Assembly (NCBI GenBank): GCA_963743305.1
Contig: CAVUPH010000017.1
Coordinates: 64,001 to 128,000, forward strand
DNA: 64,000 nt
DNA from: an uncultured delta proteobacterium
GTDB lineage: Bacteria; Desulfobacterota; RBG-13-43-22
Reading direction: 5' to 3'
The translations under genes and the position numbers were made by a program. A model generated the notes under the pieces. The model saw only the letters and a program-made list of their open reading frames with translations, was not told the DNA's origin and did not search any database. Every line of letters starts with the position of its first letter. Position 1 is the stretch's first letter. Shown in pieces: positions 1 through 64,000 of the stretch.

Positions 1-366
1 ACCATAACGCATAATCCGGTCCGGTTTCAGCCGGCGGGTCGGGTTCTCCACCTCTCCGGATTCCCCGATCAGTGTCCCCAAGTTGTTGCAATAATATTCC
101 ATGACAAAAAACGGCGTTCCCTCAACTTCATCAAAATCCCAGACTGCCAAGAGGTTGGGATGACGCAGTCTGGACATGATAACGGCCTCGTTGATAAAGC
201 GTTTCTTCAGCTCCTTTTCTCCCAGGAGGCTTATCAGAATCGGATGGGGGTGAAGTAGTTTCAAGGCCATTATTTTTTCGATCACCGGCAGCCGCACCTT
301 GTAAACCAGGGCCATGCCGCCGCGCCCCAAAAGCCCACAGATTTCATATCGTCCTATTCTGCGCAT
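1..366 (-). CDS. Hanks-type Ser/Thr protein kinase, N-terminal part (runs off the window)
   Basis: Manual translation from ATG 366: MRRIGRYEICGLLGRGGMALVYKV...MALKLLHP...RFINEAVIMSRLRHPNLLAVWDF...PFFVMEYY. It shows the Gly-rich loop, ALK lysine and HPN motif. Not in the ORF track. Confidence 0.88.
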   Translation of the reverse strand, partial: MRRIGRYEICGLLGRGGMALVYKVRLPVIEKIMALKLLHPHPILISLLGEKELKKRFINEAVIMSRLRHPNLLAVWDFDEVEGTPFFVMEYYCNNLGTLIGESGEVENPTRRLKPDRIMRYG

Positions 367-397
367 TCTATTTTCTTATTCATAACTTAAAGGACGC

Positions 398-706
398 TTC
401 GCCCTTTTGGGTGGGTAGTCCCTAGATCTGGTATGGCCGCGGGGTCTTGGCCAAAGGGTTTTCCAAAGGTACTCCGGACTTCGAATCCGGGCCTAACTTG
501 CTAATTTTATTTAAAGCAGGCCCATACTCAGTGTATTTTAATATCTTCTTGGCTAGCCCTATCTTCTGGAAACTTTGAATGTCAGGGGGCCGGGTTAGAA
601 CCTAAAAAGCAATATGGAAAGCCCTTTCGCCAAGACCCCGCGGCCACGGAGACCCGATTTCAGGTTAATCTACTATATATTATGGCCACCCACCCAAAAG
701 GGCGAA
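398..706. repeat. ~310-bp structured intergenic element, copy 1 (MITE-like or structured RNA)
   Basis: 19-bp perfect terminal inverted repeat TTCGCCCTTTTGGGTGGGT (398-416 / 688-706). Inner 32-bp inverted repeat at 434-465 / 615-646. Homologous along its length to 50565-50882. Confidence 0.9.
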
Positions 707-713
707 TAACCAC

Positions 714-1439
714 TTAAAAAAGTCGCCGGGCGTTGTATTCCGGAAAACCCAGGCCCAAAATTTTTTCGGCGGTTCTGGCTATATTATAGGTTACGTAGCG
801 CAGTTCGAGGGTGGAGGAGCGACTATCCCAGATCACATACTTGGCCTGGTTGTTGCCATCCCGGGGCTGGCCCACACTCCCCACGTTGACCAGATATTTG
901 ACCCCCTCGCGCAGGAGAAAGAGCCCGCGTTTGAAGGGGAGGTTCGTGATGCCCTGACCCTCGGAGGCGATGAGATGCAGGTCGTGGGTGTGACCGATAA
1001 AGCATATCCTTTCCGGCAGGGCCGCCAAAATTCGATGGATTTCCTGGTCGGGGACTTCGTAAAGATAGGTGGTGATCGAATCGGGCGGAAAGCCGTGGAC
1101 GAACCGGCAGTCCTGGTCCAACAGGAAGGGGCTGAGCCCTTTGAAATAGTTCAGTGACTCTTGCGATAACAAGCGCCGGGTTATCCCTAAGGAGATCCGG
1201 GTGGGCTTGTTGAACCAGCCCAGATAGCTGGGATCGACCAGACCCAGTTCGTGATTGCCCATGACCACGGGAATTTTCAGCGCCCGGATTTCCCGAATAA
1301 CTTCCTCCGGTTCCGGTCCGTACCCCACGCAATCGCCCAGGCAGAACAGGGAATCAATCCGGTTTCGATCCATATCGGCCAAGACTTTTTTGAGGGCGTC
1401 CCAATTGCCATGAATATCCGAGAAGACGGCCAACCGCAT
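714..1439 (-). CDS. Calcineurin-like metallophosphoesterase (YfcE/PrpA-like)
   Basis: Motifs SDIHGN, LGDCVGYG, GNHE, VHG, GHTH, NVGSVGQPRDG. Confidence 0.92.
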   Translation of the reverse strand: MRLAVFSDIHGNWDALKKVLADMDRNRIDSLFCLGDCVGYGPEPEEVIREIRALKIPVVMGNHELGLVDPSYLGWFNKPTRISLGITRRLLSQESLNYFKGLSPFLLDQDCRFVHGFPPDSITTYLYEVPDQEIHRILAALPERICFIGHTHDLHLIASEGQGITNLPFKRGLFLLREGVKYLVNVGSVGQPRDGNNQAKYVIWDSRSSTLELRYVTYNIARTAEKILGLGFPEYNARRLF

Positions 1440-1614
1440 GGTTTATATTATCCCAGAGAACCCTTAAAAGTAATCAAAAAATAATGTAATCTTTGGTTAG
1501 AAAGGGTTCAAGCAGAACGGAGTGTTGGCCGAAGAAAGACCTGGCAGGGGAGTGCGCGTTCCGTGTATAATACACTTAGGCGGATTCCCCGGCCCGTTTG
1601 AGAAAGGATGGTTT

Positions 1615-4350
1615 ATGATGAATAAAATGCAGCCCCTTTACTACCCTCCCCCGTATCAGGATTCCGCCGCCTATGGGCGGCTGATTTTGCGGGACGGTTC
1701 CACGGCCTCTATTCACGTCGCCACGCCCAAAGACCAGCAGGCCCTTCGTGATTTTTTTGAACGGCTTTCTCCGGAGTCCCGCTACCAGCGGTTTTTCAGT
1801 TTTCGTTTGCCGGACGATCAACTCATTGCCACCTTATGTGATTCCTCCAATCCTCGGGAATGCCTGACCCTGATCGTCACCCGGATCATCGAGGGCGCCC
1901 CCCGCGTCATCGCCACGGGGTCCTATGTTCTGGCGGAGCCGAAAAAGGCGGAGGTGGGGGTAGCGGCCGCCGATCAATTCCAGGGCAAAGGTCTGGCTAC
2001 GCTGCTCTTGGAGCGGCTCTCTCTGCTGGCGGTCCGCAACGGCATCCTGCGCTTTCAAGCGGTGACCCACGCCGACAATCGGCGTATGCTGGAAATATTT
2101 CAACATTCGGGTTTTCTTTTAGAGCAGCAGGCCAACCAGGGCCTGATCGATATCGAGCTCTCGGTCCAGTCCGGAGAGGACAGCGTGACTCGATCGGAAT
2201 TACGGGACCGCGTTTACACCACCGCCTCCTTGCTTCCTTTTTTTCGTCCCAATGCCGTGGCGGTGATCGGGGCCTCCCGGAGGGAATCCAGCCTGGGGTT
2301 TATGGTGGTGGAATCTCTGATGACCAACCGGTTTCAAGGTCCGGTATATCCGGTGAATCCCAAGGCCGAGGTGATCTACTCCATCCGAGCCTCCCATTCG
2401 GTCCGGGAACTGCCTGAGCAGGTGGATTTGGCCGTAGTGGTCGTCCCCAAGGAAGCGGTGTTGCAGGTGGTCGATGATTGTGCCGCCCTCGGGGTGCGGG
2501 CCTTGATCGTCATCACCGCTGGCTATGCCGAAGAGGGTGCTGACGGCCGTCTATTGCAGGAGGCCCTGGTGGAAAAAGTCCGAGGCTACGGCATGCGGCT
2601 GGTGGGGCCCAACTGCCTGGGGCTGATGAACACCGATCCTGAAATTCGAATGAACGCCTCCTTTTCCCCCATTTTCCCTCCGGCCGGGAGGATCGCCATG
2701 TCTTCCCAGAGCGGGGCCTTGGGGCTGGCCATCCTGGGGTTTACCAAGCAATTGAACCTGGGGCTTTCCAAGTTCATTAGTATCGGCAATAAAGCGGATG
2801 TTACCGGGAACGACCTCCTTCAATATTGGGAAGGGGACCCTCATACCGATGTGATCCTCCTCTACCTGGAATCGTTCGGTAATCCCCGCCGCTTTGCCCG
2901 AATTGCCCGCCGGGTCAGCCGATCGAAGCCCATCGTAGCCGTAAAAAGCGGAAGGACCACGGCCGGGAAGCGGGCAGCCGGATCCCACACCGCGGCACTG
3001 GCCGCCAGCGAGGTGGCCGTCGAAGCCCTTTTCCACCAAACCGGAGTTATCCGGGCCGAAACGCTGGAAGAGATGTTCGACCTGGCGGCCGTCCTGGGTA
3101 GCCAACCGTTGCCCCCCGGCCGGCGGGTAGCCATTGTCACCAACGCCGGAGGCCCGGGGATCCTCTGCGCCGATACCTGTGAAGCGGGGGGAATGAAGGT
3201 TTCGGAACTTACCGGAAAAATCCAGGCCGATCTGCGAGCCGTTATTCCCAAAGCCGCCAGCCTCGGGAATCCCGTCGACATGATCGCTTCGGCGACCCCC
3301 GAAGAATACCAAAAGGCCATTGAGGTTTTGCTTTCGGCCGAGGAAGTGGATGCCTTGATCGTCATTTATATTCCGGTCATTGCCGAGACCGAAACCGTCT
3401 CTCGGGCGATTTATCGAGGGGTCTCGGCGGCCCGGGCCGCCGGCGCCGTCTCTAAACCGGTGCTGGCCTGCATGATGGTCGGGGAGGGGTTGACCGGTTC
3501 CCTGAAATTGGGAGAGGAGACCATCCCGACCTTCGCCTTTCCGGAAGCAGTCGCCCGGGTCTTAACCCGGGTGGCGGAGTATGCCGAGTGGCGCCGTCTC
3601 CCCATAGGCATGTATCCGGATTTTGAAGACCTGGAGGTTGAACCGGTCCGGGCGATCTGCCAACAGGCTATCCGAGAGCGGGGAGCCGGCTGGCTCACGG
3701 CCGAAGAAATCCAAAGGATTTTTAAGGCGGTCGGGTTGCCGCAGGCCCCCGGCGGATTGGCCCGAACGGCCGAAGAAGCCGCGGAGCTGGCCGAAAAAAT
3801 GGGGTTTCCGGTGGCCGCCAAGCTGTCCTCCCTGGAGATCGTCCATAAAACCGAAGTAGGCGGAGTCCATTTGAACTTAGCCGATAAGGCCGCTGTTCGA
3901 GAGGCTTTTTTATCCATACAGTCGACCCTGGAGGCCTCCGGAAATCTTCAGGCGCTGGAAGGCGTCTGGATTCAGTCCATGATCTCCGGAGGGGTGGAGA
4001 TCATGGTGGGCGTCACCGAAGACCCGGTTTTCGGTCCCCTGGTGGCCTTTGGGCTGGGGGGAATTCATGTCGAAGTCCTGGGTGATGTGCGCTTTCGGGT
4101 AACCCCGCTCACCGATCGGGACGCCCGGGAGTTGGTCCGGGAGATCCGCGGATTTAAGCTCTTGACCGGCTACCGGGGGAGTCCACCGGCGGATATCGAA
4201 GCCCTGGAGGAGGTCCTGCTCCGGGTGTCGCGTCTGGTGGAAGAGGTCCCGGAAATAACGGATTTGGATTTAAATCCCCTCTTGACCCGGCCTCCCGGCG
4301 AAGGCTGTCTGATCGTCGATGCCCGGATTCGGGTGGAGACCAGGCCCTAG
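1615..4350 (+). CDS. GNAT + NDP-forming acyl-CoA synthetase fusion (Pat-like, N-terminal GNAT)
   Basis: N-terminal GNAT (QGKGLATLLL), CoA-binding domain (VAVIGAS, GPNCLG, SQSGA, SHTAAL), ATP-grasp (HKTEVGGV, DLNPL). Start moved to ATG 1615 after the GAAAGGA RBS. Confidence 0.9.
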   Translation: MMNKMQPLYYPPPYQDSAAYGRLILRDGSTASIHVATPKDQQALRDFFERLSPESRYQRFFSFRLPDDQLIATLCDSSNPRECLTLIVTRIIEGAPRVIATGSYVLAEPKKAEVGVAAADQFQGKGLATLLLERLSLLAVRNGILRFQAVTHADNRRMLEIFQHSGFLLEQQANQGLIDIELSVQSGEDSVTRSELRDRVYTTASLLPFFRPNAVAVIGASRRESSLGFMVVESLMTNRFQGPVYPVNPKAEVIYSIRASHSVRELPEQVDLAVVVVPKEAVLQVVDDCAALGVRALIVITAGYAEEGADGRLLQEALVEKVRGYGMRLVGPNCLGLMNTDPEIRMNASFSPIFPPAGRIAMSSQSGALGLAILGFTKQLNLGLSKFISIGNKADVTGNDLLQYWEGDPHTDVILLYLESFGNPRRFARIARRVSRSKPIVAVKSGRTTAGKRAAGSHTAALAASEVAVEALFHQTGVIRAETLEEMFDLAAVLGSQPLPPGRRVAIVTNAGGPGILCADTCEAGGMKVSELTGKIQADLRAVIPKAASLGNPVDMIASATPEEYQKAIEVLLSAEEVDALIVIYIPVIAETETVSRAIYRGVSAARAAGAVSKPVLACMMVGEGLTGSLKLGEETIPTFAFPEAVARVLTRVAEYAEWRRLPIGMYPDFEDLEVEPVRAICQQAIRERGAGWLTAEEIQRIFKAVGLPQAPGGLARTAEEAAELAEKMGFPVAAKLSSLEIVHKTEVGGVHLNLADKAAVREAFLSIQSTLEASGNLQALEGVWIQSMISGGVEIMVGVTEDPVFGPLVAFGLGGIHVEVLGDVRFRVTPLTDRDARELVREIRGFKLLTGYRGSPPADIEALEEVLLRVSRLVEEVPEITDLDLNPLLTRPPGEGCLIVDARIRVETRP

Positions 4351-4355
4351 CCCTA

Positions 4356-5348
4356 ATGCTTGGCGGTTCAAAATCCAAATATTTTTGGTTCGTGTTGAGC
4401 GGGATATTGGCCGGGCTCTCTCCGGCTTACGGGCAGGCCCTGCGCCAGGCGACTTTTATTCCTCAATGGATCCCGCAAGCCCAGTTCGCGGGATATTATG
4501 TGGCTTACGAAAAGGGGTATTATCGGGAAAAGGGGATCGATCTTCAGCTCCTCAAGGGCGGACCGGAACGGCCTCCTTCGGAATGGCTGGAAAAGGGGTT
4601 GGCCGATTTCGGGTCCTTGATGCTTTCCCAGGCCATCAAGAAGAGGGCCGAAGGGGTTAAGTTGGTCAACATCGGGCAGATCATCCAGAAATCCTCCCTG
4701 ATGCTGGTGGCCAAGAAATCCAGGGGGATCCGAACGGTGCCGGATCTCCAGGGTAAAAAAATAGGGCTCTGGGAAACGGAGTTTCAAATTCAGCCCAGGG
4801 CCTTCTTTAAAATGCAGGGCCTGAAAATCATTCCGGTCAGGCAATCGGAGTCCGTGAATTTATTCCTGCGCGGGGCCGTGGACGCCGCCTCCGCCACCTG
4901 GTATAACGAATACCACCTGATCCTGAACGCCGGGTTAAACCCGGAGGAAGTGACTCCCTTTTTTTTCTCGGATTACGGCTTGAACTTTCCGGAGGACGGA
5001 TTGTATTGCCTGGAAAAGACCTGGCAAAAAGATCCCGCTTTGGCCTGCCGCTTTGTCCAGGCCTCCATCGACGGCTGGCGGGAGGCCTTCGATCATCCGG
5101 AAGAAGCGTTGGATATAGTCATGAAATATGCCCGGGAGGCCAAAACGGCCACCAACCGGGCCCACCAGAAATGGATGCTCCTGCGGATGAAAGACTTGAT
5201 CCAACCACGGGCGTCTCGGCACCCCCTGGGGTTATTGTCGGCCGAGGCGTATGCCCTGGTCGGGCAGACCATGCTTCGACAGCAGGTGATCGCCGTCCTT
5301 CCGCCCTTCGAAGATTTTTTTAAGAACTGTTTCGACCGTGCGCAATAA
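4356..5348 (+). CDS. NMT1/THI5-like periplasmic substrate-binding protein
   Basis: Signal peptide; QWIPQAQFAGYYVAYEKGYY and DLQGKKIG motifs. Confidence 0.85.
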   Translation: MLGGSKSKYFWFVLSGILAGLSPAYGQALRQATFIPQWIPQAQFAGYYVAYEKGYYREKGIDLQLLKGGPERPPSEWLEKGLADFGSLMLSQAIKKRAEGVKLVNIGQIIQKSSLMLVAKKSRGIRTVPDLQGKKIGLWETEFQIQPRAFFKMQGLKIIPVRQSESVNLFLRGAVDAASATWYNEYHLILNAGLNPEEVTPFFFSDYGLNFPEDGLYCLEKTWQKDPALACRFVQASIDGWREAFDHPEEALDIVMKYAREAKTATNRAHQKWMLLRMKDLIQPRASRHPLGLLSAEAYALVGQTMLRQQVIAVLPPFEDFFKNCFDRAQ

Positions 5349-7296
5349 AAGTCTAACCTTCAAGCTGGTCTTTTTGATCCTTTCCAGCGTCCTGCTCATT
5401 TTCTCCGCGGCTTTTGGTTACGATTATTATCGCTCCCGAAAGGCCCTGCTTCAGTCGGTGGAGGAAAACGCTTTAAACTTGACGGGGTCCACGGTGAACC
5501 GGATTGAGACCGTCCTCTTCGGGATCCAGAAAATTCCTCAACAAATGGCCACCTGGATGGAGACCGGACTTTGCCGGGGGACCGAGATTCAGAAGATCAT
5601 CCACACCGCGCTGATCGGCAACCCGGAAATTTTCGGGTCGACGGTGGCCTTTGAACCCTATGCTTTTCAGCCCGAGAAACGGTTTTATGCTCCCTACGGG
5701 TATCGGGAAAAAGATCAATCCATCAAGACCTTATTTTTGGGTAGTGAGGACTATCAGTATTTTTACTGGGACTGGTACCAGCTCCCCAAGGAATTGAACC
5801 ACGCGGTCTGGAGCGAGCCCTACTACGACGAGGGCGGCGGCCGGATTATCATGACCACCTATTCGGTGCCCTTCAATAAAATCGTGGGAGGGCACCGATC
5901 CTTGCAAGGGGTGGTGACGGCCGATGTTTCCCTGTCCTGGCTGAAGGAAATCGTGTCGGCGGTAAAAATATTCGAAAGCGGCTATGCTTTTTTGGTTTCC
6001 CAAAACGGGGTATTCATCACCCATCCCCGTGAAGAGTTGATCCTGCGCGAAAGCCTGTTCAGCCTGGCGGAGAGCCGCGGGGATCCGGGTTTAAGGGAAA
6101 TCGGTCGGGCCATGATTCGAGGGGAACAGGGTTTTGTCAAAGTCCGGGATTTTGTCAGCGGAAAAGAATCCCGATTGGCGTACGCCCCGCTGTCCTCCTC
6201 CGGCTGGTCGCTGGGGATTATTTTTCCGGAAAACGAGCTTTATGCCGGTTTACGGCGACTGGAGCGAGGGGTGCTGTTGATCGGTTTGCTCGGACTGGGG
6301 CTGCTGGTGGTGGCGATTGCCGTGATTGCCGGGACCATCACCAGACCTTTACGCTTTTTGGCCCGCCAAAGCCAGGAAATCTCGCGGGGAAATTTGAACA
6401 TTGATTTGCCCGTGCCGGTCAACCAGGATGAAATCGGCCGACTGACCCGATCCTTCGGTGAAATGCGGGACTCCCTGAGGGAATACATCAGCCATTTGGC
6501 CGAAGTCACGGCCGCCAAGGAGCGGATCGAAAGCGAACTGAAGATCGCCCGGACCATCCAGCAGAGTTTTTTGCCCAAACATTTTCCGCCGGCGGAGGGG
6601 AAAGACCCCTTTGAAGTGTATGCCCTCCTGGAACCGGCCAAGGAGGTAGGCGGGGATTTTTACGACTTCTTTTGGGTGGACCCCGAGCATTATTGTTTGA
6701 CGGTGGGTGACGTGTCCGGGAAGGGGGTGCCCTCCGCGCTCTATATGGCGGTTACCAAAACACTTCTGAAAGGCCTGACCCGACCGGGCCGGGACCCGGC
6801 GGAAATTTTAAAGCGGGTCAATCAGGAGCTTTGCCGGGATAATGAAGCTACCATGTTTGTTACGGTTTTCCTGGGTATCCTCGCTGTTCGAACCGGGGTC
6901 TTCACTTATTCCAATGCCGGTCATCTTCCTCCGATTCTGGTACGGGCGGGGCGGGAGCCCGAGTGGCTGCCCCTGCCCAAAGGACTGGTGTTGGGGGGCC
7001 TGGACCAATCTACGTATCAATCCCAAACGGTTCTATTGGAACCGGGTGACCACCTGGTCTTGTATACCGACGGGGTGACGGAGGCCGTAAACGGGGAATC
7101 CGAGCTCTATTCCACCCGACGTTTGCTGGAAACGGTCCGGGGAGCGAGCCAGGAATCCATCGCCCAAAGACTCCAGCGTCTGTTGGCTGCGGTCAGGTCC
7201 TTCGCGGGCGATACCCCCCAGGCGGATGATATCACTCTGTTGGGGGTTACCTTGAAGGAAATCCCTTTCCCCCAAATGGATAGAAAGGAGGAATGA
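5338..7296 (+). CDS. Cache-HAMP-SpoIIE (PP2C, RsbU/RsbP-like) sensor phosphatase
   Basis: Two TM segments, Cache domain (WSEPYYDEGG), HAMP (DEIGRL), PP2C motifs VGGDFYD, GDVSGKG, NAGH, YTDGVTEA, DDIT. Confidence 0.93.
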   Translation: MRNKSLTFKLVFLILSSVLLIFSAAFGYDYYRSRKALLQSVEENALNLTGSTVNRIETVLFGIQKIPQQMATWMETGLCRGTEIQKIIHTALIGNPEIFGSTVAFEPYAFQPEKRFYAPYGYREKDQSIKTLFLGSEDYQYFYWDWYQLPKELNHAVWSEPYYDEGGGRIIMTTYSVPFNKIVGGHRSLQGVVTADVSLSWLKEIVSAVKIFESGYAFLVSQNGVFITHPREELILRESLFSLAESRGDPGLREIGRAMIRGEQGFVKVRDFVSGKESRLAYAPLSSSGWSLGIIFPENELYAGLRRLERGVLLIGLLGLGLLVVAIAVIAGTITRPLRFLARQSQEISRGNLNIDLPVPVNQDEIGRLTRSFGEMRDSLREYISHLAEVTAAKERIESELKIARTIQQSFLPKHFPPAEGKDPFEVYALLEPAKEVGGDFYDFFWVDPEHYCLTVGDVSGKGVPSALYMAVTKTLLKGLTRPGRDPAEILKRVNQELCRDNEATMFVTVFLGILAVRTGVFTYSNAGHLPPILVRAGREPEWLPLPKGLVLGGLDQSTYQSQTVLLEPGDHLVLYTDGVTEAVNGESELYSTRRLLETVRGASQESIAQRLQRLLAAVRSFAGDTPQADDITLLGVTLKEIPFPQMDRKEE

Positions 7297-7299
7297 TTA

Positions 7300-8610
7300 T
7301 TGGAACCCAAGGCCCAGGCTGAAGTCATACTCAGTGTGTTCCCCGATCCGGCTTTTATTCCCCTGGTGACGGCCTTCCTGGAGAATTCCGCTCAGGCCCA
7401 GGGGTTGGCCCGGAAAGAAGCCTTGGCCCTGACCTTGGCGGGGGAAGAGGTGTTTACTTACCTGTGCCCTCTGCTGCAGCCCGGGGAACATCTGGAAGTC
7501 CGTAGTGTTAAAGGCGGCTATTATGTACGAGCTGATTTCATTTTTACCGCGCGGGAGTTGAATCTGAGGGCTTTCAACCTCGCCAGCACCGTCTCGCTGG
7601 AAGACGAGGCCGGTCTGAATGAACTGGGACTATTGATTGCTTCCCGCTCGGTAGACCAGTTCACCCTAACCCGGAATCGGAACCGGATACAATTAAGTCT
7701 GCTCAAGGAGAAGGCCTATCCTCGGGGGGAAAGCGGTCAGGCGCCTCTTCCCGGCCCGGTTGAGACCTATACCATCAAAAGCCCCAACACCGCCGCACTC
7801 AAGTGGCTGGCCCAGCAGATTGGGGAGGGCTACTCGTCGTTGGAACTGCCGGCCTCGTTTCGGTATCCCGGTAAATTGGTGGACATGGTGGAAAGCCAGG
7901 CCTTCCAGGCCGCCCTGGCCGAAGGTCCGGCCGGCGAAGTGTCCGGTGGGGTGGTCTGGCATTGGGTTGGAGAACGAACCGTGGAGTGTTTCGGCCCCTA
8001 TATTTTTCCTCCAGGGTCCAGTCCGGCCATGGCTGAAGCCTTGATCGATGCCTGTTTGGCTTCCCTGGCCCGAACCCCGGCCGTGGGTCTAATCAACCGC
8101 TGGCCGACCCTCGATTTCCCCCGAAACTATTTTGAAGCCCTGGGAACGCTTTTCGATCAGGAAACGGGCGGCGTCTTAAGAGAAACACCCCATTATTTTC
8201 GCCAGCTTACCGAGGATCCGGGGTGCGCGGTCTGGTCGGCCCCTGAGCTGGAACCTTTTTTAAAGGAAGAATATCGTCGTCTGGTCCTCCCCCGGGAAAT
8301 TCGCCTGGTCAGACCCTGGGGTGAAAGTCGAGCGGAGTTTTCCGTACTGGCCTCGGCCCTGGATCGTACCCGAAAGACGGTCACCTTACGACCGGTCCTG
8401 ACCGGAGCTGACATCGAGGAGAATATTCGCAGGCACCGGCGATTATTTCAAGGGGAAAAGATCATCTATTGTTATCTGGAATTGGATCTAGGACAACCCT
8501 GGCAGGCGGATTTCGCGGGGCCCTTGCTCCTTAACGGTTTTATCCCCCGCCTGATTATCCCCTACGGCGGTGTGGGGGACCTGGTGATCTTTCAATGGAG
8601 GAATGTCTGA
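7300..8610 (+). CDS. Hypothetical protein: degenerate RsbW/HATPase-like N-terminus plus GNAT-like region
   Basis: ALTLAGEEVF and ELGLLIASRSVDQF resemble RsbW LAVEEVAIN and GLGIYLARKVVDRI. Translationally coupled on both sides. Confidence 0.55.
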   Translation: MEPKAQAEVILSVFPDPAFIPLVTAFLENSAQAQGLARKEALALTLAGEEVFTYLCPLLQPGEHLEVRSVKGGYYVRADFIFTARELNLRAFNLASTVSLEDEAGLNELGLLIASRSVDQFTLTRNRNRIQLSLLKEKAYPRGESGQAPLPGPVETYTIKSPNTAALKWLAQQIGEGYSSLELPASFRYPGKLVDMVESQAFQAALAEGPAGEVSGGVVWHWVGERTVECFGPYIFPPGSSPAMAEALIDACLASLARTPAVGLINRWPTLDFPRNYFEALGTLFDQETGGVLRETPHYFRQLTEDPGCAVWSAPELEPFLKEEYRRLVLPREIRLVRPWGESRAEFSVLASALDRTRKTVTLRPVLTGADIEENIRRHRRLFQGEKIIYCYLELDLGQPWQADFAGPLLLNGFIPRLIIPYGGVGDLVIFQWRNV

Positions 8611-9733
8611 GATGCCGTTCCCTCCTCTGGACCGTCTGGTCCCTGAATATGTTAAACATTTTGAAGCCTACATCCCCAGCCGGCCCGATGAGGAGTTGAA
8701 GAAGCTTTACGGCTGCTCCCGTCTCTTACGCCTCAATAACAATGAGAATCCTTTGGGGCCTCCCCCGGAGGCCCAGGCGATCATCCACCGTTTTCCGCCG
8801 CCTCGGGCTTCCATCTACCCCAGCGGCGATTCGTTTTACCTGCGGGGCCATCTGGCGGAGAAATTCGGACTCCATCCGGACCAGTTTCTGGTAGGCAACG
8901 GGGCCAACGAGGTGATCACCTTTGTCATCAAGGCTTTCTGCCAGGAAGGGGACAATATCGTCACCGCCGATCGGACCTTTTCCGTTTACGAATGGGTGGC
9001 GGAGTTTTCCGGCGTTGAGGCCCGACTGGTCCCGCTTAAGGATTTTGGGTTTGATGAGGCGGCCCTGCTCCGGCGAAAGGATGACCGGACCAAAATTTTC
9101 TTTATCTGTAATCCCAACAATCCGACCGGAACCTATTGGGATGAAGATCGTCTCCGGGTTTTTCTGGATCGTCTTCAGGGCCGGCAGATCGTGGTGCTGG
9201 ACGAGGCGTATTTTGAATTCGTGGAAAAGGACGATTTTCCGGACGGAATCAAACTGCTGGGTGAATACCCCAACCTGGTGGTCTTTCGTACTTTTTCCAA
9301 GATGTATGCGCTGGCCGGGCTGCGGATCGGTTTTCTGGCCGGCGACCGGCAGGTGGTGGACACCATTCGGAAAACCTGCGTGGTCTATTCGGTGAACGCC
9401 CTGGCCCAGGAAGCGGCCCTGGCGGCTCTCAAGGATCCGGAGCACCTCCCGCGAACCCGGGCGATGGTCAGAACCGGGAAAGAATTTTTGTTGAAAGAAC
9501 TGGAGTTATTGAAGCTTCCCTTCATCTCCGGCGAGGGCAATTTCTTGATGGTCAAGCTGCCCATGAGCGACAGCCTGGCTTATCGCCGGCTGATGACCCA
9601 GGGGGTTATGGTCCGGACCATGACCGGCTTCCGGTTTCCGAATTATATCCGCGTGACCCTATCCAGTTTAGAGGTTCTGGAGGTCCTGGTAGCGTCTTTG
9701 CACCGCCTGTTGAAGGGATCGGTCGATGGCTGA
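8603..9733 (+). CDS. HisC-family (class I/II) PLP aminotransferase
   Basis: LNNNENP, GNGANE, CNPNNPTG, DEAY, RTFSKMYALAGLRIG (PLP lysine). Confidence 0.9.
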   Translation: MSEMPFPPLDRLVPEYVKHFEAYIPSRPDEELKKLYGCSRLLRLNNNENPLGPPPEAQAIIHRFPPPRASIYPSGDSFYLRGHLAEKFGLHPDQFLVGNGANEVITFVIKAFCQEGDNIVTADRTFSVYEWVAEFSGVEARLVPLKDFGFDEAALLRRKDDRTKIFFICNPNNPTGTYWDEDRLRVFLDRLQGRQIVVLDEAYFEFVEKDDFPDGIKLLGEYPNLVVFRTFSKMYALAGLRIGFLAGDRQVVDTIRKTCVVYSVNALAQEAALAALKDPEHLPRTRAMVRTGKEFLLKELELLKLPFISGEGNFLMVKLPMSDSLAYRRLMTQGVMVRTMTGFRFPNYIRVTLSSLEVLEVLVASLHRLLKGSVDG

Positions 9734-12056
9734 CCGCTCCACCATCGGAATGTCCCTACCCCGTCAGGATGCCTGGCCCAAAGTCCTGGGGCAGGCCAGA
9801 TACGCCGTGGATCATTACGGACCGGATCTGGTCTGGGCCGGAGTAAAAAGGGCCGGGGTTCCTCATGCCCGCTTAAAGGGCCTCCGTTTAAAAGCGGCTC
9901 AGGAGGTTCCGGGCGTCATCAAAATCCTGACACATCGGGATATCCGGGGTACCAACCGGCTGGGGGTTGTCCGGAGGGATATGCCGGTTTTGGTGGAGGA
10001 GAAGATTCGTTCCTGCGGGGATGCCGTGGCCCTGGTCTTGGCTGAAAATCCGGAAGCACTTAAAGAAGCCCTCGACCGGCTGACTTTGGATCTGGAACCC
10101 CTGCCCGCGGTTTTTGATCCGGCCAGGGCCATGGAAAAGGGTGCCCTTCTGCTTCATGAAGATCACCCCGACGGAAATATTCTCTTAAAAGGGGTGTTGG
10201 AGACCGGCTCGGGCGAAGACGGATTCGGGGAAGGGGCCGTGATCGTAGAGGCGGAGTTTCAAACCCACTGGCAAGAACATGCCTATCTGGAGACCGAGGC
10301 CGGCTGGGCCCTAGGGGAATCCGCTGGGGGGATAACCCTCATCACCTCCACCCAGACTCCTTTTCGGGACCGAGCGGAAGTGGCCGAAGCGCTGGGTTTG
10401 AAGGCCGAAGAAATCCGGATCATCGTTCCTCACTGCGGGGGGGCCTTCGGCGGCAAGGACGGCATCACCGTTCAGGCCCATTTGGCCTTGGCCGCCGGGC
10501 AGGCCGCCGGCCGACCGGTCAAAATGTGGTGGAGTCGGGAAGAGAGCCTTTCTGGCAGCGCGAAACGCCATCCGGTTCAAATGAGTTTCCGGTTGACGGC
10601 CAAGAAAGACGGGACCTTCCAGTCTCTGAGCGGTCGTCTGGTTTACGACACCGGGCCCTACGATCATCTGGGCGGGGCGGTGATGGCCTTGGGCCTGGAA
10701 CATGCCCCCGGCCCCTACCGGATCCCCCGGGTCTCCTTGAAGGCTTGGGCGGTCTATACCAACAACCCGTTGGGTGGTCCCTTCCGAGGGTTCGGAGTCC
10801 CGCAGGTTACGGCCGCCAGAGAGCAGGTGGTGGATATGATGGCCGCCAAGCTGGGATGGTCTCCTTTGGCTATCCGTTTAAAAAACGTTTTAAAAGCGGG
10901 GGAACCCAATCCGTTGGGAGTTTCGGCTCAAGGCGCCAGTGGACTGACCACCTGTCTGGAAACCCTGTCCGGTCACCCTCTCTGGGAACACCGGGAATCC
11001 TGGAAAAAAGAGGCGCCACCCTTCAAGAAGCGGGGCGTCGGTCTGGCCTGCGTCATGCACGGCCAGGGATATGGGCCGGTGATTCCCGATGTGGCCAAGG
11101 CTAAGCTTGAATTTACCGCCCTGGGACGAATCCGGATTTATAGCGGGGTGGTGGACATGGGCCAGGGGAATAGTTCGACCTATGCACAGATGGCCGGGGA
11201 GATTCTGGCCCAACCCCTTTCCCGGTTGGAGTTGGTCCTGCCGGACACCGCCAGAACGCTCCCCTGCGGATCGGCCTCGGCCAGCCGCACGACCTACACC
11301 TTCGGGCAGGCCCTCATCGGCGCCGCCGTCCGGTTGAAGGAACGGCTTCTGGAAAAGGCGGCCGATTTCCTGCACACCATGGATCTGGAAGCGTTGGAAC
11401 TGGTCAGCGGCGGAGTCAGACACCGGCCCACGGGTTGGCTGGTACCCTTGGCCCAGTTGTCCCGGGAATTTTCTCCGGAGGAGCGCTTCGTGGTCAATGA
11501 ATTTCAAGCCCCGGTGGCCGCCGAGACGCCGACCCGGGACCCAGCCTTGAGGCTGCACGGGATCCCCCATCTCATTTTTTCCCATGGGGTTCACCTGGCG
11601 GCCATCGAGGTTGATACCCTGACCGGGGCCATCGAGGTCCGAGACTATCTGGCGGTCAGCGATTGCGGGCGGATCGTCAACCCTCAGGTTTTTGAGCAAC
11701 AGATCCAGGGCGGTATCGTGCAGGGGCTGGGGTACGCCCTGCTGGAAGAGTTTAAAGCGGAAAAGGGAAAGGCGAAGACGACTACCCTGTCCACCTACCT
11801 TATTCCCACCGCCCTGGACTGTCCGGAGATGACTTCCCTGGCCGTGGAGATTCCGGAACCCACGGGCCCCTTTGGACTCAAAGGCGCCGGGGAAATCGCC
11901 ATTGACGGCCCGTTGCCCGCGGTGGCCAATGCCTTGGCCGAAGCCTGTGGGATCAGGATCAAGCAAACGCCGCTGAACCCGGAGAGGGTGTTGGGGGCCC
12001 TGCGGGAGAAGGAAGAGGGAAGTGGGGAGATGGAAGAAGGAAGCAGAAAGTGGTAG
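9726..12056 (+). CDS. Xanthine dehydrogenase/aldehyde oxidoreductase family molybdopterin-binding subunit
   Basis: HAYLET, GGAFGGK, FRGFGVPQ, DMGQG, QIQGG, KGAGE motifs. Confidence 0.93.
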   Translation: MADRSTIGMSLPRQDAWPKVLGQARYAVDHYGPDLVWAGVKRAGVPHARLKGLRLKAAQEVPGVIKILTHRDIRGTNRLGVVRRDMPVLVEEKIRSCGDAVALVLAENPEALKEALDRLTLDLEPLPAVFDPARAMEKGALLLHEDHPDGNILLKGVLETGSGEDGFGEGAVIVEAEFQTHWQEHAYLETEAGWALGESAGGITLITSTQTPFRDRAEVAEALGLKAEEIRIIVPHCGGAFGGKDGITVQAHLALAAGQAAGRPVKMWWSREESLSGSAKRHPVQMSFRLTAKKDGTFQSLSGRLVYDTGPYDHLGGAVMALGLEHAPGPYRIPRVSLKAWAVYTNNPLGGPFRGFGVPQVTAAREQVVDMMAAKLGWSPLAIRLKNVLKAGEPNPLGVSAQGASGLTTCLETLSGHPLWEHRESWKKEAPPFKKRGVGLACVMHGQGYGPVIPDVAKAKLEFTALGRIRIYSGVVDMGQGNSSTYAQMAGEILAQPLSRLELVLPDTARTLPCGSASASRTTYTFGQALIGAAVRLKERLLEKAADFLHTMDLEALELVSGGVRHRPTGWLVPLAQLSREFSPEERFVVNEFQAPVAAETPTRDPALRLHGIPHLIFSHGVHLAAIEVDTLTGAIEVRDYLAVSDCGRIVNPQVFEQQIQGGIVQGLGYALLEEFKAEKGKAKTTTLSTYLIPTALDCPEMTSLAVEIPEPTGPFGLKGAGEIAIDGPLPAVANALAEACGIRIKQTPLNPERVLGALREKEEGSGEMEEGSRKW

Positions 12057-12122
12057 GACGCGATCGGTGAGCGCGCCGCCTCTTGGAGAGGGCAGAGGAG
12101 AGAAAAGAGTGATAAACAGTCC

Positions 12123-12150
12123 GTCATGGCGAGCGAAGCGAAGCAATCTC
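12123..12150 (+). repeat. REP-like palindromic unit (GTCATnGCGAGCGAAGCGAAGCAATC family)
   Basis: 26/28 match to the reverse complement of 16641-16668; related to 36104-36212. Confidence 0.75.
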
Positions 12151-12170
12151 CCGGGTCGAACTTCTGAGAT

Positions 12171-12638
12171 ATGAAAATTAAGCTTTTCTTTACTCTAAAT
12201 CAAAAACCCGTTGAACTGGAAACGAACAGTGACCGGCGGGTGGTGGATCTGCTGCGCGAAGAACTGGGCTTGACCGGCACCAAGGAGGCCTGCGGATCCG
12301 GGGAGTGCGGGGCCTGCACCATTCTGCTGGACGGCGAAAGCCGGCTGGCCTGCCTGATGCTGGCCGCCCAATTGGAAGGCCGATCCGTTATCACCATCGA
12401 GGGCCTGGGATCGGAGGCCAGGCCCCATCCCCTCCAGCAGGCCTTTGTAGCGCAAGGGGCTGTCCAGTGCGGCTATTGTACGCCGGGGATGATTCTGGCT
12501 TCCGAGGATCTGCTGGCGCGCAACCCCCACCCGAGCCGGCAGGAGATCCGGGAAGGGTTGAGCGGCAATCTCTGCCGCTGCACCGGCTACCAGAAGATTG
12601 TGGACGCCGTGGAAGCGGCCTCCCGGAAAGAGGATTGA
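12171..12638 (+). CDS. Molybdenum hydroxylase 2x[2Fe-2S] subunit
   Basis: CGSGECGACT, QCGYCTPG, GNLCRCTGY. Confidence 0.95.
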   Translation: MKIKLFFTLNQKPVELETNSDRRVVDLLREELGLTGTKEACGSGECGACTILLDGESRLACLMLAAQLEGRSVITIEGLGSEARPHPLQQAFVAQGAVQCGYCTPGMILASEDLLARNPHPSRQEIREGLSGNLCRCTGYQKIVDAVEAASRKED

Positions 12639-12642
12639 GGGG

Positions 12643-13548
12643 ATGCGTTCCGTTTTTCTTCCCCAAAAACTGGAGGAACTTTGGCCCCGGCTGGAAGATT
12701 GTTCCACGTCCCTGTATGCCGGGGGAACGGACCTGCTGGTCCGGCTCCGGGAAGGCGCCCTCAAAGCGGGAAATCTGGTTTGTCTGGAGCGGCTGGCCGA
12801 ACTTAAAAAAGTGGAAGACTTGGGCGATGCGGTCCGGATCGGGGCGGTCTGCACCCATACCCAACTGCTGGCCGATCCGCTCGTCCGGCGGCATTTCCCG
12901 ATCCTCATCCGGGCGTTAAGGGTCTTGGGTTCCCCGCCCATCCGCCACCAAGGGACGATCGGGGGGAATATCGGGACCGCCTCACCGGCCGGGGACACCC
13001 TGGGACCTTTATATGCCCTGCGGGCGGAGGTGGAGCTCCGGACCCGGGAAACAGCCCGACGTTTGCCCATCGAGGATTTTATCCAGGGTCCGGGGCGAAC
13101 CGTTATGCTGAGCGGAGAAATCATCACCGGGGTCCGGATTGTTAAATGCCCGGCTTTCAACCTCCACCATTATGAAAAAGTGGGACAACGACGGGCCCTG
13201 GCCATCGCCATCGCCGGATTGGCGGTTTTGATGCGGGTCGGCGGGGATCAGACTATTGAAGAGGTCCGACTGGCCTGGGGGAGTGTCGGGCCGACGGTGG
13301 TTACTTCCGCCCCCGTGGAGGCCCTACTGCGGGGCCGGCCCCTAAGTCCGGAGGTCCTGCGGGAAGCCGCCGATTTGGCTCGTCAAGTGGTGGCCCCCAT
13401 CGATGATTTACGGGCCAGCGCCGACTACCGCCGGGAGGTGGCGGGTAATCTTCTGCGGCGCTTGCAGCTTTATTCCCCTTCGGCTACCGAGCGGGAGGAG
13501 ACGCTTTCCCTTAACCTTCTTCCCCGGCCGGGGGCGAGGGCGGAGTAA
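12643..13548 (+). CDS. Molybdenum hydroxylase FAD-binding subunit
   Basis: AGGTDL, TIGGN, ASPAGD, PIDDLRASADYR. Start at ATG 12643 just after the upstream stop. Confidence 0.92.
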   Translation: MRSVFLPQKLEELWPRLEDCSTSLYAGGTDLLVRLREGALKAGNLVCLERLAELKKVEDLGDAVRIGAVCTHTQLLADPLVRRHFPILIRALRVLGSPPIRHQGTIGGNIGTASPAGDTLGPLYALRAEVELRTRETARRLPIEDFIQGPGRTVMLSGEIITGVRIVKCPAFNLHHYEKVGQRRALAIAIAGLAVLMRVGGDQTIEEVRLAWGSVGPTVVTSAPVEALLRGRPLSPEVLREAADLARQVVAPIDDLRASADYRREVAGNLLRRLQLYSPSATEREETLSLNLLPRPGARAE

Positions 13549-13559
13549 GGGGGGCCAGG

Positions 13560-14738
13560 ATGCCTACCTCATCTCCGCTCTGGACGAAGAATTTTCTCTT
13601 CTTTAACGGGGCTGTCTTTCTGGCCTTCGCCAATCTGGCCGCTTTTTTTTACTTGGAAGAATATCTTCGTACCCTGCCCATCGACCCCCGTTGGTTCGGA
13701 CTGTTGATCGGCCTTTTTGCGGCGGTCTCGCTGGTCCTGCGTCCCTTCCTCAGCCTCCTGCTGCGTCCGGACAACACGCGTCGGTGGATCTTCCTCAGCA
13801 CCCTGGGGGTCATGGCCGCGTTGGCCGCCTATGGCTGGCCGAAGAGCTTTTCTTCCATGGGCCTCCTGCGGTTGTTTCACGGGGCAGCGCATGTGATTCT
13901 GGCCACGGCCCTGTTTACCGGTCTGGTGCAGCGCATCCCTCCCTCGAAAAGCGGGCAGGCTTTCGGGCTCATTTCGATTGTCACGCTCCTTCCCTATGCC
14001 GTCATCCCTCCCTTTTTAAAGGCGCTTATGGGAACTTTGGGAGGCTATCCGCAGGTGTTGGCCTTTCTGGGGTTAACCATGGCCCTCATATTCCCCTTGG
14101 TTCTTCTTGACCGGGACCCGGTCCCAGGGGATGCCGGTCCCGAAAAAGCACGCCTGACCTCCAAAGAACTCCGGGAAAATTTTAAGGATTTGCGTATCGG
14201 GTTGATTCTTTCGGCCATGTTGTTATTCTATAGCGGGTATGCCGTCGTCTTCTTTTTTCTGGCCGGCTTTGCCCGAAAAGTGGGATTAGCTCAGGCCGGC
14301 TGGTTTTTCACCCTGTCCACCATCGGCGAGATCGGGATCCGGCTGGTGGGCTCTTCCGGGTTTGACCGCAGGAACAAGCGCGGCTTGGTGACCGGCGCAT
14401 TGGTGGCGGTAGCCGCCGGCTATTTTTATTTGCCCCGGGTGACTACCGAGGGCTGGTTGTTCATTTTGGGCGGCTTTCTGGGATTGGGCTGGGGGGTGGC
14501 GATGCCCGTTTTGAATGCCTTGCTTTTTGATTGTTCCACCACGAGGCTGCGGGCCTTTAACACCAACCTGGGCCTGCAGATGTTCCAGACCGGATTTTTT
14601 GTCGGACCGCTTCTTGGGACTTTTATCTTGCAGCAGGGGGGGTATGAAGGGCTGTATTATTTCTGCGCAGTCCTGGTCGTGGGTTCCGCCGTTTTGATGT
14701 TCCGACTTCCGGAGAAAAAGGAGAATGAACGTGGCTGA
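13560..14738 (+). CDS. MFS transporter
   Basis: About 12 hydrophobic segments, 392 aa, LWTKNF N-terminus. Confidence 0.88.
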   Translation: MPTSSPLWTKNFLFFNGAVFLAFANLAAFFYLEEYLRTLPIDPRWFGLLIGLFAAVSLVLRPFLSLLLRPDNTRRWIFLSTLGVMAALAAYGWPKSFSSMGLLRLFHGAAHVILATALFTGLVQRIPPSKSGQAFGLISIVTLLPYAVIPPFLKALMGTLGGYPQVLAFLGLTMALIFPLVLLDRDPVPGDAGPEKARLTSKELRENFKDLRIGLILSAMLLFYSGYAVVFFFLAGFARKVGLAQAGWFFTLSTIGEIGIRLVGSSGFDRRNKRGLVTGALVAVAAGYFYLPRVTTEGWLFILGGFLGLGWGVAMPVLNALLFDCSTTRLRAFNTNLGLQMFQTGFFVGPLLGTFILQQGGYEGLYYFCAVLVVGSAVLMFRLPEKKENERG

Positions 14739-15759
14739 ATTAGTGATTGAACCCGATCAAACCTGGGAAGTGGACCAGTTTCGCCCCGAGGATGCCGAGG
14801 GCGTGGCCCGCTTGTTTCTTCAGGTCTACGGGGAAGGGTACCCCATCAGGACCTTTATCGATCCATCCCTTTTGATCGAGGAAAACGCCAGCCAGCGGAC
14901 CATTTCGAGCGTGGCCCGTACCCCGAAGGGAGATATAGTCGGACATAATGCCATTTTTAACTCCGCGCCGTTCAAAGGTCTCTATGAATCCGGAGCGGGG
15001 GTGGTTCATCCCCTCTACCGCGGCGGGGCCGGAATCTTTGCGCAGATGGCCGCCCACGGACTGGACCTGGGGAAGAACAGATTCAAAATAGCGGGCTTGT
15101 TCGGCGAATCGGTCTGCAATCACGTCTTCTCCCAGCGGATGTGCGCCAAACTGGGAGCGGTGAACATGGCCGTGGAGGTGGACCTGATGCCGGCGGAGGC
15201 TTATTCCCGGGAGCAGAGCGCTCGGGGGCGGGTATCGTCGCTTTTGGATTTTATTTTTATCCAATCTCAGCCGCAGACGGTTTTTATACCGCGGGTTTAT
15301 GGCGAGGCCCTTGATTTTATTTACGGAGGATTGACCGACGAACGGACCCGCCGACCGGCGACGACCCCAATTCCGGATGATTTAACAACCGAATTTAAAA
15401 CGCAAATCTTTGATTTCGCCCAGGTGGCGCGACTTGCGGTTAAACAGGCGGGCGGGGATTTCGACCAAACGCTGGAAGGGATGGAAAAAAATTTTGAGGC
15501 CCAGGGCGTGGTTGTAATCCAGGTCTGGTTGAATCTGTCCTGGCCTTGGGTTGGTGAGGTGGTGGATCGATTGCGGGCCCGGGGATATTTTTTGGGAGGG
15601 CTGCTGCCCCGCTGGTTCGATTCCGACGGGTTGCTCATGCAAAAAATAGCCGCCAGCCCCGGCTGGGAGGATATGCAGATTTATCATGAGCGGGCCCAAA
15701 GGATCGCGGCCTTCGCCCGCACTGATTGGGAAGAAACCAAGGAGAAAGGTTATTCATGA
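14725..15759 (+). CDS. GNAT-like protein of unknown function
   Basis: FRPEDAEGVARLF, VVHPLYRGG (motif A-like), ESVCNHVFSQR. Confidence 0.6.
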   Translation: MNVAELVIEPDQTWEVDQFRPEDAEGVARLFLQVYGEGYPIRTFIDPSLLIEENASQRTISSVARTPKGDIVGHNAIFNSAPFKGLYESGAGVVHPLYRGGAGIFAQMAAHGLDLGKNRFKIAGLFGESVCNHVFSQRMCAKLGAVNMAVEVDLMPAEAYSREQSARGRVSSLLDFIFIQSQPQTVFIPRVYGEALDFIYGGLTDERTRRPATTPIPDDLTTEFKTQIFDFAQVARLAVKQAGGDFDQTLEGMEKNFEAQGVVVIQVWLNLSWPWVGEVVDRLRARGYFLGGLLPRWFDSDGLLMQKIAASPGWEDMQIYHERAQRIAAFARTDWEETKEKGYS

Positions 15760-16097
15760 TGAACATTAAATCAAAAAAGGAAGAGGGTATTTTAACGGTT
15801 TCGGTTGACGGCAAAATTGATGGCGCCACTTCGCCTGAGCTGGAAAGCCAATTGAAGGACTGGCTGGATCAGGGGGAGACGAAGGTCATCCTGGACCTGC
15901 AGGAAGTCTACTACATCAGCAGCGCCGGTCTCCGAGTGGTCCTGATGGGGGCGAAACGCCTCCAAAACAAGGGCCGCCTGGTGCTGGCCGGCCTTAAACC
16001 CGAGGTGAAGGAAATCTTTGAAATGGCCGGGTTCGATACCATTCTGGATTTCTATGATCAGCCGGGAACGGCTAAAGAAATCCTGCTGCAAGGATAG
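15756..16097 (+). CDS. STAS-domain anti-sigma factor antagonist (RsbV/SpoIIAA-like)
   Basis: LDLQEVYYISSAGLRV with the phosphorylatable Ser; ATGA overlap with the upstream gene. Confidence 0.92.
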   Translation: MMNIKSKKEEGILTVSVDGKIDGATSPELESQLKDWLDQGETKVILDLQEVYYISSAGLRVVLMGAKRLQNKGRLVLAGLKPEVKEIFEMAGFDTILDFYDQPGTAKEILLQG

Positions 16098-16517
16098 TTG
16101 GGGGCGGACGTGCGGAGAACCTGGCCGGCGGTCCCGGATTCGGTGCCTGAAATCTGTCAATGGGTTTATGACGCGGCCCAGAGAGCGGGTTTCCCCGAAC
16201 AGGAGGCCGAGCGCTGGGAGTTGGCCGTGGAAGAAGTGGCCATCAATATTGTTCATTACGCCTACGGGAACGGCCCGGTGGGAACGATTGAGCTGGAAGC
16301 CGGCTTCTCAACCTCTGGAATGACCGTTCAAATCTCGGATACCGGCCTATCCTTCAACCCGCTGGCGGCCCCGGAACCCAAAATCGGGGCCGCCCTGGAA
16401 GAGAGGGAAATCGGGGGACTGGGAATCTACCTGGCGCGGAAGGTGGTGGACCGGATCCACTATGAGCGGCGGGACGGGAAAAATATCCTGACCCTGAGCA
16501 AACAACTTCCCCTTTAA
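16098..16517 (+). CDS. Anti-sigma factor Ser kinase (RsbW/SpoIIAB-like HATPase)
   Basis: LAVEEVAINIVHYAY, ISDTG, GGLGIYL, GKNIL. Confidence 0.92.
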   Translation: MGADVRRTWPAVPDSVPEICQWVYDAAQRAGFPEQEAERWELAVEEVAINIVHYAYGNGPVGTIELEAGFSTSGMTVQISDTGLSFNPLAAPEPKIGAALEEREIGGLGIYLARKVVDRIHYERRDGKNILTLSKQLPL

Positions 16518-16640
16518 TGTTTATGTAAAAAGATCTTGTTCTATCACACTAACCCCCATGCCTGCCTAAGCGGGCACCCACGAAGCATGAAAATATAAGC
16601 AATCTCCCGAAAGCTTTTAGCATCACCCCAGCTTGTCCGA

Positions 16641-16668
16641 GGGATTGCTTCGCTTCGCTCGCAATGAC
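16641..16668 (-). repeat. REP-like palindromic unit
   Basis: Inverted near-copy of 12123-12150. Confidence 0.75.
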
Positions 16669-16699
16669 AGACTATTTGAAAACGAAAAAGAGAATCGAG

Positions 16700-17596
16700 A
16701 TGGAGGATCGAATTCCAGAAGTCTACGGACTGGGCCAGTGTTCGCTGGATTATATCGGGAAGATTTCTGGCTATCCCCCGGCGGACAGCAAGTGTGAATT
16801 TACCGGATTGGCGGTTCAAGGCGGAGGGCCGGTGGCCACGGCCCTGGCCGCCCTCTCCCGCTGGGGGATACTCTGTACCTTTGCCGGGGTGATCGGGGAT
16901 GACCCTTTTGGCAAGCAGATCCGGGCCGGTCTGGAAAGGGAAGGGATCGACCTTCAGGGGTTGTTGATCCGGAAAGGGTTCGAGTCCCAGTTCGCTTTTA
17001 TAGCCGCCGAGTCCGGGTTGGGGAGGCGGACGATTTTCTGGCAAAGACCCACCGGTCCGCCGCCCGCTCCCGAAGAACTGGATTTTGATTTGATCCGCCG
17101 GGCGAAGGTCTTTCACACGGACGGCTTGTTTCCTGAAGCCTCCCTGGCGGCGGCCAAAGCGGCCCGGGAGGCCGGGGTGCCGGTGATCGTGGACGCCGGA
17201 TCGCTCCGGGAAGGGATGCTGGATTTGGCCCGTCTAAGCGATTATTTCATTGCCTCATCCGCCTTTGCCCGTTCCCTGGCAGGGAAGGGTGACCCCTTGG
17301 CGGCCTGTCGGGAAATAGCCGCCGTATGTCCCGGTTTGGTTGGGCTCACTTTGGGGAAAGAGGGTTACCTGGCCCTGGATCGTGGCCGAGTGATCCGCCG
17401 CCCGGCTTATCCGGTGGAGGCGGTGGACACCACCGGTTGCGGAGATGTGTTCCATGCCGGGTTTATTTATGGGGTGCTTAAGAGTTGGACCGTGGACCAA
17501 AGCCTGGATTGGGGGGCCTGGGCCGCCTCACGGGTGAGCCTGAAGCTTGGCGGACGGGCCGGGATACCGCCATTGCCCGAGTGGGTTAACCAATAA
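16700..17596 (+). CDS. PfkB family carbohydrate kinase
   Basis: GGGPVATA, GVIGDDPFG, VDTTGCGDVF. Start placed at ATG 16700, outside the REP. Confidence 0.9.
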   Translation: MEDRIPEVYGLGQCSLDYIGKISGYPPADSKCEFTGLAVQGGGPVATALAALSRWGILCTFAGVIGDDPFGKQIRAGLEREGIDLQGLLIRKGFESQFAFIAAESGLGRRTIFWQRPTGPPPAPEELDFDLIRRAKVFHTDGLFPEASLAAAKAAREAGVPVIVDAGSLREGMLDLARLSDYFIASSAFARSLAGKGDPLAACREIAAVCPGLVGLTLGKEGYLALDRGRVIRRPAYPVEAVDTTGCGDVFHAGFIYGVLKSWTVDQSLDWGAWAASRVSLKLGGRAGIPPLPEWVNQ

Positions 17597-17636
17597 AAAT
17601 GAGCGAGATTATTCATTTCACAGGGAATAAATCTGC

Positions 17637-17665
17637 TTGCCCCTAAAGATGGAATGCGATACAAT
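17637..17665 (+). promoter_or_regulatory. Putative sigma70 promoter of the vapBC pair
   Basis: TTGCCC-N17-TACAAT upstream of the AAGGAG RBS. Confidence 0.5.
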
Positions 17666-17698
17666 CTTTTAGATATAGATACAAGGAGATGAAATACG

Positions 17699-17938
17699 AT
17701 GCCCCTTAGCTTAAGAATCAATCCAGACAAGGAAGAAATCATCCGCAAAGCGGCGGCCAAAAAAGGCAAAAGCAAGACCTCTTTTATTTTAGAAGCCGTG
17801 GATGAAAAGCTGGGTCTGCATAAATCCCGGGAACAGGTTGTCCGGGAGCTGGCCGGCTGGATGACCCATGAAGAGGCTGAGGATTTGCGCCGGACAACCG
17901 AAGTCTTTCAGCGGGTTAGCAAAGGGGATTGGGATTGA
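17699..17938 (+). CDS. Ribbon-helix-helix antitoxin (VapB-like)
   Basis: 79 aa, LSLRI...AAAKKGKSKTSFILEAV; overlaps the PIN toxin. Confidence 0.75.
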   Translation: MPLSLRINPDKEEIIRKAAAKKGKSKTSFILEAVDEKLGLHKSREQVVRELAGWMTHEEAEDLRRTTEVFQRVSKGDWD

Positions 17939-18333
17939 AATTAGTCCTGGATACCAATAGTTACTCGGATTATGCGGAGGGCCTGACCGAAGTAGTGGAG
18001 GCGATCGTACAGTACGGCCAATCCCTTTATCTTCCGGCCATAGTCTTGGGAGAACTGACGTATGGTTTTTTAAAAAGCAGCCGCCAGGACTATTGCGAAA
18101 AAAAAATAAGGCAATTCATCAATAGACTGCAGGTTGAGATTATCTCGGTGGATGATGATGTGGCCCGTAAATATGGTTTGATCTATTTGGCACTTCAGAA
18201 AAAGGGGGCCAAGATTCCGATTAATGATGTCTGGATCGCTGCCTGCTGCATGGCGGTTGGCGGTGTGCTCCTGACCCGAGACCGTCACTTCCAGCGGATT
18301 GAACAGATAGAAACCATTTTTTTGGATTATTGA
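17929..18333 (+). CDS. vapC: PIN-domain toxin VapC
   Basis: VLDTN, GEL, NDVWIAA, LTRDRHF. Confidence 0.92.
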   Translation: MGLKLVLDTNSYSDYAEGLTEVVEAIVQYGQSLYLPAIVLGELTYGFLKSSRQDYCEKKIRQFINRLQVEIISVDDDVARKYGLIYLALQKKGAKIPINDVWIAACCMAVGGVLLTRDRHFQRIEQIETIFLDY

Positions 18334-18358
18334 TAAAAAGGATTAATAGGAGGTAACG

Positions 18359-18674
18359 ATGCGAAAACGAATTCGGAAAAAATTATGCTTGGGTGAATTT
18401 CAGGAGTATGGGTTTGAAGTGCAGTTTCGTCTTCCGCCCGACTCAAGCGATCAGGACCAGGAGGCTTTTTTCAACGCCTTCTGGGACGAGGCCATCGATG
18501 GCCAGGGCTTAATATTCGACGGCGGTTGCGGCACGGACTGGGATATCTTTATCACCCTGGCCGACCGCGGCTCGGCCAAAGAAAGCCACCGGAAGCTGGT
18601 CGAGGATTGGCTGCGGAATTCTCCCTTGGTTTCGGAAATTAAGGATCGGACCCCTGGTCGATGCCTGGAATTAA
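18359..18674 (+). CDS. yggL: YggL-family (DUF469) protein; extra base near the 3' end
   Basis: RKRIRKKLCLGEFQEYGF N-terminus. The expected C-terminus IGPLVDAWN* lies in a shifted frame after ~18643. Confidence 0.8.
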
Positions 18675-18864
18675 TCGGAACTTGATATGTTTTAATTCTA
18701 TCTGTCGTAATCCCGATCGGTTATTTTTATTCCTTTTTTTCTAGAGCTTCAACCATATTGAAAAGGCCACTGTTCGTTTCGCCACCGGAGGAATATGCAA
18801 AAAATGCATATTGCTTTCTCCATAAGGAAAGAGGCGCGAAGTTAAAAATGGCAGAGCAGGGCAC

Positions 18865-21004
18865 ATGACCGACGGTTTCAAAGACATCGAAAAGCTCGAG
18901 ACCGCTCTTTGGGAGGCGGCGGACAACCTGCGGGCCAATTCCAAGCTCACTTCCAGCGACTACTTCATGCCGGTCTTGGGAGTGATCTTCCTCCGTCACG
19001 CCGCCAACCGTTTCGAGGAGGCCAGACGACAGATCGAGGAGGATCAGGCGGCCGGCCGGATGCCCAAACGAAAAGTGGTGCCGGCCGATTATCTGCGCCG
19101 CCGCGCCCTCTGGCTCCCTGAGACCGCCCGTTATGACCGGATCATGGAGCAGGCCGCCGTCGGCGGCAGCGACCTTCCCGGCCTGGTGTCCGAAGCTATG
19201 ACCGCCATCGAGGAGGCCTTCGAGCCGCTGCAGGGTGTCCTTCCCAAAGATTACGGAATCTTCGAGCCCAAGGTGCTGGAAGACCTGATGCGGCTCTTCA
19301 ATAGCGAGCAGATCAAACAGGCCACCGGCGACGTCTTCGGCCGCATCTATGAATACTTCCTGGCCAAGTTTTCCGTCCAGAAAGCCCACGACAACGGGGA
19401 GTTCTTCACTCCCTCCTCCCTGGTCCAGACCATTGTCAATGTCATCGAGCCCGATCACGGCATTGTCTTCGACCTGGCCTGCGGCTCGGGCGGCATGTTC
19501 GTCCAGTCCAGCCACTTCATCGAACAGGAGGGCGGCGATACGGCCAAGAAGGTGGTCTTTTATGGCCAGGAGAAGAACCGCGACACCATCCGCATCGCCC
19601 AGATGAACCTGGCCGTCCACGGGTTGGAAGGCAAGATTGCCGAGGCAATCACCTATTACCAGGACGAGTATGCCCTGGCCGGCAAATGTGATTTCGTGAT
19701 GGCCAATCCGCCTTTCAACGTCGATCTGGTGGATGCCGAACGGATCAAGATCGACCCGCGCCTCCCTTTCGGGCTCCCGGGGGTGAACAAGCAGAAGAAG
19801 GTCTCCAACGGGAACTATCTCTGGATTTCCTATTTCTGGAGCTACCTGAACGAAAAGGGCCGGGCTGGTTTCGTCATGTCTTCCCAGGCCTCCAGCGCCG
19901 GGCACGGCGAGAAAGAAGTCCGACGAAAGATCGTCGAGACCGGGGATGTGGACGTGATGATTTCCATCCGCTCCAATTTCTTTTATACCCGATCCGTCCC
20001 CTGCGAACTCTGGTTTTTCGACCGGACCAAACCCCCCGAGCGACGGGACAAAGTGCTGATGCTCGATGCCCGAAACATTTACCGCAAAGTTACCCGCAAG
20101 ATTAACGATTTTTCCCCGGAACAGATGCGCAACCTTTCGGCCATCGTCTGGCTTTATCGGGGGCAATCGGATCGTTTCCTGTCTCTAGTAAGAAATTACT
20201 TGCATTCAGTGTGCGAGGAAGGCGCAGCCATTCCGGAAAAGCTGGCTATCTTCGAAAAGACACTAACTGAATTGCGCCAGCGTTTTGTGACGCTCGAAAA
20301 AACCGTTGCTGAGGTCTGAATAAATCGAAGATGAAAAGAAAAAGTCCCTGGCCGAAGCCGGTACGGAACTCAACGAAACCGGAAAATCCTACAAAATCGA
20401 CAGGGACAACCTGCTGACCGACCTTGGGGGTTTCCTGAAACGATTCGCCTCATCATTGCCGGAAAAAAATGATCCCCAACACAGAGCTCGCCGGATGTTC
20501 GAACCGACTGCCGAACGGATCAAGGGGCTTATCAAGCAAGTGGACTTGCTCTACAAGTTGGCCGCCCAGGTGGCCAACCTGGGAGCGGAATTCTCCCTCA
20601 CCCCCGGGAACGGGGGAGAGCGGGGTGAGGGGGCGCCTTATGAACGCCGCGCTACGGGCAGGCTGGTAAAACAGCTCGATGGAGAGCGCAAAGCAGCCGT
20701 TGAACAGCTCAAAAGGGCCGTTTACTTCCATAGACAGGTGATCTGGCTGCAGGATCGTTTCCCCAAGGCCGAACTGGAGGCCGTACTGGGGCTGGTGAAG
20801 CTGGTGGATGTCAAGGAAATCGAAGCGGCCGATTGGAGCCTCACTCCCGGCCGCTACGTCGGCGTTTCTCCGCCCGAGGAAGACGAGGACTTCGACTTCG
20901 AACAGACCCTGCGGGATATTCATACCGAGTTGGCCGACCTCAACAAGGAGGCAGGAGAATTGGCGGCGAAGATTCAGGAGAACTTCGAGGAGTTGGGGAT
21001 ATGA
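18865..21004 (+). CDS. hsdM: Type I R-M methyltransferase subunit, frameshifted near 20310-20325
   Basis: LWEAADNLR, GEFFTP, DLACGSGG, NPPF. The frame resumes (KIEDEKKK...) and runs into the WSLTPGRYVG C-terminus. Confidence 0.9.
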
Positions 21005-22131
21005 AGAAACAGATTCGGACGACCCCGGCGGCCAATGCTCCGGATCGTAAATCAAGGGGCAGAATACGCGAAGACGCCTCGTTCCCAGTGGCACCGCCTC
21101 ACGAGAGCTTACCCGTCAGCTACGCCTCCGTTCTCGGTGAGATCAAACAACGTATCCAGGCAGAGCGGCTGCGGGTTATTATGGCCGCCAATTCGGCCAT
21201 GATCATCCTGTATTGGGACATCGGTCGACTGATTTTAGATCGTCAAGAGCGTGAGAGCTGGGGCGCCAAGGTTATTGATCGGCTCTCCGCCGACCTGCGC
21301 GAAGCCTACCCGGATATGGGCGGATTATCTCCACGTAACCTCAAATATATGCGCGCTTTTGCGGCGGCCTGGCCGGACTCGTCAATTGTGCAACGGGTCG
21401 TTGCACAAATTCCCTGGAGGAGTAATATTGCCCTCCTGGACAAGTTGGATGATCCCGCCATTCGGCAATGGTATGCCGAAAAAACAATCGAACATGTCTG
21501 GTCACAACCGGTCCTTTGCTTTCAGATAGAATCCCAACTCCATTCCCGCCAGGGCAGGGCCGTAACAAACTTCGCCGCAACCCTTCCACCCGCTGACTCG
21601 GATATGGCGGCACAAGTCTTTAAAGACCCCTACCTCTTTGACTTTCTGGGCACCGCCGATCCACGCCGCGAACGGGAGATCGAGCAGGCCCTCATCGATC
21701 ATATCCAGCGCTTTCTCCTCGAACTCGGCGCAGGCTTTGCCTTCGTCGGGAGGCAGATCCATCTTGAATTTGCGAGCAACGACTATTACCTCGATCTCCT
21801 CTTTTATCACCTGAAACTGAGATGTTACGTCGTGGTGGAACTGAAGGCCGTCCCTTTCGACCCGGGTTTTGTCGGCACCATGAACATGTATCTCTCCGCG
21901 GTGGACGACCTGTTACGACACACTGACGATAAACCCTCCATCGGACTAATTCTATGCCGTTCGAAAAATAAACTGGTGGTGGAGTACGCTTTGCGCAATT
22001 TCAGGAAGCCAATCGGTGTTGCCGAATGGGAGACCAAAATCGTTAAGAAACTCCCAAAGGAATTCAAAGGGAGCCTTCCTACCGTAGAAGAGATTGAAGC
22101 GGAATTGACGTGGGATAGACGATTAAAATGA
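21001..22131 (+). CDS. yhcG: YhcG/DUF1016 PD-(D/E)XK nuclease
   Basis: LYWDIG, KDPYLFDFL, ELGAGFAFVGRQ, DLLFYH, VELK; ATGA overlap with hsdM. Confidence 0.92.
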   Translation: MKKQIRTTPAANAPDRKSRGRIREDASFPVAPPHESLPVSYASVLGEIKQRIQAERLRVIMAANSAMIILYWDIGRLILDRQERESWGAKVIDRLSADLREAYPDMGGLSPRNLKYMRAFAAAWPDSSIVQRVVAQIPWRSNIALLDKLDDPAIRQWYAEKTIEHVWSQPVLCFQIESQLHSRQGRAVTNFAATLPPADSDMAAQVFKDPYLFDFLGTADPRREREIEQALIDHIQRFLLELGAGFAFVGRQIHLEFASNDYYLDLLFYHLKLRCYVVVELKAVPFDPGFVGTMNMYLSAVDDLLRHTDDKPSIGLILCRSKNKLVVEYALRNFRKPIGVAEWETKIVKKLPKEFKGSLPTVEEIEAELTWDRRLK

Positions 22132-22187
22132 TCGATATAGCGGAACTGGTGGGGAAGGCCCAAGAGAACTTCGAGGAATTAGTATGA
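22128..22187 (+). other. 19-codon mini-ORF duplicating the hsdM 3' end
   Basis: MIDIAELVGKAQENFEELV* versus the HsdM end ELAAKIQENFEELGI*; ATGA overlaps with both yhcG and hsdS. Confidence 0.7.
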
Positions 22188-23323
22188 TTGGGAAAACTCT
22201 AACCATACTCTCAGACGTATGCGAGTCTATACGCTACGGCTACACGGCCTCAGCCAATCTTGATCCTTGCGGGCCGCGCTTCCTGCGCATCACTGACATT
22301 GTCCCCGATTCCCTGGACTGGGAAACGGTACCGTACTGCGAGATCGATGAAACCGACAGGGAGCGATTCGCTCTTGCGGTCGGTGACATTGTCGTTGCCA
22401 GAACGGGGGCGACTGTTGGATACGCGAAGCTCATTCGCGAACCGGTGGACGCTGTATTCGCTTCGTATTTGGTCCGCTTCCGGGTGGATACCACAAAGGC
22501 TGATCCAGCATATATTGGCAGGCTTGTCGAATCCCACGATTACAAGTCGTTCGTTAAATCCAGGATCGGCGGAGCCGCCCAACCCAACGCGAGCGCTCCG
22601 GTGCTCGGGAGCTTCGAGTTTCCCTTGCCGTCCCGGCACTCGCAGGAGCGCATCGCCGACATCCTCTCCGCCTACGACGACCTGATCGAGAACAACCGGC
22701 GTCGGATGGTGCTGTTGGAGGAGGCGGCGCGGCAGCTTTACCGGGAGTGGTTTGTCCGTCTCCGCTTTCCCGGGCATGAGCATACCCGGATTGTTGATGG
22801 CGTGCCCAAGAGATGGGAACGGATAGCATTTGAAAACGCCCTTGTCCTTCAACGTGGTTTCGATCTCCCCGTTCAGCTTAGGGAAGATGGTGATGTGCCA
22901 ATTTATGGCTCGACTGGTATCCTCGGATTTCACAGTAAAGCGAAGGTTACTGGTCCAGGTGTAGTTACTGGACGAAGCGGTACGCTTGGGGAAGTAAAGT
23001 ACGTTCCGGTTGATTTCTGGCCATTGAACACATCTCTATGGGTTAAGGAGTTCAGAAGGGCCACGCCATTTTTTTCTCTATTTCTAATGCGAGAGATGGA
23101 CCTAAAGAAGTATAATGGCGGAGTGTCAGTACCTACACTGGATCGGAAAACCGTCCATAAAACCCAAATTTTAATCCCTTCAAAAGACCTGCTTATGTTG
23201 TTTGACAATTTTATTAACCCGCTATTTCAGCAAGTTAACATTTTAAGCGGTCAAACCGAAAAACTAAGAACAGCCCGCGATATGCTCCTCCCTCGTTTGA
23301 TGAACGGGGAGATTGTACTATAA
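22184..23323 (+). CDS. hsdS: Type I R-M specificity subunit
   Basis: Two TRDs with conserved QERIADILSAYDDLIENN and RDMLLPRLMNGEI helices. Confidence 0.93.
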   Translation: MIGKTLTILSDVCESIRYGYTASANLDPCGPRFLRITDIVPDSLDWETVPYCEIDETDRERFALAVGDIVVARTGATVGYAKLIREPVDAVFASYLVRFRVDTTKADPAYIGRLVESHDYKSFVKSRIGGAAQPNASAPVLGSFEFPLPSRHSQERIADILSAYDDLIENNRRRMVLLEEAARQLYREWFVRLRFPGHEHTRIVDGVPKRWERIAFENALVLQRGFDLPVQLREDGDVPIYGSTGILGFHSKAKVTGPGVVTGRSGTLGEVKYVPVDFWPLNTSLWVKEFRRATPFFSLFLMREMDLKKYNGGVSVPTLDRKTVHKTQILIPSKDLLMLFDNFINPLFQQVNILSGQTEKLRTARDMLLPRLMNGEIVL

Positions 23324-23344
23324 CGCTGTTACTGCTTAAGAAGG

Positions 23345-24445
23345 ATGGCGTCTATGAATAACCTATACAAGCTAAAAATCGAGGGGTTCAAGTCTATAAA
23401 GAGTCAGGAGCTTGAGTTCGCACCCCTTAATGTTTTTATTGGGGGGAATGGGGCTGGCAAATCCAATCTAGTCAGCGTATTCCATTTCCTTCGGCGGATA
23501 GTCGACCAAGAGCTTCAAACATATACCGGTGAAGCAGGGGGGGCTAACGCCATACTCTACTTCGGCCGCAAGAAGACAGATAAACTCTCCATGAGAATTG
23601 AATTTCGCCCAGGCAGCGATGCGAACATATATGAGTTTGTTTTAATTCCGACGGATGATGATCGGTTTATCTTTGAGCGCGAAAATGCCTATTACTGGGC
23701 GACGGATCGGTTCGATGCCACTTACTTAGCCGATTCCTGGAAAGCTCACCGAGAGGCTCGAATTATAGAGGAGAAAAATCCGTCGCCGCCTACGTACGCG
23801 ACCATCTGGAAAGCTACCGCATTTACCACTTTCATGATACCAGTCCTTCCGCTGCGGTAAAACAAACCGGTGATGTGGCCGACAACCGGTTTTTACGACC
23901 CGATGCAGGCAATCTCGCCGCCTTCCTTTATAGGCTTCAGCAAAAACAACCTGATCATTTTGAAAATATCGAAGATACGGTAAGACAAGTGGCGCCATTT
24001 TGGGGACATTTCAAGCTGGAGACATCCCTCCTAAACCCCGATAGAAATTCGTCTGAATGGGAAGAAAAGGGGAGCGATGACCTATTTCAATGCCTCGGCA
24101 CTTTCGGATGGAACCTTACGTTTTATCTGCCTATCGACTCTCCTTCTTCAGCCGACCTTGCCTTCGCTCATTCTCATCGACGAGCCGGAACTGGGGCTTC
24201 ACCCGGCCGCCATCCAGGTCCTCGCCGGACTCCTCCAATCTGCGGCCACACGAACCCAATTGATTGTGGCCACCCAGTCGGTGACCCTTATCAACCAATT
24301 ACAACCGGAACACGTCTGGGTGGTGGGCCGGGAAGACGGCCAAAGTATTTTCCGCAACTTGAAGTCGGCAGATATGTCTGAGTGGCTCGAAGATTATGGT
24401 TTGGGAGAATTGTGGGAGAAGAATATCTTTGGAGGCCGTCCTTGA
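23345..24445 (+). CDS. ABC-type AAA ATPase (AAA_21-like), split by frameshifts near 23775 and 24050-24075
   Basis: IEGFKSI, GGNGAGKSN (Walker A), LSDGTLR, IDEPELGLHP (Walker B) and ATQS lie in three consecutive ORF fragments. Confidence 0.85.
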
Positions 24446-25101
24446 TGAAACGCGTTCTTGTGCTTGTGGAAGGACAAACCGAGGAACGTTTTATAAAAGA
24501 CGTGGTAGGGCCTCACCTTGAAGCAAAGGACATATACGCCATCCCAAAAGTCGTGACGACCAAACGAGTTAAGCAAGGGCCTGATTTCAAGGGCGGCATT
24601 ACCGATTATCAGAAGGTCGAAAACGATTTGAAACGGCTTCTTGGGGATTCAGATGCGGCTCTTATCACCACCTTTATAGACTATTATGGTCTTCCCCTGG
24701 AATTCCCAGGTATGGCTACCCGTCCGATAGCCTCCCCGCTAGAGAGGGCAAAACATGTGGAGATTGAATGGAAACGTCGGATAGACCACCCTCGTTTTCT
24801 ATCCTATTTAATGACCCACGAATTTGAAGCTCTTTTATTCTCCAAACCAGAAGAACTGAGTAGAGCGCTTTATCAATCGGATTTGGGGCCAAAACTCAAA
24901 ACCATCAGAGATTCATTTCCAACTCCTGAAGAAATTGACGATGATCCATTGACTGCTCCCTCGAAAAGAATATTGCGCCTCCTCCCGGCATACCAGAAGA
25001 CCGTTCATGGTCCGCTGGTAACCAGACGCATAGGTTTGGAAACCTTGCGTCGCGAATGTAGGCATTTCAATGACTGGCTTTTAAAGCTTGAAAGTATTTA
25101 G
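24445..25101 (+). CDS. DUF4276 family (TOPRIM-like) protein
   Basis: VLVEGQTEERF, DYYG, HEFEALLF, PSKRI, CRHFNDWL; coupled to the ATPase. Confidence 0.85.
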   Translation: MKRVLVLVEGQTEERFIKDVVGPHLEAKDIYAIPKVVTTKRVKQGPDFKGGITDYQKVENDLKRLLGDSDAALITTFIDYYGLPLEFPGMATRPIASPLERAKHVEIEWKRRIDHPRFLSYLMTHEFEALLFSKPEELSRALYQSDLGPKLKTIRDSFPTPEEIDDDPLTAPSKRILRLLPAYQKTVHGPLVTRRIGLETLRRECRHFNDWLLKLESI

Positions 25102-25116
25102 GATCAATAGGCTTAG

Positions 25117-28100
25117 ATGATCACCGACATCAACAGCGAAGACCGCCTGGTCCAGCAGACGTTTGCCGAGCATCTGCACGATAAACTCGGCTGGGACAGC
25201 GTCTATGCCTGGAACCAGGAAACCTTCGGACCGAACGGCACCTTGGGGCGGACCAGTGAGCGCGAAGCGATCCTGATGCGTGATCTGCGAAGGGCGGTGG
25301 CCGACCTCAATCAGGAATTGCCGGAAACGGCCCGGGATCAGGCGATAGAAAAACTTACCCGGGTGGACTATTCCCGATCACTGTTGCAGCATAACCGGGA
25401 ATTCTATGGTTTCCTCCGAAATGGCGTTCCGGTGGATTGGCGCGATACCCAAGGGGAGACGAAGCACGCCCGGGTGCAGGTCATCGATTTCCGGAATGCG
25501 GCCAATAATCGGTTTCTCGCGGTTCGGGAACTGAAATTCCAGGGAATGCGGGTCCCCCACTATAATGTCCGGGCGGACCTGGTCTGCTTTGTCAATGGCT
25601 TGCCGCTGGTTTTCATTGAACTGAAGGCAGTTTACAGGAACATCCGGCAGGGGTTCGATAATAATCTTACCTGGTACCTCGACCCGAACGTCGTTCCCCA
25701 GGCCTTTCATCACAACGTCTTTCTTATCGTCAGCAACGGCGACCGGGCCCGTTACGGATCTATCACCAGCCGCTGGGAGCACTTTGTCGAGTGGAAGCGC
25801 AATTCAGAAAAGGAAAAAGGCCGCCTGGAGGCCGAGGCCCTGCTGGAAGGGATGCTCGCCAAGGAAAATTTGCTCGATATCATTGAGAATTTTATTCTGT
25901 TTGACGACAGCCGGCCCGGCGGAACCCGTAAGATTATCGCCAGGAACCATCAGGTGCTGGGGGTGAATAACGCCGTCGCCTCGGTTCAGCGGCAGGAAGA
26001 ACTTAAGGTGGAGTTTCCAATGGACCGAAGGCTTCTTTCTTATACTTATACCGTTCCTGTATCCGAGATAAAAATCGCCGCGCGAAGAAGGTAAAGGAGA
26101 TGGGGCTCCGTATTGATCCTCAAAGACAGAAACCTGGAGGAACTACCCCTGGTGAAGCGGGCGCATCCGGACCTTGGCCGGTTGGGGGTTTTCTGGCATA
26201 CCCAGGGCAGCGGCAAATCCTATTCCATGGTATTCTTTACCGAGAAAGTCCGGCGGGTGGTACCGGGGAACTTCACCTTTGTCATCATGACCGACCGGGA
26301 TGATCTGGATGATCAGATCTGGAGGACCTTTATCGGTTGCGGGGCGGCGGATGAGAAGAATCCGCGAGCCAAGTCCGGTGACGACCTCAAAACACTCCTT
26401 TCTGAAAACCACCGGTTTATTTTCAGCCTGATCCACAAGTTCAACCAGGAGGTGACCGAACCCTATAGCGACCGGGACGACATCATCGTCATCTCGGACG
26501 AAGCCCACCGGACCCAGGCCGGGAAGTTTGCCCGCCATATGCGACTGGCGTTGCCGAACGCCTCTTTCATCGGCTTTACCGGCACCCCGCTGTTCAAACA
26601 CGACCATCTGACCAAGCGAATATTCGGAGGGTATGTCTCGCGCTACGACTTCAAACGTTCTGAGGAGGACCATTCCACGGTCAGGCTGGTCTACGAAAAT
26701 CGGGGAGAGAAGCTGGGTATTGCCCGGCTCGACCTGAACGATCGAATCGCTTCGAAGATTGAGGAGGCGGAACTGGATCCGGATCAGGCCGCGTTGTTGG
26801 ATAAATTGCTGGGCCAGGATTATGAGGTCATAACGGCCGATGATCGACTGGACAAGCTGGCTGAGGATTTTGTCGAGCATTGCTCCACCCGGTGGGAATC
26901 CGGCAAATCGATGCTGGTTTGTATTGACAAGATCACCTGCGGCCGGATGTATCAAAGGATCAAGCCCCGCTGGGAGGCCAAACTGGCGGTTCTTAAAACC
27001 GTTATCCGGGAAAAGGAAGCGGAATTAGCCAATAGTTCGGACCCGGACGAAATACAGCGGATAGACCGGGATCTTGAAAAACTGCGGGGACAAGTGGGTT
27101 GGATGGGGACCACCATCATCGAGTTCATCATCAGCGAAGCGCAACACGAAGTACGCGATTTTAAAAAGTGGGGGATCGATATCATTCCTCATCGGGAGGT
27201 TATAAAGACAGGTTTCCAAACGCCGGACGGTAAGCGGGTGGCCGTGGATGATGCCTTTAAAGACCCGGAGCATCCTTTTCGAATCGCCATTGTCTGTGCC
27301 ATGTGGCTGACCGGCTTTGACGTGGAATGTCTGTCCACCCTTTATATCGACAAACCCATGAAGGCCCACACCCTGATGCAGGCCATCGCCCGGGCCAACC
27401 GGGTGTATCCGGGGAAGGACTGCGGCGTGATCGTCGATTACAGCGGGATGCTCAAAAGTCTGCGGGAGGCCTTGGCCCAGTATGCCTTGGGAGACGATGA
27501 GCAGGAAGAAACAGGAGGTGAACTGGTTGCCCCGATTGAAGAACTGGTAGTGGCCCTGGTTCAGACGCTGGAGTCGGCGGAAAATCATCTCCGGTCACTA
27601 GGGTTTGAACCGAGCAAGGCTGAAAGGGGCCAAGGGATTTGACCGGATTCAGGCTCTACGCGACGCCGTCGAGGCCCTTTATTCATCGGACGAAGCCAAG
27701 CGCCGGTTTGAAATTATGGCCCGACAGGTCTTTATTCGATTTAAGGCGCTGCTGATGGAACCCAGTGCCTTTGCTTATATCGAACGACACGACAATATTG
27801 AAACGATTTACAAGAAACTGGAAGAGAAAAGAGATACGGCCGATGTGACCGAGGTTTTAAAAGAACTGCATCGGATCGTCAACGAAGCCATCCGGGCCCA
27901 GGAACCGGGGGATGATCATGCCGAAGGGCTTACCGTGGACCTGAGCCGGATCGATTTCGTCAAGTTGCGTGACGAGTTCGCCAAAAAAATAAAACGAAAG
28001 CATACCGCCTTGCAGGACATCCGGGAGATCGTGGAAAAGAAGCTCCAGCAGATGTTGGCCCGAAATCCGCAGCGAATGGACTATTACAAAAAATATCAGG

Positions 28101-28538
28101 AGATTATCGCTGACTACAACCGAGAAAAGGACCGGGTGACCGTAGAGGAGACCTTTGCCAGGCTTTTTGATCTGGCCAACAATCTGGACGCCGAACAAAA
28201 GCGGGCGGTGCAGGAAGGATTGAGTGAGGATGAGTTGGCGCTTGTTCGATCTGCTTTTTAGAGATAATATCAGCAAAGCCAGACCGGGAAAAGCTCAAAC
28301 AGGCCAGCCGGACTCTCCTGGCTTCGCTCCAGGAATTGATCAAGCCTATGCCGACCTGGACGCAAAACTCCCAGACCCAAGCGGAGGTCAAGGTCTGGTC
28401 CTCGATACCCTTTGGGAAAAACTGCCGCGGCCGCCCTTTACCGAAGAAGATGCGGAAACACTTGCAGAGCGGGTTTATGACTTTGTCTGGCAGCAGAGTG
28501 CCGGGGGTCGGTTCTTGGAAAATATGAGGGCGGCCTGA
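25117..28538 (+). CDS. hsdR: Type I R-M restriction subunit, split by about 4 frameshifts
   Basis: ADLVCFVNGLPLVFIELK nuclease motif, WHTQGSGKS, DEAHR, GFTGTP, MWLTGFD, QAIARANR in consecutive fragments. Confidence 0.9.
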
Positions 28539-28662
28539 TCTAAACCCTGTTAGCCTTATTGGCCAATGGGTTTGAAACCGAAAATCATAGAAATGGGGTA
28601 GGTAAATGGCAACCGAGGCTAAGGATCTGTAAACAAATAACCTTGACAAAGCGGCCCGACAA

Positions 28663-28729
28663 CCGTTCACCCTGAGCTTGTCGAAGGGTGAAGGATACGG
28701 CCATGCTTCGACAGGCTCAGCATGAACGG
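28663..28729. repeat. REP-like inverted repeat (CTGAGC..GTCGAAG / CTTCGAC..GCTCAG family)
   Basis: ccgttcaccctgagcttgtcgaag pairs imperfectly with cttcgacaggctcagcatgaacgg. Confidence 0.75.
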
Positions 28730-28831
28730 AGATATCAGCGGTATTGTACAGCTTATTTTTTGACGGGTTCTAAGTTAAAAGAGTTGGAAAAAATTGCCGA
28801 AGAAATGAACGCTATTGACCGGACCAAGCTT

Positions 28832-28953
28832 CTGGGCAACCCGGTGGTCTTTATCGGCCCTAATAATTCAGGGAAGACCTCGGCCTTGCAGGCCCTGGCG
28901 CTCTGGGAGATCGGCCTTAAGAAATGGAATGAAAAACGTGAAGGCAAGTCGGC
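28832..28953 (+). pseudogene. Duplicated 5' fragment of the downstream ATPase gene
   Basis: ~122-bp direct near-repeat of 29633-29753; encodes LGNPVVFIGPNNSGKTSALQALALWEIGLKKWNEKR. Confidence 0.85.
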
Positions 28954-28985
28954 GAAGCGTGCTCCAAAAGAGGGAGGGTATTTAA

Positions 28986-29300
28986 TTGGTCAATGAAGAA
29001 CTGCTAAAGATTGTCGTAAAGCGATTGGCTGATAATTTCCACCCCCAAAAAATAATCCTTTTTGGTTCCCAAGCCAAAGGAACGGCGGATGACCGCAGCG
29101 ATGTTGACCTTCTGGTCATCTGTCCGATCAAAGGGTCCCGAAGGGGGAAAATGGTGGCTATGGATCGTTCCCTGCGGGGGTTGGGGTTGGCCAGGGATAT
29201 CGTTCTTCTTACGCCGGAAGAGTATGAGCGGGACCGCTTTATACCGGGGACCATCGCCCGACCGGCCTCGCAAGAGGGGAGGGTTCTATATGAATCCTAG
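28986..29300 (+). CDS. Minimal nucleotidyltransferase (MNT antitoxin)
   Basis: IILFGSQAKG...SDVDLLV motif, 104 aa. Confidence 0.9.
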   Translation: MVNEELLKIVVKRLADNFHPQKIILFGSQAKGTADDRSDVDLLVICPIKGSRRGKMVAMDRSLRGLGLARDIVLLTPEEYERDRFIPGTIARPASQEGRVLYES

Positions 29301-29540
29301 TGATGTTGAAATCCGCATACATATAATATTTCCAGGCTCTTGGAACTCTGCGCCGAAAAAGCAGATTGGCCGGGAACGGTTTTGGAAGCGGAGGAATTGA
29401 CCCCTTACGCCATAACCACCCGCTATCCTGGAGAGGATGAAAGGGTTACGAAACAGGAGGCCTTGAGGGCGATTTATATTTCCGAAAAGGTTCGAAAAAT
29501 AATTAGAAAAGTTTTAAGAAAGGATGGATTAAATTATTAA
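29290..29540 (+). pseudogene. HEPN-domain remnant with internal deletion
   Basis: Only the C-terminal half (PHTYNISRLLELC...LTPYAITTRYPG) is present, out of frame with the ATG at 29290. Confidence 0.7.
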
Positions 29541-29575
29541 AATGCGTTCTTCCATATTTATTTAGAGGGTTTTTT

Positions 29576-31317
29576 ATGCTTACCAAATTAACCATCCATA
29601 ATTTTAAGCGGTTTGGCGCGGTGGAGATCGAGCTGGGAAATCCGGTGGTCTTTATCGGCCCCAACAATTCGGGAAGACCTCGGCCTTGCAGGCCCTGGCT
29701 CTTTGGGAGATCGGTCTTAAAAAATGGAATGAAAAACGCAAAGGCAAATCGGCTCCGGAAAAGCGGCCGGGGGTGACCATCAACCGGAAAGACCTGGTCT
29801 CCATCCCCGTTCCGGATGCCAACTTGTTGTGGCGGGATCTGCACGTTCGGGATGTTCAGAAAAGTGAAGGGAAGCCGCAGACAAAAAATATCCGGATCGA
29901 GATTGTCGTGGAGGGTATCACTAACGATAAATCCTGGGTCTGTGGGTTGGAATTTGACTATGCCAACGAGGAGTCTTTTTACTGCCGCCCGCTCCGGTCA
30001 GGCGAATCGGAGGGCGAGCCGGGCCGCATGGTTATTCCGGACGAAGCCGAGTTGGTGCAAACGGCCTTTCTGCCCCCCATGTCCGGTTTGGCGGCCAATG
30101 AAACCCGTCTGGATGACGGGGCCATTAATGTCCGGGTCGGGGAAGGAAGGACAGCCGAGGTTCTGCGGAACCTTTGCCAAAAAGTTTTTGAGCGTCAGAA
30201 CGGTTGCTGGGACAGGATGGTCGGGCAAATCCAGTCACTTTTCGGAGCGGACTTGGATGTCCCCCAATATATTCCCGAACGCGGGGAAATCAAACTAAGC
30301 TACAAAGAAAATGGAAGATCCTACGACTTGTCCTCTTCCGGCAGAGGGTTGCAGCAGACCCTTCTGCTTCTGTCTTATATGTATGCCAACCGGGGGGCCG
30401 TTTTATTACTGGATGAACCCGACGCCCATCTGGAAATCCTCCGCCAGCGGCAGATTTACCAACTGCTGATCGATGTGGCCCGGGAAAACGACAACCAGAT
30501 AATCGCCGCCAGCCATTCCGAGGTGCTGCTTAATGAGGCCGCTGAGAGAGACGTGGTGGTGGCCTTTGTGGGAACCCCTCACCGGATGGATGACCGGGGC
30601 AGTCAGGTTCTGAAGGCCCTGAGGGAAATTGGGTTCGAGCATTATTATCAGGCGGAACAAACCGGATGGGTCCTTTATCTGGAAGGCTCTACGGACCTGG
30701 CCATTCTCAGGGCTTTGGCGGAAAAAATCGGCCATGAGGACGCGATTCGAGTGCTGAACAAACCATTTGTCCACTATATCCGAAATCAGCCGCAGGAAGT
30801 CTTAAGGCATTTTCACGGCTTAAGGGAAGCCACCCCAAAGTTAATGGGTGTGGCCATTTTTGACCGGCTGGAGCAGGAAATTCCCGCTATTAATGGAGTA
30901 GAGTGCCTGGAGTGGCGGCGAAGAGAGATCGAAAATTACTTGTGCTACATAGAAACACTTTTTGAATATGCCAAGGCCACGAGCCAAGTCGATTCCATCG
31001 GCCCCCTTTTTGCCGCCGGGGAAGCCTCCCGCCGAATGAAGGCGATGGAAGAGGCCATAGAGGAAGTCACCCGGGCCATGGAGACCTTTGGCAAAGGTTC
31101 CCCTTGGGACGTTAATACCAAGGTCAGCGACGATTTTCTGGATCCCCTGTTCAGGTCCTATTTTAGGAGACTGGGGCTCTATAATGTAATGGCCAAGAAA
31201 AATTTCCATGAACTGGCTTACTTTGTCCCGGAAGATAAGATTGACCCGGAAGTGAAAGAGAAACTGGATGCCTTAGTCAAAGTGGCCAATTCAGCCAAGC
31301 CGTTTGAAAACCAATAG
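29576..31317 (+). CDS. OLD-like ABC ATPase with C-terminal TOPRIM-like region; 1-bp deletion at ~29670
   Basis: LTIHNFKRF, GPNNSG(KT), SSGRG, LLDEPDAHL, ASHS, then VLYLEGSTD...IFD...RREIENY. Confidence 0.8.
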
Positions 31318-31329
31318 AAAATATCTATT

Positions 31330-31484
31330 GATAACCTCGCAAAAAATCAAAAAACGACTTTCTGCTCGGCGGGGGATGGCTTCCCCTCCCCCGCCATTTG
31401 AAATGAATTCAAATGGTGCCACCCCTACCCCAGCCCGGCGCTTAATCTCGCCCGGGCTGTTGACGGACTTTTTGCGAGTCCGTC
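31330..31484. mobile_element. Degenerate MITE-like element
   Basis: Imperfect 19-bp terminal inverted repeats (14/19): gataacctcgcaaaaaatc / gactttttgcgagtccgtc. Confidence 0.5.
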
Positions 31485-31498
31485 TCTATTGACTGTTT

Positions 31499-33946
31499 GT
31501 GTGGATGGAAAATACTGAGGATTTCAAAAAGCAACTGGATAAGGCCCTGAATGAGTGCGCTCGCCTGAAGGCTGAAAATGACCGGTTGCGCCGGAGGCTC
31601 GGTGGTATCCCGGAAGGGGAACATTTGACTCCTGAAAAGACCCTTGCAGAACCCAACCTTCCTTTCACGCCAGCGGCCTTTAAGATTACCAATGATTCTC
31701 CTCCGAAAGAAAAAATAGGCCTCTTTAAAAGTCTTTTCCGCGGCCGGGAAGATGTTTATCCGGTTCGCTGGGAGCGGAAGGATGGCCGGTCCGGGTATTC
31801 TCCGGCTTGCGTTCTCGAATGGAAAAGGCCCCTGTGCGGGAAACCGCTGGTAAAATGCGGGGACTGCCGCCATCGAAAATTCTTGCCGGTTACTGAGGAA
31901 GTCCTCCACCACCATCTTATTGGGAAGCACACCATCGGGGTGTACCCCCTGCTTCCGGATGAAACCTGCTGGTTTCTGGCTGTCGATTTCGACCGGAAGA
32001 CCTGGCAGGAAGACGCCGGGGCTTTTATGGCCACCTGCCAAAAGATGGCCATACCGGCGGCCCTGGAAAGGTCCCGCTCCGGGGAAGGGGGACATGTCTG
32101 GCTGTTCTTCCAAAGTCCGGTTTCGGCCTCCCTGGCTCGAAAATTGGGCTGCGCGATCCTGACCCGCACCCTGGAGGAACGGCATCAACTCGGCCTGGAT
32201 TCCTACGATCGTTTCTTCCCCAACCAGGATACGCTGCCCAAGGGCGGATTTGGCAATCTGATCGCCCTTCCTTTGCAGTGGGGCCCCCGGGAAACGGGGA
32301 ACAGTGTTTTTTTGAATCCGGATGGAGTCCCCTATCCGGACCAGTGGGTTTTCCTGTCCGGTCTCGACCGGCTCCCGGTTGAGATCGTGGAAGCACGGGT
32401 TGGTGAGGCCTCCCGGGCCGGGAAAATAATATCCGTTCGACAAATCCCGACCGATGAACAGCTCGAGGAAGATCCTCGGCCCGATTTCCCTTCCGGAAGC
32501 AGAACGGCAAGACCCCCGGCCGGACCTTGGCCGAAACAGATCCGTCTGGTGATCAGTGATTTGATCTATATCGAAAAAGAGGGTTTGCCCCCGTCCATGC
32601 TCAACGCCTTAACCCAGTTGGCGGCCTTTCAAAATCCTGAGTTTTACCGGGCTCAGGCTATGCGCCTGCCGATCTTTAATATTCCCCGGATCATTTGCTG
32701 CGCGGAGGATTTTCCCCAACAGATCGGCCTGCCCCGGGGATGCCTGGAAGAGGTGTTGCGTTTCTTTGAAGATGGCGGCACCGCCGTGACAATCGATGAT
32801 CGACGAAATGAGCCCACCCCGATCAGGGTTCATTTTCTCGGGGAACTCCGTCCCGATCAGGAAGAGGTGGCTAGAAACCTATTGGGCTATGAAAATGGGA
32901 TCCTTTCCGCCCCCACCGCCTTTGGTAAAACGGTCATCGCGGCCTGGGTCATTGCCCAAAGGAAGGTCAGCACGCTGGTTCTGGTCCATCGAAAACAGCT
33001 CCTGGATCAGTGGCGGGATCGATTAGCCGATTTTCTGGATCTGCCCAAAAGTGAAATCGGTCAGATCGGAGGGGGAAAAGGGCAGCCGACCGGGGTGATC
33101 GACGTGGCGGTCCTTCAAAGCCTGGTTCGAAAAGGCGTGGTTAAGGATATCATTTCCGAATATTCACAGGTTATTGTGGACGAGTGCCATCATATCCCGG
33201 CCTTCAGCTTTGAGCAGGTCTTAAAGAAGGCCAGAGCCCGATTTGTCCTGGGCCTGACGGCTACCCCAATCCGGAAAGACGGCCACCAGCCCATACTAAT
33301 GATGCAATGCGGTCCCGTACGGTCTAAGGGGCAGGCCAAAAAAAGCGTTCAGGATGATCCCTTTGAGCATGTGGTCCTTCCGCGCTTGACCGAATTCAAT
33401 ATACCTCCCCATAAAGATCTGACCATTCAGGAAATCTATAACGCTATGCTGTTCGATCAGGCCCGAAATGACTTGATTTTCGATGATTTGTTAACCGCCC
33501 TGGAAGCCGGCCGATCTCCCCTTTTACTGACCGAACGAACGGAACATCTCGACCTGCTGGCCGGAAAGCTCAAAAACTTCGCCAGGAATATGATTATCTT
33601 GAAGGGCGGCATGGGGAAGAAGCAACGGACCGCCGTCAACGAACAAATGAAGTCCATCCCGGACCGGGAAGAGCGCCTGATACTGGCCACCGGCCGGTAC
33701 ATCGGCGAGGGGTTTGACGATGCCCGCCTGGATACGCTGTTTCTGGTCATGCCCATCTCCTGGCGGGGCACACTGCAACAATATGTGGGACGTTTGCATC
33801 GACTCCATGACAATAAACGGGTGGTGCAGGTTTATGATTATGTGGATAAAAAAGTCCCGATGCTGATGCGGATGTACCACAAGCGGCTGATCGGCTATAA
33901 GGCCCTTGGCTATAAATTAGAAATACCAAGTGGCCGGCAAGCTTAA
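31499..33946 (+). CDS. AEP primase-like (TOTE-conflict type) domain fused to a ResIII-like SF2 helicase
   Basis: FRGREDVY, FLAVDFD, SRSGEGGHVW, GNLIALPLQ; APTAFGKT, DECHH, GLTATP, QYVGRLHR. Confidence 0.85.
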   Translation: MWMENTEDFKKQLDKALNECARLKAENDRLRRRLGGIPEGEHLTPEKTLAEPNLPFTPAAFKITNDSPPKEKIGLFKSLFRGREDVYPVRWERKDGRSGYSPACVLEWKRPLCGKPLVKCGDCRHRKFLPVTEEVLHHHLIGKHTIGVYPLLPDETCWFLAVDFDRKTWQEDAGAFMATCQKMAIPAALERSRSGEGGHVWLFFQSPVSASLARKLGCAILTRTLEERHQLGLDSYDRFFPNQDTLPKGGFGNLIALPLQWGPRETGNSVFLNPDGVPYPDQWVFLSGLDRLPVEIVEARVGEASRAGKIISVRQIPTDEQLEEDPRPDFPSGSRTARPPAGPWPKQIRLVISDLIYIEKEGLPPSMLNALTQLAAFQNPEFYRAQAMRLPIFNIPRIICCAEDFPQQIGLPRGCLEEVLRFFEDGGTAVTIDDRRNEPTPIRVHFLGELRPDQEEVARNLLGYENGILSAPTAFGKTVIAAWVIAQRKVSTLVLVHRKQLLDQWRDRLADFLDLPKSEIGQIGGGKGQPTGVIDVAVLQSLVRKGVVKDIISEYSQVIVDECHHIPAFSFEQVLKKARARFVLGLTATPIRKDGHQPILMMQCGPVRSKGQAKKSVQDDPFEHVVLPRLTEFNIPPHKDLTIQEIYNAMLFDQARNDLIFDDLLTALEAGRSPLLLTERTEHLDLLAGKLKNFARNMIILKGGMGKKQRTAVNEQMKSIPDREERLILATGRYIGEGFDDARLDTLFLVMPISWRGTLQQYVGRLHRLHDNKRVVQVYDYVDKKVPMLMRMYHKRLIGYKALGYKLEIPSGRQA

Positions 33947-33964
33947 ATGATTCGTAGACCAGGG

Positions 33965-33993
33965 TTGATAGATTCTGTCTTTATCGATATAAT
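33965..33993 (+). promoter_or_regulatory. Near-consensus sigma70 promoter
   Basis: TTGATA-N17-TATAAT. Confidence 0.65.
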
Positions 33994-34018
33994 TATGCTG
34001 AAGAGGTACTTATTCCCT

Positions 34019-34285
34019 ATGAATTACCTGAAAGCCGCATTTTGGGACTACCCTCAGTTTACCGAGGAGGCAACGCTCCGGGCTTGTTTGCAGGAGCGGA
34101 AGGATACCACCTTGTATTTTTGGCTAATGAGTAGATTTCTGGAATACGCTCGGGTCGTGGATACCCTGAAATTTTTTGCGATAGACGAAATTGCCGGACA
34201 ATTGTCCAGGCTGAAGCTTCGGCCCTATACCCGAATAAAATGGACCCGGATGGTCGAGATCTATGGAACCTCTTCAGGAAAATAA
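34019..34285 (+). CDS. Small putative antitoxin (FWD-motif, DUF6922-like)
   Basis: MNYLKAAFWDY; overlaps the AbiEii-type gene; start chosen downstream of the promoter. Confidence 0.6.
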   Translation: MNYLKAAFWDYPQFTEEATLRACLQERKDTTLYFWLMSRFLEYARVVDTLKFFAIDEIAGQLSRLKLRPYTRIKWTRMVEIYGTSSGK

Positions 34286-34952
34286 AGCCGGTTACGCCTC
34301 GGCCGCCCAACGGGAGGTTTTACTGAGCCTAGTGGAACACCCGACCATTCGTGATGTTTCATTTCTGACCGGCGGGACGGCCCTTTCCGTTTTTTATCTC
34401 AGTCACCGTGTATCGGATGATATCGATTTGTTTTCCGTTGAACCGATTGATTTGCCGGAGTTGGATTTTTGGACTAAGACCCGCTGGGGGGCGCGCTGTT
34501 CCCAACTCCGGAAGAGCCCCCAATTCCTCTCCCTATTAATCGACGGGGTTAAGGTCGACCTGGTAATAGACCCTCTTTCTTTTCGAGATCCACGGCAACG
34601 ATTCGAGTTCGATAGCCAGAGATCTCTTCAGGTGGACACTCTGTCCAACATTGCCTCCAATAAACTCACCGCCGTCGTGAGTAGAACGGAACCAAAAGAT
34701 TATGTCGATTTGTATTTGATCCTCAAGATTTTTCCTGAATATAGGTTGGAAGGCCTTTATCAAAAAAGTCGTTTGAAAGATGCTATCTTTGATGACCCAC
34801 CAACGGCTGCTTTTCAATTGGAGACCGGTGTTGCTTTTTTAAAGGAAAACCCATCTCTTAAGCCAAAGATGATCAAGGAATTAAATTGGGAGGATCTTTT
34901 CGATTTTTATAGGCGGTTAACTCGCTGGGTCTATGACTTGGTCAAACTGTAA
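34263..34952 (+). CDS. AbiEii/AbiGii-family nucleotidyltransferase toxin
   Basis: LTGGTALS...HRVSDDIDLF, NKLTA..SR...KDYVDLY. Confidence 0.88.
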   Translation: MEPLQENKAGYASAAQREVLLSLVEHPTIRDVSFLTGGTALSVFYLSHRVSDDIDLFSVEPIDLPELDFWTKTRWGARCSQLRKSPQFLSLLIDGVKVDLVIDPLSFRDPRQRFEFDSQRSLQVDTLSNIASNKLTAVVSRTEPKDYVDLYLILKIFPEYRLEGLYQKSRLKDAIFDDPPTAAFQLETGVAFLKENPSLKPKMIKELNWEDLFDFYRRLTRWVYDLVKL

Positions 34953-34961
34953 CTTTTCCAA

Positions 34962-36095
34962 ATGGAACCACTACCGACATTAACCCCGATTCCCGCAGCG
35001 ACTGCCTGCTGACCCTCCAAGGCCCCGGCTCAGGTGAGCCCGCCCCGGATGGATCAGCCTTTCGTGATTGGCCGGATCACTACCCCTGTGGGTGAGGTGC
35101 CGCAGGTTTCTTCCGAACTGACGCCGGCCGATCGGTGGGGCGCGGTCAAGGCTCGCTGGGGGGTGGGACGGATGCATTTCACCGTCGATCCCGGGCTGTA
35201 TGCCCTGGGAAATCCCAACGGAGAATCTTCGGTCCTGGTTACCGCCAATTACAAAATGAGCTTCGACGCCCTGCGTCGGGCCTTGCCCGGTCTGGAGGCC
35301 TGGATTCTGGTGCTGGATACCCGAGGGATCAACGTCTGGTGCGCCGCCGGCAAGGGCACCTTCGGGACCGGGGAACTGGTTGGGAGGATCCAGAGTAGTG
35401 GTTTGGAGCAAGTCGTTAAACGTCGAAAAATAATCTTGCCGCAGTTGTCCGGTCCGGGCGTGGCCGGTCATCAGGTGAAAAAAATGTCAGGCTTCCAGGC
35501 GGTCTTCGGGCCCGTCCGGGCCTACGACCTGCCTGCTTATCTTTCGGCCGGCTGCCGGGCCACCCCGGACATGCGCCGCAAGACCTTCACCCTTCGGGAA
35601 CGGGCCGTCCTGATCCCCGTGGAGCTGGTGCAGGCCCTCAAGCCCGCTTTGCTGGTCATGCTGGCCTTTTTTCTGCTAAGCGGTCTTGGAGGATCGGCCG
35701 GATATTGGACCAATCTCGGGCATAATGGCCCCTGGTCGGTACTGGGTATCCTATCGACCCTGTTGACCGGAGCCGTATTGACACCCCTATTACTGCCCTG
35801 GGTCCCCGGCCGGGCTTTTTCACTCAAAGGTTGGATTCTTGGTCTGGCTTCGGCCTGGGGCTTTATACTCTTGCGGGGATTTTCTCCAAGAAGCGGATTT
35901 CATCCGTTGGAAGCCCTGGCCTGGCTGCTCCTTTTGCCGGCCTTATCGGCCTACCTGGCCATGAATTTTACCGGGGCCTCGACCTATACTTCCCTTTCCG
36001 GGGTCAAGAAGGAAATGCGCTGGGCCGTGCCCCTGGAAATCGGTTTTGGTGCTGCCGGTTTAATACTCTGGGTGGCGGCGCGATTTTATTTTTAA
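34962..36095 (+). CDS. hgcA: Mercury methylation corrinoid protein HgcA, probably with N-terminal Cys-Sec
   Basis: TANYKMSFD, cap-helix NVWCAAGKGTFG, C-terminal TM domain with NFTGASTYTSLSGVKKEM. An in-frame ATG at 34962 and TGC-TGA at 35007-35012 precede the tracked ORF (35034). Confidence 0.95.
35010..35043 (+). promoter_or_regulatory. Candidate Sec codon plus bacterial SECIS hairpin
   Basis: TGA followed after 14 nt by GGCTC-AGGT-GAGCC; G-containing AGGT loop reminiscent of the E. coli fdhF SECIS. Confidence 0.65.
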
Positions 36096-36103
36096 AAAGT
36101 CAT

Positions 36104-36212
36104 GTCATTGAGAGGAGCGAAACGACGAAGCAATCCCCGAGTCAGCTTATGGTGTTCCCTAAGCTTGCCATGGAGATTGCTTCCCCCGGATCGAGTCCGG
36201 GGTCGCAAGGAC
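36104..36212. repeat. REP doublet between hgcA and hgcB
   Basis: gtcattg...gaagcaatccc and inverted gagattgcttc...tcgcaaggac, with internal palindrome ccccgga-tcgag-tccgggg. Confidence 0.7.
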
Positions 36213-36248
36213 ATAGGTATTTTATACTCGGATTAAGGGTGAGACGTT

Positions 36249-36587
36249 ATGGCGGAATTGATTTATCTCAAAAATGTGGTGACCCTGCGACTGGATCCGG
36301 AAAAATGTACCGGTTGCGGGACCTGTCTGGAAGTCTGCCCCCGACAGGTGCTGGCTTTGAACGGGAAGAAGGTCCGGATCGCCAACCGGGATGCCTGCAT
36401 GGAATGCGGGGCTTGCGCCCTGAATTGTCCTTTCGCCGCCCTGGCGGTCGAAGCCGGAGTGGGTTGCGCGGCGGCCGTGATCAATTCCGCCCTGGGGCGT
36501 AGCGGTGACTCCTGTTGCTGCGTTATCGAACCGAAGAAACCCGGGTTATCCCCCGAACCGGTATCTCAAAAACCCTCCTGCGGTTAG
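36249..36587 (+). CDS. hgcB: Mercury methylation ferredoxin HgcB
   Basis: Two CxxCxxCxxxCP motifs, DACMECGACALNCP, GVGCA, CCC tail; directly downstream of hgcA. Confidence 0.95.
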   Translation: MAELIYLKNVVTLRLDPEKCTGCGTCLEVCPRQVLALNGKKVRIANRDACMECGACALNCPFAALAVEAGVGCAAAVINSALGRSGDSCCCVIEPKKPGLSPEPVSQKPSCG

Positions 36588-36698
36588 ACCTCCTTTTTCT
36601 TTTTTCCCCACCGCGATTTCTTCGGCCTTGATAAAAAAACCCTCAAAAGGTATGTGATAGGGATAGGATCAACGGACATGGGGGAGGGGAAGGCCATT

Positions 36699-39375
36699 AT
36701 GAGCATCCACCATTTGGATAAATTCTTCCATCCCGTCTCGGTGGCGGTGGTCGGTGCCAGCCCCCGGGAGGGAACTATTGGGGCGGCCCTGGTTAAAAAT
36801 ATCCTCGCCGGAGGGTATGGCGGAAAGCTTTTTTTAGTCAATCCGCAGCATAAGGAGATTCACGGGTTGTCCGTCTCGCCGACCTTATCCCAAATCCCGG
36901 ATGCCGTCGATCTAGCGGTCCTAGCCACCCCCCTTCCAACGGTCCCCAAGATTATGGAGGAGTGCGTCCGGAAACAGGTGAAGGCGGCGGTGATTATCTC
37001 CGCCGGAGGCAAAGAGACCGGGGAGTCCGGAACCCGATTGGAAACACAGATTAGGGAGACGGCCCATCGCGGCGGTGTCCGTGTTATGGGTCCCAACTGT
37101 CTCGGAGTGGTCTGTTCAGATGGCCGCCTCAACGCCAGCTTTGCCAGCCATATGCCTCTTCCGGGGAAAATGGCCTTTGTCTCCCAGAGCGGCGCCATCT
37201 GCACGGCCATTCTGGACTTGTCCCTCAAGGAGCAGATCGGCTTCAGCCATTTTGTCAGCGTGGGTTCCATGCTGGACGTGGACTTCGGGGACCTGATTGA
37301 TTTTCTGGGAAACGATTCCCGGGTAACCAGCATTGTCCTCTATATCGAGAGCCTGACGAATTTTCGGAAGTTCATGAGTGCGGCCCGGGCGGTTTCCCGG
37401 GTGAAACCGATCATCGTCTTGAAATCAGGCCGCAGTCCGGCCGGGGCTAAAGCGGCTTCCTCTCATACCGGGGCTTTGGCCGGAGAAGATGCCGTGTATG
37501 AGGCGGCCTTCCAGCGGGCCGGCATCAAGCGGGTGCATACCGTGGCCGAACTATTTGACTGCGCCGAGCTGCTGGCCAAACAACCCCGTCCCACCGGCTC
37601 CGGGCTGATCATTATCACCAATGCGGGCGGACCGGGCGTCATGGCCGCCGATGCCCTGGCCGAATACGGACTGGAGCCGCTGGCCCTCAAACCGGAAACG
37701 CTGGAACGGCTGAACGAAATTTTACCGCCCTTCTGGAGCCGGGGAAATCCCGTGGATATCCTGGGTGATGCCGACGTGGAGCGGTTCCGCCGGACCGTCG
37801 CGGTCTGCCTCCGGGACCCCGGGATTAATGGGCTGCTCGTAATGACCGCCCCGCAGGCCCTGACCGACCCGACCGCCATCGCCGAGGCCTTGACCCCCAT
37901 GCTTTCCGGGAGCCGCTGTCCAATTTTTACGGTTTGGATGGGCGGCCGCGATGTGGAGCGAGGTCGGGAGGTTTTCAACCAGGCCGGGATCCCCACTTAT
38001 GAAACGCCGGAACAGGCGGTCCGGGCCTTCTGGCACCTGGTATCCTATAAACGGAACCTGGAGTTGCTACAGGAGATACCGCCCAAGCTGCCCACCATTC
38101 TGAAATACGATCAGGAGCGAGCGCGAAAAATCATCGACCGGGCGCTCCGGGAAAAAACGGAGACATTGACCGAGATCGAAGCCAAAGCCCTGCTTTCAGC
38201 ATACGGGATACCGGTTAACCGGACCGAGGCGGCCTCCGAGGCGGAGGCGGCGGTTAAGCTGGCCGAGGCCATGGGGTATCCGGTGGTTTTGAAAATCCTG
38301 TCCCGGGATATCCTCCATAAAACCGATGCGCGCGGAGTGGAACTCAATCTTCAGCACGCCGAAGACGTCCGGCAGGCCTTTGAACATATCCTGGCCCGGG
38401 CCCGGGCCTATGATCCCCGGGCCCGGTTGGAAGGCGTAACCGTTCAACCGCTGGTGCGGCGTTCGGATTATGAACTGATCCTGGGCAGCAAAAAGGATCC
38501 GGATTTTGGCCCGGTCATTCTTTTCGGCCTGGGCGGGATCATGACCGAGGTGCTGAAAGATCATGCCGTCGCCCTGCCCCCCTTAAACCGGCTGCTGGCC
38601 CGTCGCCTGATTGAAAGCACCCGCGTTTATAAACTGCTGAAGGGGTATCGTAACCGTCCTCCGGCCGACTTGCCTCTGCTGGAAGAGATCCTGATCCGCC
38701 TGTCTCAACTGGTGACGGATTTTCCTGAAATCACGGAGATGGATATCAACCCGTTGATTATGGATCCGGAAGGCGCCTGGGCCGTGGATTGCCGGGTGCT
38801 CATCGGACGCTCGGATGTGGTCTCTCCGAAGCATCTGGTGATCAGCCCCTATCCCAACCAGTATGAAAAGACTCTGATCAGCCGGGGAGGAATACCCTCT
38901 TTGGGTCCGGCCCATCAAACCGGAAGATGCCCCATTGCTGGTGGGCCTTTTCCGGGTGTTGTCGACCCGAAGCATTTATTTCCGATTTTTCCGGCCCCTC
39001 AAGGAGATTCCTCCGGACCTGCTGGTCCGGTTTACCCAGATCGATTACGACCGGGACGTGGCCCTGGTGGCGATCGATCAAAATGGTGAGGGGGAACGGA
39101 TGCTGGGTGTCTCTCGGTTGATGGGCGATCCCGACGGAATCGAGGCGGAATTCGCTGTGCTGGTGGGGGATCCCTGGCAAGGAAAAGGGATCGGAGCAGC
39201 CCTGCTGGAAAGCTGTCTGGCTATCGCCCGGGAGCGTGGATTCCGATCTATCTGGGGGATCGCTTTGAAGGAAAACACCCAGATGCTGGAATTAGGCCGG
39301 CTGCTGGGCTTTGAAATCGCCTACGAGCCGGGGGCGGGTGAATATACCTTGCGACTGGACCTAAATAAGAAATAA
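36699..39375 (+). CDS. NDP-forming acyl-CoA synthetase + C-terminal GNAT (Pat/YfiQ-like), frameshift ~38900
   Basis: VAVVGAS, GPNCLG, SQSGA, SHTGAL, HKTD; ISPYP linker, then GNAT (RFTQIDYDRDVAL, WQGKGIG) in the shifted frame. Confidence 0.88.
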
Positions 39376-39385
39376 AGGAATACGG

Positions 39386-40783
39386 ATGCTGACCATTGTC
39401 CTATTAGTTATCGATCTGATTTTTTTGGTTGGGGCCGGATTGTTTACCCATGAAAGCCTGCGGGAAAAAGAGCCGCGGGCGCCAAAATTCGGGGTCGCCG
39501 CGGTCTTTTTCCATCTGGGGTTGGCGGTACTCATTCTGACTGTCCCGCCCAGTCGACCCTTCCTGGCCGTGTTCTTCGGAATCCTGGTATTCCTTTTCCT
39601 CCTTTTCCTGATACCGGGAAAATCCAATCCTCGGGCCTTGAAGGGGACGGAGGGATACGCGGTCGGTCCGGTGACCCGTTTCGACGAGCGGGATATTGTC
39701 TTCGCTCGTAACCGTTCCCTGCCGCCGGGATCAGAACAATATCGACAATATTATGATCAGCATCCGGACAAGGAAGAGGTCGATGCCCGGAGGCGGGAAC
39801 GGGGCGGTCCTATCGGACGTCCGGGGTCCATCGACAACGGGTATCCTCCCAATGTTTCTATGATCCTGGCTTCCTTCGCCCTCCCGGGTTTCCTGGCCGG
39901 CCAGGCGCTGGGGATGCCTGATCCTGCCAAGGCGCCGGTATCGCTGAATTCGAAGGAAGCTTCCGAAATAGTCAAAGGATTTGCCCGCCATCTGGGGGCC
40001 GCGCTGGTCGGGATCTGCCGGGTTAACCCCCTCTGGGCTTATTCCCACCGGGGAGAAATCTTTAATAATAACTGGGAGGATTGGGGGAAAGAAATCGGCC
40101 AACCACTGCCCTATGCGGTAGTCATCGCCACGGAGATGGACCTGGAAAACGTCGGCGCCGGTCCTCATACGCCGGCCCTGGTGGAGAGTTCGGCCAACTA
40201 TGCTTTAGGAGCCTATATCACCACCATCCTGGCCCAATGGTTCGGAGGCCTCGGCTATCGGGCAGTGGCCCACCATAACCGGCACTATGATCTGCTTCTG
40301 GTGCCCCTGGCCGTTGAAGCCGGTTTGGGCGAATTGGGACGGCACGGCTATTTGGTGGCGGATCAACTGGGTCCCCGGGTTCGGCTGTTTGCCGTGACGA
40401 CGGACATGCCCCTCCAAGCGGACCGTCCCATTGATAAAGGGGTCGAGGCCTTCTGTCGCACCTGTAAGAAATGCGCCACCGCCTGCCCATCCCGGTCGAT
40501 CCCCCTGGAAAGGATGACCGTCCAAAACGGGCTGGAGCGGTGGAAGCTGAACGAAGAGACCTGTTTCGATTACTGGGGGAAGGTCGGCACGGACTGCTCG
40601 GTTTGTATGGGGATCTGTCCCTTCTCCCGGCCCAACCGCTCCGTCCACCGGAGCGTGAAATGGCTGCTGCCCCGGTCCTGGCTGGCCCAACGAATTCTGC
40701 CCCATCTGGATAATTGGATCTATGGCCAAAAGTGGAAACCCAGGGCGGTGGCGCCCTGGGTGCAATATTTATGGGATCGCTAG
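39386..40783 (+). CDS. Reductive-dehalogenase-like cobalamin/2x[4Fe-4S] protein with N-terminal TM helices
   Basis: Three hydrophobic N-terminal segments, RFDERDIVFAR, AGLGELGRHG, GPRVRL..VTTDMPL, FCRTCKKCATACP, C..W....TDCSVCMGICPF. Confidence 0.78.
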   Translation: MLTIVLLVIDLIFLVGAGLFTHESLREKEPRAPKFGVAAVFFHLGLAVLILTVPPSRPFLAVFFGILVFLFLLFLIPGKSNPRALKGTEGYAVGPVTRFDERDIVFARNRSLPPGSEQYRQYYDQHPDKEEVDARRRERGGPIGRPGSIDNGYPPNVSMILASFALPGFLAGQALGMPDPAKAPVSLNSKEASEIVKGFARHLGAALVGICRVNPLWAYSHRGEIFNNNWEDWGKEIGQPLPYAVVIATEMDLENVGAGPHTPALVESSANYALGAYITTILAQWFGGLGYRAVAHHNRHYDLLLVPLAVEAGLGELGRHGYLVADQLGPRVRLFAVTTDMPLQADRPIDKGVEAFCRTCKKCATACPSRSIPLERMTVQNGLERWKLNEETCFDYWGKVGTDCSVCMGICPFSRPNRSVHRSVKWLLPRSWLAQRILPHLDNWIYGQKWKPRAVAPWVQYLWDR

Positions 40784-40790
40784 CATTTTT

Positions 40791-41417
40791 TTATTTTTGA
40801 ATCAGGGGGAGTAAGATTACATAGGGGGGCAAGGCAATGTGAGCTGGAACAGCTATGATCGGGACGCCATCCGTCCCGGCCTCGAGCGCGCGTACGGGCG
40901 CTCCCGAAGTGATCATGAACGTAACGGTATCCAAGGTTGCCGAAAGGGACCGCTTGCCGGATCCGGAGGCCACCACCGCAGAGACGCGATAGATCCCATA
41001 GTCCACGCCGGCGGTACTCAGCACCAGCAGAAAATTGCCGGAACCATCGCAAGGGACGTTCGGCGGGAGCGGAATATCATTTACCAGGATGAGGACTTGA
41101 GCGTTGGGCGGAAACCCTGCTCCCCGGAGAGTGAAAAAGCTGCCCACTTCTCCGGAGCCGTAATTGATGTTGATCGTCCGAGTATTTCCGGTGACTACCT
41201 CCAGGTTGATCCGGTTCCCGGCCTGGTCATAGACATAACGGATGGTACCGCTGCTGCCGTAATCGGCCTTGACCAGTTGCCCGTTCTGGTCGTAGGAGTA
41301 CGTGATGGTCATCGTCGCGCTCCAGGCCGACGACGGTCTGAATACGGCGGCGGCTAAAAATAAGATGAACAACGCTGCCCAGGCCGATGTCGTTCCGATC
41401 CTCAATATCCGATCCAT
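40791..41417 (-). CDS. Secreted small YD-repeat protein with beta-rich C-terminal domain
   Basis: Signal peptide, ITYSYDQNGQL...IRYVYDQAGNR, C-terminal ILLPLIQK. Confidence 0.75.
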   Translation of the reverse strand: MDRILRIGTTSAWAALFILFLAAAVFRPSSAWSATMTITYSYDQNGQLVKADYGSSGTIRYVYDQAGNRINLEVVTGNTRTININYGSGEVGSFFTLRGAGFPPNAQVLILVNDIPLPPNVPCDGSGNFLLVLSTAGVDYGIYRVSAVVASGSGKRSLSATLDTVTFMITSGAPVRALEAGTDGVPIIAVPAHIALPPYVILLPLIQK

Positions 41418-41503
41418 AGAATTATTACCTCGTGATTCTCAAGCCTTTCCTGATAGGCGTCCATCCAAGGAAATTCCTCTGAGCATTAGCTCTCCTGTTT
41501 CTC

Positions 41504-44500
41504 TTATTCCTCCCAGGCTGACCCGGATTCTTCATAATCTCCATCGGATAAATCTATCAGCTCATCCGGATCTCGCTCAGGCTCTTTGCCTAATGCTTCA
41601 GGGGTCAATCCGCTGAAACTCCCTGTTTCTTGGTCCCAACGAATATCATAGACCGTATCTTCCCCTCTTTTCTTTTTCTTGCCCCCGCAATCCTCAATCC
41701 CCGATTCAAAGAGTTTCTCAACAGCATCAGCCATATTACCGTAAGGTCCGGCGGTCTCCTTGGCAGTTTCCCAAATGGCTCTCCCCACATTTCCTTTATT
41801 CCATTCCTCTATTGCCTTGACGTACCCAGCACCAGGTATAAAATCAATCGGTTTGAGCTTAGGCTTATCTTCTAAACCCTTGGGATCGATCCTGTCCACC
41901 GGATTATTTCTCACATAAGCATACAGGTTTATCCCGCCCTTAAATCCGATAGGATCTTTCTGGATAAATTTCCCCGTGACAGCGTCGTAGTAGCGGTTTT
42001 TCATAAAATAAAGCCCGTTCCCTTCGTCCATCACGCTGTAAGCTCCGACATAGGTAAAGGGATTGGCCAAGGCGCCGCTTCGGTCCGTGATTTCGCCGAA
42101 GGGGGAATAGGCATAGGCCGCAACCACATCTCCGCCGCCGTCCGTCATCGCTAGGGTATTGCCTATCTGGTCGTAGTGGTAGTAGTAGTATCCTCCGGCC
42201 GGGGTACCCATGGCCACCAGGCGATGGCCTGCGTGCAGGTAATACGAAATAATTTGTCCCGAGCCGTCGGTCTGGAACAGGAGCCTGCCCGAAGCGTCAT
42301 AGTAGTAATGGGACGTCTGCGTTCCGGTAATCGCCCTGGTCCTTTGCCCCAGGCCATTGTATGAATAGGTTGTCGTAATTCCATTGCGGGTAATCGCTAT
42401 CAGGCGGTTCTCGTGATCGTAGGAGGCATCCAGCGACTGGCTTCCGGATAGACCGGTGAGGTTCCCGTCCGCGTCATACCCATAGCTGTCGGGACCCCAG
42501 CGCACGATCTGATTGAGATCGTTGTAAGTACCGGTAATCGACTTGCCCGCCAGCGAGGTCTGAAGGGGCAGCGTGCTGGTTTCCCGAACGGTGTTTCCAG
42601 CCGGATCTCTCGTATAGGCCATGTCGGCAAAGGCAGTCGATTGACTGCTGTGCGAGATCCTGGTGAAGCGATCATTCGCATCATAGCTGTAGTCGGTCTT
42701 CGTTCCGTTTGAGCGGATTTCGCTCAGCACATTGCCGACGTGGTCGTATGTCAAATCGATGGAATTGTTGCCCCAGGAAATCCTCTCCACCCGGTTGCGG
42801 AGGTCATAGCTATATTGAACGACCAGCCCGCCGGGATAGGAGAGCGCGGTGACATTTCCGGCCGCATCGTACGCTTGGGTAAGCGACAGTCCATCGGGAT
42901 AGGAGATACTGGTAACGCGTTTCAGGGAATCGTACCCGTAGGTGAGCATACCCGTAGGATCGTTTACCTGTTGGAGGTTTCCCGCGGCATCGTAGGCCAA
43001 GGCAGCCATCCCGGTACCACTGTAACTCTTGCCGGTCAACCGAGCGTCCAAATCATAGGCAAAGTCGATTGGCTGCTGACGGGCGTTAACGGCCGTCAGC
43101 AGCCTCCCGGCGGCATTCCAAATCTTAACCGTCGCGTTGCCCAGTGGGTCCCTGACGCTGGTGAGCCGATCCTCGAAGTCGTAGGAAAACACCGTTTCTT
43201 TTCCCCGCTCATCCTTAAGCGAGGTCAGATTCCCTACGGCGTCGTAACCCAATGTCACCGTGGCGTTTTTCGGATTGGTACTCGTTATCGGCCTGTTGGC
43301 GGCGTCATAGGTCGTTGCGGTCGTTTTTCCATTGGCATCGGTTTTTCTCACCAGGTTGTTGTTTTCGTCATACTGAAACCCCGTAATGCCGCCCAGGGGG
43401 TCCGTGATCCGGGTATAGGATAGCAGTTGATTTCGAGCGTACGCGGTGGTGTGCCCGTTTTCATCGGTTATCGCGTTCATGGCGCAGCAATCATAAGCGA
43501 TGGACCGAAACGAGCCGTCGGGATGGGTGACTCTCGTGAGGCGATCATTGCCGTCGTAAACATACTGCGTGGTGCGGCCCAGGGGGTCCGTTTTCGAAGT
43601 CCTTCTCAAACCAAAAGGATCATAAGAGAACTGGATGCTATGGCCCAGGGGGTCTGTGAGCCGGGTGACATTGCCGAAAGCGTCATAGGAAAAAGCGGCC
43701 GTATTTCCCAGGGCATCGGTGACGCCGGTGAGGCGACCGGCGGCATCATAGGTCATAGCGTCGGTATGCTGAAGGGGTGAGGTCTTGCTGATCAGGTTGT
43801 GCTTCGTATCATAGCCGTAGCTCCAGGTTTCTCCCAACGGATTGGTCCTGGTAAGCGGATTACTGCTCAGGTCATAGGTGAAGGTGGTGCGGTGGTAGGA
43901 AGGATGCAGCCTGGACAGAACATTGCCGCGCGAATCATAGGTCAGACGCCACGCATGATAGTTGGCATCAGCCAGAACGACCGGCAAACCGCCCTCATAG
44001 GTCTTGATGGTCTCATAACCCAGAGGGTCTATCGTAGCGTTGGTTTTCCCGGCATCATTCGTATAGGAAGAAACACCGCCGCGAGGGTCGGTCACCGAGA
44101 CCTTCGAGGAATACCCGCCCCCGTATTGGGTGGTCTGCCCCGCGGCGTCCGTTACCGAAGCGATCTTCCTGGCGGAATCGGCGTCACCCGAATAGGGCTG
44201 ATAGCCGAATCGGGTGGTCTTGCCTCCGGCGGTCATGGAAGTCGCATAGTTCAGGGGATCATATTCATAGATCGTTTCGTTTCCCGCAAAATCAACCGTG
44301 CGGATGAGGTTGCCGTTCGCATCATAGGAAAAAGTCGCCGCCCGGCCGTCAGGGGAGGTCATGCGGGTACAATGTTTATTGGTGTCAGATTCAAAGTTCG
44401 TCGAGCGCCCGGCGGCATCCGTGATGGACTGGATCGTCCCGTTGGCGTTGTGGCTGATGCGCACGGCGTTGCCGTTTGGGTCCGTTACCGAAGTGAGCCG

Positions 44501-45577
44501 GGTGGCCCCGGGGACAATGAGGCCGTCCCGCAAGACGACGGGGTGAGACGAGGCGGTATCTTTAATGAAATCATACCGATAGGTCAGGTGGCTTTCCTTC
44601 TCCTCCCAGAGCCAGACGCCCCCTCCCATATCGGTGAGCGTATCGAAAATCCCCTCAGGCGGCGTCAGGACTATCGGGGGGTTCAGTAACCCTCCTTGAC
44701 AGTAGGCATTGCTCGAATAGAAGAGGCCCTGCCCGGAGCCTTTCTTCAGATAGGCCCCATTGCAATCACTCTTGAGCGTCGACTCATACGCAAAACTCCA
44801 GCCGTTGCCAAACATCCCGGAAATCTTGGGGTCTGCATTGAGGGAGCGGGTCATCCTGAGTTCAGGCCCTGTTCCCTTATAGGCAAAGTCGGTGTCTTCT
44901 ATGACCAGATTCAGCGTTGAGGTGTTTACCCAGTACCTGGGTAATCCGGTCTCGCTTCACTTCCCGGGACCCCCGCCCTGTCTCGGCCTGTACCGCGTTT
45001 GTCGGTTGTCACGCGGACCACCCTTGAGCCAGGGCATGGATCCTATCGAGTCTAATTCCGTATTGAACAGCCAGAGATAAATGTACAGATCGCGCTCGTG
45101 CCCCCCTGATGGATAATGAATAAGGTGCCGTTGATAGAACATCGCCACATAGTCCTTGAAATAATCACTGGGATAAAACAATACCCAGTCCTCGGCAGAA
45201 AGAGGGCTGCAGTCTTCGGAACGAATGCAGCCCTCGTAGTAGTTCGGGAAGCAGACATCCAGAGCGGTCGAATCCATTACAAAAGGCCCATCGTCTTCCA
45301 CATATCCCGGGGTGATCGTAGCTTTGGCGTGGATTTCAGATCCCACTGGAGGCCACTTGGCACGGTAGTGGCATTTTCTCCAGAAATTGAGTCCGGAGGG
45401 CGGATAGATGTCCTCGCAGTACCAAAAGGAAACATCCAAGGGCGTGCCATCATCATAGGTCACTTCCCATTCGACCGTCTCTCCCCCGTAGCTGGTGGTC
45501 ACGGCCTGCGCCGGCGCAGAAAGAGCCGCGCTGATCATGAGTGTCACAACAAGCACGCCCCACAACCGAAGTATCAT
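41504..45577 (-). CDS. Sec-signal RHS/YD-repeat protein, split by frameshifts near 44960 and 44880
   Basis: GGAGG RBS and signal peptide (AQA) at 45577; DUF6531-like VNTSTLNLVIEDTD segment in the gap; YD repeats; RHS core RYYDAVTGKFIQKDPIG...NLYAYVRNNPVDRIDPKGL; 122-aa C-terminal extension. Confidence 0.85.
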
Positions 45578-45737
45578 AACGTTCCTCCATCCTGTTCCCA
45601 TCGGCCTCCCACGACCTGTAGATTACTTCAGGCTGAAAAAAGGTGATCCCCTAATTTATCTCAGCAAGAAAACCGAAAAATACTCGCTTGAGCCACCGGT
45701 GACAATTGTCATTCGATAAGACATTATTTTTAAAGGT

Positions 45738-45766
45738 AAAATATAAAGGCTGTTTTCCCTTGTCAA
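45738..45766 (-). promoter_or_regulatory. Putative sigma70 promoter of the RHS locus
   Basis: Minus strand TTGACA-N17-TATTTT in an AT-rich intergenic region. Confidence 0.5.
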
Positions 45767-45894
45767 GGAATATTTCGAATTGAAAAAAGGGCTGGCGATG
45801 CGGTGGGGGAGGGAAGATGGAGCGCCTAAGGTGCTTTTGAGAAATCAGCTCACCTTATGAAGAAGACTTCGAGGGCCAAAGACACCGTTCGGGA

Positions 45895-46063
45895 TTACCG
45901 ATAACGGGAGATTATTCTTTCCCGCTCGTCCGGTGTCAGGGAATTTAAATAGGATTTCCAACCGGGGCACCAGCGGGTGTGCCATTTCCAAAATCTTCCC
46001 AAGAACGATTTGGGTTGGGCGTCATACCTGGCCCGGCATCCGGCAGGTTTCACAGGATTTCAT
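45895..46063 (-). CDS. Small Cys/Trp-rich protein (55 aa after removing one extra C)
   Basis: AAGGAGG RBS; corrected frame MKSCETCRMRARYDAQPKSFLGRFWKWHTRWCPGWKSYLNSLTPDERERIISRYR*. Absent from the ORF track. Confidence 0.6.
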
Positions 46064-46087
46064 AGGTCCTCCTTGAACGATAAAGCA

Positions 46088-46132
46088 ACGGAAGGGATCA
46101 CCCGGGAAGGACCCCCTGGGCGATCCCTTCCG
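46088..46132. terminator. Stem-loop downstream of dctP
   Basis: cggaagggatc...gatcccttccg inverted repeat with A/T-rich flanks. Confidence 0.55.
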
Positions 46133-46170
46133 CTTTTGTCCGCGTAGGTCTGCGGCAAAAAAAGGATTGC

Positions 46171-47190
46171 TTACGGATTCTTCTTCAACCACTCCTGGCA
46201 GAATTTCAGCGCCTCGTCGCCCGGAAGCCCTTTAGCCTTCATATTTTGCACGTATTCGTTGAGAATCGGCTGCACCAGTTTGGCCCAGCGTTCGTCTTCC
46301 GCCTTGGAAAGGGATACGACCTGATTGCCCTTGGCCTTGGTGGTTTCCAATCCCGTCTTGTCGAAATCATCCCAGGCCTTGCCGGTTTTTTCAACCCACT
46401 CCTCATTTACTTTCTGAATGGTGGCCTGAACCTCCTTGGGCAGGGCGGCCCATTTTTGCTTGTTCATGATAACAGCAAAGGCAATGGAGTAGGCTGAACC
46501 ATAATTCAACGTGGTGGACTTGATCACTTCCGCGAATTTCCAGCCTTTTAACGATTCGAGCGGACACATGACCCCGTCAACTACCCCTTTTTGCAGGGAA
46601 TCATAGGTCTCCGGCATGGGCATGGCTACCGGGGTTCCTCCTAAATGGCTGACGATTTTGGCGCTGGTGCCGGTGCAGCGGATCTTCAGGCCCTTTAAAT
46701 CCTCCAATCGGGCTACCGGCTTCTTGGTGTTGAGGAGGCCCGGGCCGTGGGCGTGGAGATACATGACTTTGGTATCTTCAAATTCCTTGGGCTGAAATTT
46801 CTGATAATAGGCGTTGACTAAGCGGGTGGCCTGGAGGCCGGTTTTATATCCCAGCGGCATATCGATTACTTCCGTCAAGGGAAAACGGCCGACCGTGTAG
46901 CTGAGGACCACAAAGGCCACATCGGAGATGCCCTTGACCACGCCGTCATAGGCCTGTTGGGGCGGGGTAAGCGTAGCCCCGGGGAAGTAGGTGAACTTGA
47001 CCGCACCCTGGGTCCTTTTTTCTATCTCCTTGCCCCAATCCTGGACCAAGAGGGTATGTCCGTGAGTTGCCGGCATGAAAATGGAATAAGTCAGTTCCAC
47101 GGGTTTACCCTGGGCGGCCGCGAAATCGTTAACGATGCAGCCGAACAAAAACAGTAAAACGGCGATCAAACAGAACCCTTTTTTAGTCAT
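46171..47190 (-). CDS. dctP: TRAP transporter substrate-binding protein (no dctQM nearby)
   Basis: Signal peptide, LEDLKGLKIR, GGTPVAMPMPETYDSLQKGVVDG, MNKQKW. Confidence 0.9.
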   Translation of the reverse strand: MTKKGFCLIAVLLFLFGCIVNDFAAAQGKPVELTYSIFMPATHGHTLLVQDWGKEIEKRTQGAVKFTYFPGATLTPPQQAYDGVVKGISDVAFVVLSYTVGRFPLTEVIDMPLGYKTGLQATRLVNAYYQKFQPKEFEDTKVMYLHAHGPGLLNTKKPVARLEDLKGLKIRCTGTSAKIVSHLGGTPVAMPMPETYDSLQKGVVDGVMCPLESLKGWKFAEVIKSTTLNYGSAYSIAFAVIMNKQKWAALPKEVQATIQKVNEEWVEKTGKAWDDFDKTGLETTKAKGNQVVSLSKAEDERWAKLVQPILNEYVQNMKAKGLPGDEALKFCQEWLKKNP

Positions 47191-47344
47191 GATGCTCCTC
47201 CTTGAGATCTTTCTCAGTTAGAATGAGTAGTAAGAACGGCTCTTTTCACCTCCCCTGGCATTGTTTCCTCTTGGTCTTGGACGGTTTTTTTGGTATCCTG
47301 AACTCTGATTTTTCTTTAAATACGACAGGGAAATTGTAGCTCAG

Positions 47345-49447
47345 ATGACTCGAATTGTAAAGTCCGCCTGCGGAATGTGTCAGACCGGCTGTGGGATCCT
47401 GGTTCAATTGGATGGAGCTCGCATCCAAAAGATCAGCGGAGACCCGGACAGCCCTATCAATAAAGGACGTTTGTGCCCGAAGGGAGAGGCCTCCCTGGAA
47501 TATCTTAATTCCTCCGGTCGGCTGAAAAAACCCCTGAAACGCTTAGGGCCAAGAGGCGGCGGTTCCTGGAAGGAAATTTCCTGGGATGAGGCCCTGGATA
47601 CGGTAGCAGAGAACATCCTGAAAACCAAGTCCTCCTTCGGGCCGGAAGGGCTGGTCTTCATCCGAGGCTCTTTCAAGGGAGGGTATGAAGGGGCTCATCT
47701 GGCGCGGTTGGCCAATGTGCTGGGGGCGCCCAACGTGGCTTCCATGGCCCCGGTCTGCTATATTCCCAGGGTCAACGGCAACCAATTGACCTACGGGTTT
47801 GAGCCGGTGCCGGATTATGCCTTCCCGCCTGCCGCCATCCTGGTCTGGGGGGCCAATTTGGCGGAAACCCGGATCGGCGAACATCAAGACCTGTTGGCGG
47901 CGCTGGACCGGGGGGCCGAGTTAGTGGTGGTCGATCCCCGACGGACCCCGCTGGCGGAGCGGGCCGCTGTCTGGCTGCAACCCCGCCCAGGCTCTGATCT
48001 GGCCCTGGCCCTTTCCCTGATTCAGACGATCATTGCCGAGGGATGGATGGACCGGTCCTTTGTGGACCGCTGGTGTACCGGCTTCGAAGAATTGAAGGCC
48101 CACAGCCTCCGTTTCTCCCCGGAGGCGATGGAGTCCGTAACCTGGGTAAAACCGGATCGGGTCCGGGCGGCCGCCAAGTGCTATGCCACAGCCAGGCCCG
48201 CCATCCTGCAGGCCGGGAACGCCATCGATCACAGTCCCCATAATGTGCAGACCGCCCGGGCCCTGGCCATTCTTCGGGCCCTGACCGGGAATTTGGGGAT
48301 CCCGGGCGGGGAAGTGCCGGGTGTTTCCCCGGGCGTCCTGCCGATGGGATCCCCGGTTTTTGATCTGCGGGAAAAACTCCCGGCGGAGATTCGGGACAAA
48401 CGCCTAAACGCCCGGGACGGGCTCTTGCCGAATATTTTTTACGCACTGCCCCAGTCCATCGTCCGGGCGGTTCTGGAGGAAGACCCCTATCCGGTCCGCC
48501 TGGCCTATGTCCAGGGGTGCAACCCGCTGCTGACCTATCCCCAGGCGGGCCGTGTCTTTCAGGCCCTGCAGAAACTGGATTTCCTGGCCGTGGCCGATTT
48601 TTTCCTGACGCCCACCGCCGCCCTGGCCGACGTGGTCCTGCCGGCGGCTTCCTATCTCGAGGTTGACGCGGTCATTGCTCCGCCCTACTACCCCGTGGTC
48701 CAGGTTCAGCAAAAAGTGGCCCAGGTGGGCGAATCCCGTTCAGACGCGGCCATTATCCGAGGGTTAGCCCAACGGCTGGGTCTGGGGGAGTTTTTTTGGG
48801 AAACCGAGGAGGAGAGTCTGGACTTTATTTTGAAACCGGTCGGGCTTCTTTTCCAGGAGTTCCGGCAGATCGGTGCGCTCAACGGGCGGAGATCCTTCCG
48901 TCATTACGAAAAGCAGGGGTTCGCCACCCCTTCCGGGAAGGTGGAGCTTTTTTCAGGTAGATTGCAGGATTGGGGGTTTGACCCGCTGCCCGTTTATCGG
49001 CCGTTGCCGGAAACACCGGACGGGTCTCCGGAGCTGGCCGGGGAATATCCTCTGGTCCTCACCTCCTGGAAGGTGGGCGTTTTTCGTCATTCCGGGGGAC
49101 GGCAGATCGATTCCCTGCGGCGGTCCCATTCGGAAGCCGTGGTCTGGATACATCCGGAAACGGCTGAAAAACTGGGCATTACCGAGGGTAACCGAGCGGC
49201 GATCGAGACCCCTCGGGGCCGCATAGTCCAGCAGGCCCGACTTACCGAAAAGATCCATCCCCGGGTTGTCGGAGTGGATTATGCCTGGTGGTATCCGGAG
49301 CGCGGGGTGGGATCCCTCTTTGACTGGGACCAGGCCAATGTCAACATCCTCACCGACGATCAGATCCCTTCCGCCAGCGAGATGGGTACTCCCCTGTTGA
49401 GAGGATTCCTCTGCCGGGTTTACAGGGTGGAAGAGGAGCCGTCCTGA
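47345..49447 (+). CDS. Mo/W-bis-PGD oxidoreductase, acetylene-hydratase-like subfamily
   Basis: CGMCQTGC...LCPKG [4Fe-4S] motif, ISWDEALD, PRPGSDLALA, TPSGKVEL, AWWYPE...NVNILT C-terminus; no TAT signal. Confidence 0.8.
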   Translation: MTRIVKSACGMCQTGCGILVQLDGARIQKISGDPDSPINKGRLCPKGEASLEYLNSSGRLKKPLKRLGPRGGGSWKEISWDEALDTVAENILKTKSSFGPEGLVFIRGSFKGGYEGAHLARLANVLGAPNVASMAPVCYIPRVNGNQLTYGFEPVPDYAFPPAAILVWGANLAETRIGEHQDLLAALDRGAELVVVDPRRTPLAERAAVWLQPRPGSDLALALSLIQTIIAEGWMDRSFVDRWCTGFEELKAHSLRFSPEAMESVTWVKPDRVRAAAKCYATARPAILQAGNAIDHSPHNVQTARALAILRALTGNLGIPGGEVPGVSPGVLPMGSPVFDLREKLPAEIRDKRLNARDGLLPNIFYALPQSIVRAVLEEDPYPVRLAYVQGCNPLLTYPQAGRVFQALQKLDFLAVADFFLTPTAALADVVLPAASYLEVDAVIAPPYYPVVQVQQKVAQVGESRSDAAIIRGLAQRLGLGEFFWETEEESLDFILKPVGLLFQEFRQIGALNGRRSFRHYEKQGFATPSGKVELFSGRLQDWGFDPLPVYRPLPETPDGSPELAGEYPLVLTSWKVGVFRHSGGRQIDSLRRSHSEAVVWIHPETAEKLGITEGNRAAIETPRGRIVQQARLTEKIHPRVVGVDYAWWYPERGVGSLFDWDQANVNILTDDQIPSASEMGTPLLRGFLCRVYRVEEEPS

Positions 49448-50463
49448 CCCAGACCGTATTCCCGGGCGGCCTCGATCATGGCCCGGATATTTTCCTCCGG
49501 CGTCCCCGGGGGAACGCTGCATCCGCTCATGAGAATGAATCGTTCGGTCCCGGCCTGCCGGAGACAATTCCAGGTATCTTCCTTAACCGTTTGGGTGGAT
49601 CCCAAAAGAAGGGAATTCACCGGATCGACGTTTCCCCCCAGCGTCACTCCCGGACTGTCCGCCCGGGCCGTCTTCAGATTCATGCATTGATCCAGGCTCA
49701 GTACCTCGGCTCCGGTTTGGGACATGGCCCTCAACAGGGATGAAGTATCTCCGCAGATATGAAGGATACAGGGCAGGTCGATATTCCGCATGATTCGTTG
49801 TAGGCGGGGAAGGACCCACTCCTCAAATAACCGGGGGGCAATCATGGAAGCCGAAGCGGTGGGCTCGGGGATCAGCAAAAAGCGGGCCCCCTGATCCCTG
49901 AGGGCCTGAGCAAAAAGAAAAAGGAACTCCGTGACCCGGTCCAGCAGGCGGCTCAGAACCGGTCGGTTTCTGTAGAGCATCCGCATAATCCGATCGGTTT
50001 CGAACAGGCGGCAGGTGGTAGTCAGGGGCCCTTCAAACAGTCCGATGAAGGGGACCCGATCCTGGCCATATTCCGCCAGCAGGCGGGCGGTTTGAAGGAT
50101 TTCCGGCAGCCTCCCGGAGTTTTGCGGATCCGGGAAGGCCAGGGCGTCGACCTGGTCAATCGTTTCGAGGGGGATTCGCAGCGGTTGGGCCAACGGGCCG
50201 GATTTGGTAAAATGAACCGGGCAACCGAAGGCCTCGGGAATATGAAGGGGATCCAGATGGCCGAAGAGCCCGTCGAAGCCGAGTGTTTCCTGGGCTTTGA
50301 TCTGCGCCTCCGCAATCCGCTGGGGATCCCGGTAAATCCGAGTCGGCGGGTCTATTGAATAGTGGGCTGCCGCCCAACCGGCGAGGAAAGGCAGTACCGG
50401 AACATGGTCTAACGGCCGGGCACGGAGGGCGTCGCCCATTCGATTGGAGGCGGAGTAAGGCAT
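49420..50463 (-). CDS. Uroporphyrinogen decarboxylase family, MtaA/CmuA-like methylcobamide methyltransferase
   Basis: EAFGC, EPTAS, LHICG and SGCSVP (Zn ligands), GNVDP, TPEENI. Confidence 0.8.
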   Translation of the reverse strand: MPYSASNRMGDALRARPLDHVPVLPFLAGWAAAHYSIDPPTRIYRDPQRIAEAQIKAQETLGFDGLFGHLDPLHIPEAFGCPVHFTKSGPLAQPLRIPLETIDQVDALAFPDPQNSGRLPEILQTARLLAEYGQDRVPFIGLFEGPLTTTCRLFETDRIMRMLYRNRPVLSRLLDRVTEFLFLFAQALRDQGARFLLIPEPTASASMIAPRLFEEWVLPRLQRIMRNIDLPCILHICGDTSSLLRAMSQTGAEVLSLDQCMNLKTARADSPGVTLGGNVDPVNSLLLGSTQTVKEDTWNCLRQAGTERFILMSGCSVPPGTPEENIRAMIEAAREYGLGQDGSSSTL

Positions 50464-50564
50464 CCTTGGAAAAAAGAAAACTATTCCCCGGGCTTTTTTC
50501 TAAAGTTAAAAAAAGCGGCGGAGTTTGAAGTGAGGGGAGGAGCAGCCGGAATTATTTTCGGCGC

Positions 50565-50882
50565 TTCGCCCTTTTGGGTGGGTACCCCCTAGATCTGGTA
50601 TGGCCATCTGGTCTCGGCGAAAGGCCTTGCCAAAGGTTCCAAAGGTACTCCGGACTTCGAATCCGGGCCGAAATTACTAATTTTATTTGAAGCAGGCCCA
50701 AACTCAGAGACTTTTGATGCTTCCCGGGCTGGCCCTGCTTCCGGGAAGATTTAGAAACACTGGGGCCGGGTTAGAACCTATAAGGCCAGGTGGAAAACCC
50801 TTTCGCCGAGACCAGATGGCCATGAGGGCCTGATTTCAGTCTAATCTACTAGATATTGTGGCCACCCACCCAAAAGGGCGAA
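50565..50882. repeat. ~310-bp structured intergenic element, copy 2
   Basis: Same 19-bp terminal inverted repeat as 398-706; inner 24-bp perfect inverted repeat 50601-50624 / 50799-50822. Confidence 0.9.
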
Positions 50883-50887
50883 CAACC

Positions 50888-51151
50888 TTATTTTCTAACC
50901 GGCGGCCTCTTCTTCTTCATCGGTGTGTTGCAGCAGACCAAGTCCATGGTGGCGCAGCCGCAATCGTCCACTACGGAAACCACCAGCCCACAGGCTTGGC
51001 AACCATATTTGGCCCCTTTGCGGGTAGCGGCTTTCTTAGCGGGTTTGACGACCTTTACGGTTTTGACCGTTTTCGCGGCTTTAGCCGGGGCCGCTTTCTT
51101 GGCTGGGGCTTTGAGGGCTTTCTTGGCTGGGGCTTTCTTGGCAACGGCCAT
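50888..51151 (-). CDS. Lys/Ala/Pro-rich histone-H1-like tail fused to a desulforedoxin-like Cys domain
   Basis: GGAGG RBS; KKAPAKK repeats, then YGCQACGLVVSVVDDCGC...LVCCNTPMKK. Confidence 0.75.
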   Translation of the reverse strand: MAVAKKAPAKKALKAPAKKAAPAKAAKTVKTVKVVKPAKKAATRKGAKYGCQACGLVVSVVDDCGCATMDLVCCNTPMKKKRPPVRK

Positions 51152-51224
51152 GGTTTTTACCTCCTGATAAGGTTTTTTGTTTTCGGTCCGGGCGATAGTA
51201 CCGAAGGGACCTGCTTATTTTTAG

Positions 51225-51291
51225 AGATTAAATAGGAATCCCGGGTTTTGTCAATTAGAAAGTTGAAAATAGAAGACGAAGCCTATAAAAT
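51225..51291. promoter_or_regulatory. Back-to-back sigma70 promoters
   Basis: Minus: TTGACA(51254-51249)-N18-TAATCT. Plus: TTGAAA(51263)-N17-TAAAAT(51286-51291). Confidence 0.5.
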
Positions 51292-51297
51292 AATTGA

Positions 51298-52833
51298 ATG
51301 AAAACCCAACCCCTGTTAGTTACCGGGTCAACCGGTTATGTGGGCGGCCGGCTGGTGCCTCAACTGCTGCAAGCGGGGTACCGGGTGCGGGCGCTGGGGC
51401 GTTCCCTTTCCAAACTGAAAGGACGCCCCTGGGGCAACCATCCTCTGGTGGAGTTGGCCCCCGGCGACGTGTTGGACCGGGCTTCCCTGGTGGAGGCTGG
51501 CCGCGGTTGCTGGGCGGCGTTCTACCTGGTCCACTCCATGATCGCCGACCCCAAAGGCTACACCGAGACCGACCGGACAGCCGCTCAGAATATGGTGGAG
51601 GCGGCTTCCGCCACCGGTCTGAACCGGATCATCTATCTAGGAGGTTTGGGGGGGAAGGACGATCCCCATCTGAGCGAACATTTACGTTCCCGCTACGAAG
51701 TGGCCCGCATCCTGCAATCCGGCCCGGTCCCGACCACCTTTCTGCGGGCGGCCATGATCCTGGGCGCCGGAAGCGTTTCCTTTGAAATTCTCCGCTACCT
51801 GGTGGAGCGGTTGCCCATTATGATTACCCCGCGCTGGGTAGACACCCGGGTTCAGCCCATCGGCATTCGGAATGTCCTCAATTACCTGCAGGGCTGTCTG
51901 GAGCACGAGGAGGTCCTGGGACAGACCTTTGATATCGGGGGGCCGGAAGTGATCAGCTACCGCCGGCTTTTTCAAATCTACGCCGAAGAGGCCGGCCTGC
52001 GAAAGCGGATCATCCTTCCGCTTCCTTTTTTTACGCCCAGCGTGAGTTCCTACTGGATCCATTTGATTACGCCGGTTCCTTCTTCCATCGCCCGGCCCCT
52101 GGCCGAAGGACTGCGCAACGCCGTCACCTGCCATGACAACCGCATCCGCGAGATTATCCCCCAGGAGCTGTTGGATTGCCGTCAGACCATCCGTCTGGCC
52201 CTGCAGCGGATTCAGCAGGAGCGGGTCGACACTTGCTGGATGGATGCCAGTGCGGCCATTACTCAGGAATGGATCTATTGCGGGGACACGCCTTATGCGG
52301 GGGGGACGACCCTGGAGCTGGGATACACCATTCAGATTCAGGCTTCCCCGGAAGAGGTCTGGAAACCGTTGGAAAAAATCGGCGGGAAAACCGGCTGGTA
52401 TTTCGGAACCGGACTCTGGAAAATCCGGGGCTGGTTCGACCGGTTCACCGGCGGAATCGGATTCCGGGCCGGGCGACGCCATCCTTCGGAATTGCGGCCC
52501 GGAGATGCCCTGGACTTCTGGCGGGTGCTGGAGGCCGTTCCGGGGGAACGCCTGCTGCTCCTGGCGGAAATGAAGGTCCCGGGACAAGCCCTGCTGGAGT
52601 TCAAGATCAAGCCCCTGGCCCAGGGGGTTACCGAACTGCAGCAGGTGGCCCGTTTCCTGCCCAAGGGGCTGGGTGGGATCCTCTACTGGTACAGCTTTGA
52701 CCCCTTTCATCGCCTGCTGTATCCCCGGATGCTGAAAGCCATCGCCCGCTCCATCTCCCGGCCCATAGTTCGAGGGCCCGAAAGGGTGGCGGGCCGGAAA
52801 GATCCCCCACCCGGGAAGCGCCGGGAGAACTAG
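51298..52833 (+). CDS. ybjT: SDR/NAD(P)-binding oxidoreductase with DUF2867 (YbjT-like)
   Basis: TGSTGYVG, YLVHSM, SEHLRSR, GDALDFWRV, LLAEMKVPG. Confidence 0.85.
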   Translation: MKTQPLLVTGSTGYVGGRLVPQLLQAGYRVRALGRSLSKLKGRPWGNHPLVELAPGDVLDRASLVEAGRGCWAAFYLVHSMIADPKGYTETDRTAAQNMVEAASATGLNRIIYLGGLGGKDDPHLSEHLRSRYEVARILQSGPVPTTFLRAAMILGAGSVSFEILRYLVERLPIMITPRWVDTRVQPIGIRNVLNYLQGCLEHEEVLGQTFDIGGPEVISYRRLFQIYAEEAGLRKRIILPLPFFTPSVSSYWIHLITPVPSSIARPLAEGLRNAVTCHDNRIREIIPQELLDCRQTIRLALQRIQQERVDTCWMDASAAITQEWIYCGDTPYAGGTTLELGYTIQIQASPEEVWKPLEKIGGKTGWYFGTGLWKIRGWFDRFTGGIGFRAGRRHPSELRPGDALDFWRVLEAVPGERLLLLAEMKVPGQALLEFKIKPLAQGVTELQQVARFLPKGLGGILYWYSFDPFHRLLYPRMLKAIARSISRPIVRGPERVAGRKDPPPGKRREN

Positions 52834-52838
52834 CGCCC

Positions 52839-54188
52839 ATGCATCCGGAACGTCTTCGTCTTCTTAAAGAGGGCCCGACTGGAAAAGGACCGGTTATTTA
52901 TTGGATGAGCCGCGACCAGCGGACCCGGGACAACTGGGCGCTGCTCTATGCCCAGGATCTGGCCGTTCGGGCCAAGGCCCCTCTGGTCGTGGTCTTTTGC
53001 CTGGTTCCGGAATTCCTGGGGGCGGCTCCACGTTCCTATGCCTTTATGCTGGAGGGGTTGCGGGGGGTGGAAAGCAACCTGGTGAAGCGGCGGATAGCTT
53101 TTCATCTTCTCCGGGGAACTCCGGAGGAGGTGCTGCCGCGCTTTACCCGGACGATCCAGGCCGGCGCCCTGGTTACGGATTTCGATCCTCTGCAACTCAA
53201 ACGACTCTGGAAATCAGGCGTGGCCCGGCTAATTGAAATCCCCTTTTACGAAGTAGACGCCCACAATATTGTTCCCTGCTGGGTTGCTTCCCCTAAACAG
53301 GAATACGGGGCCTACACCCTGCGGCCCAAGATTCAACGGCTACTATCCGAATTTCTGGAAGACTTCCCCCCTTTAAGAAAACATCCTTTTTTCTTGAAGG
53401 AAGCAACGAAGGAAACCGACTGGCCCCGGGTGATAGCGGCCCTGGCGGCGGATCCCGCGGGCCTTTCGCTGAACGCTTTCCGTTCCGGTGAAAAGGCCGC
53501 CCGACGGACCTTGAAGGCCTTTCTCGAAAACCGGTTACCCGCTTATGATCCCAACCGCAATGATCCTCTGGAAAACGGGCAGTCCGGCCTTTCACCGTAC
53601 CTTCATTTCGGCCAGATTGCCGCCCAGCGGGTCGCCCGGGAAGTGCAGCAATGCGCCGCCCCGGCTCAATCCAAGAAAGCCTTTCTGGAGGAATTGATTG
53701 TCCGGCGCGAACTGGCGGACAATTTCTGCTTCTACAACCCCTGCTATGACCTCGTGGAAGGCTTCCCCGCCTGGGCCCGGGCCACCCTGGACCGGCACCG
53801 ACGGGACCCGCGGGATTATCTGTACACTAGGAAACAATTCGAGCTGGCCCGAACCCACGACGACTTATGGAACGCGGCGCAGCGGGAAATGGTCCGGACC
53901 GGCAAGATGCACGGTTATCTGCGCATGTACTGGGCCAAGAAGATCCTGGAATGGACGCCTTCACCGGAGGAAGCCCTGAAAATCGCCATCACCCTCAATG
54001 ACCGCTACGAGCTGGACGGCCGCGACCCCAACGGCTACACCGGAATCGCCTGGAGCCTCGGCGGGGTCCACGATCGCCCCTGGGGTGAACGCCCGATTTT
54101 CGGAAAAATTCGTTATCTGAGTTCCAACGGTTGCAAATCCAAGTTTGACGTGAAAGGGTATATCCAAAAGCAATCCATCGACCAATAG
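52839..54188 (+). CDS. phrB: Class II CPD DNA photolyase
   Basis: YWMSRDQR..DNWAL, VDAHNIVP, LSPYLHFGQI, GKMHGYLRMYWAKKILEW, LDGRDPNG. Confidence 0.93.
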   Translation: MHPERLRLLKEGPTGKGPVIYWMSRDQRTRDNWALLYAQDLAVRAKAPLVVVFCLVPEFLGAAPRSYAFMLEGLRGVESNLVKRRIAFHLLRGTPEEVLPRFTRTIQAGALVTDFDPLQLKRLWKSGVARLIEIPFYEVDAHNIVPCWVASPKQEYGAYTLRPKIQRLLSEFLEDFPPLRKHPFFLKEATKETDWPRVIAALAADPAGLSLNAFRSGEKAARRTLKAFLENRLPAYDPNRNDPLENGQSGLSPYLHFGQIAAQRVAREVQQCAAPAQSKKAFLEELIVRRELADNFCFYNPCYDLVEGFPAWARATLDRHRRDPRDYLYTRKQFELARTHDDLWNAAQREMVRTGKMHGYLRMYWAKKILEWTPSPEEALKIAITLNDRYELDGRDPNGYTGIAWSLGGVHDRPWGERPIFGKIRYLSSNGCKSKFDVKGYIQKQSIDQ

Positions 54189-54197
54189 CGAGGTTAC

Positions 54198-55153
54198 ATG
54201 GGGATGGCATCAAAAATTAGAATAGGAATCAGTTCTTGTCTGTTGGGCAATGCCGTGCGCTACGACGGCGGTCACAAGGGGGACCGGTTTTTGACCGATA
54301 CCCTGGGCCGGTACGTGGATTTTGTGGCGGTCTGCCCGGAGGTGGAAGTCGGGTTAGGCATTCCCCGGGAGGCCATGCGGCTGGTGGGGGATTTGAGCCG
54401 CCCCCGTTTGCTGACCGTTCGCAGCCGGATCGATCATACGGAACGGATGAGGGACTGGGCCAAAAAAAGGGTGAAAGAACTGGAAAAGGAGGGTTTGTGC
54501 GGGTTCATCTTTAAAAGCGATTCTCCCAGCAGCGGCCTGGAACGGGTGAAGGTTTACGATCAAAAGGGGATGCCGGTGAAAAAGGGGGTGGGTCTCTTCG
54601 CCCAAGTGTTTAGAGACCATTTTCCCCTGTTGCCGGTAGAAGACGAAGGGCGCCTCCATGATCCCCTGCTGCGGGAAAATTTTATCGAGAGTATTTTTAT
54701 CTGGAAGCGTTGGCGGGAGATGGGCGAGCAAAAAGAGGCAAGGGCGGATTGGTCGATTTTCACAGCCGTCACAAACTGCTGATCATGGCCCACAGCCCCA
54801 AGCACTATCAGACCCTGGGGCAATTGGTGGCCCAGGGCCAGGGGCTTTCGCTGGACGATTTGCTTCTTGAATACCAGAAAACGCTTTCCTCGGCTTTAAG
54901 ACAAAAACCTACGAACAAGAAAAACGTCAATGTGCTGCAACATATTTTGGGATATTTTAAAAAGGATCTTGCGCCGGATGAGAAGCAAGAGGCTCTGGAA
55001 TGTATCGAAAATTACGCGCGAGGGTTCGTGCCCCTGATCGTTCCGGTTACGCTGATGAATCATTATATCCGCAAATATCAGCAGCCGTATTTAAAAGACC
55101 AGTATTATTTGAATCCCCATCCCCTGGAGCTGCAGTTGCGGAATCATGTCTGA
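54198..55153 (+). CDS. ybgA: DUF523-DUF1722 (YbgA-like) protein, frameshift ~54720-54735
   Basis: ISSCLLG..VRYDGGH, CPEVEVGLGIPRE, then FHSRHKLLIMAH...NVLQHILGYFK...LQLRNHV. Confidence 0.85.
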
Positions 55154-55242
55154 GACCGGGAGGAAAGAAGTCTTTCGCCCTTAGTCCGTCCAGCAGTCCG
55201 AAAGCAGGCGCTCCGGGCAGTCAGAGCGAAGCGACGAAAAGA

Positions 55243-55731
55243 TCAGACCTGAAACTCCAGAACCTCCTGAAATTGGGATACCACGATATAGTTCTCTGTT
55301 CTTATTTTGATCAAGGCGCTGTCCGGGGCGTCAACAAAGGCTGAGAGGTGAGGGTGTTTGGACAGGAAAAGCTTCCTGAAAGCTGGTCTTTCTTCCGGGG
55401 AGACTTCTTCGGCTGCCCCCAGAGCCGTAACCGAAAAAGCCTCTTGAAAATCAACGGCCCGGTTGGATCGGTTGTCCATCAGCAGGGAAACCCGGCCGTC
55501 GGCCATCAGGTTATGATATTTACGGGTTATTTTGGAGGTCGCCACGACCAAGGTTTTCAAGTCCGGAGTGGCGGCGAAGGCCATCAGACTCAGGTAGGGG
55601 CGGTGAATCTCTGGGGTGGCCAGCACCGCCAAGCGCTGCCGGGCGAATAATTCCCGGACCTGGTTCTTGGCGTTGAAAACCCTTCCCTGACGATTGTCGT
55701 CCGACACGGCTTTATCCCTCTTGTTCATCAA
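55243..55731 (-). CDS. Pyridoxamine 5'-phosphate oxidase-like FMN-binding protein
   Basis: LAVLAT...PYLSLMAF...TRKYHNL..DGRVSLLMDNR; start uncertain. Confidence 0.8.
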   Translation of the reverse strand: MMNKRDKAVSDDNRQGRVFNAKNQVRELFARQRLAVLATPEIHRPYLSLMAFAATPDLKTLVVATSKITRKYHNLMADGRVSLLMDNRSNRAVDFQEAFSVTALGAAEEVSPEERPAFRKLFLSKHPHLSAFVDAPDSALIKIRTENYIVVSQFQEVLEFQV

Positions 55732-55779
55732 ATGTTAGGGATAAATTCTCAGGTTGAAAGGTATAGGCACCTGGCGGGG

Positions 55780-55814
55780 TTGAGCAGAAGCGGGGACGCC
55801 CCGCTTCTGCTCAA
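55780..55814. repeat. Perfect 16-bp hairpin
   Basis: ttgagcagaagcgggg-acg-ccccgcttctgctcaa. Confidence 0.8.
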
Positions 55815-56027
55815 TACTGCTTATCCCATTTGTTGGCAGGAGGGTTGAAACCGGCAAGGTCTTCCGGTGGTGGTCCGATTCCCTCTCAATTGAAAAAGGT
55901 CGATCTGCTTTAGGCCCCGGGCAAACTATCCATTCGATGCGGGCTTCGGAGGAAGATGCGGCTTTGGGAACTTTAAATCCCTTTGCCCGTGAGCTTAGGC
56001 CGATTAAGCGGAAAATGATAAATGCGC

Positions 56028-56336
56028 TTATTTCTTTTTTGCCGGGACGACGGCATCCTTAAAAGCTTTGGCCATGCGCATTTTAATAACGGTCTTGGCC
56101 GGAATTTTGATGGGTTCGCCGGTTTGAGGATTCCGACCGGTTCGGGCTTTGCGTTTGGAAAGGACGAGTTTGCCGATGCCGTGAAGTGTAAAAGCCCCGG
56201 TTTTCTTGGTTTCAGTGACAGCCAGGCTGGCCAATTCATCCAGGACGGCATTGGCCGTGCTTTTGGTCAATTGAAATTTTTCGGCGAAATAAGCCACCGC
56301 TTGCGCCTTGGTCATGGGTTTTTTGGGGGTCGCCAT
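56028..56336 (-). CDS. hup: HU/IHF family DNA-binding protein
   Basis: GIGKL...RKARTGRNPQTGEPIKIPAK; AAAGGAGG RBS. Confidence 0.93.
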   Translation of the reverse strand: MATPKKPMTKAQAVAYFAEKFQLTKSTANAVLDELASLAVTETKKTGAFTLHGIGKLVLSKRKARTGRNPQTGEPIKIPAKTVIKMRMAKAFKDAVVPAKKK

Positions 56337-56479
56337 ACTTTTTTTCCTCCTTTAATGGGATTTAGGTAATAAATAGTTGAATTTTATAATGGGAAAAGCC
56401 GGTTCGGTCAAGAAAAAAATAGAACCCGGACAGGAAAAAAGATTTTACTTCAATCGCTGAACTCGAAGATAATAGCTAA

Positions 56480-57145
56480 ATGATCGCGAATTCGGATTTG
56501 GAAGAGCAGCCAGTCACCGGCATTCTCTTGATGGCGGGGTTAGCGAGCCGCCTGGGTTTTCCCAAGGCCCTGCTGCCTTATGGGCGGAAGGTTCTGGTAG
56601 AGCAGGTTTTAGAGCAGACCCTGGCGTCCCGATTGGACCGGGTGATCCTGGTCCTGGGCTGTCAGGCGCCTAGGATCCTTTCGGCCCTTCGATCTTTTGC
56701 GAGGATCCCCAGGCTGGAAATCGTGGTCAACCAGCGGTACGACCGGGGTTTAAGCAGCTCTATCCGGGCCGGGTTGCGGTTTTTGGACCCTTCTTCCCAA
56801 GGAGCGATGTTTATTCTCGGGGACCAGCCCCTTTTAAGAACCGCAACCATTAATCGCTTGATTCAGACCTTCAGAAGGAACCATTTTCCTATCGTGGTCC
56901 CGCTTTATGGCGGGCGGCCTGGAAACCCGGTCATTTTCGGGCGGGCGTTGCTGCCCGAGCTGCAACGCCTGCGCGGCGACACCGGCGGCCGGGAAATTAT
57001 CAGGAAAAATCCGGATCGGGTTCTGACCATCCCGATACGCCCCCAATATATCGGCTGGGATGTGGACACCTGGGAGGATTATGCTCGAACCCGGAGGTTC
57101 TTTTCTCCCACCAGTGAAAAACCGATTTTCAGAGGTGACTCCTGA
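56480..57145 (+). CDS. mocA: Molybdenum cofactor cytidylyltransferase-like (NTP_transf_3)
   Basis: LMAGLASRLG.PKALL, GLSSSI, LGDQP, GNPVIF, GDTGGR, DVDTWEDY. Confidence 0.82.
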   Translation: MIANSDLEEQPVTGILLMAGLASRLGFPKALLPYGRKVLVEQVLEQTLASRLDRVILVLGCQAPRILSALRSFARIPRLEIVVNQRYDRGLSSSIRAGLRFLDPSSQGAMFILGDQPLLRTATINRLIQTFRRNHFPIVVPLYGGRPGNPVIFGRALLPELQRLRGDTGGREIIRKNPDRVLTIPIRPQYIGWDVDTWEDYARTRRFFSPTSEKPIFRGDS

Positions 57146-57204
57146 TCAGGATATTTCTTCTTTTAATCCGGAGGCATTATTCCCAGGCTTGGAGACAATC
57201 GGGA

Positions 57205-59712
57205 TTGACGATCCTGGGACTGGGATTAGGGGTTTCCGTTTTTATCAGCATCCATTTGGCGGTGGGCGCCTGCCTATCCTCTTTCAAAAGCACCGCCCAG
57301 GCCGTTTCCGGTCTGGCCCAATGGCAGATTATTCAAGAAGGCCGCGGTTTGGATGAAGGCCTTTTCCCGGTCATTAAGGCCCACCCGGCTGTCCAGGCGG
57401 CCGCCCCGGTGGTAGAGCTCCAGGTCCCCCTTCAAAATCACCCCGGCCTGGTCCTCTGGATTATGGGGGTGGATTTTTTCAATGAAGCCCAGGTTCGTAC
57501 CCACGCCCCTTCGCTGACCTCGTTGCGGGAACCGGATTTCTTGTCCCTTATTCTTAGCCCCCGGGCCATCGCTTTGAGCAGGGACCTGGCCCGGCGATTA
57601 ACGGTCCGACCGGGTTCATCTCTGGGCGTTTTGATCAACGGACACCCACAAACCCTTAGGGTGACCGCCTTGATCGACCCGGAGGGTCCGGCCCGGGCAC
57701 TGGGGGGCCATTTTGGGGTAATGGATATCGCCCAGGCGCAGGAATTAATGGGGAAAATCGGACGACTGGATCGCATCGATCTGGTGTTGAAGCCAGAATA
57801 TCCACCGACCGCTGCGATCGAAAGTCTGCAAAAAATGCTGCCTCCCGGGGCCTCCCTCCTTCAGCCCTCAGAACGCCAGGCGGGTACGGAACGTATGGTG
57901 CGCTCCTACCAGCTTAACCTGCTGGCCCTGAGCTTCATCGCCGTCCTGGTCAGCATGTATCTGATGTACAATGTGACCGCACTTTCGGTGGTTCGCCGCA
58001 GGAAAGATCTGGGCATACTCCGGTCCTTGGGGATGTTGCCGAAGCAGATCCTGCATTTAATTCTTTGGGAGTCGGCCGGATACGGGCTGCTGGGGGGACT
58101 CTTGGGCATCGGAGGCGGCTATCTGCTGGCCCGGGTGATCCTGGGGACCATCAGTCAAACCATCAGCGACCTCTATGTGCTGGTGGGGGTAACGGAAATA
58201 CCTTTTAGGCTGCCGGAAATGGCTTTGTTCCTGGTGGGAGCCGTTGGGGTGGCGCTGGTCTCGGCCTACGTTCCGGCTCGGCAGGCCTCGCGTTTGCAGC
58301 CCCGGGAGATCATCTCCCAGGGGCCGGGGACTCTCTCCCCACCGCCATCCCGGAAGGGAAGTTTTTTTTGGGCCGGATCGATCCTGTTGATCCTAACCGG
58401 TTTACTCCTTTTTATCCCGCCCTGGCAGGGGCTGCCCTTGGGGGGTCTGCTGGCCACCCTCACTTTGATCCTGGGATTTTCATTGTGGCTTTCCCCCGTA
58501 ACCCACAAAATCCTGACCCTCATTACTCCGGCCCCAGCCAAACGGAGGAAACGCCGGAATCATCGGTATTTGGGCTATCTCTATTTTGATTATGCCTTGG
58601 ATAAAATGGCGGTCTCGATGGCGGCTTTAATGACGGCCATCGCCATGCTGATCAGCGTTTCCATTATGATCAACAGCTTCCGCCAAACGGTAGACCAATG
58701 GATTGATCAATCCATCAGCGGGGACCTGCTGGTCGGTCCGGTTTTTCCCTCCAATCAGGGCGATTTTCAGTTTTTAGAGCCGGAGGTCATTGCGGGGATC
58801 GAAAGGCGGGCGGAGGTAAAGGATATTTACTACTATCGAAGCGTTCTGACGGCTTCCCAGGGCCGGCCGATCCGCCTCTGGGCCGGTAATCTAGCGGTCA
58901 TTGAGCGGTACAGTCGGTTGGCGTTCACCGCTGGAAATCCCGAAGAAATCTACCGGCAGGTCTTATCCCGGGAGGCAGTGATCCTCTCGGAGGTTTTAGC
59001 CAATCGGCTAAAGGTCGGGCCCGGGGACTCGGTTACCCTGTTAACCGCCTTTGGGCCTCACTCCTTTAGGATCGCCGGGGTTTTTTACGATTATCGGACC
59101 GAGGGTGGCGGGGTTTGGATCGATCGGGCGGTTTTTTTAAAATGGTGGCAGGATGAAAGGGTCAACGGGGTGCGTCTTTATTTAAAGGATCCCGGCCGGC
59201 TGTCCCAAGTCCGGGAATCGTTGTTAAAGCAGTTCTCCGACCGCTATGAACTGGTGGTTATTTCTCACCGGGAGCTGCGGGAACAAATACTGCGGATTTT
59301 TGACCAGACTTTTCAAGTTACCTATGCCCTGGAGGCAATCGCCATCCTGGTGGCCTTCCTGGGCATTATCCACACCAGTTCCATCTTGATTCTTTTCCGG
59401 GAAAAGGAGTTTGGAATTTATAAAGCGCTCGGGGCATCGCCCGGGCAGGTCCGAATAATGGTTCTCACGGAAACCGGGCTGATGGGTTTTTTTTCGTTTC
59501 TCTGGGGTGGATTGTCCGGGACCTTATTGTCCCTCATTTTGATCCTGGTGATTAACAAGCAGTCCTTTGGCTGGACGATTCAATTGCACTGGTCATTGGG
59601 TGTTTATGGGCAGACCCTGATCCTCATCCTGATCAGTTCTGTCTTAGCCGGACTGGTCCCGGCTTCCATCGCCCTGCGAACTAAAATGGAACAGCAGATT
59701 CGGGATGAATGA
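57205..59712 (+). CDS. FtsX-like double-domain ABC permease (AttFG-like); true start probably ~57135-57142
   Basis: Two FtsX-like halves (RRKDLGILRSLG; REKEFGIYKALG), INKQSFGWTI; frame stays open upstream to 57139. Confidence 0.85.
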   Translation: MTILGLGLGVSVFISIHLAVGACLSSFKSTAQAVSGLAQWQIIQEGRGLDEGLFPVIKAHPAVQAAAPVVELQVPLQNHPGLVLWIMGVDFFNEAQVRTHAPSLTSLREPDFLSLILSPRAIALSRDLARRLTVRPGSSLGVLINGHPQTLRVTALIDPEGPARALGGHFGVMDIAQAQELMGKIGRLDRIDLVLKPEYPPTAAIESLQKMLPPGASLLQPSERQAGTERMVRSYQLNLLALSFIAVLVSMYLMYNVTALSVVRRRKDLGILRSLGMLPKQILHLILWESAGYGLLGGLLGIGGGYLLARVILGTISQTISDLYVLVGVTEIPFRLPEMALFLVGAVGVALVSAYVPARQASRLQPREIISQGPGTLSPPPSRKGSFFWAGSILLILTGLLLFIPPWQGLPLGGLLATLTLILGFSLWLSPVTHKILTLITPAPAKRRKRRNHRYLGYLYFDYALDKMAVSMAALMTAIAMLISVSIMINSFRQTVDQWIDQSISGDLLVGPVFPSNQGDFQFLEPEVIAGIERRAEVKDIYYYRSVLTASQGRPIRLWAGNLAVIERYSRLAFTAGNPEEIYRQVLSREAVILSEVLANRLKVGPGDSVTLLTAFGPHSFRIAGVFYDYRTEGGGVWIDRAVFLKWWQDERVNGVRLYLKDPGRLSQVRESLLKQFSDRYELVVISHRELREQILRIFDQTFQVTYALEAIAILVAFLGIIHTSSILILFREKEFGIYKALGASPGQVRIMVLTETGLMGFFSFLWGGLSGTLLSLILILVINKQSFGWTIQLHWSLGVYGQTLILILISSVLAGLVPASIALRTKMEQQIRDE

Positions 59713-59790
59713 ACCTTTGGAAAACCCTTTGGCCGTTCCCCGCAGCTTTAGCGGATAGACCGGTGGACCCACCCAAAAGGGAGAAGCGTC
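59713..59790. repeat. 78-bp inverted fragment of the 310-bp element
   Basis: First 22 nt identical and last 24 nt 23/24 identical to the reverse complement of 393-470. Confidence 0.85.
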
Positions 59791-59834
59791 GAAAAAATAG
59801 TCGAAAGAATATTAAGGATCGAAGGAAGAACTAA

Positions 59835-60954
59835 ATGAAACGGTGGGGAATCATTGGCGCTATTTTTTTTGTAGGCCTCGTTTGGCAGTGGCTAAGCCCG
59901 GGGCAGGACCAGGCAGCCGAGGGGTTCAAGCCGGCCTTGCCGGGGAGGGCCTTTGTCTTTCCCGAGGATCACCGGGTCCACCGGGATTATAAAACCGAGT
60001 GGTGGTACTATAACGGCCAGTTGCAGGACGCCGAAGGTCGTCGTTACGGGTATCAACTGACTTTTTTTCGTGTGGGGATAAGACCCGGTCCGGTTTCCAG
60101 CCAGGGATCCCGCTGGCGTGTTCGAGAGGTCTACCTGGCCCATTTGGCCGTCACCGATGTCGATCGGAAAAGATTTTCTTATGCCGAAAAAATCAGTCGG
60201 GGGAATCTAGGTTTAGCCGGAGCGGAAACCGGACGCTATCGGGTCTGGATAGAGGATTGGAGCGTGGGCGAAGAGGGGAAGGCCCAGGTTTTAAGAGCCG
60301 GTGACCGGAGTTTGGGCTTGGTACCTTCAGACTTTTCCTGGGAATCCACCCGTGATCCATGGGACGGACGGGATCAGCCGGAAAGGGGCTGGAACCGGGC
60401 AGGCTTCCCATTACTATTCCCTAACCCGAATGGCCACTCGGGGGCAGATCACCCTCAACGGGAGATCGGTTAAAGTTCAGGGGCTAAGCTGGATGGATCA
60501 CGAGTTCGGGAGCAACCAGCTTCAGCCCGGCCAGATCGGCTGGGACTGGTTTTCCTTGAACCTGGGGGATCAGGCGGAATTAATGCTCTATCAGATTCGA
60601 GAAGGGAATGGACAAATCGGTCCGTATTCCAGCGGAACGATGGTCTCCAGGGGCAGGATTCTCCAATCGTTATCCCGGCGGGATTTTTCCATTGAGGTGC
60701 TTAGGACCTGGAAAAGTCCCCACAGTCAGGCTACCTATCCGGCAGGCTGGCAGATCGCTATCCCCCGACAACAGCTAATCCTGCGGTTGACGCCGGTATT
60801 GGACGACCAGGAGTTGATGACCATGAAAAGCACCCGGGTGACTTATTGGGAGGGCCTGGTGGACGCGGAGGGAACCTATCGGGGACAGCCCATCAAAGGC
60901 CAGGGCTATGTGGAGATGACCGGATACGATCGGCGTTTCGCGCCCCGCTTGTGA
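59835..60954 (+). CDS. AttH/carotenoid 1,2-hydratase-like lipocalin-fold secreted protein, frameshift ~60300-60330
   Basis: EWWYYNG, GYQLTFFR, SHYYS, WMDHEF, GWDWF, YWEG, GYVEMTGY. Confidence 0.85.
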
Positions 60955-60965
60955 CCAAAAAAAGC

Positions 60966-60993
60966 TTGACAATTAAGGTAGTTTAAATAAGAT
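60966..60993 (+). promoter_or_regulatory. Putative sigma70 promoter
   Basis: TTGACA-N16-TAAGAT upstream of the GGAGG RBS. Confidence 0.55.
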
Positions 60994-61081
60994 GAAACCG
61001 TCCAAAAAGACGGTTGAAAAGGTCAAAAAGCTCTTCGTGAGCTAAATAATCAAATCATAACGCGAGTGGAGGTAAAAACCT

Positions 61082-61750
61082 ATGTTAATTAAAGGGTGGA
61101 TGACCAGCGATGTCATGACCATTGATGAAGACACCTCGATGATGAAAGCCTCACAAATTATGAAGGAGAATAATATCCGCCGGCTGCCGGTCATGCATAA
61201 AGGCAAGTTAGTGGGTATGATTACCGACCGGGATATCAAGGAAGCCTCTCCCTCCAAAGCCACCACCTTGGATGTCCACGAACTGTATTATTTGCTCTCC
61301 GAGTTAAAGGTTAAAGACATTATGAGTAAAAACGTCTTCACCATCGGTCCGGAAGAAACGGTGGAGAAGGCGGCCGTGAAGATGCTGGAGCACCGGATAT
61401 CCGGACTTCCGGTGGTCAACGATAAGGGGAAGGTCGTCGGGATGATTACCCAAGGGGATATTTTTAAAGTCCTGGTTTCGCTGACCGGGATTTATCGCGG
61501 CGGAATTCAATTTGCCTTCAATTTAGAGGATCGTCCGGGATCGATTAAAGAGGTGGGCGACCTGATCCGGAAGCACGGCGGAAGGATGGTCAGCATTTTA
61601 ACCTCTTACGACATGTGCGATGAGGGCTGCCGCCATGTCTATATTCGGATCAAGGATATTCCTGAGGATAAACTAAAGGCCTTGACCGATGATTTGGATA
61701 AGAATTTTATCCTCCTCTATACGGTTCAGGATTCGCTGAAAGACGTCTAA
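61082..61750 (+). CDS. acuB: CBS-CBS-ACT protein (AcuB-like)
   Basis: IRRLPV, ITDRDIKEASPSKATTLDVHELYYLL, EDRPGSI. Confidence 0.85.
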   Translation: MLIKGWMTSDVMTIDEDTSMMKASQIMKENNIRRLPVMHKGKLVGMITDRDIKEASPSKATTLDVHELYYLLSELKVKDIMSKNVFTIGPEETVEKAAVKMLEHRISGLPVVNDKGKVVGMITQGDIFKVLVSLTGIYRGGIQFAFNLEDRPGSIKEVGDLIRKHGGRMVSILTSYDMCDEGCRHVYIRIKDIPEDKLKALTDDLDKNFILLYTVQDSLKDV

Positions 61751-61780
61751 TTTTTTAAAAATTTATTTTGAGCCCTGAGC

Positions 61781-61823
61781 CCCGTATTCTTCTTCCAGAG
61801 AAAGAATACGGGGCTTTGTTTTT
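61781..61823. terminator. Rho-independent terminator between convergent genes
   Basis: cccgtattctt / aagaatacggg stem followed by ctttgtttttt. Confidence 0.65.
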
Positions 61824-64000
61824 TAGGGTATCCAGGAGACGGCTCCCCCTTCGACCGGCAGGGCTTCCTCCGGGGCCTTAAAGGCTTCCAAAACAGTGTT
61901 TCCTCCCACTCCCCGCAAGGGTTGGAAAACGATCCCGGACGGGACTGGAAATTCTTCGGCCAGGGCATTGGCCAGCGCTTTTTGAAAGAATTCCAGGATG
62001 ATCGGACTGGCCGCCTGGGCTCCGGTCTCTCCGGCCCCCAGCGTGGCGAGGTTATCCAGACCCACCCAAACCCCGGCGGTCACCTGTGGGGTGAGGCCCA
62101 TAAACCAGGCATCCCGAAAATCGTTGGTTGTGCCGGTTTTCCCGGCCACCGGTCGGCCCAAAGCCTTCAGGCGCCAACCCGTCCCCTCTTTAACTACCCC
62201 CTCCAGCAAGTGCGTTATAATATAGGCGGTGTTGGGTGCCATGACCGGTTCGGGTTGAGGCTGGTGAAGGTAAATAGCCCGGCCCAGATGATCCATGATT
62301 CTGGTGATATAAAAGGGGAGCACCCGATTTCCCCCATTATTAAAACAGTTGTATGCCGTGACCATTTCCGCCAGGGAGACCGCCGAGGAACCCAGGGCCA
62401 GGGAAAGATTGGGATAAAGGGGCGAGGTGATCCCCAACTGCTGGGCATAGCGAATAGCATATTCCACCCCAATGCGCTGGAGGATGCGGATGGAAACGAT
62501 ATTTCGCGATTGAATCAACCCGGTGCGCAACAACGTCGGTCCATTAAACTTATGGTCGAAATTTTGTGGTGACCAGGGGTTGTTGCCTCCGAAGACCAGA
62601 GGGGTGTCCATCAGGACCGAAGCCGGTGTCAGGCCCTTGTCCAAACCCGCCGCATAGATGATCGGTTTAAAGGCCGAACCGGGCTGCCTCTTGGCCTGGG
62701 TGGCCCGATTAAACTCGGTCTGGCTGTGATCTTTTCCGCCCACCAGGGCCTTAATCGCTCCGGTGGTCTTGTCGATACAGATCAGGGCGGCCTCGACGGG
62801 ATTTTGTTCGGCCAGGGACAGATAGGGCTTCCCTGGATCTACCCGGAAATTCAAGACATCCCCTTCCCGGAATAAAATGACACTCCTCCCGCCGGCGGTT
62901 GATTCGTCATCCGCGGAAGAATTCTTGGGTTCCGCGGTTCGCTGGGGCAGCGGGAACACCCCCCACTCCCGGCCAAGGCACACTCGGGCCGTTTTCTCGA
63001 TCGGATCGATTTGGACGATAATGCCGGTCCGCAGCGGACCGTTTTTTTTCGAACCGTTGGCCGGCGGGCGAGCCAACTGCTGGCAGTAGGCCTCGATCTT
63101 GTCGGGGGGGATTTGCCGAAGCGGTTTGGCATAAAGGTGGCGCAAGTAAACCGCCCGGGTCCCGTTCTCCACCGCTTCCCGGGCGGCTTTTTGAAATCCG
63201 GATTCGATGGTGGTGTAAACGGTGAGCCCGGCTTGCAGGACAAAATCCGAGCCGTAGTTCTGATACAAAAATTTGCGGACCATGTCGCTGAGATGGGGGG
63301 CGACGGCGCCGGTACTATCCGACCCCCGGGCAAAGGTTAGCGGAAACTGCTCCGCCGCTTGCGCCTCCTGGGAGGACAGATAACCCTCCTCCACCATTCG
63401 TTTTAATACGTAGCGCTGTCGATCCTTGGCCCGCTGGAAATTCAACAAGGGCGAATAGCGACTGGGCGCCTGCGGAAGCCCGGCCAACATGGCGCTCTCG
63501 GCCAGGTTGAGCTCCTTGGATTTCTTACCGAAATAGGTCTGGGCGGCCGCCTCCACTCCGTAGGCTCCATGCCCCAGGTAGATCTGGTTGAGATAGATAT
63601 AGAGAATGTCCCGCTTGGATAGGTTTTGATCCAGCCGGTAGGCCAGGAAGGCCTCCTTGATCTTTCGGGAGAAACTTTTCTCCGGGGAGAGGAGCAGGGA
63701 CTTGGTCACCTGCTGGGTAATGGTACTGCCACCTTGAACAATTTCACCGGCCCAGATATTTTTCCAGAAAGCCCGCAGAATGCTTATAAAATCAAGCCCT
63801 CCGTGCTGAAAGAAACGGGAGTCTTCCGAGGCGATAAACGCCTGAATGAGTTGCGGCGGGAGTTCGGTGAGCGACACCAAAATTCTTTTTTCTTTATAGA
63901 GAAAGCCGATCGGAGCGCCATCGGCCGCCAGGATCTGGGTAGCCAAAGGAGGCTGATAGTCCTCCAGGGAGCGGATGTCGGGCAATTGATAGACCAGCAA
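61823..64000 (-). CDS. mrcA: Penicillin-binding protein 1A (5' end outside the window)
   Basis: EDSRF..HGGLD, QGGSTITQQ, RKIKE, YLNQIY; SAFK, SRN, KTGT. Confidence 0.93.
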   Translation of the reverse strand: MLVYQLPDIRSLEDYQPPLATQILAADGAPIGFLYKEKRILVSLTELPPQLIQAFIASEDSRFFQHGGLDFISILRAFWKNIWAGEIVQGGSTITQQVTKSLLLSPEKSFSRKIKEAFLAYRLDQNLSKRDILYIYLNQIYLGHGAYGVEAAAQTYFGKKSKELNLAESAMLAGLPQAPSRYSPLLNFQRAKDRQRYVLKRMVEEGYLSSQEAQAAEQFPLTFARGSDSTGAVAPHLSDMVRKFLYQNYGSDFVLQAGLTVYTTIESGFQKAAREAVENGTRAVYLRHLYAKPLRQIPPDKIEAYCQQLARPPANGSKKNGPLRTGIIVQIDPIEKTARVCLGREWGVFPLPQRTAEPKNSSADDESTAGGRSVILFREGDVLNFRVDPGKPYLSLAEQNPVEAALICIDKTTGAIKALVGGKDHSQTEFNRATQAKRQPGSAFKPIIYAAGLDKGLTPASVLMDTPLVFGGNNPWSPQNFDHKFNGPTLLRTGLIQSRNIVSIRILQRIGVEYAIRYAQQLGITSPLYPNLSLALGSSAVSLAEMVTAYNCFNNGGNRVLPFYITRIMDHLGRAIYLHQPQPEPVMAPNTAYIITHLLEGVVKEGTGWRLKALGRPVAGKTGTTNDFRDAWFMGLTPQVTAGVWVGLDNLATLGAGETGAQAASPIILEFFQKALANALAEEFPVPSGIVFQPLRGVGGNTVLEAFKAPEEALPVEGGAVSWIP

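Follow-up and report, generated by a model that had tools for sequence, protein, structure and literature searches.

A nested inverted repeat from an uncultured deltaproteobacterial lineage is a MITE of a new family whose mirrored arm changes are better explained at the DNA level than by RNA selection

We studied a 64,000-nt window of contig CAVUPH010000017.1 (assembly GCA_963743305.1, positions 64,001-128,000) from an uncultured delta proteobacterium; window coordinates below are counted from its first nucleotide. An earlier note on this sequence had described two copies of a structured intergenic element at 398-706 and 50565-50882, and whole-length alignment bears this out: the copies align end to end, with a mean column identity of 87% when flanks are included. 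The element is, however, 5 nt longer at each end than the note had placed it. Copy 1 occupies 393-711 on the plus strand (319 bp, full length, profile positions 1-319, nhmmer E=2.7e-105). Its left terminal inverted repeat (393-416, plus strand) consists of an end-specific GACGC of 5 nt followed by a perfect 19-nt core, and its right terminal inverted repeat (688-711, plus strand) consists of the perfect 19-nt core followed by an end-specific 5-nt TAACC, which reads CAACC in most copies; the terminal repeats are thus 24 bp long and imperfect. Copy 2 occupies 50560-50887 on the plus strand (328 bp, nhmmer E=5.1e-106). The inverted-repeat coordinates of the cores, 398-416/688-706 in copy 1 and 50565-50583/50864-50882 in copy 2, confirm the perfect 19-bp terminal stem reported for both copies, and in both of them the 19-bp repeat extends imperfectly to 36 nt with 78-83% complementarity. 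Immediately outside copy 1 lie the target-site duplications ACTTAAAG (385-392) and ACTTAAAA (712-719), identical at 7/8 positions, the right one overlapping the stop codon of a phosphoesterase gene on the minus strand (714-1439). Copy 2 has TTATTTTC on both sides, at 50552-50559 and 50888-50895, with 8/8 positions identical. The earlier statement that no target-site duplication is visible was therefore wrong.

Within the terminal repeats the sequence pairs imperfectly in an outer zone and also forms a second inverted repeat, 32 bp long, which makes the element a nested foldback. In copy 1 the left arm of this inner repeat lies at 434-465 (plus strand, 32 bp), with a variable box GCGG at 439-442, and the right arm at 615-646 (plus strand), with the box partner CCGC at 638-641; in copy 2 the arms lie at 50600-50632 and 50791-50823. 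Complementarity is 94% over 32 nt in copy 1 and 91% over 33 nt in copy 2, in agreement with the long inner stem described before. Also real are the five mirrored differences between the copies, namely GCGG against ATCT at 439-442 together with 638-641, and T against C at 448 together with 632. A unit can be divided into three layers, all of them asymmetric, namely its 5-nt ends, its outer segments, which measure 17 nt on one side and 41 nt on the other, and its centre. All three are in standard orientation in copy 1, whose centre (466-614, plus strand) comprises 149 nt of non-coding sequence and contains the hairpin CCGGA/CTTCGAA/TCCGG at 474-490, which is present as had been stated.

Some features of the element vary on a smaller scale. 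Copy 2 carries a 9-nt tandem duplication of a CCAAAGGT motif at 50627-50644, at the inner end of its left inner arm, which is unique to this copy. The copies at loci L021, L037 and L038 have an extra 12-nt insertion at the 3' edge of the centre (A5 alignment columns 230-241), which builds a small GC-rich hairpin, GCCCGCC / GGCGGGC. Copy 1 has 7 GGCC sites and copy 2 has 10, or 22-30 per kb; compared with the window-wide density of 11.6 per kb, this is a modest enrichment of 2- to 2.6-fold. Several of the sites stand at the starts of repeat arms, where they might be candidate binding sites.

A third copy, truncated to profile positions 1-80 and missed by the earlier note, occupies 59711-59795 of the window (minus strand), directly against the stop codon of an FtsX-type permease gene. 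This remnant is orthologous to one in locus L035 (4943-5024). The two differ in a middle block of ~32 nt and match on both sides of the block, while the genomes that hold them are 95.6% identical overall. The pattern suggests that the block was replaced from a template and did not arise by point mutation; a source for the replacement was not found.

Elsewhere in the window, a different inverted repeat pair of 41 nt (12114-12154 / 16637-16677, 88% complementary) brackets ~4.5 kb with dehydrogenase and transporter genes; it has one 28-nt match in L046 and may represent another small repeat family. Positions 18865-36000 form a defence island with type I restriction-modification genes hsdM, hsdS and hsdR, the last apparently split into two ORFs (25117-26094 and 26113-27642), together with genes for a YhcG/DUF1016 nuclease, an AAA_21 ATPase, a TOTE-type primase-helicase and an AbiEii toxin. 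A direct repeat of ~120 nt with 88-92% identity (28832-28953 / 29633-29753, 800 nt apart) lies directly upstream of the AAA_21 ATPase gene region and within it. On the minus strand, 41504-44854 encodes a 1116-aa RHS/YD-repeat protein, the source of the short internal repeats D3 and D6.

One scan of a species-representative genome collection with the terminal 19-mer returned 53 loci, of which 43 fall in three related MAGs labelled 'uncultured delta proteobacterium' (31, 10 and 2 loci). The other 10 come from unrelated phyla, and by our own arithmetic ~9 chance matches are expected in 596 Gb; 9 of these 10 had no further similarity to the element profile and were set aside. In L033, from a Chloroflexia-labelled MAG, positions 4996-5043 are a ~45-nt remnant of the left end of the element (nhmmer E=2.8e-8). 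The G+C content of this contig, 0.56, is the same as that of the deltaproteobacterial loci, and L033 may have been mis-binned or may reflect a transfer. The profile search, based on 19 standard copies and run on the window and the loci, matched the window and all 43 deltaproteobacterial loci, giving 29 full-length copies and ~27 truncated or short ones (~56 instances). The further copies that the earlier note had suggested looking for thus exist, as a dispersed family. The window is 95.6% identical to L035, from the largest MAG, over 8.8 kb and ~87% identical to L011, from the second MAG, and therefore belongs to the same lineage.

The ends of the element were defined from 24 full-length copies aligned with their flanks and from the listed ends of 41 copies, both full-length and short. 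Conservation runs 5 nt past the 19-bp repeat, as GACGC on one side and CAACC on the other, and then stops sharply. Directly outside the ends is an 8-nt direct repeat whose sequence differs from copy to copy. Among 35 two-ended copies, the 8-nt flanks are at least 7/8 identical in 21, and perfect in 9. When left and right flanks were paired at random (2000 shuffles), a mean of 0.24 copies and a maximum of 3 copies reached 7/8 or better. The 8-nt repeats are target-site duplications. The asymmetric CGC and AACC flanks that the earlier note had seen extending past the repeat are thus part of the element itself, its outermost 5 nt and true termini, and the window units are accordingly 393-711 and 50560-50887. 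The 19 pairs of the terminal core are near-invariant, with 97.4% of cells paired in 20 aligned standard-orientation copies, a conservation inflated by the ascertainment of copies through the exact 19-mer.

All 29 full-length copies are intergenic, and their neighbours are housekeeping genes such as mreB, PEPCK, ftsH, rtcB, dapB and rpsF. For the 26 copies with a called ORF on both sides, the flanking genes are divergent in 11 cases, tandem in 12 and convergent in 3. The 8-nt flanks are 85% A+T, and no conserved target tetranucleotide was seen among them.

Besides the duplications, two observations speak of movement. First, L011 carries a short copy of ~120 nt, flanked by TTTTTTTT, in the interval that separates genes for a CBS-domain protein and a penicillin-binding protein. 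The same point is uninterrupted and T-rich in L035 and in the window, where this empty orthologous site lies at approximately 61815-61824, directly after a terminator-like hairpin. Second, five copies of one MAG (L001, L006, L023b, L031 and L036) are near-identical, with branch lengths of 0-0.018, and they occupy different loci, each with its own duplication. Therefore the family has been recently active.

The element encodes no protein, the longest ORF inside copy 1 being 43 aa, and the variable columns show no codon 3-periodicity (26/29/25), so a protein-coding reading was rejected. Pfam searches found no transposase, HUH, RT or recombinase domain in the 39 ORFs of the window, in line with the earlier remark that no transposase is visible, nor in 19 ORFs beside solo ends or in 51 ORFs flanking full-length copies; a transposase, HUH or RT gene beside the copies, as the note had envisaged, was thus not found among these ORFs. 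An all-against-all search of 365 ORFs gave no multi-copy ORF, and ~0.5 Mb of sequence yielded no autonomous partner with matching ends. A 100-aa GIY-YIG protein adjoins L001, an association that does not recur. The element would be mobilised in trans, a proposal against which the lack of a partner in this sequence counts. Its ends matched none of the elements with which they were compared. By blastn there was no match to the element in 72,556 plasmids, the end sequence and its complement appeared in no paper found by the full-text search, and a literature search for MITEs with 8-bp duplications in deltaproteobacteria returned nothing relevant. The element is a non-autonomous mobile element (MITE) of a new family.

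The earlier note had offered, as one of two candidates, a hairpin-recognised non-autonomous mobile element. Its mobile part stands, on the duplications, the dispersed and recent copies and the empty site; recognition as a hairpin found no support. Such an element would be a single-strand transposon of the IS200/IS605 type (an analogue of PATEs or REPINs) mobilised by an HUH/Y1 enzyme. For REPINs, which RAYT (HUH) enzymes mobilise, target duplications are not known, and Y1 transposases are not known to produce any. The extensive secondary structure of the element would suit a transposon of this type, as would the lack of a DDE transposase among the genes searched. By contrast, the element has 8-bp target-site duplications, its ends are symmetrical inverted repeats instead of two different subterminal hairpins, its targets share A+T richness but no tetranucleotide, and the scanned neighbours have no Y1 or RAYT domain. 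We therefore regard a single-strand transposon as highly improbable. The 8-bp duplication and the symmetrical form of the terminal repeats indicate an ordinary cut-and-staggered-join transposase rather than an HUH enzyme that reads hairpins. On the other hand, the outermost 5 nt differ between the two ends, which is unusual for transposase substrates and counts against the MITE model.

The mirrored differences in the inner stem had also been read as a possible mark of an undescribed structured RNA. In this explanation, the element would be, or would carry on a mobile unit, a non-coding RNA whose helices are under selection for the fold, and the mirrored changes would be truly compensatory. The predicted folds are very stable, with z about -9: compared with 100 shuffles, z was -8.95 and -8.72 for the two strands of copy 1 and -9.89 and -8.21 for those of copy 2, and 0/100 shuffles were as good in either copy. 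Covariation was assessed in 20 co-linear full-length copies, the 9 copies with an inverted layer being left out as not alignable co-linearly. There were 33 double-change cells against 8.3 in shuffles, and 0/500 shuffles reached the observed value. The larger alignment that the earlier note had called for thus contains significant covariation, but in the inner inverted repeat only: covarying pairs are 8/26 in the inner stem and 0/19 in the terminal stem, with none in the centre helices. Two adjacent pairs of alignment columns, 51/273 and 52/272, are saturated with changes and show three pair types each; all 20 copies have a Watson-Crick pair at both, and a broken pair occurs in 0/20. Near-invariant blocks of the centre, including the hairpin at 474-490, would also suit an RNA, as would the position of copy 1 between two co-directional genes, where co-transcription is probable.

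Several properties of the family do not fit with an RNA. Double-sided changes in the centre helices number 0, and the two strands fold equally well. The asymmetry between G:U and A:C mismatches by which one strand would be told from the other is absent: the two strands have 9 and 7 G:U-compatible mismatches in the inner stem, 10 and 6 in the terminal one, and each stem has another 9 mismatches that are transversions. Nor is there any orientation preference relative to genes, the centre running in the same direction as its tandem flanking genes in 6 cases and opposite to them in 6. The 11 of 26 copies between divergent genes are placed where read-through transcription is not expected, and a layer is reverse-complemented within the unit in 9/29 copies, which would rewrite any single transcript. 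No Rfam family was matched: Rfam 15 gave 0 matches at gathering thresholds in the whole window, and at E<=10 only two chance-level hits on 300-800, neither of the tRNA clan, while ARAGORN found 0 tRNA or tmRNA genes in the window. With covariation confined to a DNA inverted repeat, no strand bias and random orientation relative to genes, the proposal of a structured RNA is left unsupported, and we consider it unlikely.

The earlier note had likened the hairpin at 474-490 to a T-arm. The pair that closes its loop is A-T, and T-arms typically close the loop with G-C. Together with the empty ARAGORN result and the lack of a tRNA-clan hit, this led us to drop a tRNA-like identity; the resemblance is superficial.

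The variable box deserves separate consideration. At 0.68 per site, it is as diverse as the most variable columns of the centre; diversity is 0.055 in the remaining inner stem and averages 0.165 over the centre. For this reason, the box looks like an unconstrained spacer within an arm that is otherwise constrained in sequence. Two other ideas about the box were rejected: that it is hypervariable beyond neutrality, since its diversity is that of the most variable centre columns, and that it is the target duplication of a nested inner element, since the two boxes are inverted and not direct.

The layers of the element turn relative to each other. All of them agree in 20/29 full-length copies, and at least one is inverted in the other 9. 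The centre is reverse-complemented with respect to the ends and outer segments in six copies (L007a, L017, L024, L050, L030b and L042b). In L013a the outer segments and the centre are inverted together relative to the ends, in L052 the outer segments alone are inverted, and in L043 the centre is inverted with an ambiguous outer orientation. Relative to the ends, the centre is thus inverted in 8/29 full-length copies, copy 1 not among them. The junctions of the inversions fall exactly at the repeats. The 8 centre-inverted copies are scattered over the copy tree: orientation changes 8 times on the ML tree, and supported branches alone require 2 or more changes.

Inversion exactly at repeat boundaries would be expected of an invertible DNA switch, in which the inner (and terminal) repeats serve as recombinase sites and the 2-4-nt box as a crossover core that needs to match. 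The box, flanked by near-invariant sequence and always matching its partner, would fit this role. Yet there is little dyad symmetry around it, and its variability is not above that of the most variable centre columns. Beside the copies examined there are no recombinase genes, and neither window copy contains a sigma-70-type promoter or a terminator consensus. Moreover, L007a and L050 keep the same flipped state in two species, and flipping must therefore be rare. An invertible switch of this kind is, in our judgement, very unlikely.

Other copies record what happens when arms interact as DNA. In L018 and L042b both ends are of the left type, and mirroring continues into the flanks for 8-13 nt past the element, which would fit hairpin-templated copying of one arm that overshot the element. 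Many of the short derivatives are hairpin collapses at microhomologies, and L011 and L029 share one such junction. The 'compensatory' changes are better accounted for by recombination between the arms as DNA, or by templated conversion, than by selection on an RNA, because the covariation is confined to the inner repeat, strand and orientation bias are absent, layers are inverted and flanks are mirrored. Between the two causes that the earlier note had allowed for the maintained fold, selection and arm-to-arm conversion, the inversions and mirrored flanks thus speak for conversion, and selection on an RNA lacks support. Nevertheless, selection for pairing would also give the 0/20 broken pairs at the two most variable stem positions, and conversion alone does not explain the invariance of the remaining stem (0.055, compared with 0.165 in the centre).

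One pair of copies complicates this view. L007a and L050 represent one insertion shared by two species, with orthologous flanking genes and the same flipped centre. At four-fold degenerate sites of five flanking gene pairs, the two loci are 62.2% identical (n=754). Their elements are identical at 243/302 positions (binomial P 5e-12), their inner stems at 54/56 (binomial P 2e-9) and their centres at 117/149 (binomial P 1.5e-5). The box, on the other hand, differs at 4/4 positions (TTCC vs GCAG) and is complementary within each copy. The relatives are MAG assemblies, in which an assembly artefact at inverted repeats is possible; the flipped state common to L007a and L050 in two independent MAGs argues against one. 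Such conservation above the four-fold sites, which an RNA would also be expected to show, is unlike a decaying MITE and would need either host-level selection or ectopic conversion from other copies. On the tree, L007a and L050 are not sisters, and L007a groups with copies of its own genome. This single pair therefore favours ectopic conversion between copies. Alternatively, the sequence and the strict arm complementarity of old insertions might be actively maintained, by programmed inversion or arm-to-arm copying, or because the host uses the element, in intergenic regions close to promoters, as a signal in the form of structured DNA or RNA. This idea is suggested by the conservation of L007a and L050 above synonymous sites and by a box that is fully replaced yet paired; we hold it to be unlikely.

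Taken together, we put at roughly 80% the probability that the element is a MITE moved by a transposase encoded elsewhere, with arms kept complementary mainly by DNA-level events. In this model, the transposase would insert the 319-bp unit into A+T-rich intergenic DNA and duplicate 8 bp of the target, a pattern that would be the signature of a staggered-cut, presumably DDE-type, enzyme. Two events between the arms, which we infer in preference to selection for pairing, would keep them complementary: recombination across the repeats, inverting whatever lies between them, and the copying of one arm from the other as template in the hairpin. The arm sequence would be under additional selection, probably as protein-binding sites for mobilisation. 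The 2-4 box positions would drift to saturation and be copied from arm to arm, giving rise to the mirrored differences.

The main value of these results is a correction: the mirrored stem changes mark a mobile inverted repeat with DNA-level exchange between its arms, and not a new RNA. They also advise caution in covariation-based RNA discovery in MITE-rich genomes. One 319-bp unit exemplifies nested-repeat inversion, conversion overshooting into the flanks and hairpin-collapse deletion, and the family marks recent transposition in an uncultured soil deltaproteobacterial lineage.

Among known repeats, ERIC/IRU elements of enterobacteria and Correia elements (CREE) of Neisseria are imperfect palindromic, MITE-like intergenic repeats of ~100-170 bp, conserved across species and with variant end combinations; Correia elements duplicate TA. 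The present element is alike in being an imperfect palindromic intergenic repeat, and ERIC and Correia elements are shorter. Nested invertible layers are, to our knowledge, not a described feature of either. REPINs (PMC3116915) are non-autonomous palindromic doublets that evolve within genomes. The element shares with them the lack of autonomy and the palindromic form; unlike REPINs, it has 8-bp duplications.

For the exchange between arms, a known mechanism is the quasipalindrome template switch of E. coli (PMC7202029), by which replication copies one arm of an imperfect inverted repeat from the other; it is described for short quasipalindromes in laboratory assays. Such a switch would yield the mirrored changes of the family and, in L018 and L042b, the mirrored flanks too; in these uncultured bacteria, it would have to act on arms ~150 nt or more apart. 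A precedent in a mobile repeat is bcr1, as reviewed by Delihas (2011, Genome Biol Evol, PMC3184786). This Bacillus cereus group element is dispersed, MITE-like and ~155 bp long, with 5-bp direct repeats; it is transcribed, and compensatory base-pair changes keep its double-stranded structure. As far as that account goes, bcr1 and our element are alike as dispersed MITE-like repeats with target duplications and compensatory changes, and since the bcr1 changes are in print, compensatory change in a mobile repeat is not new. The element differs from bcr1 in its 319-bp length, its 8-bp duplications and the evidence that favours DNA-level conversion. In the general description of bacterial MITEs given in the same review, most are <200 bp and some ~400 bp, they have terminal inverted repeats and direct-repeat target duplications, they lack a transposase, and they occur in multiple intergenic copies with long stable stem-loops. 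The element shows each of the features listed in that description. What sets it apart from bacterial MITEs is the nested double foldback, with two enclosed layers that occur in all relative orientations.
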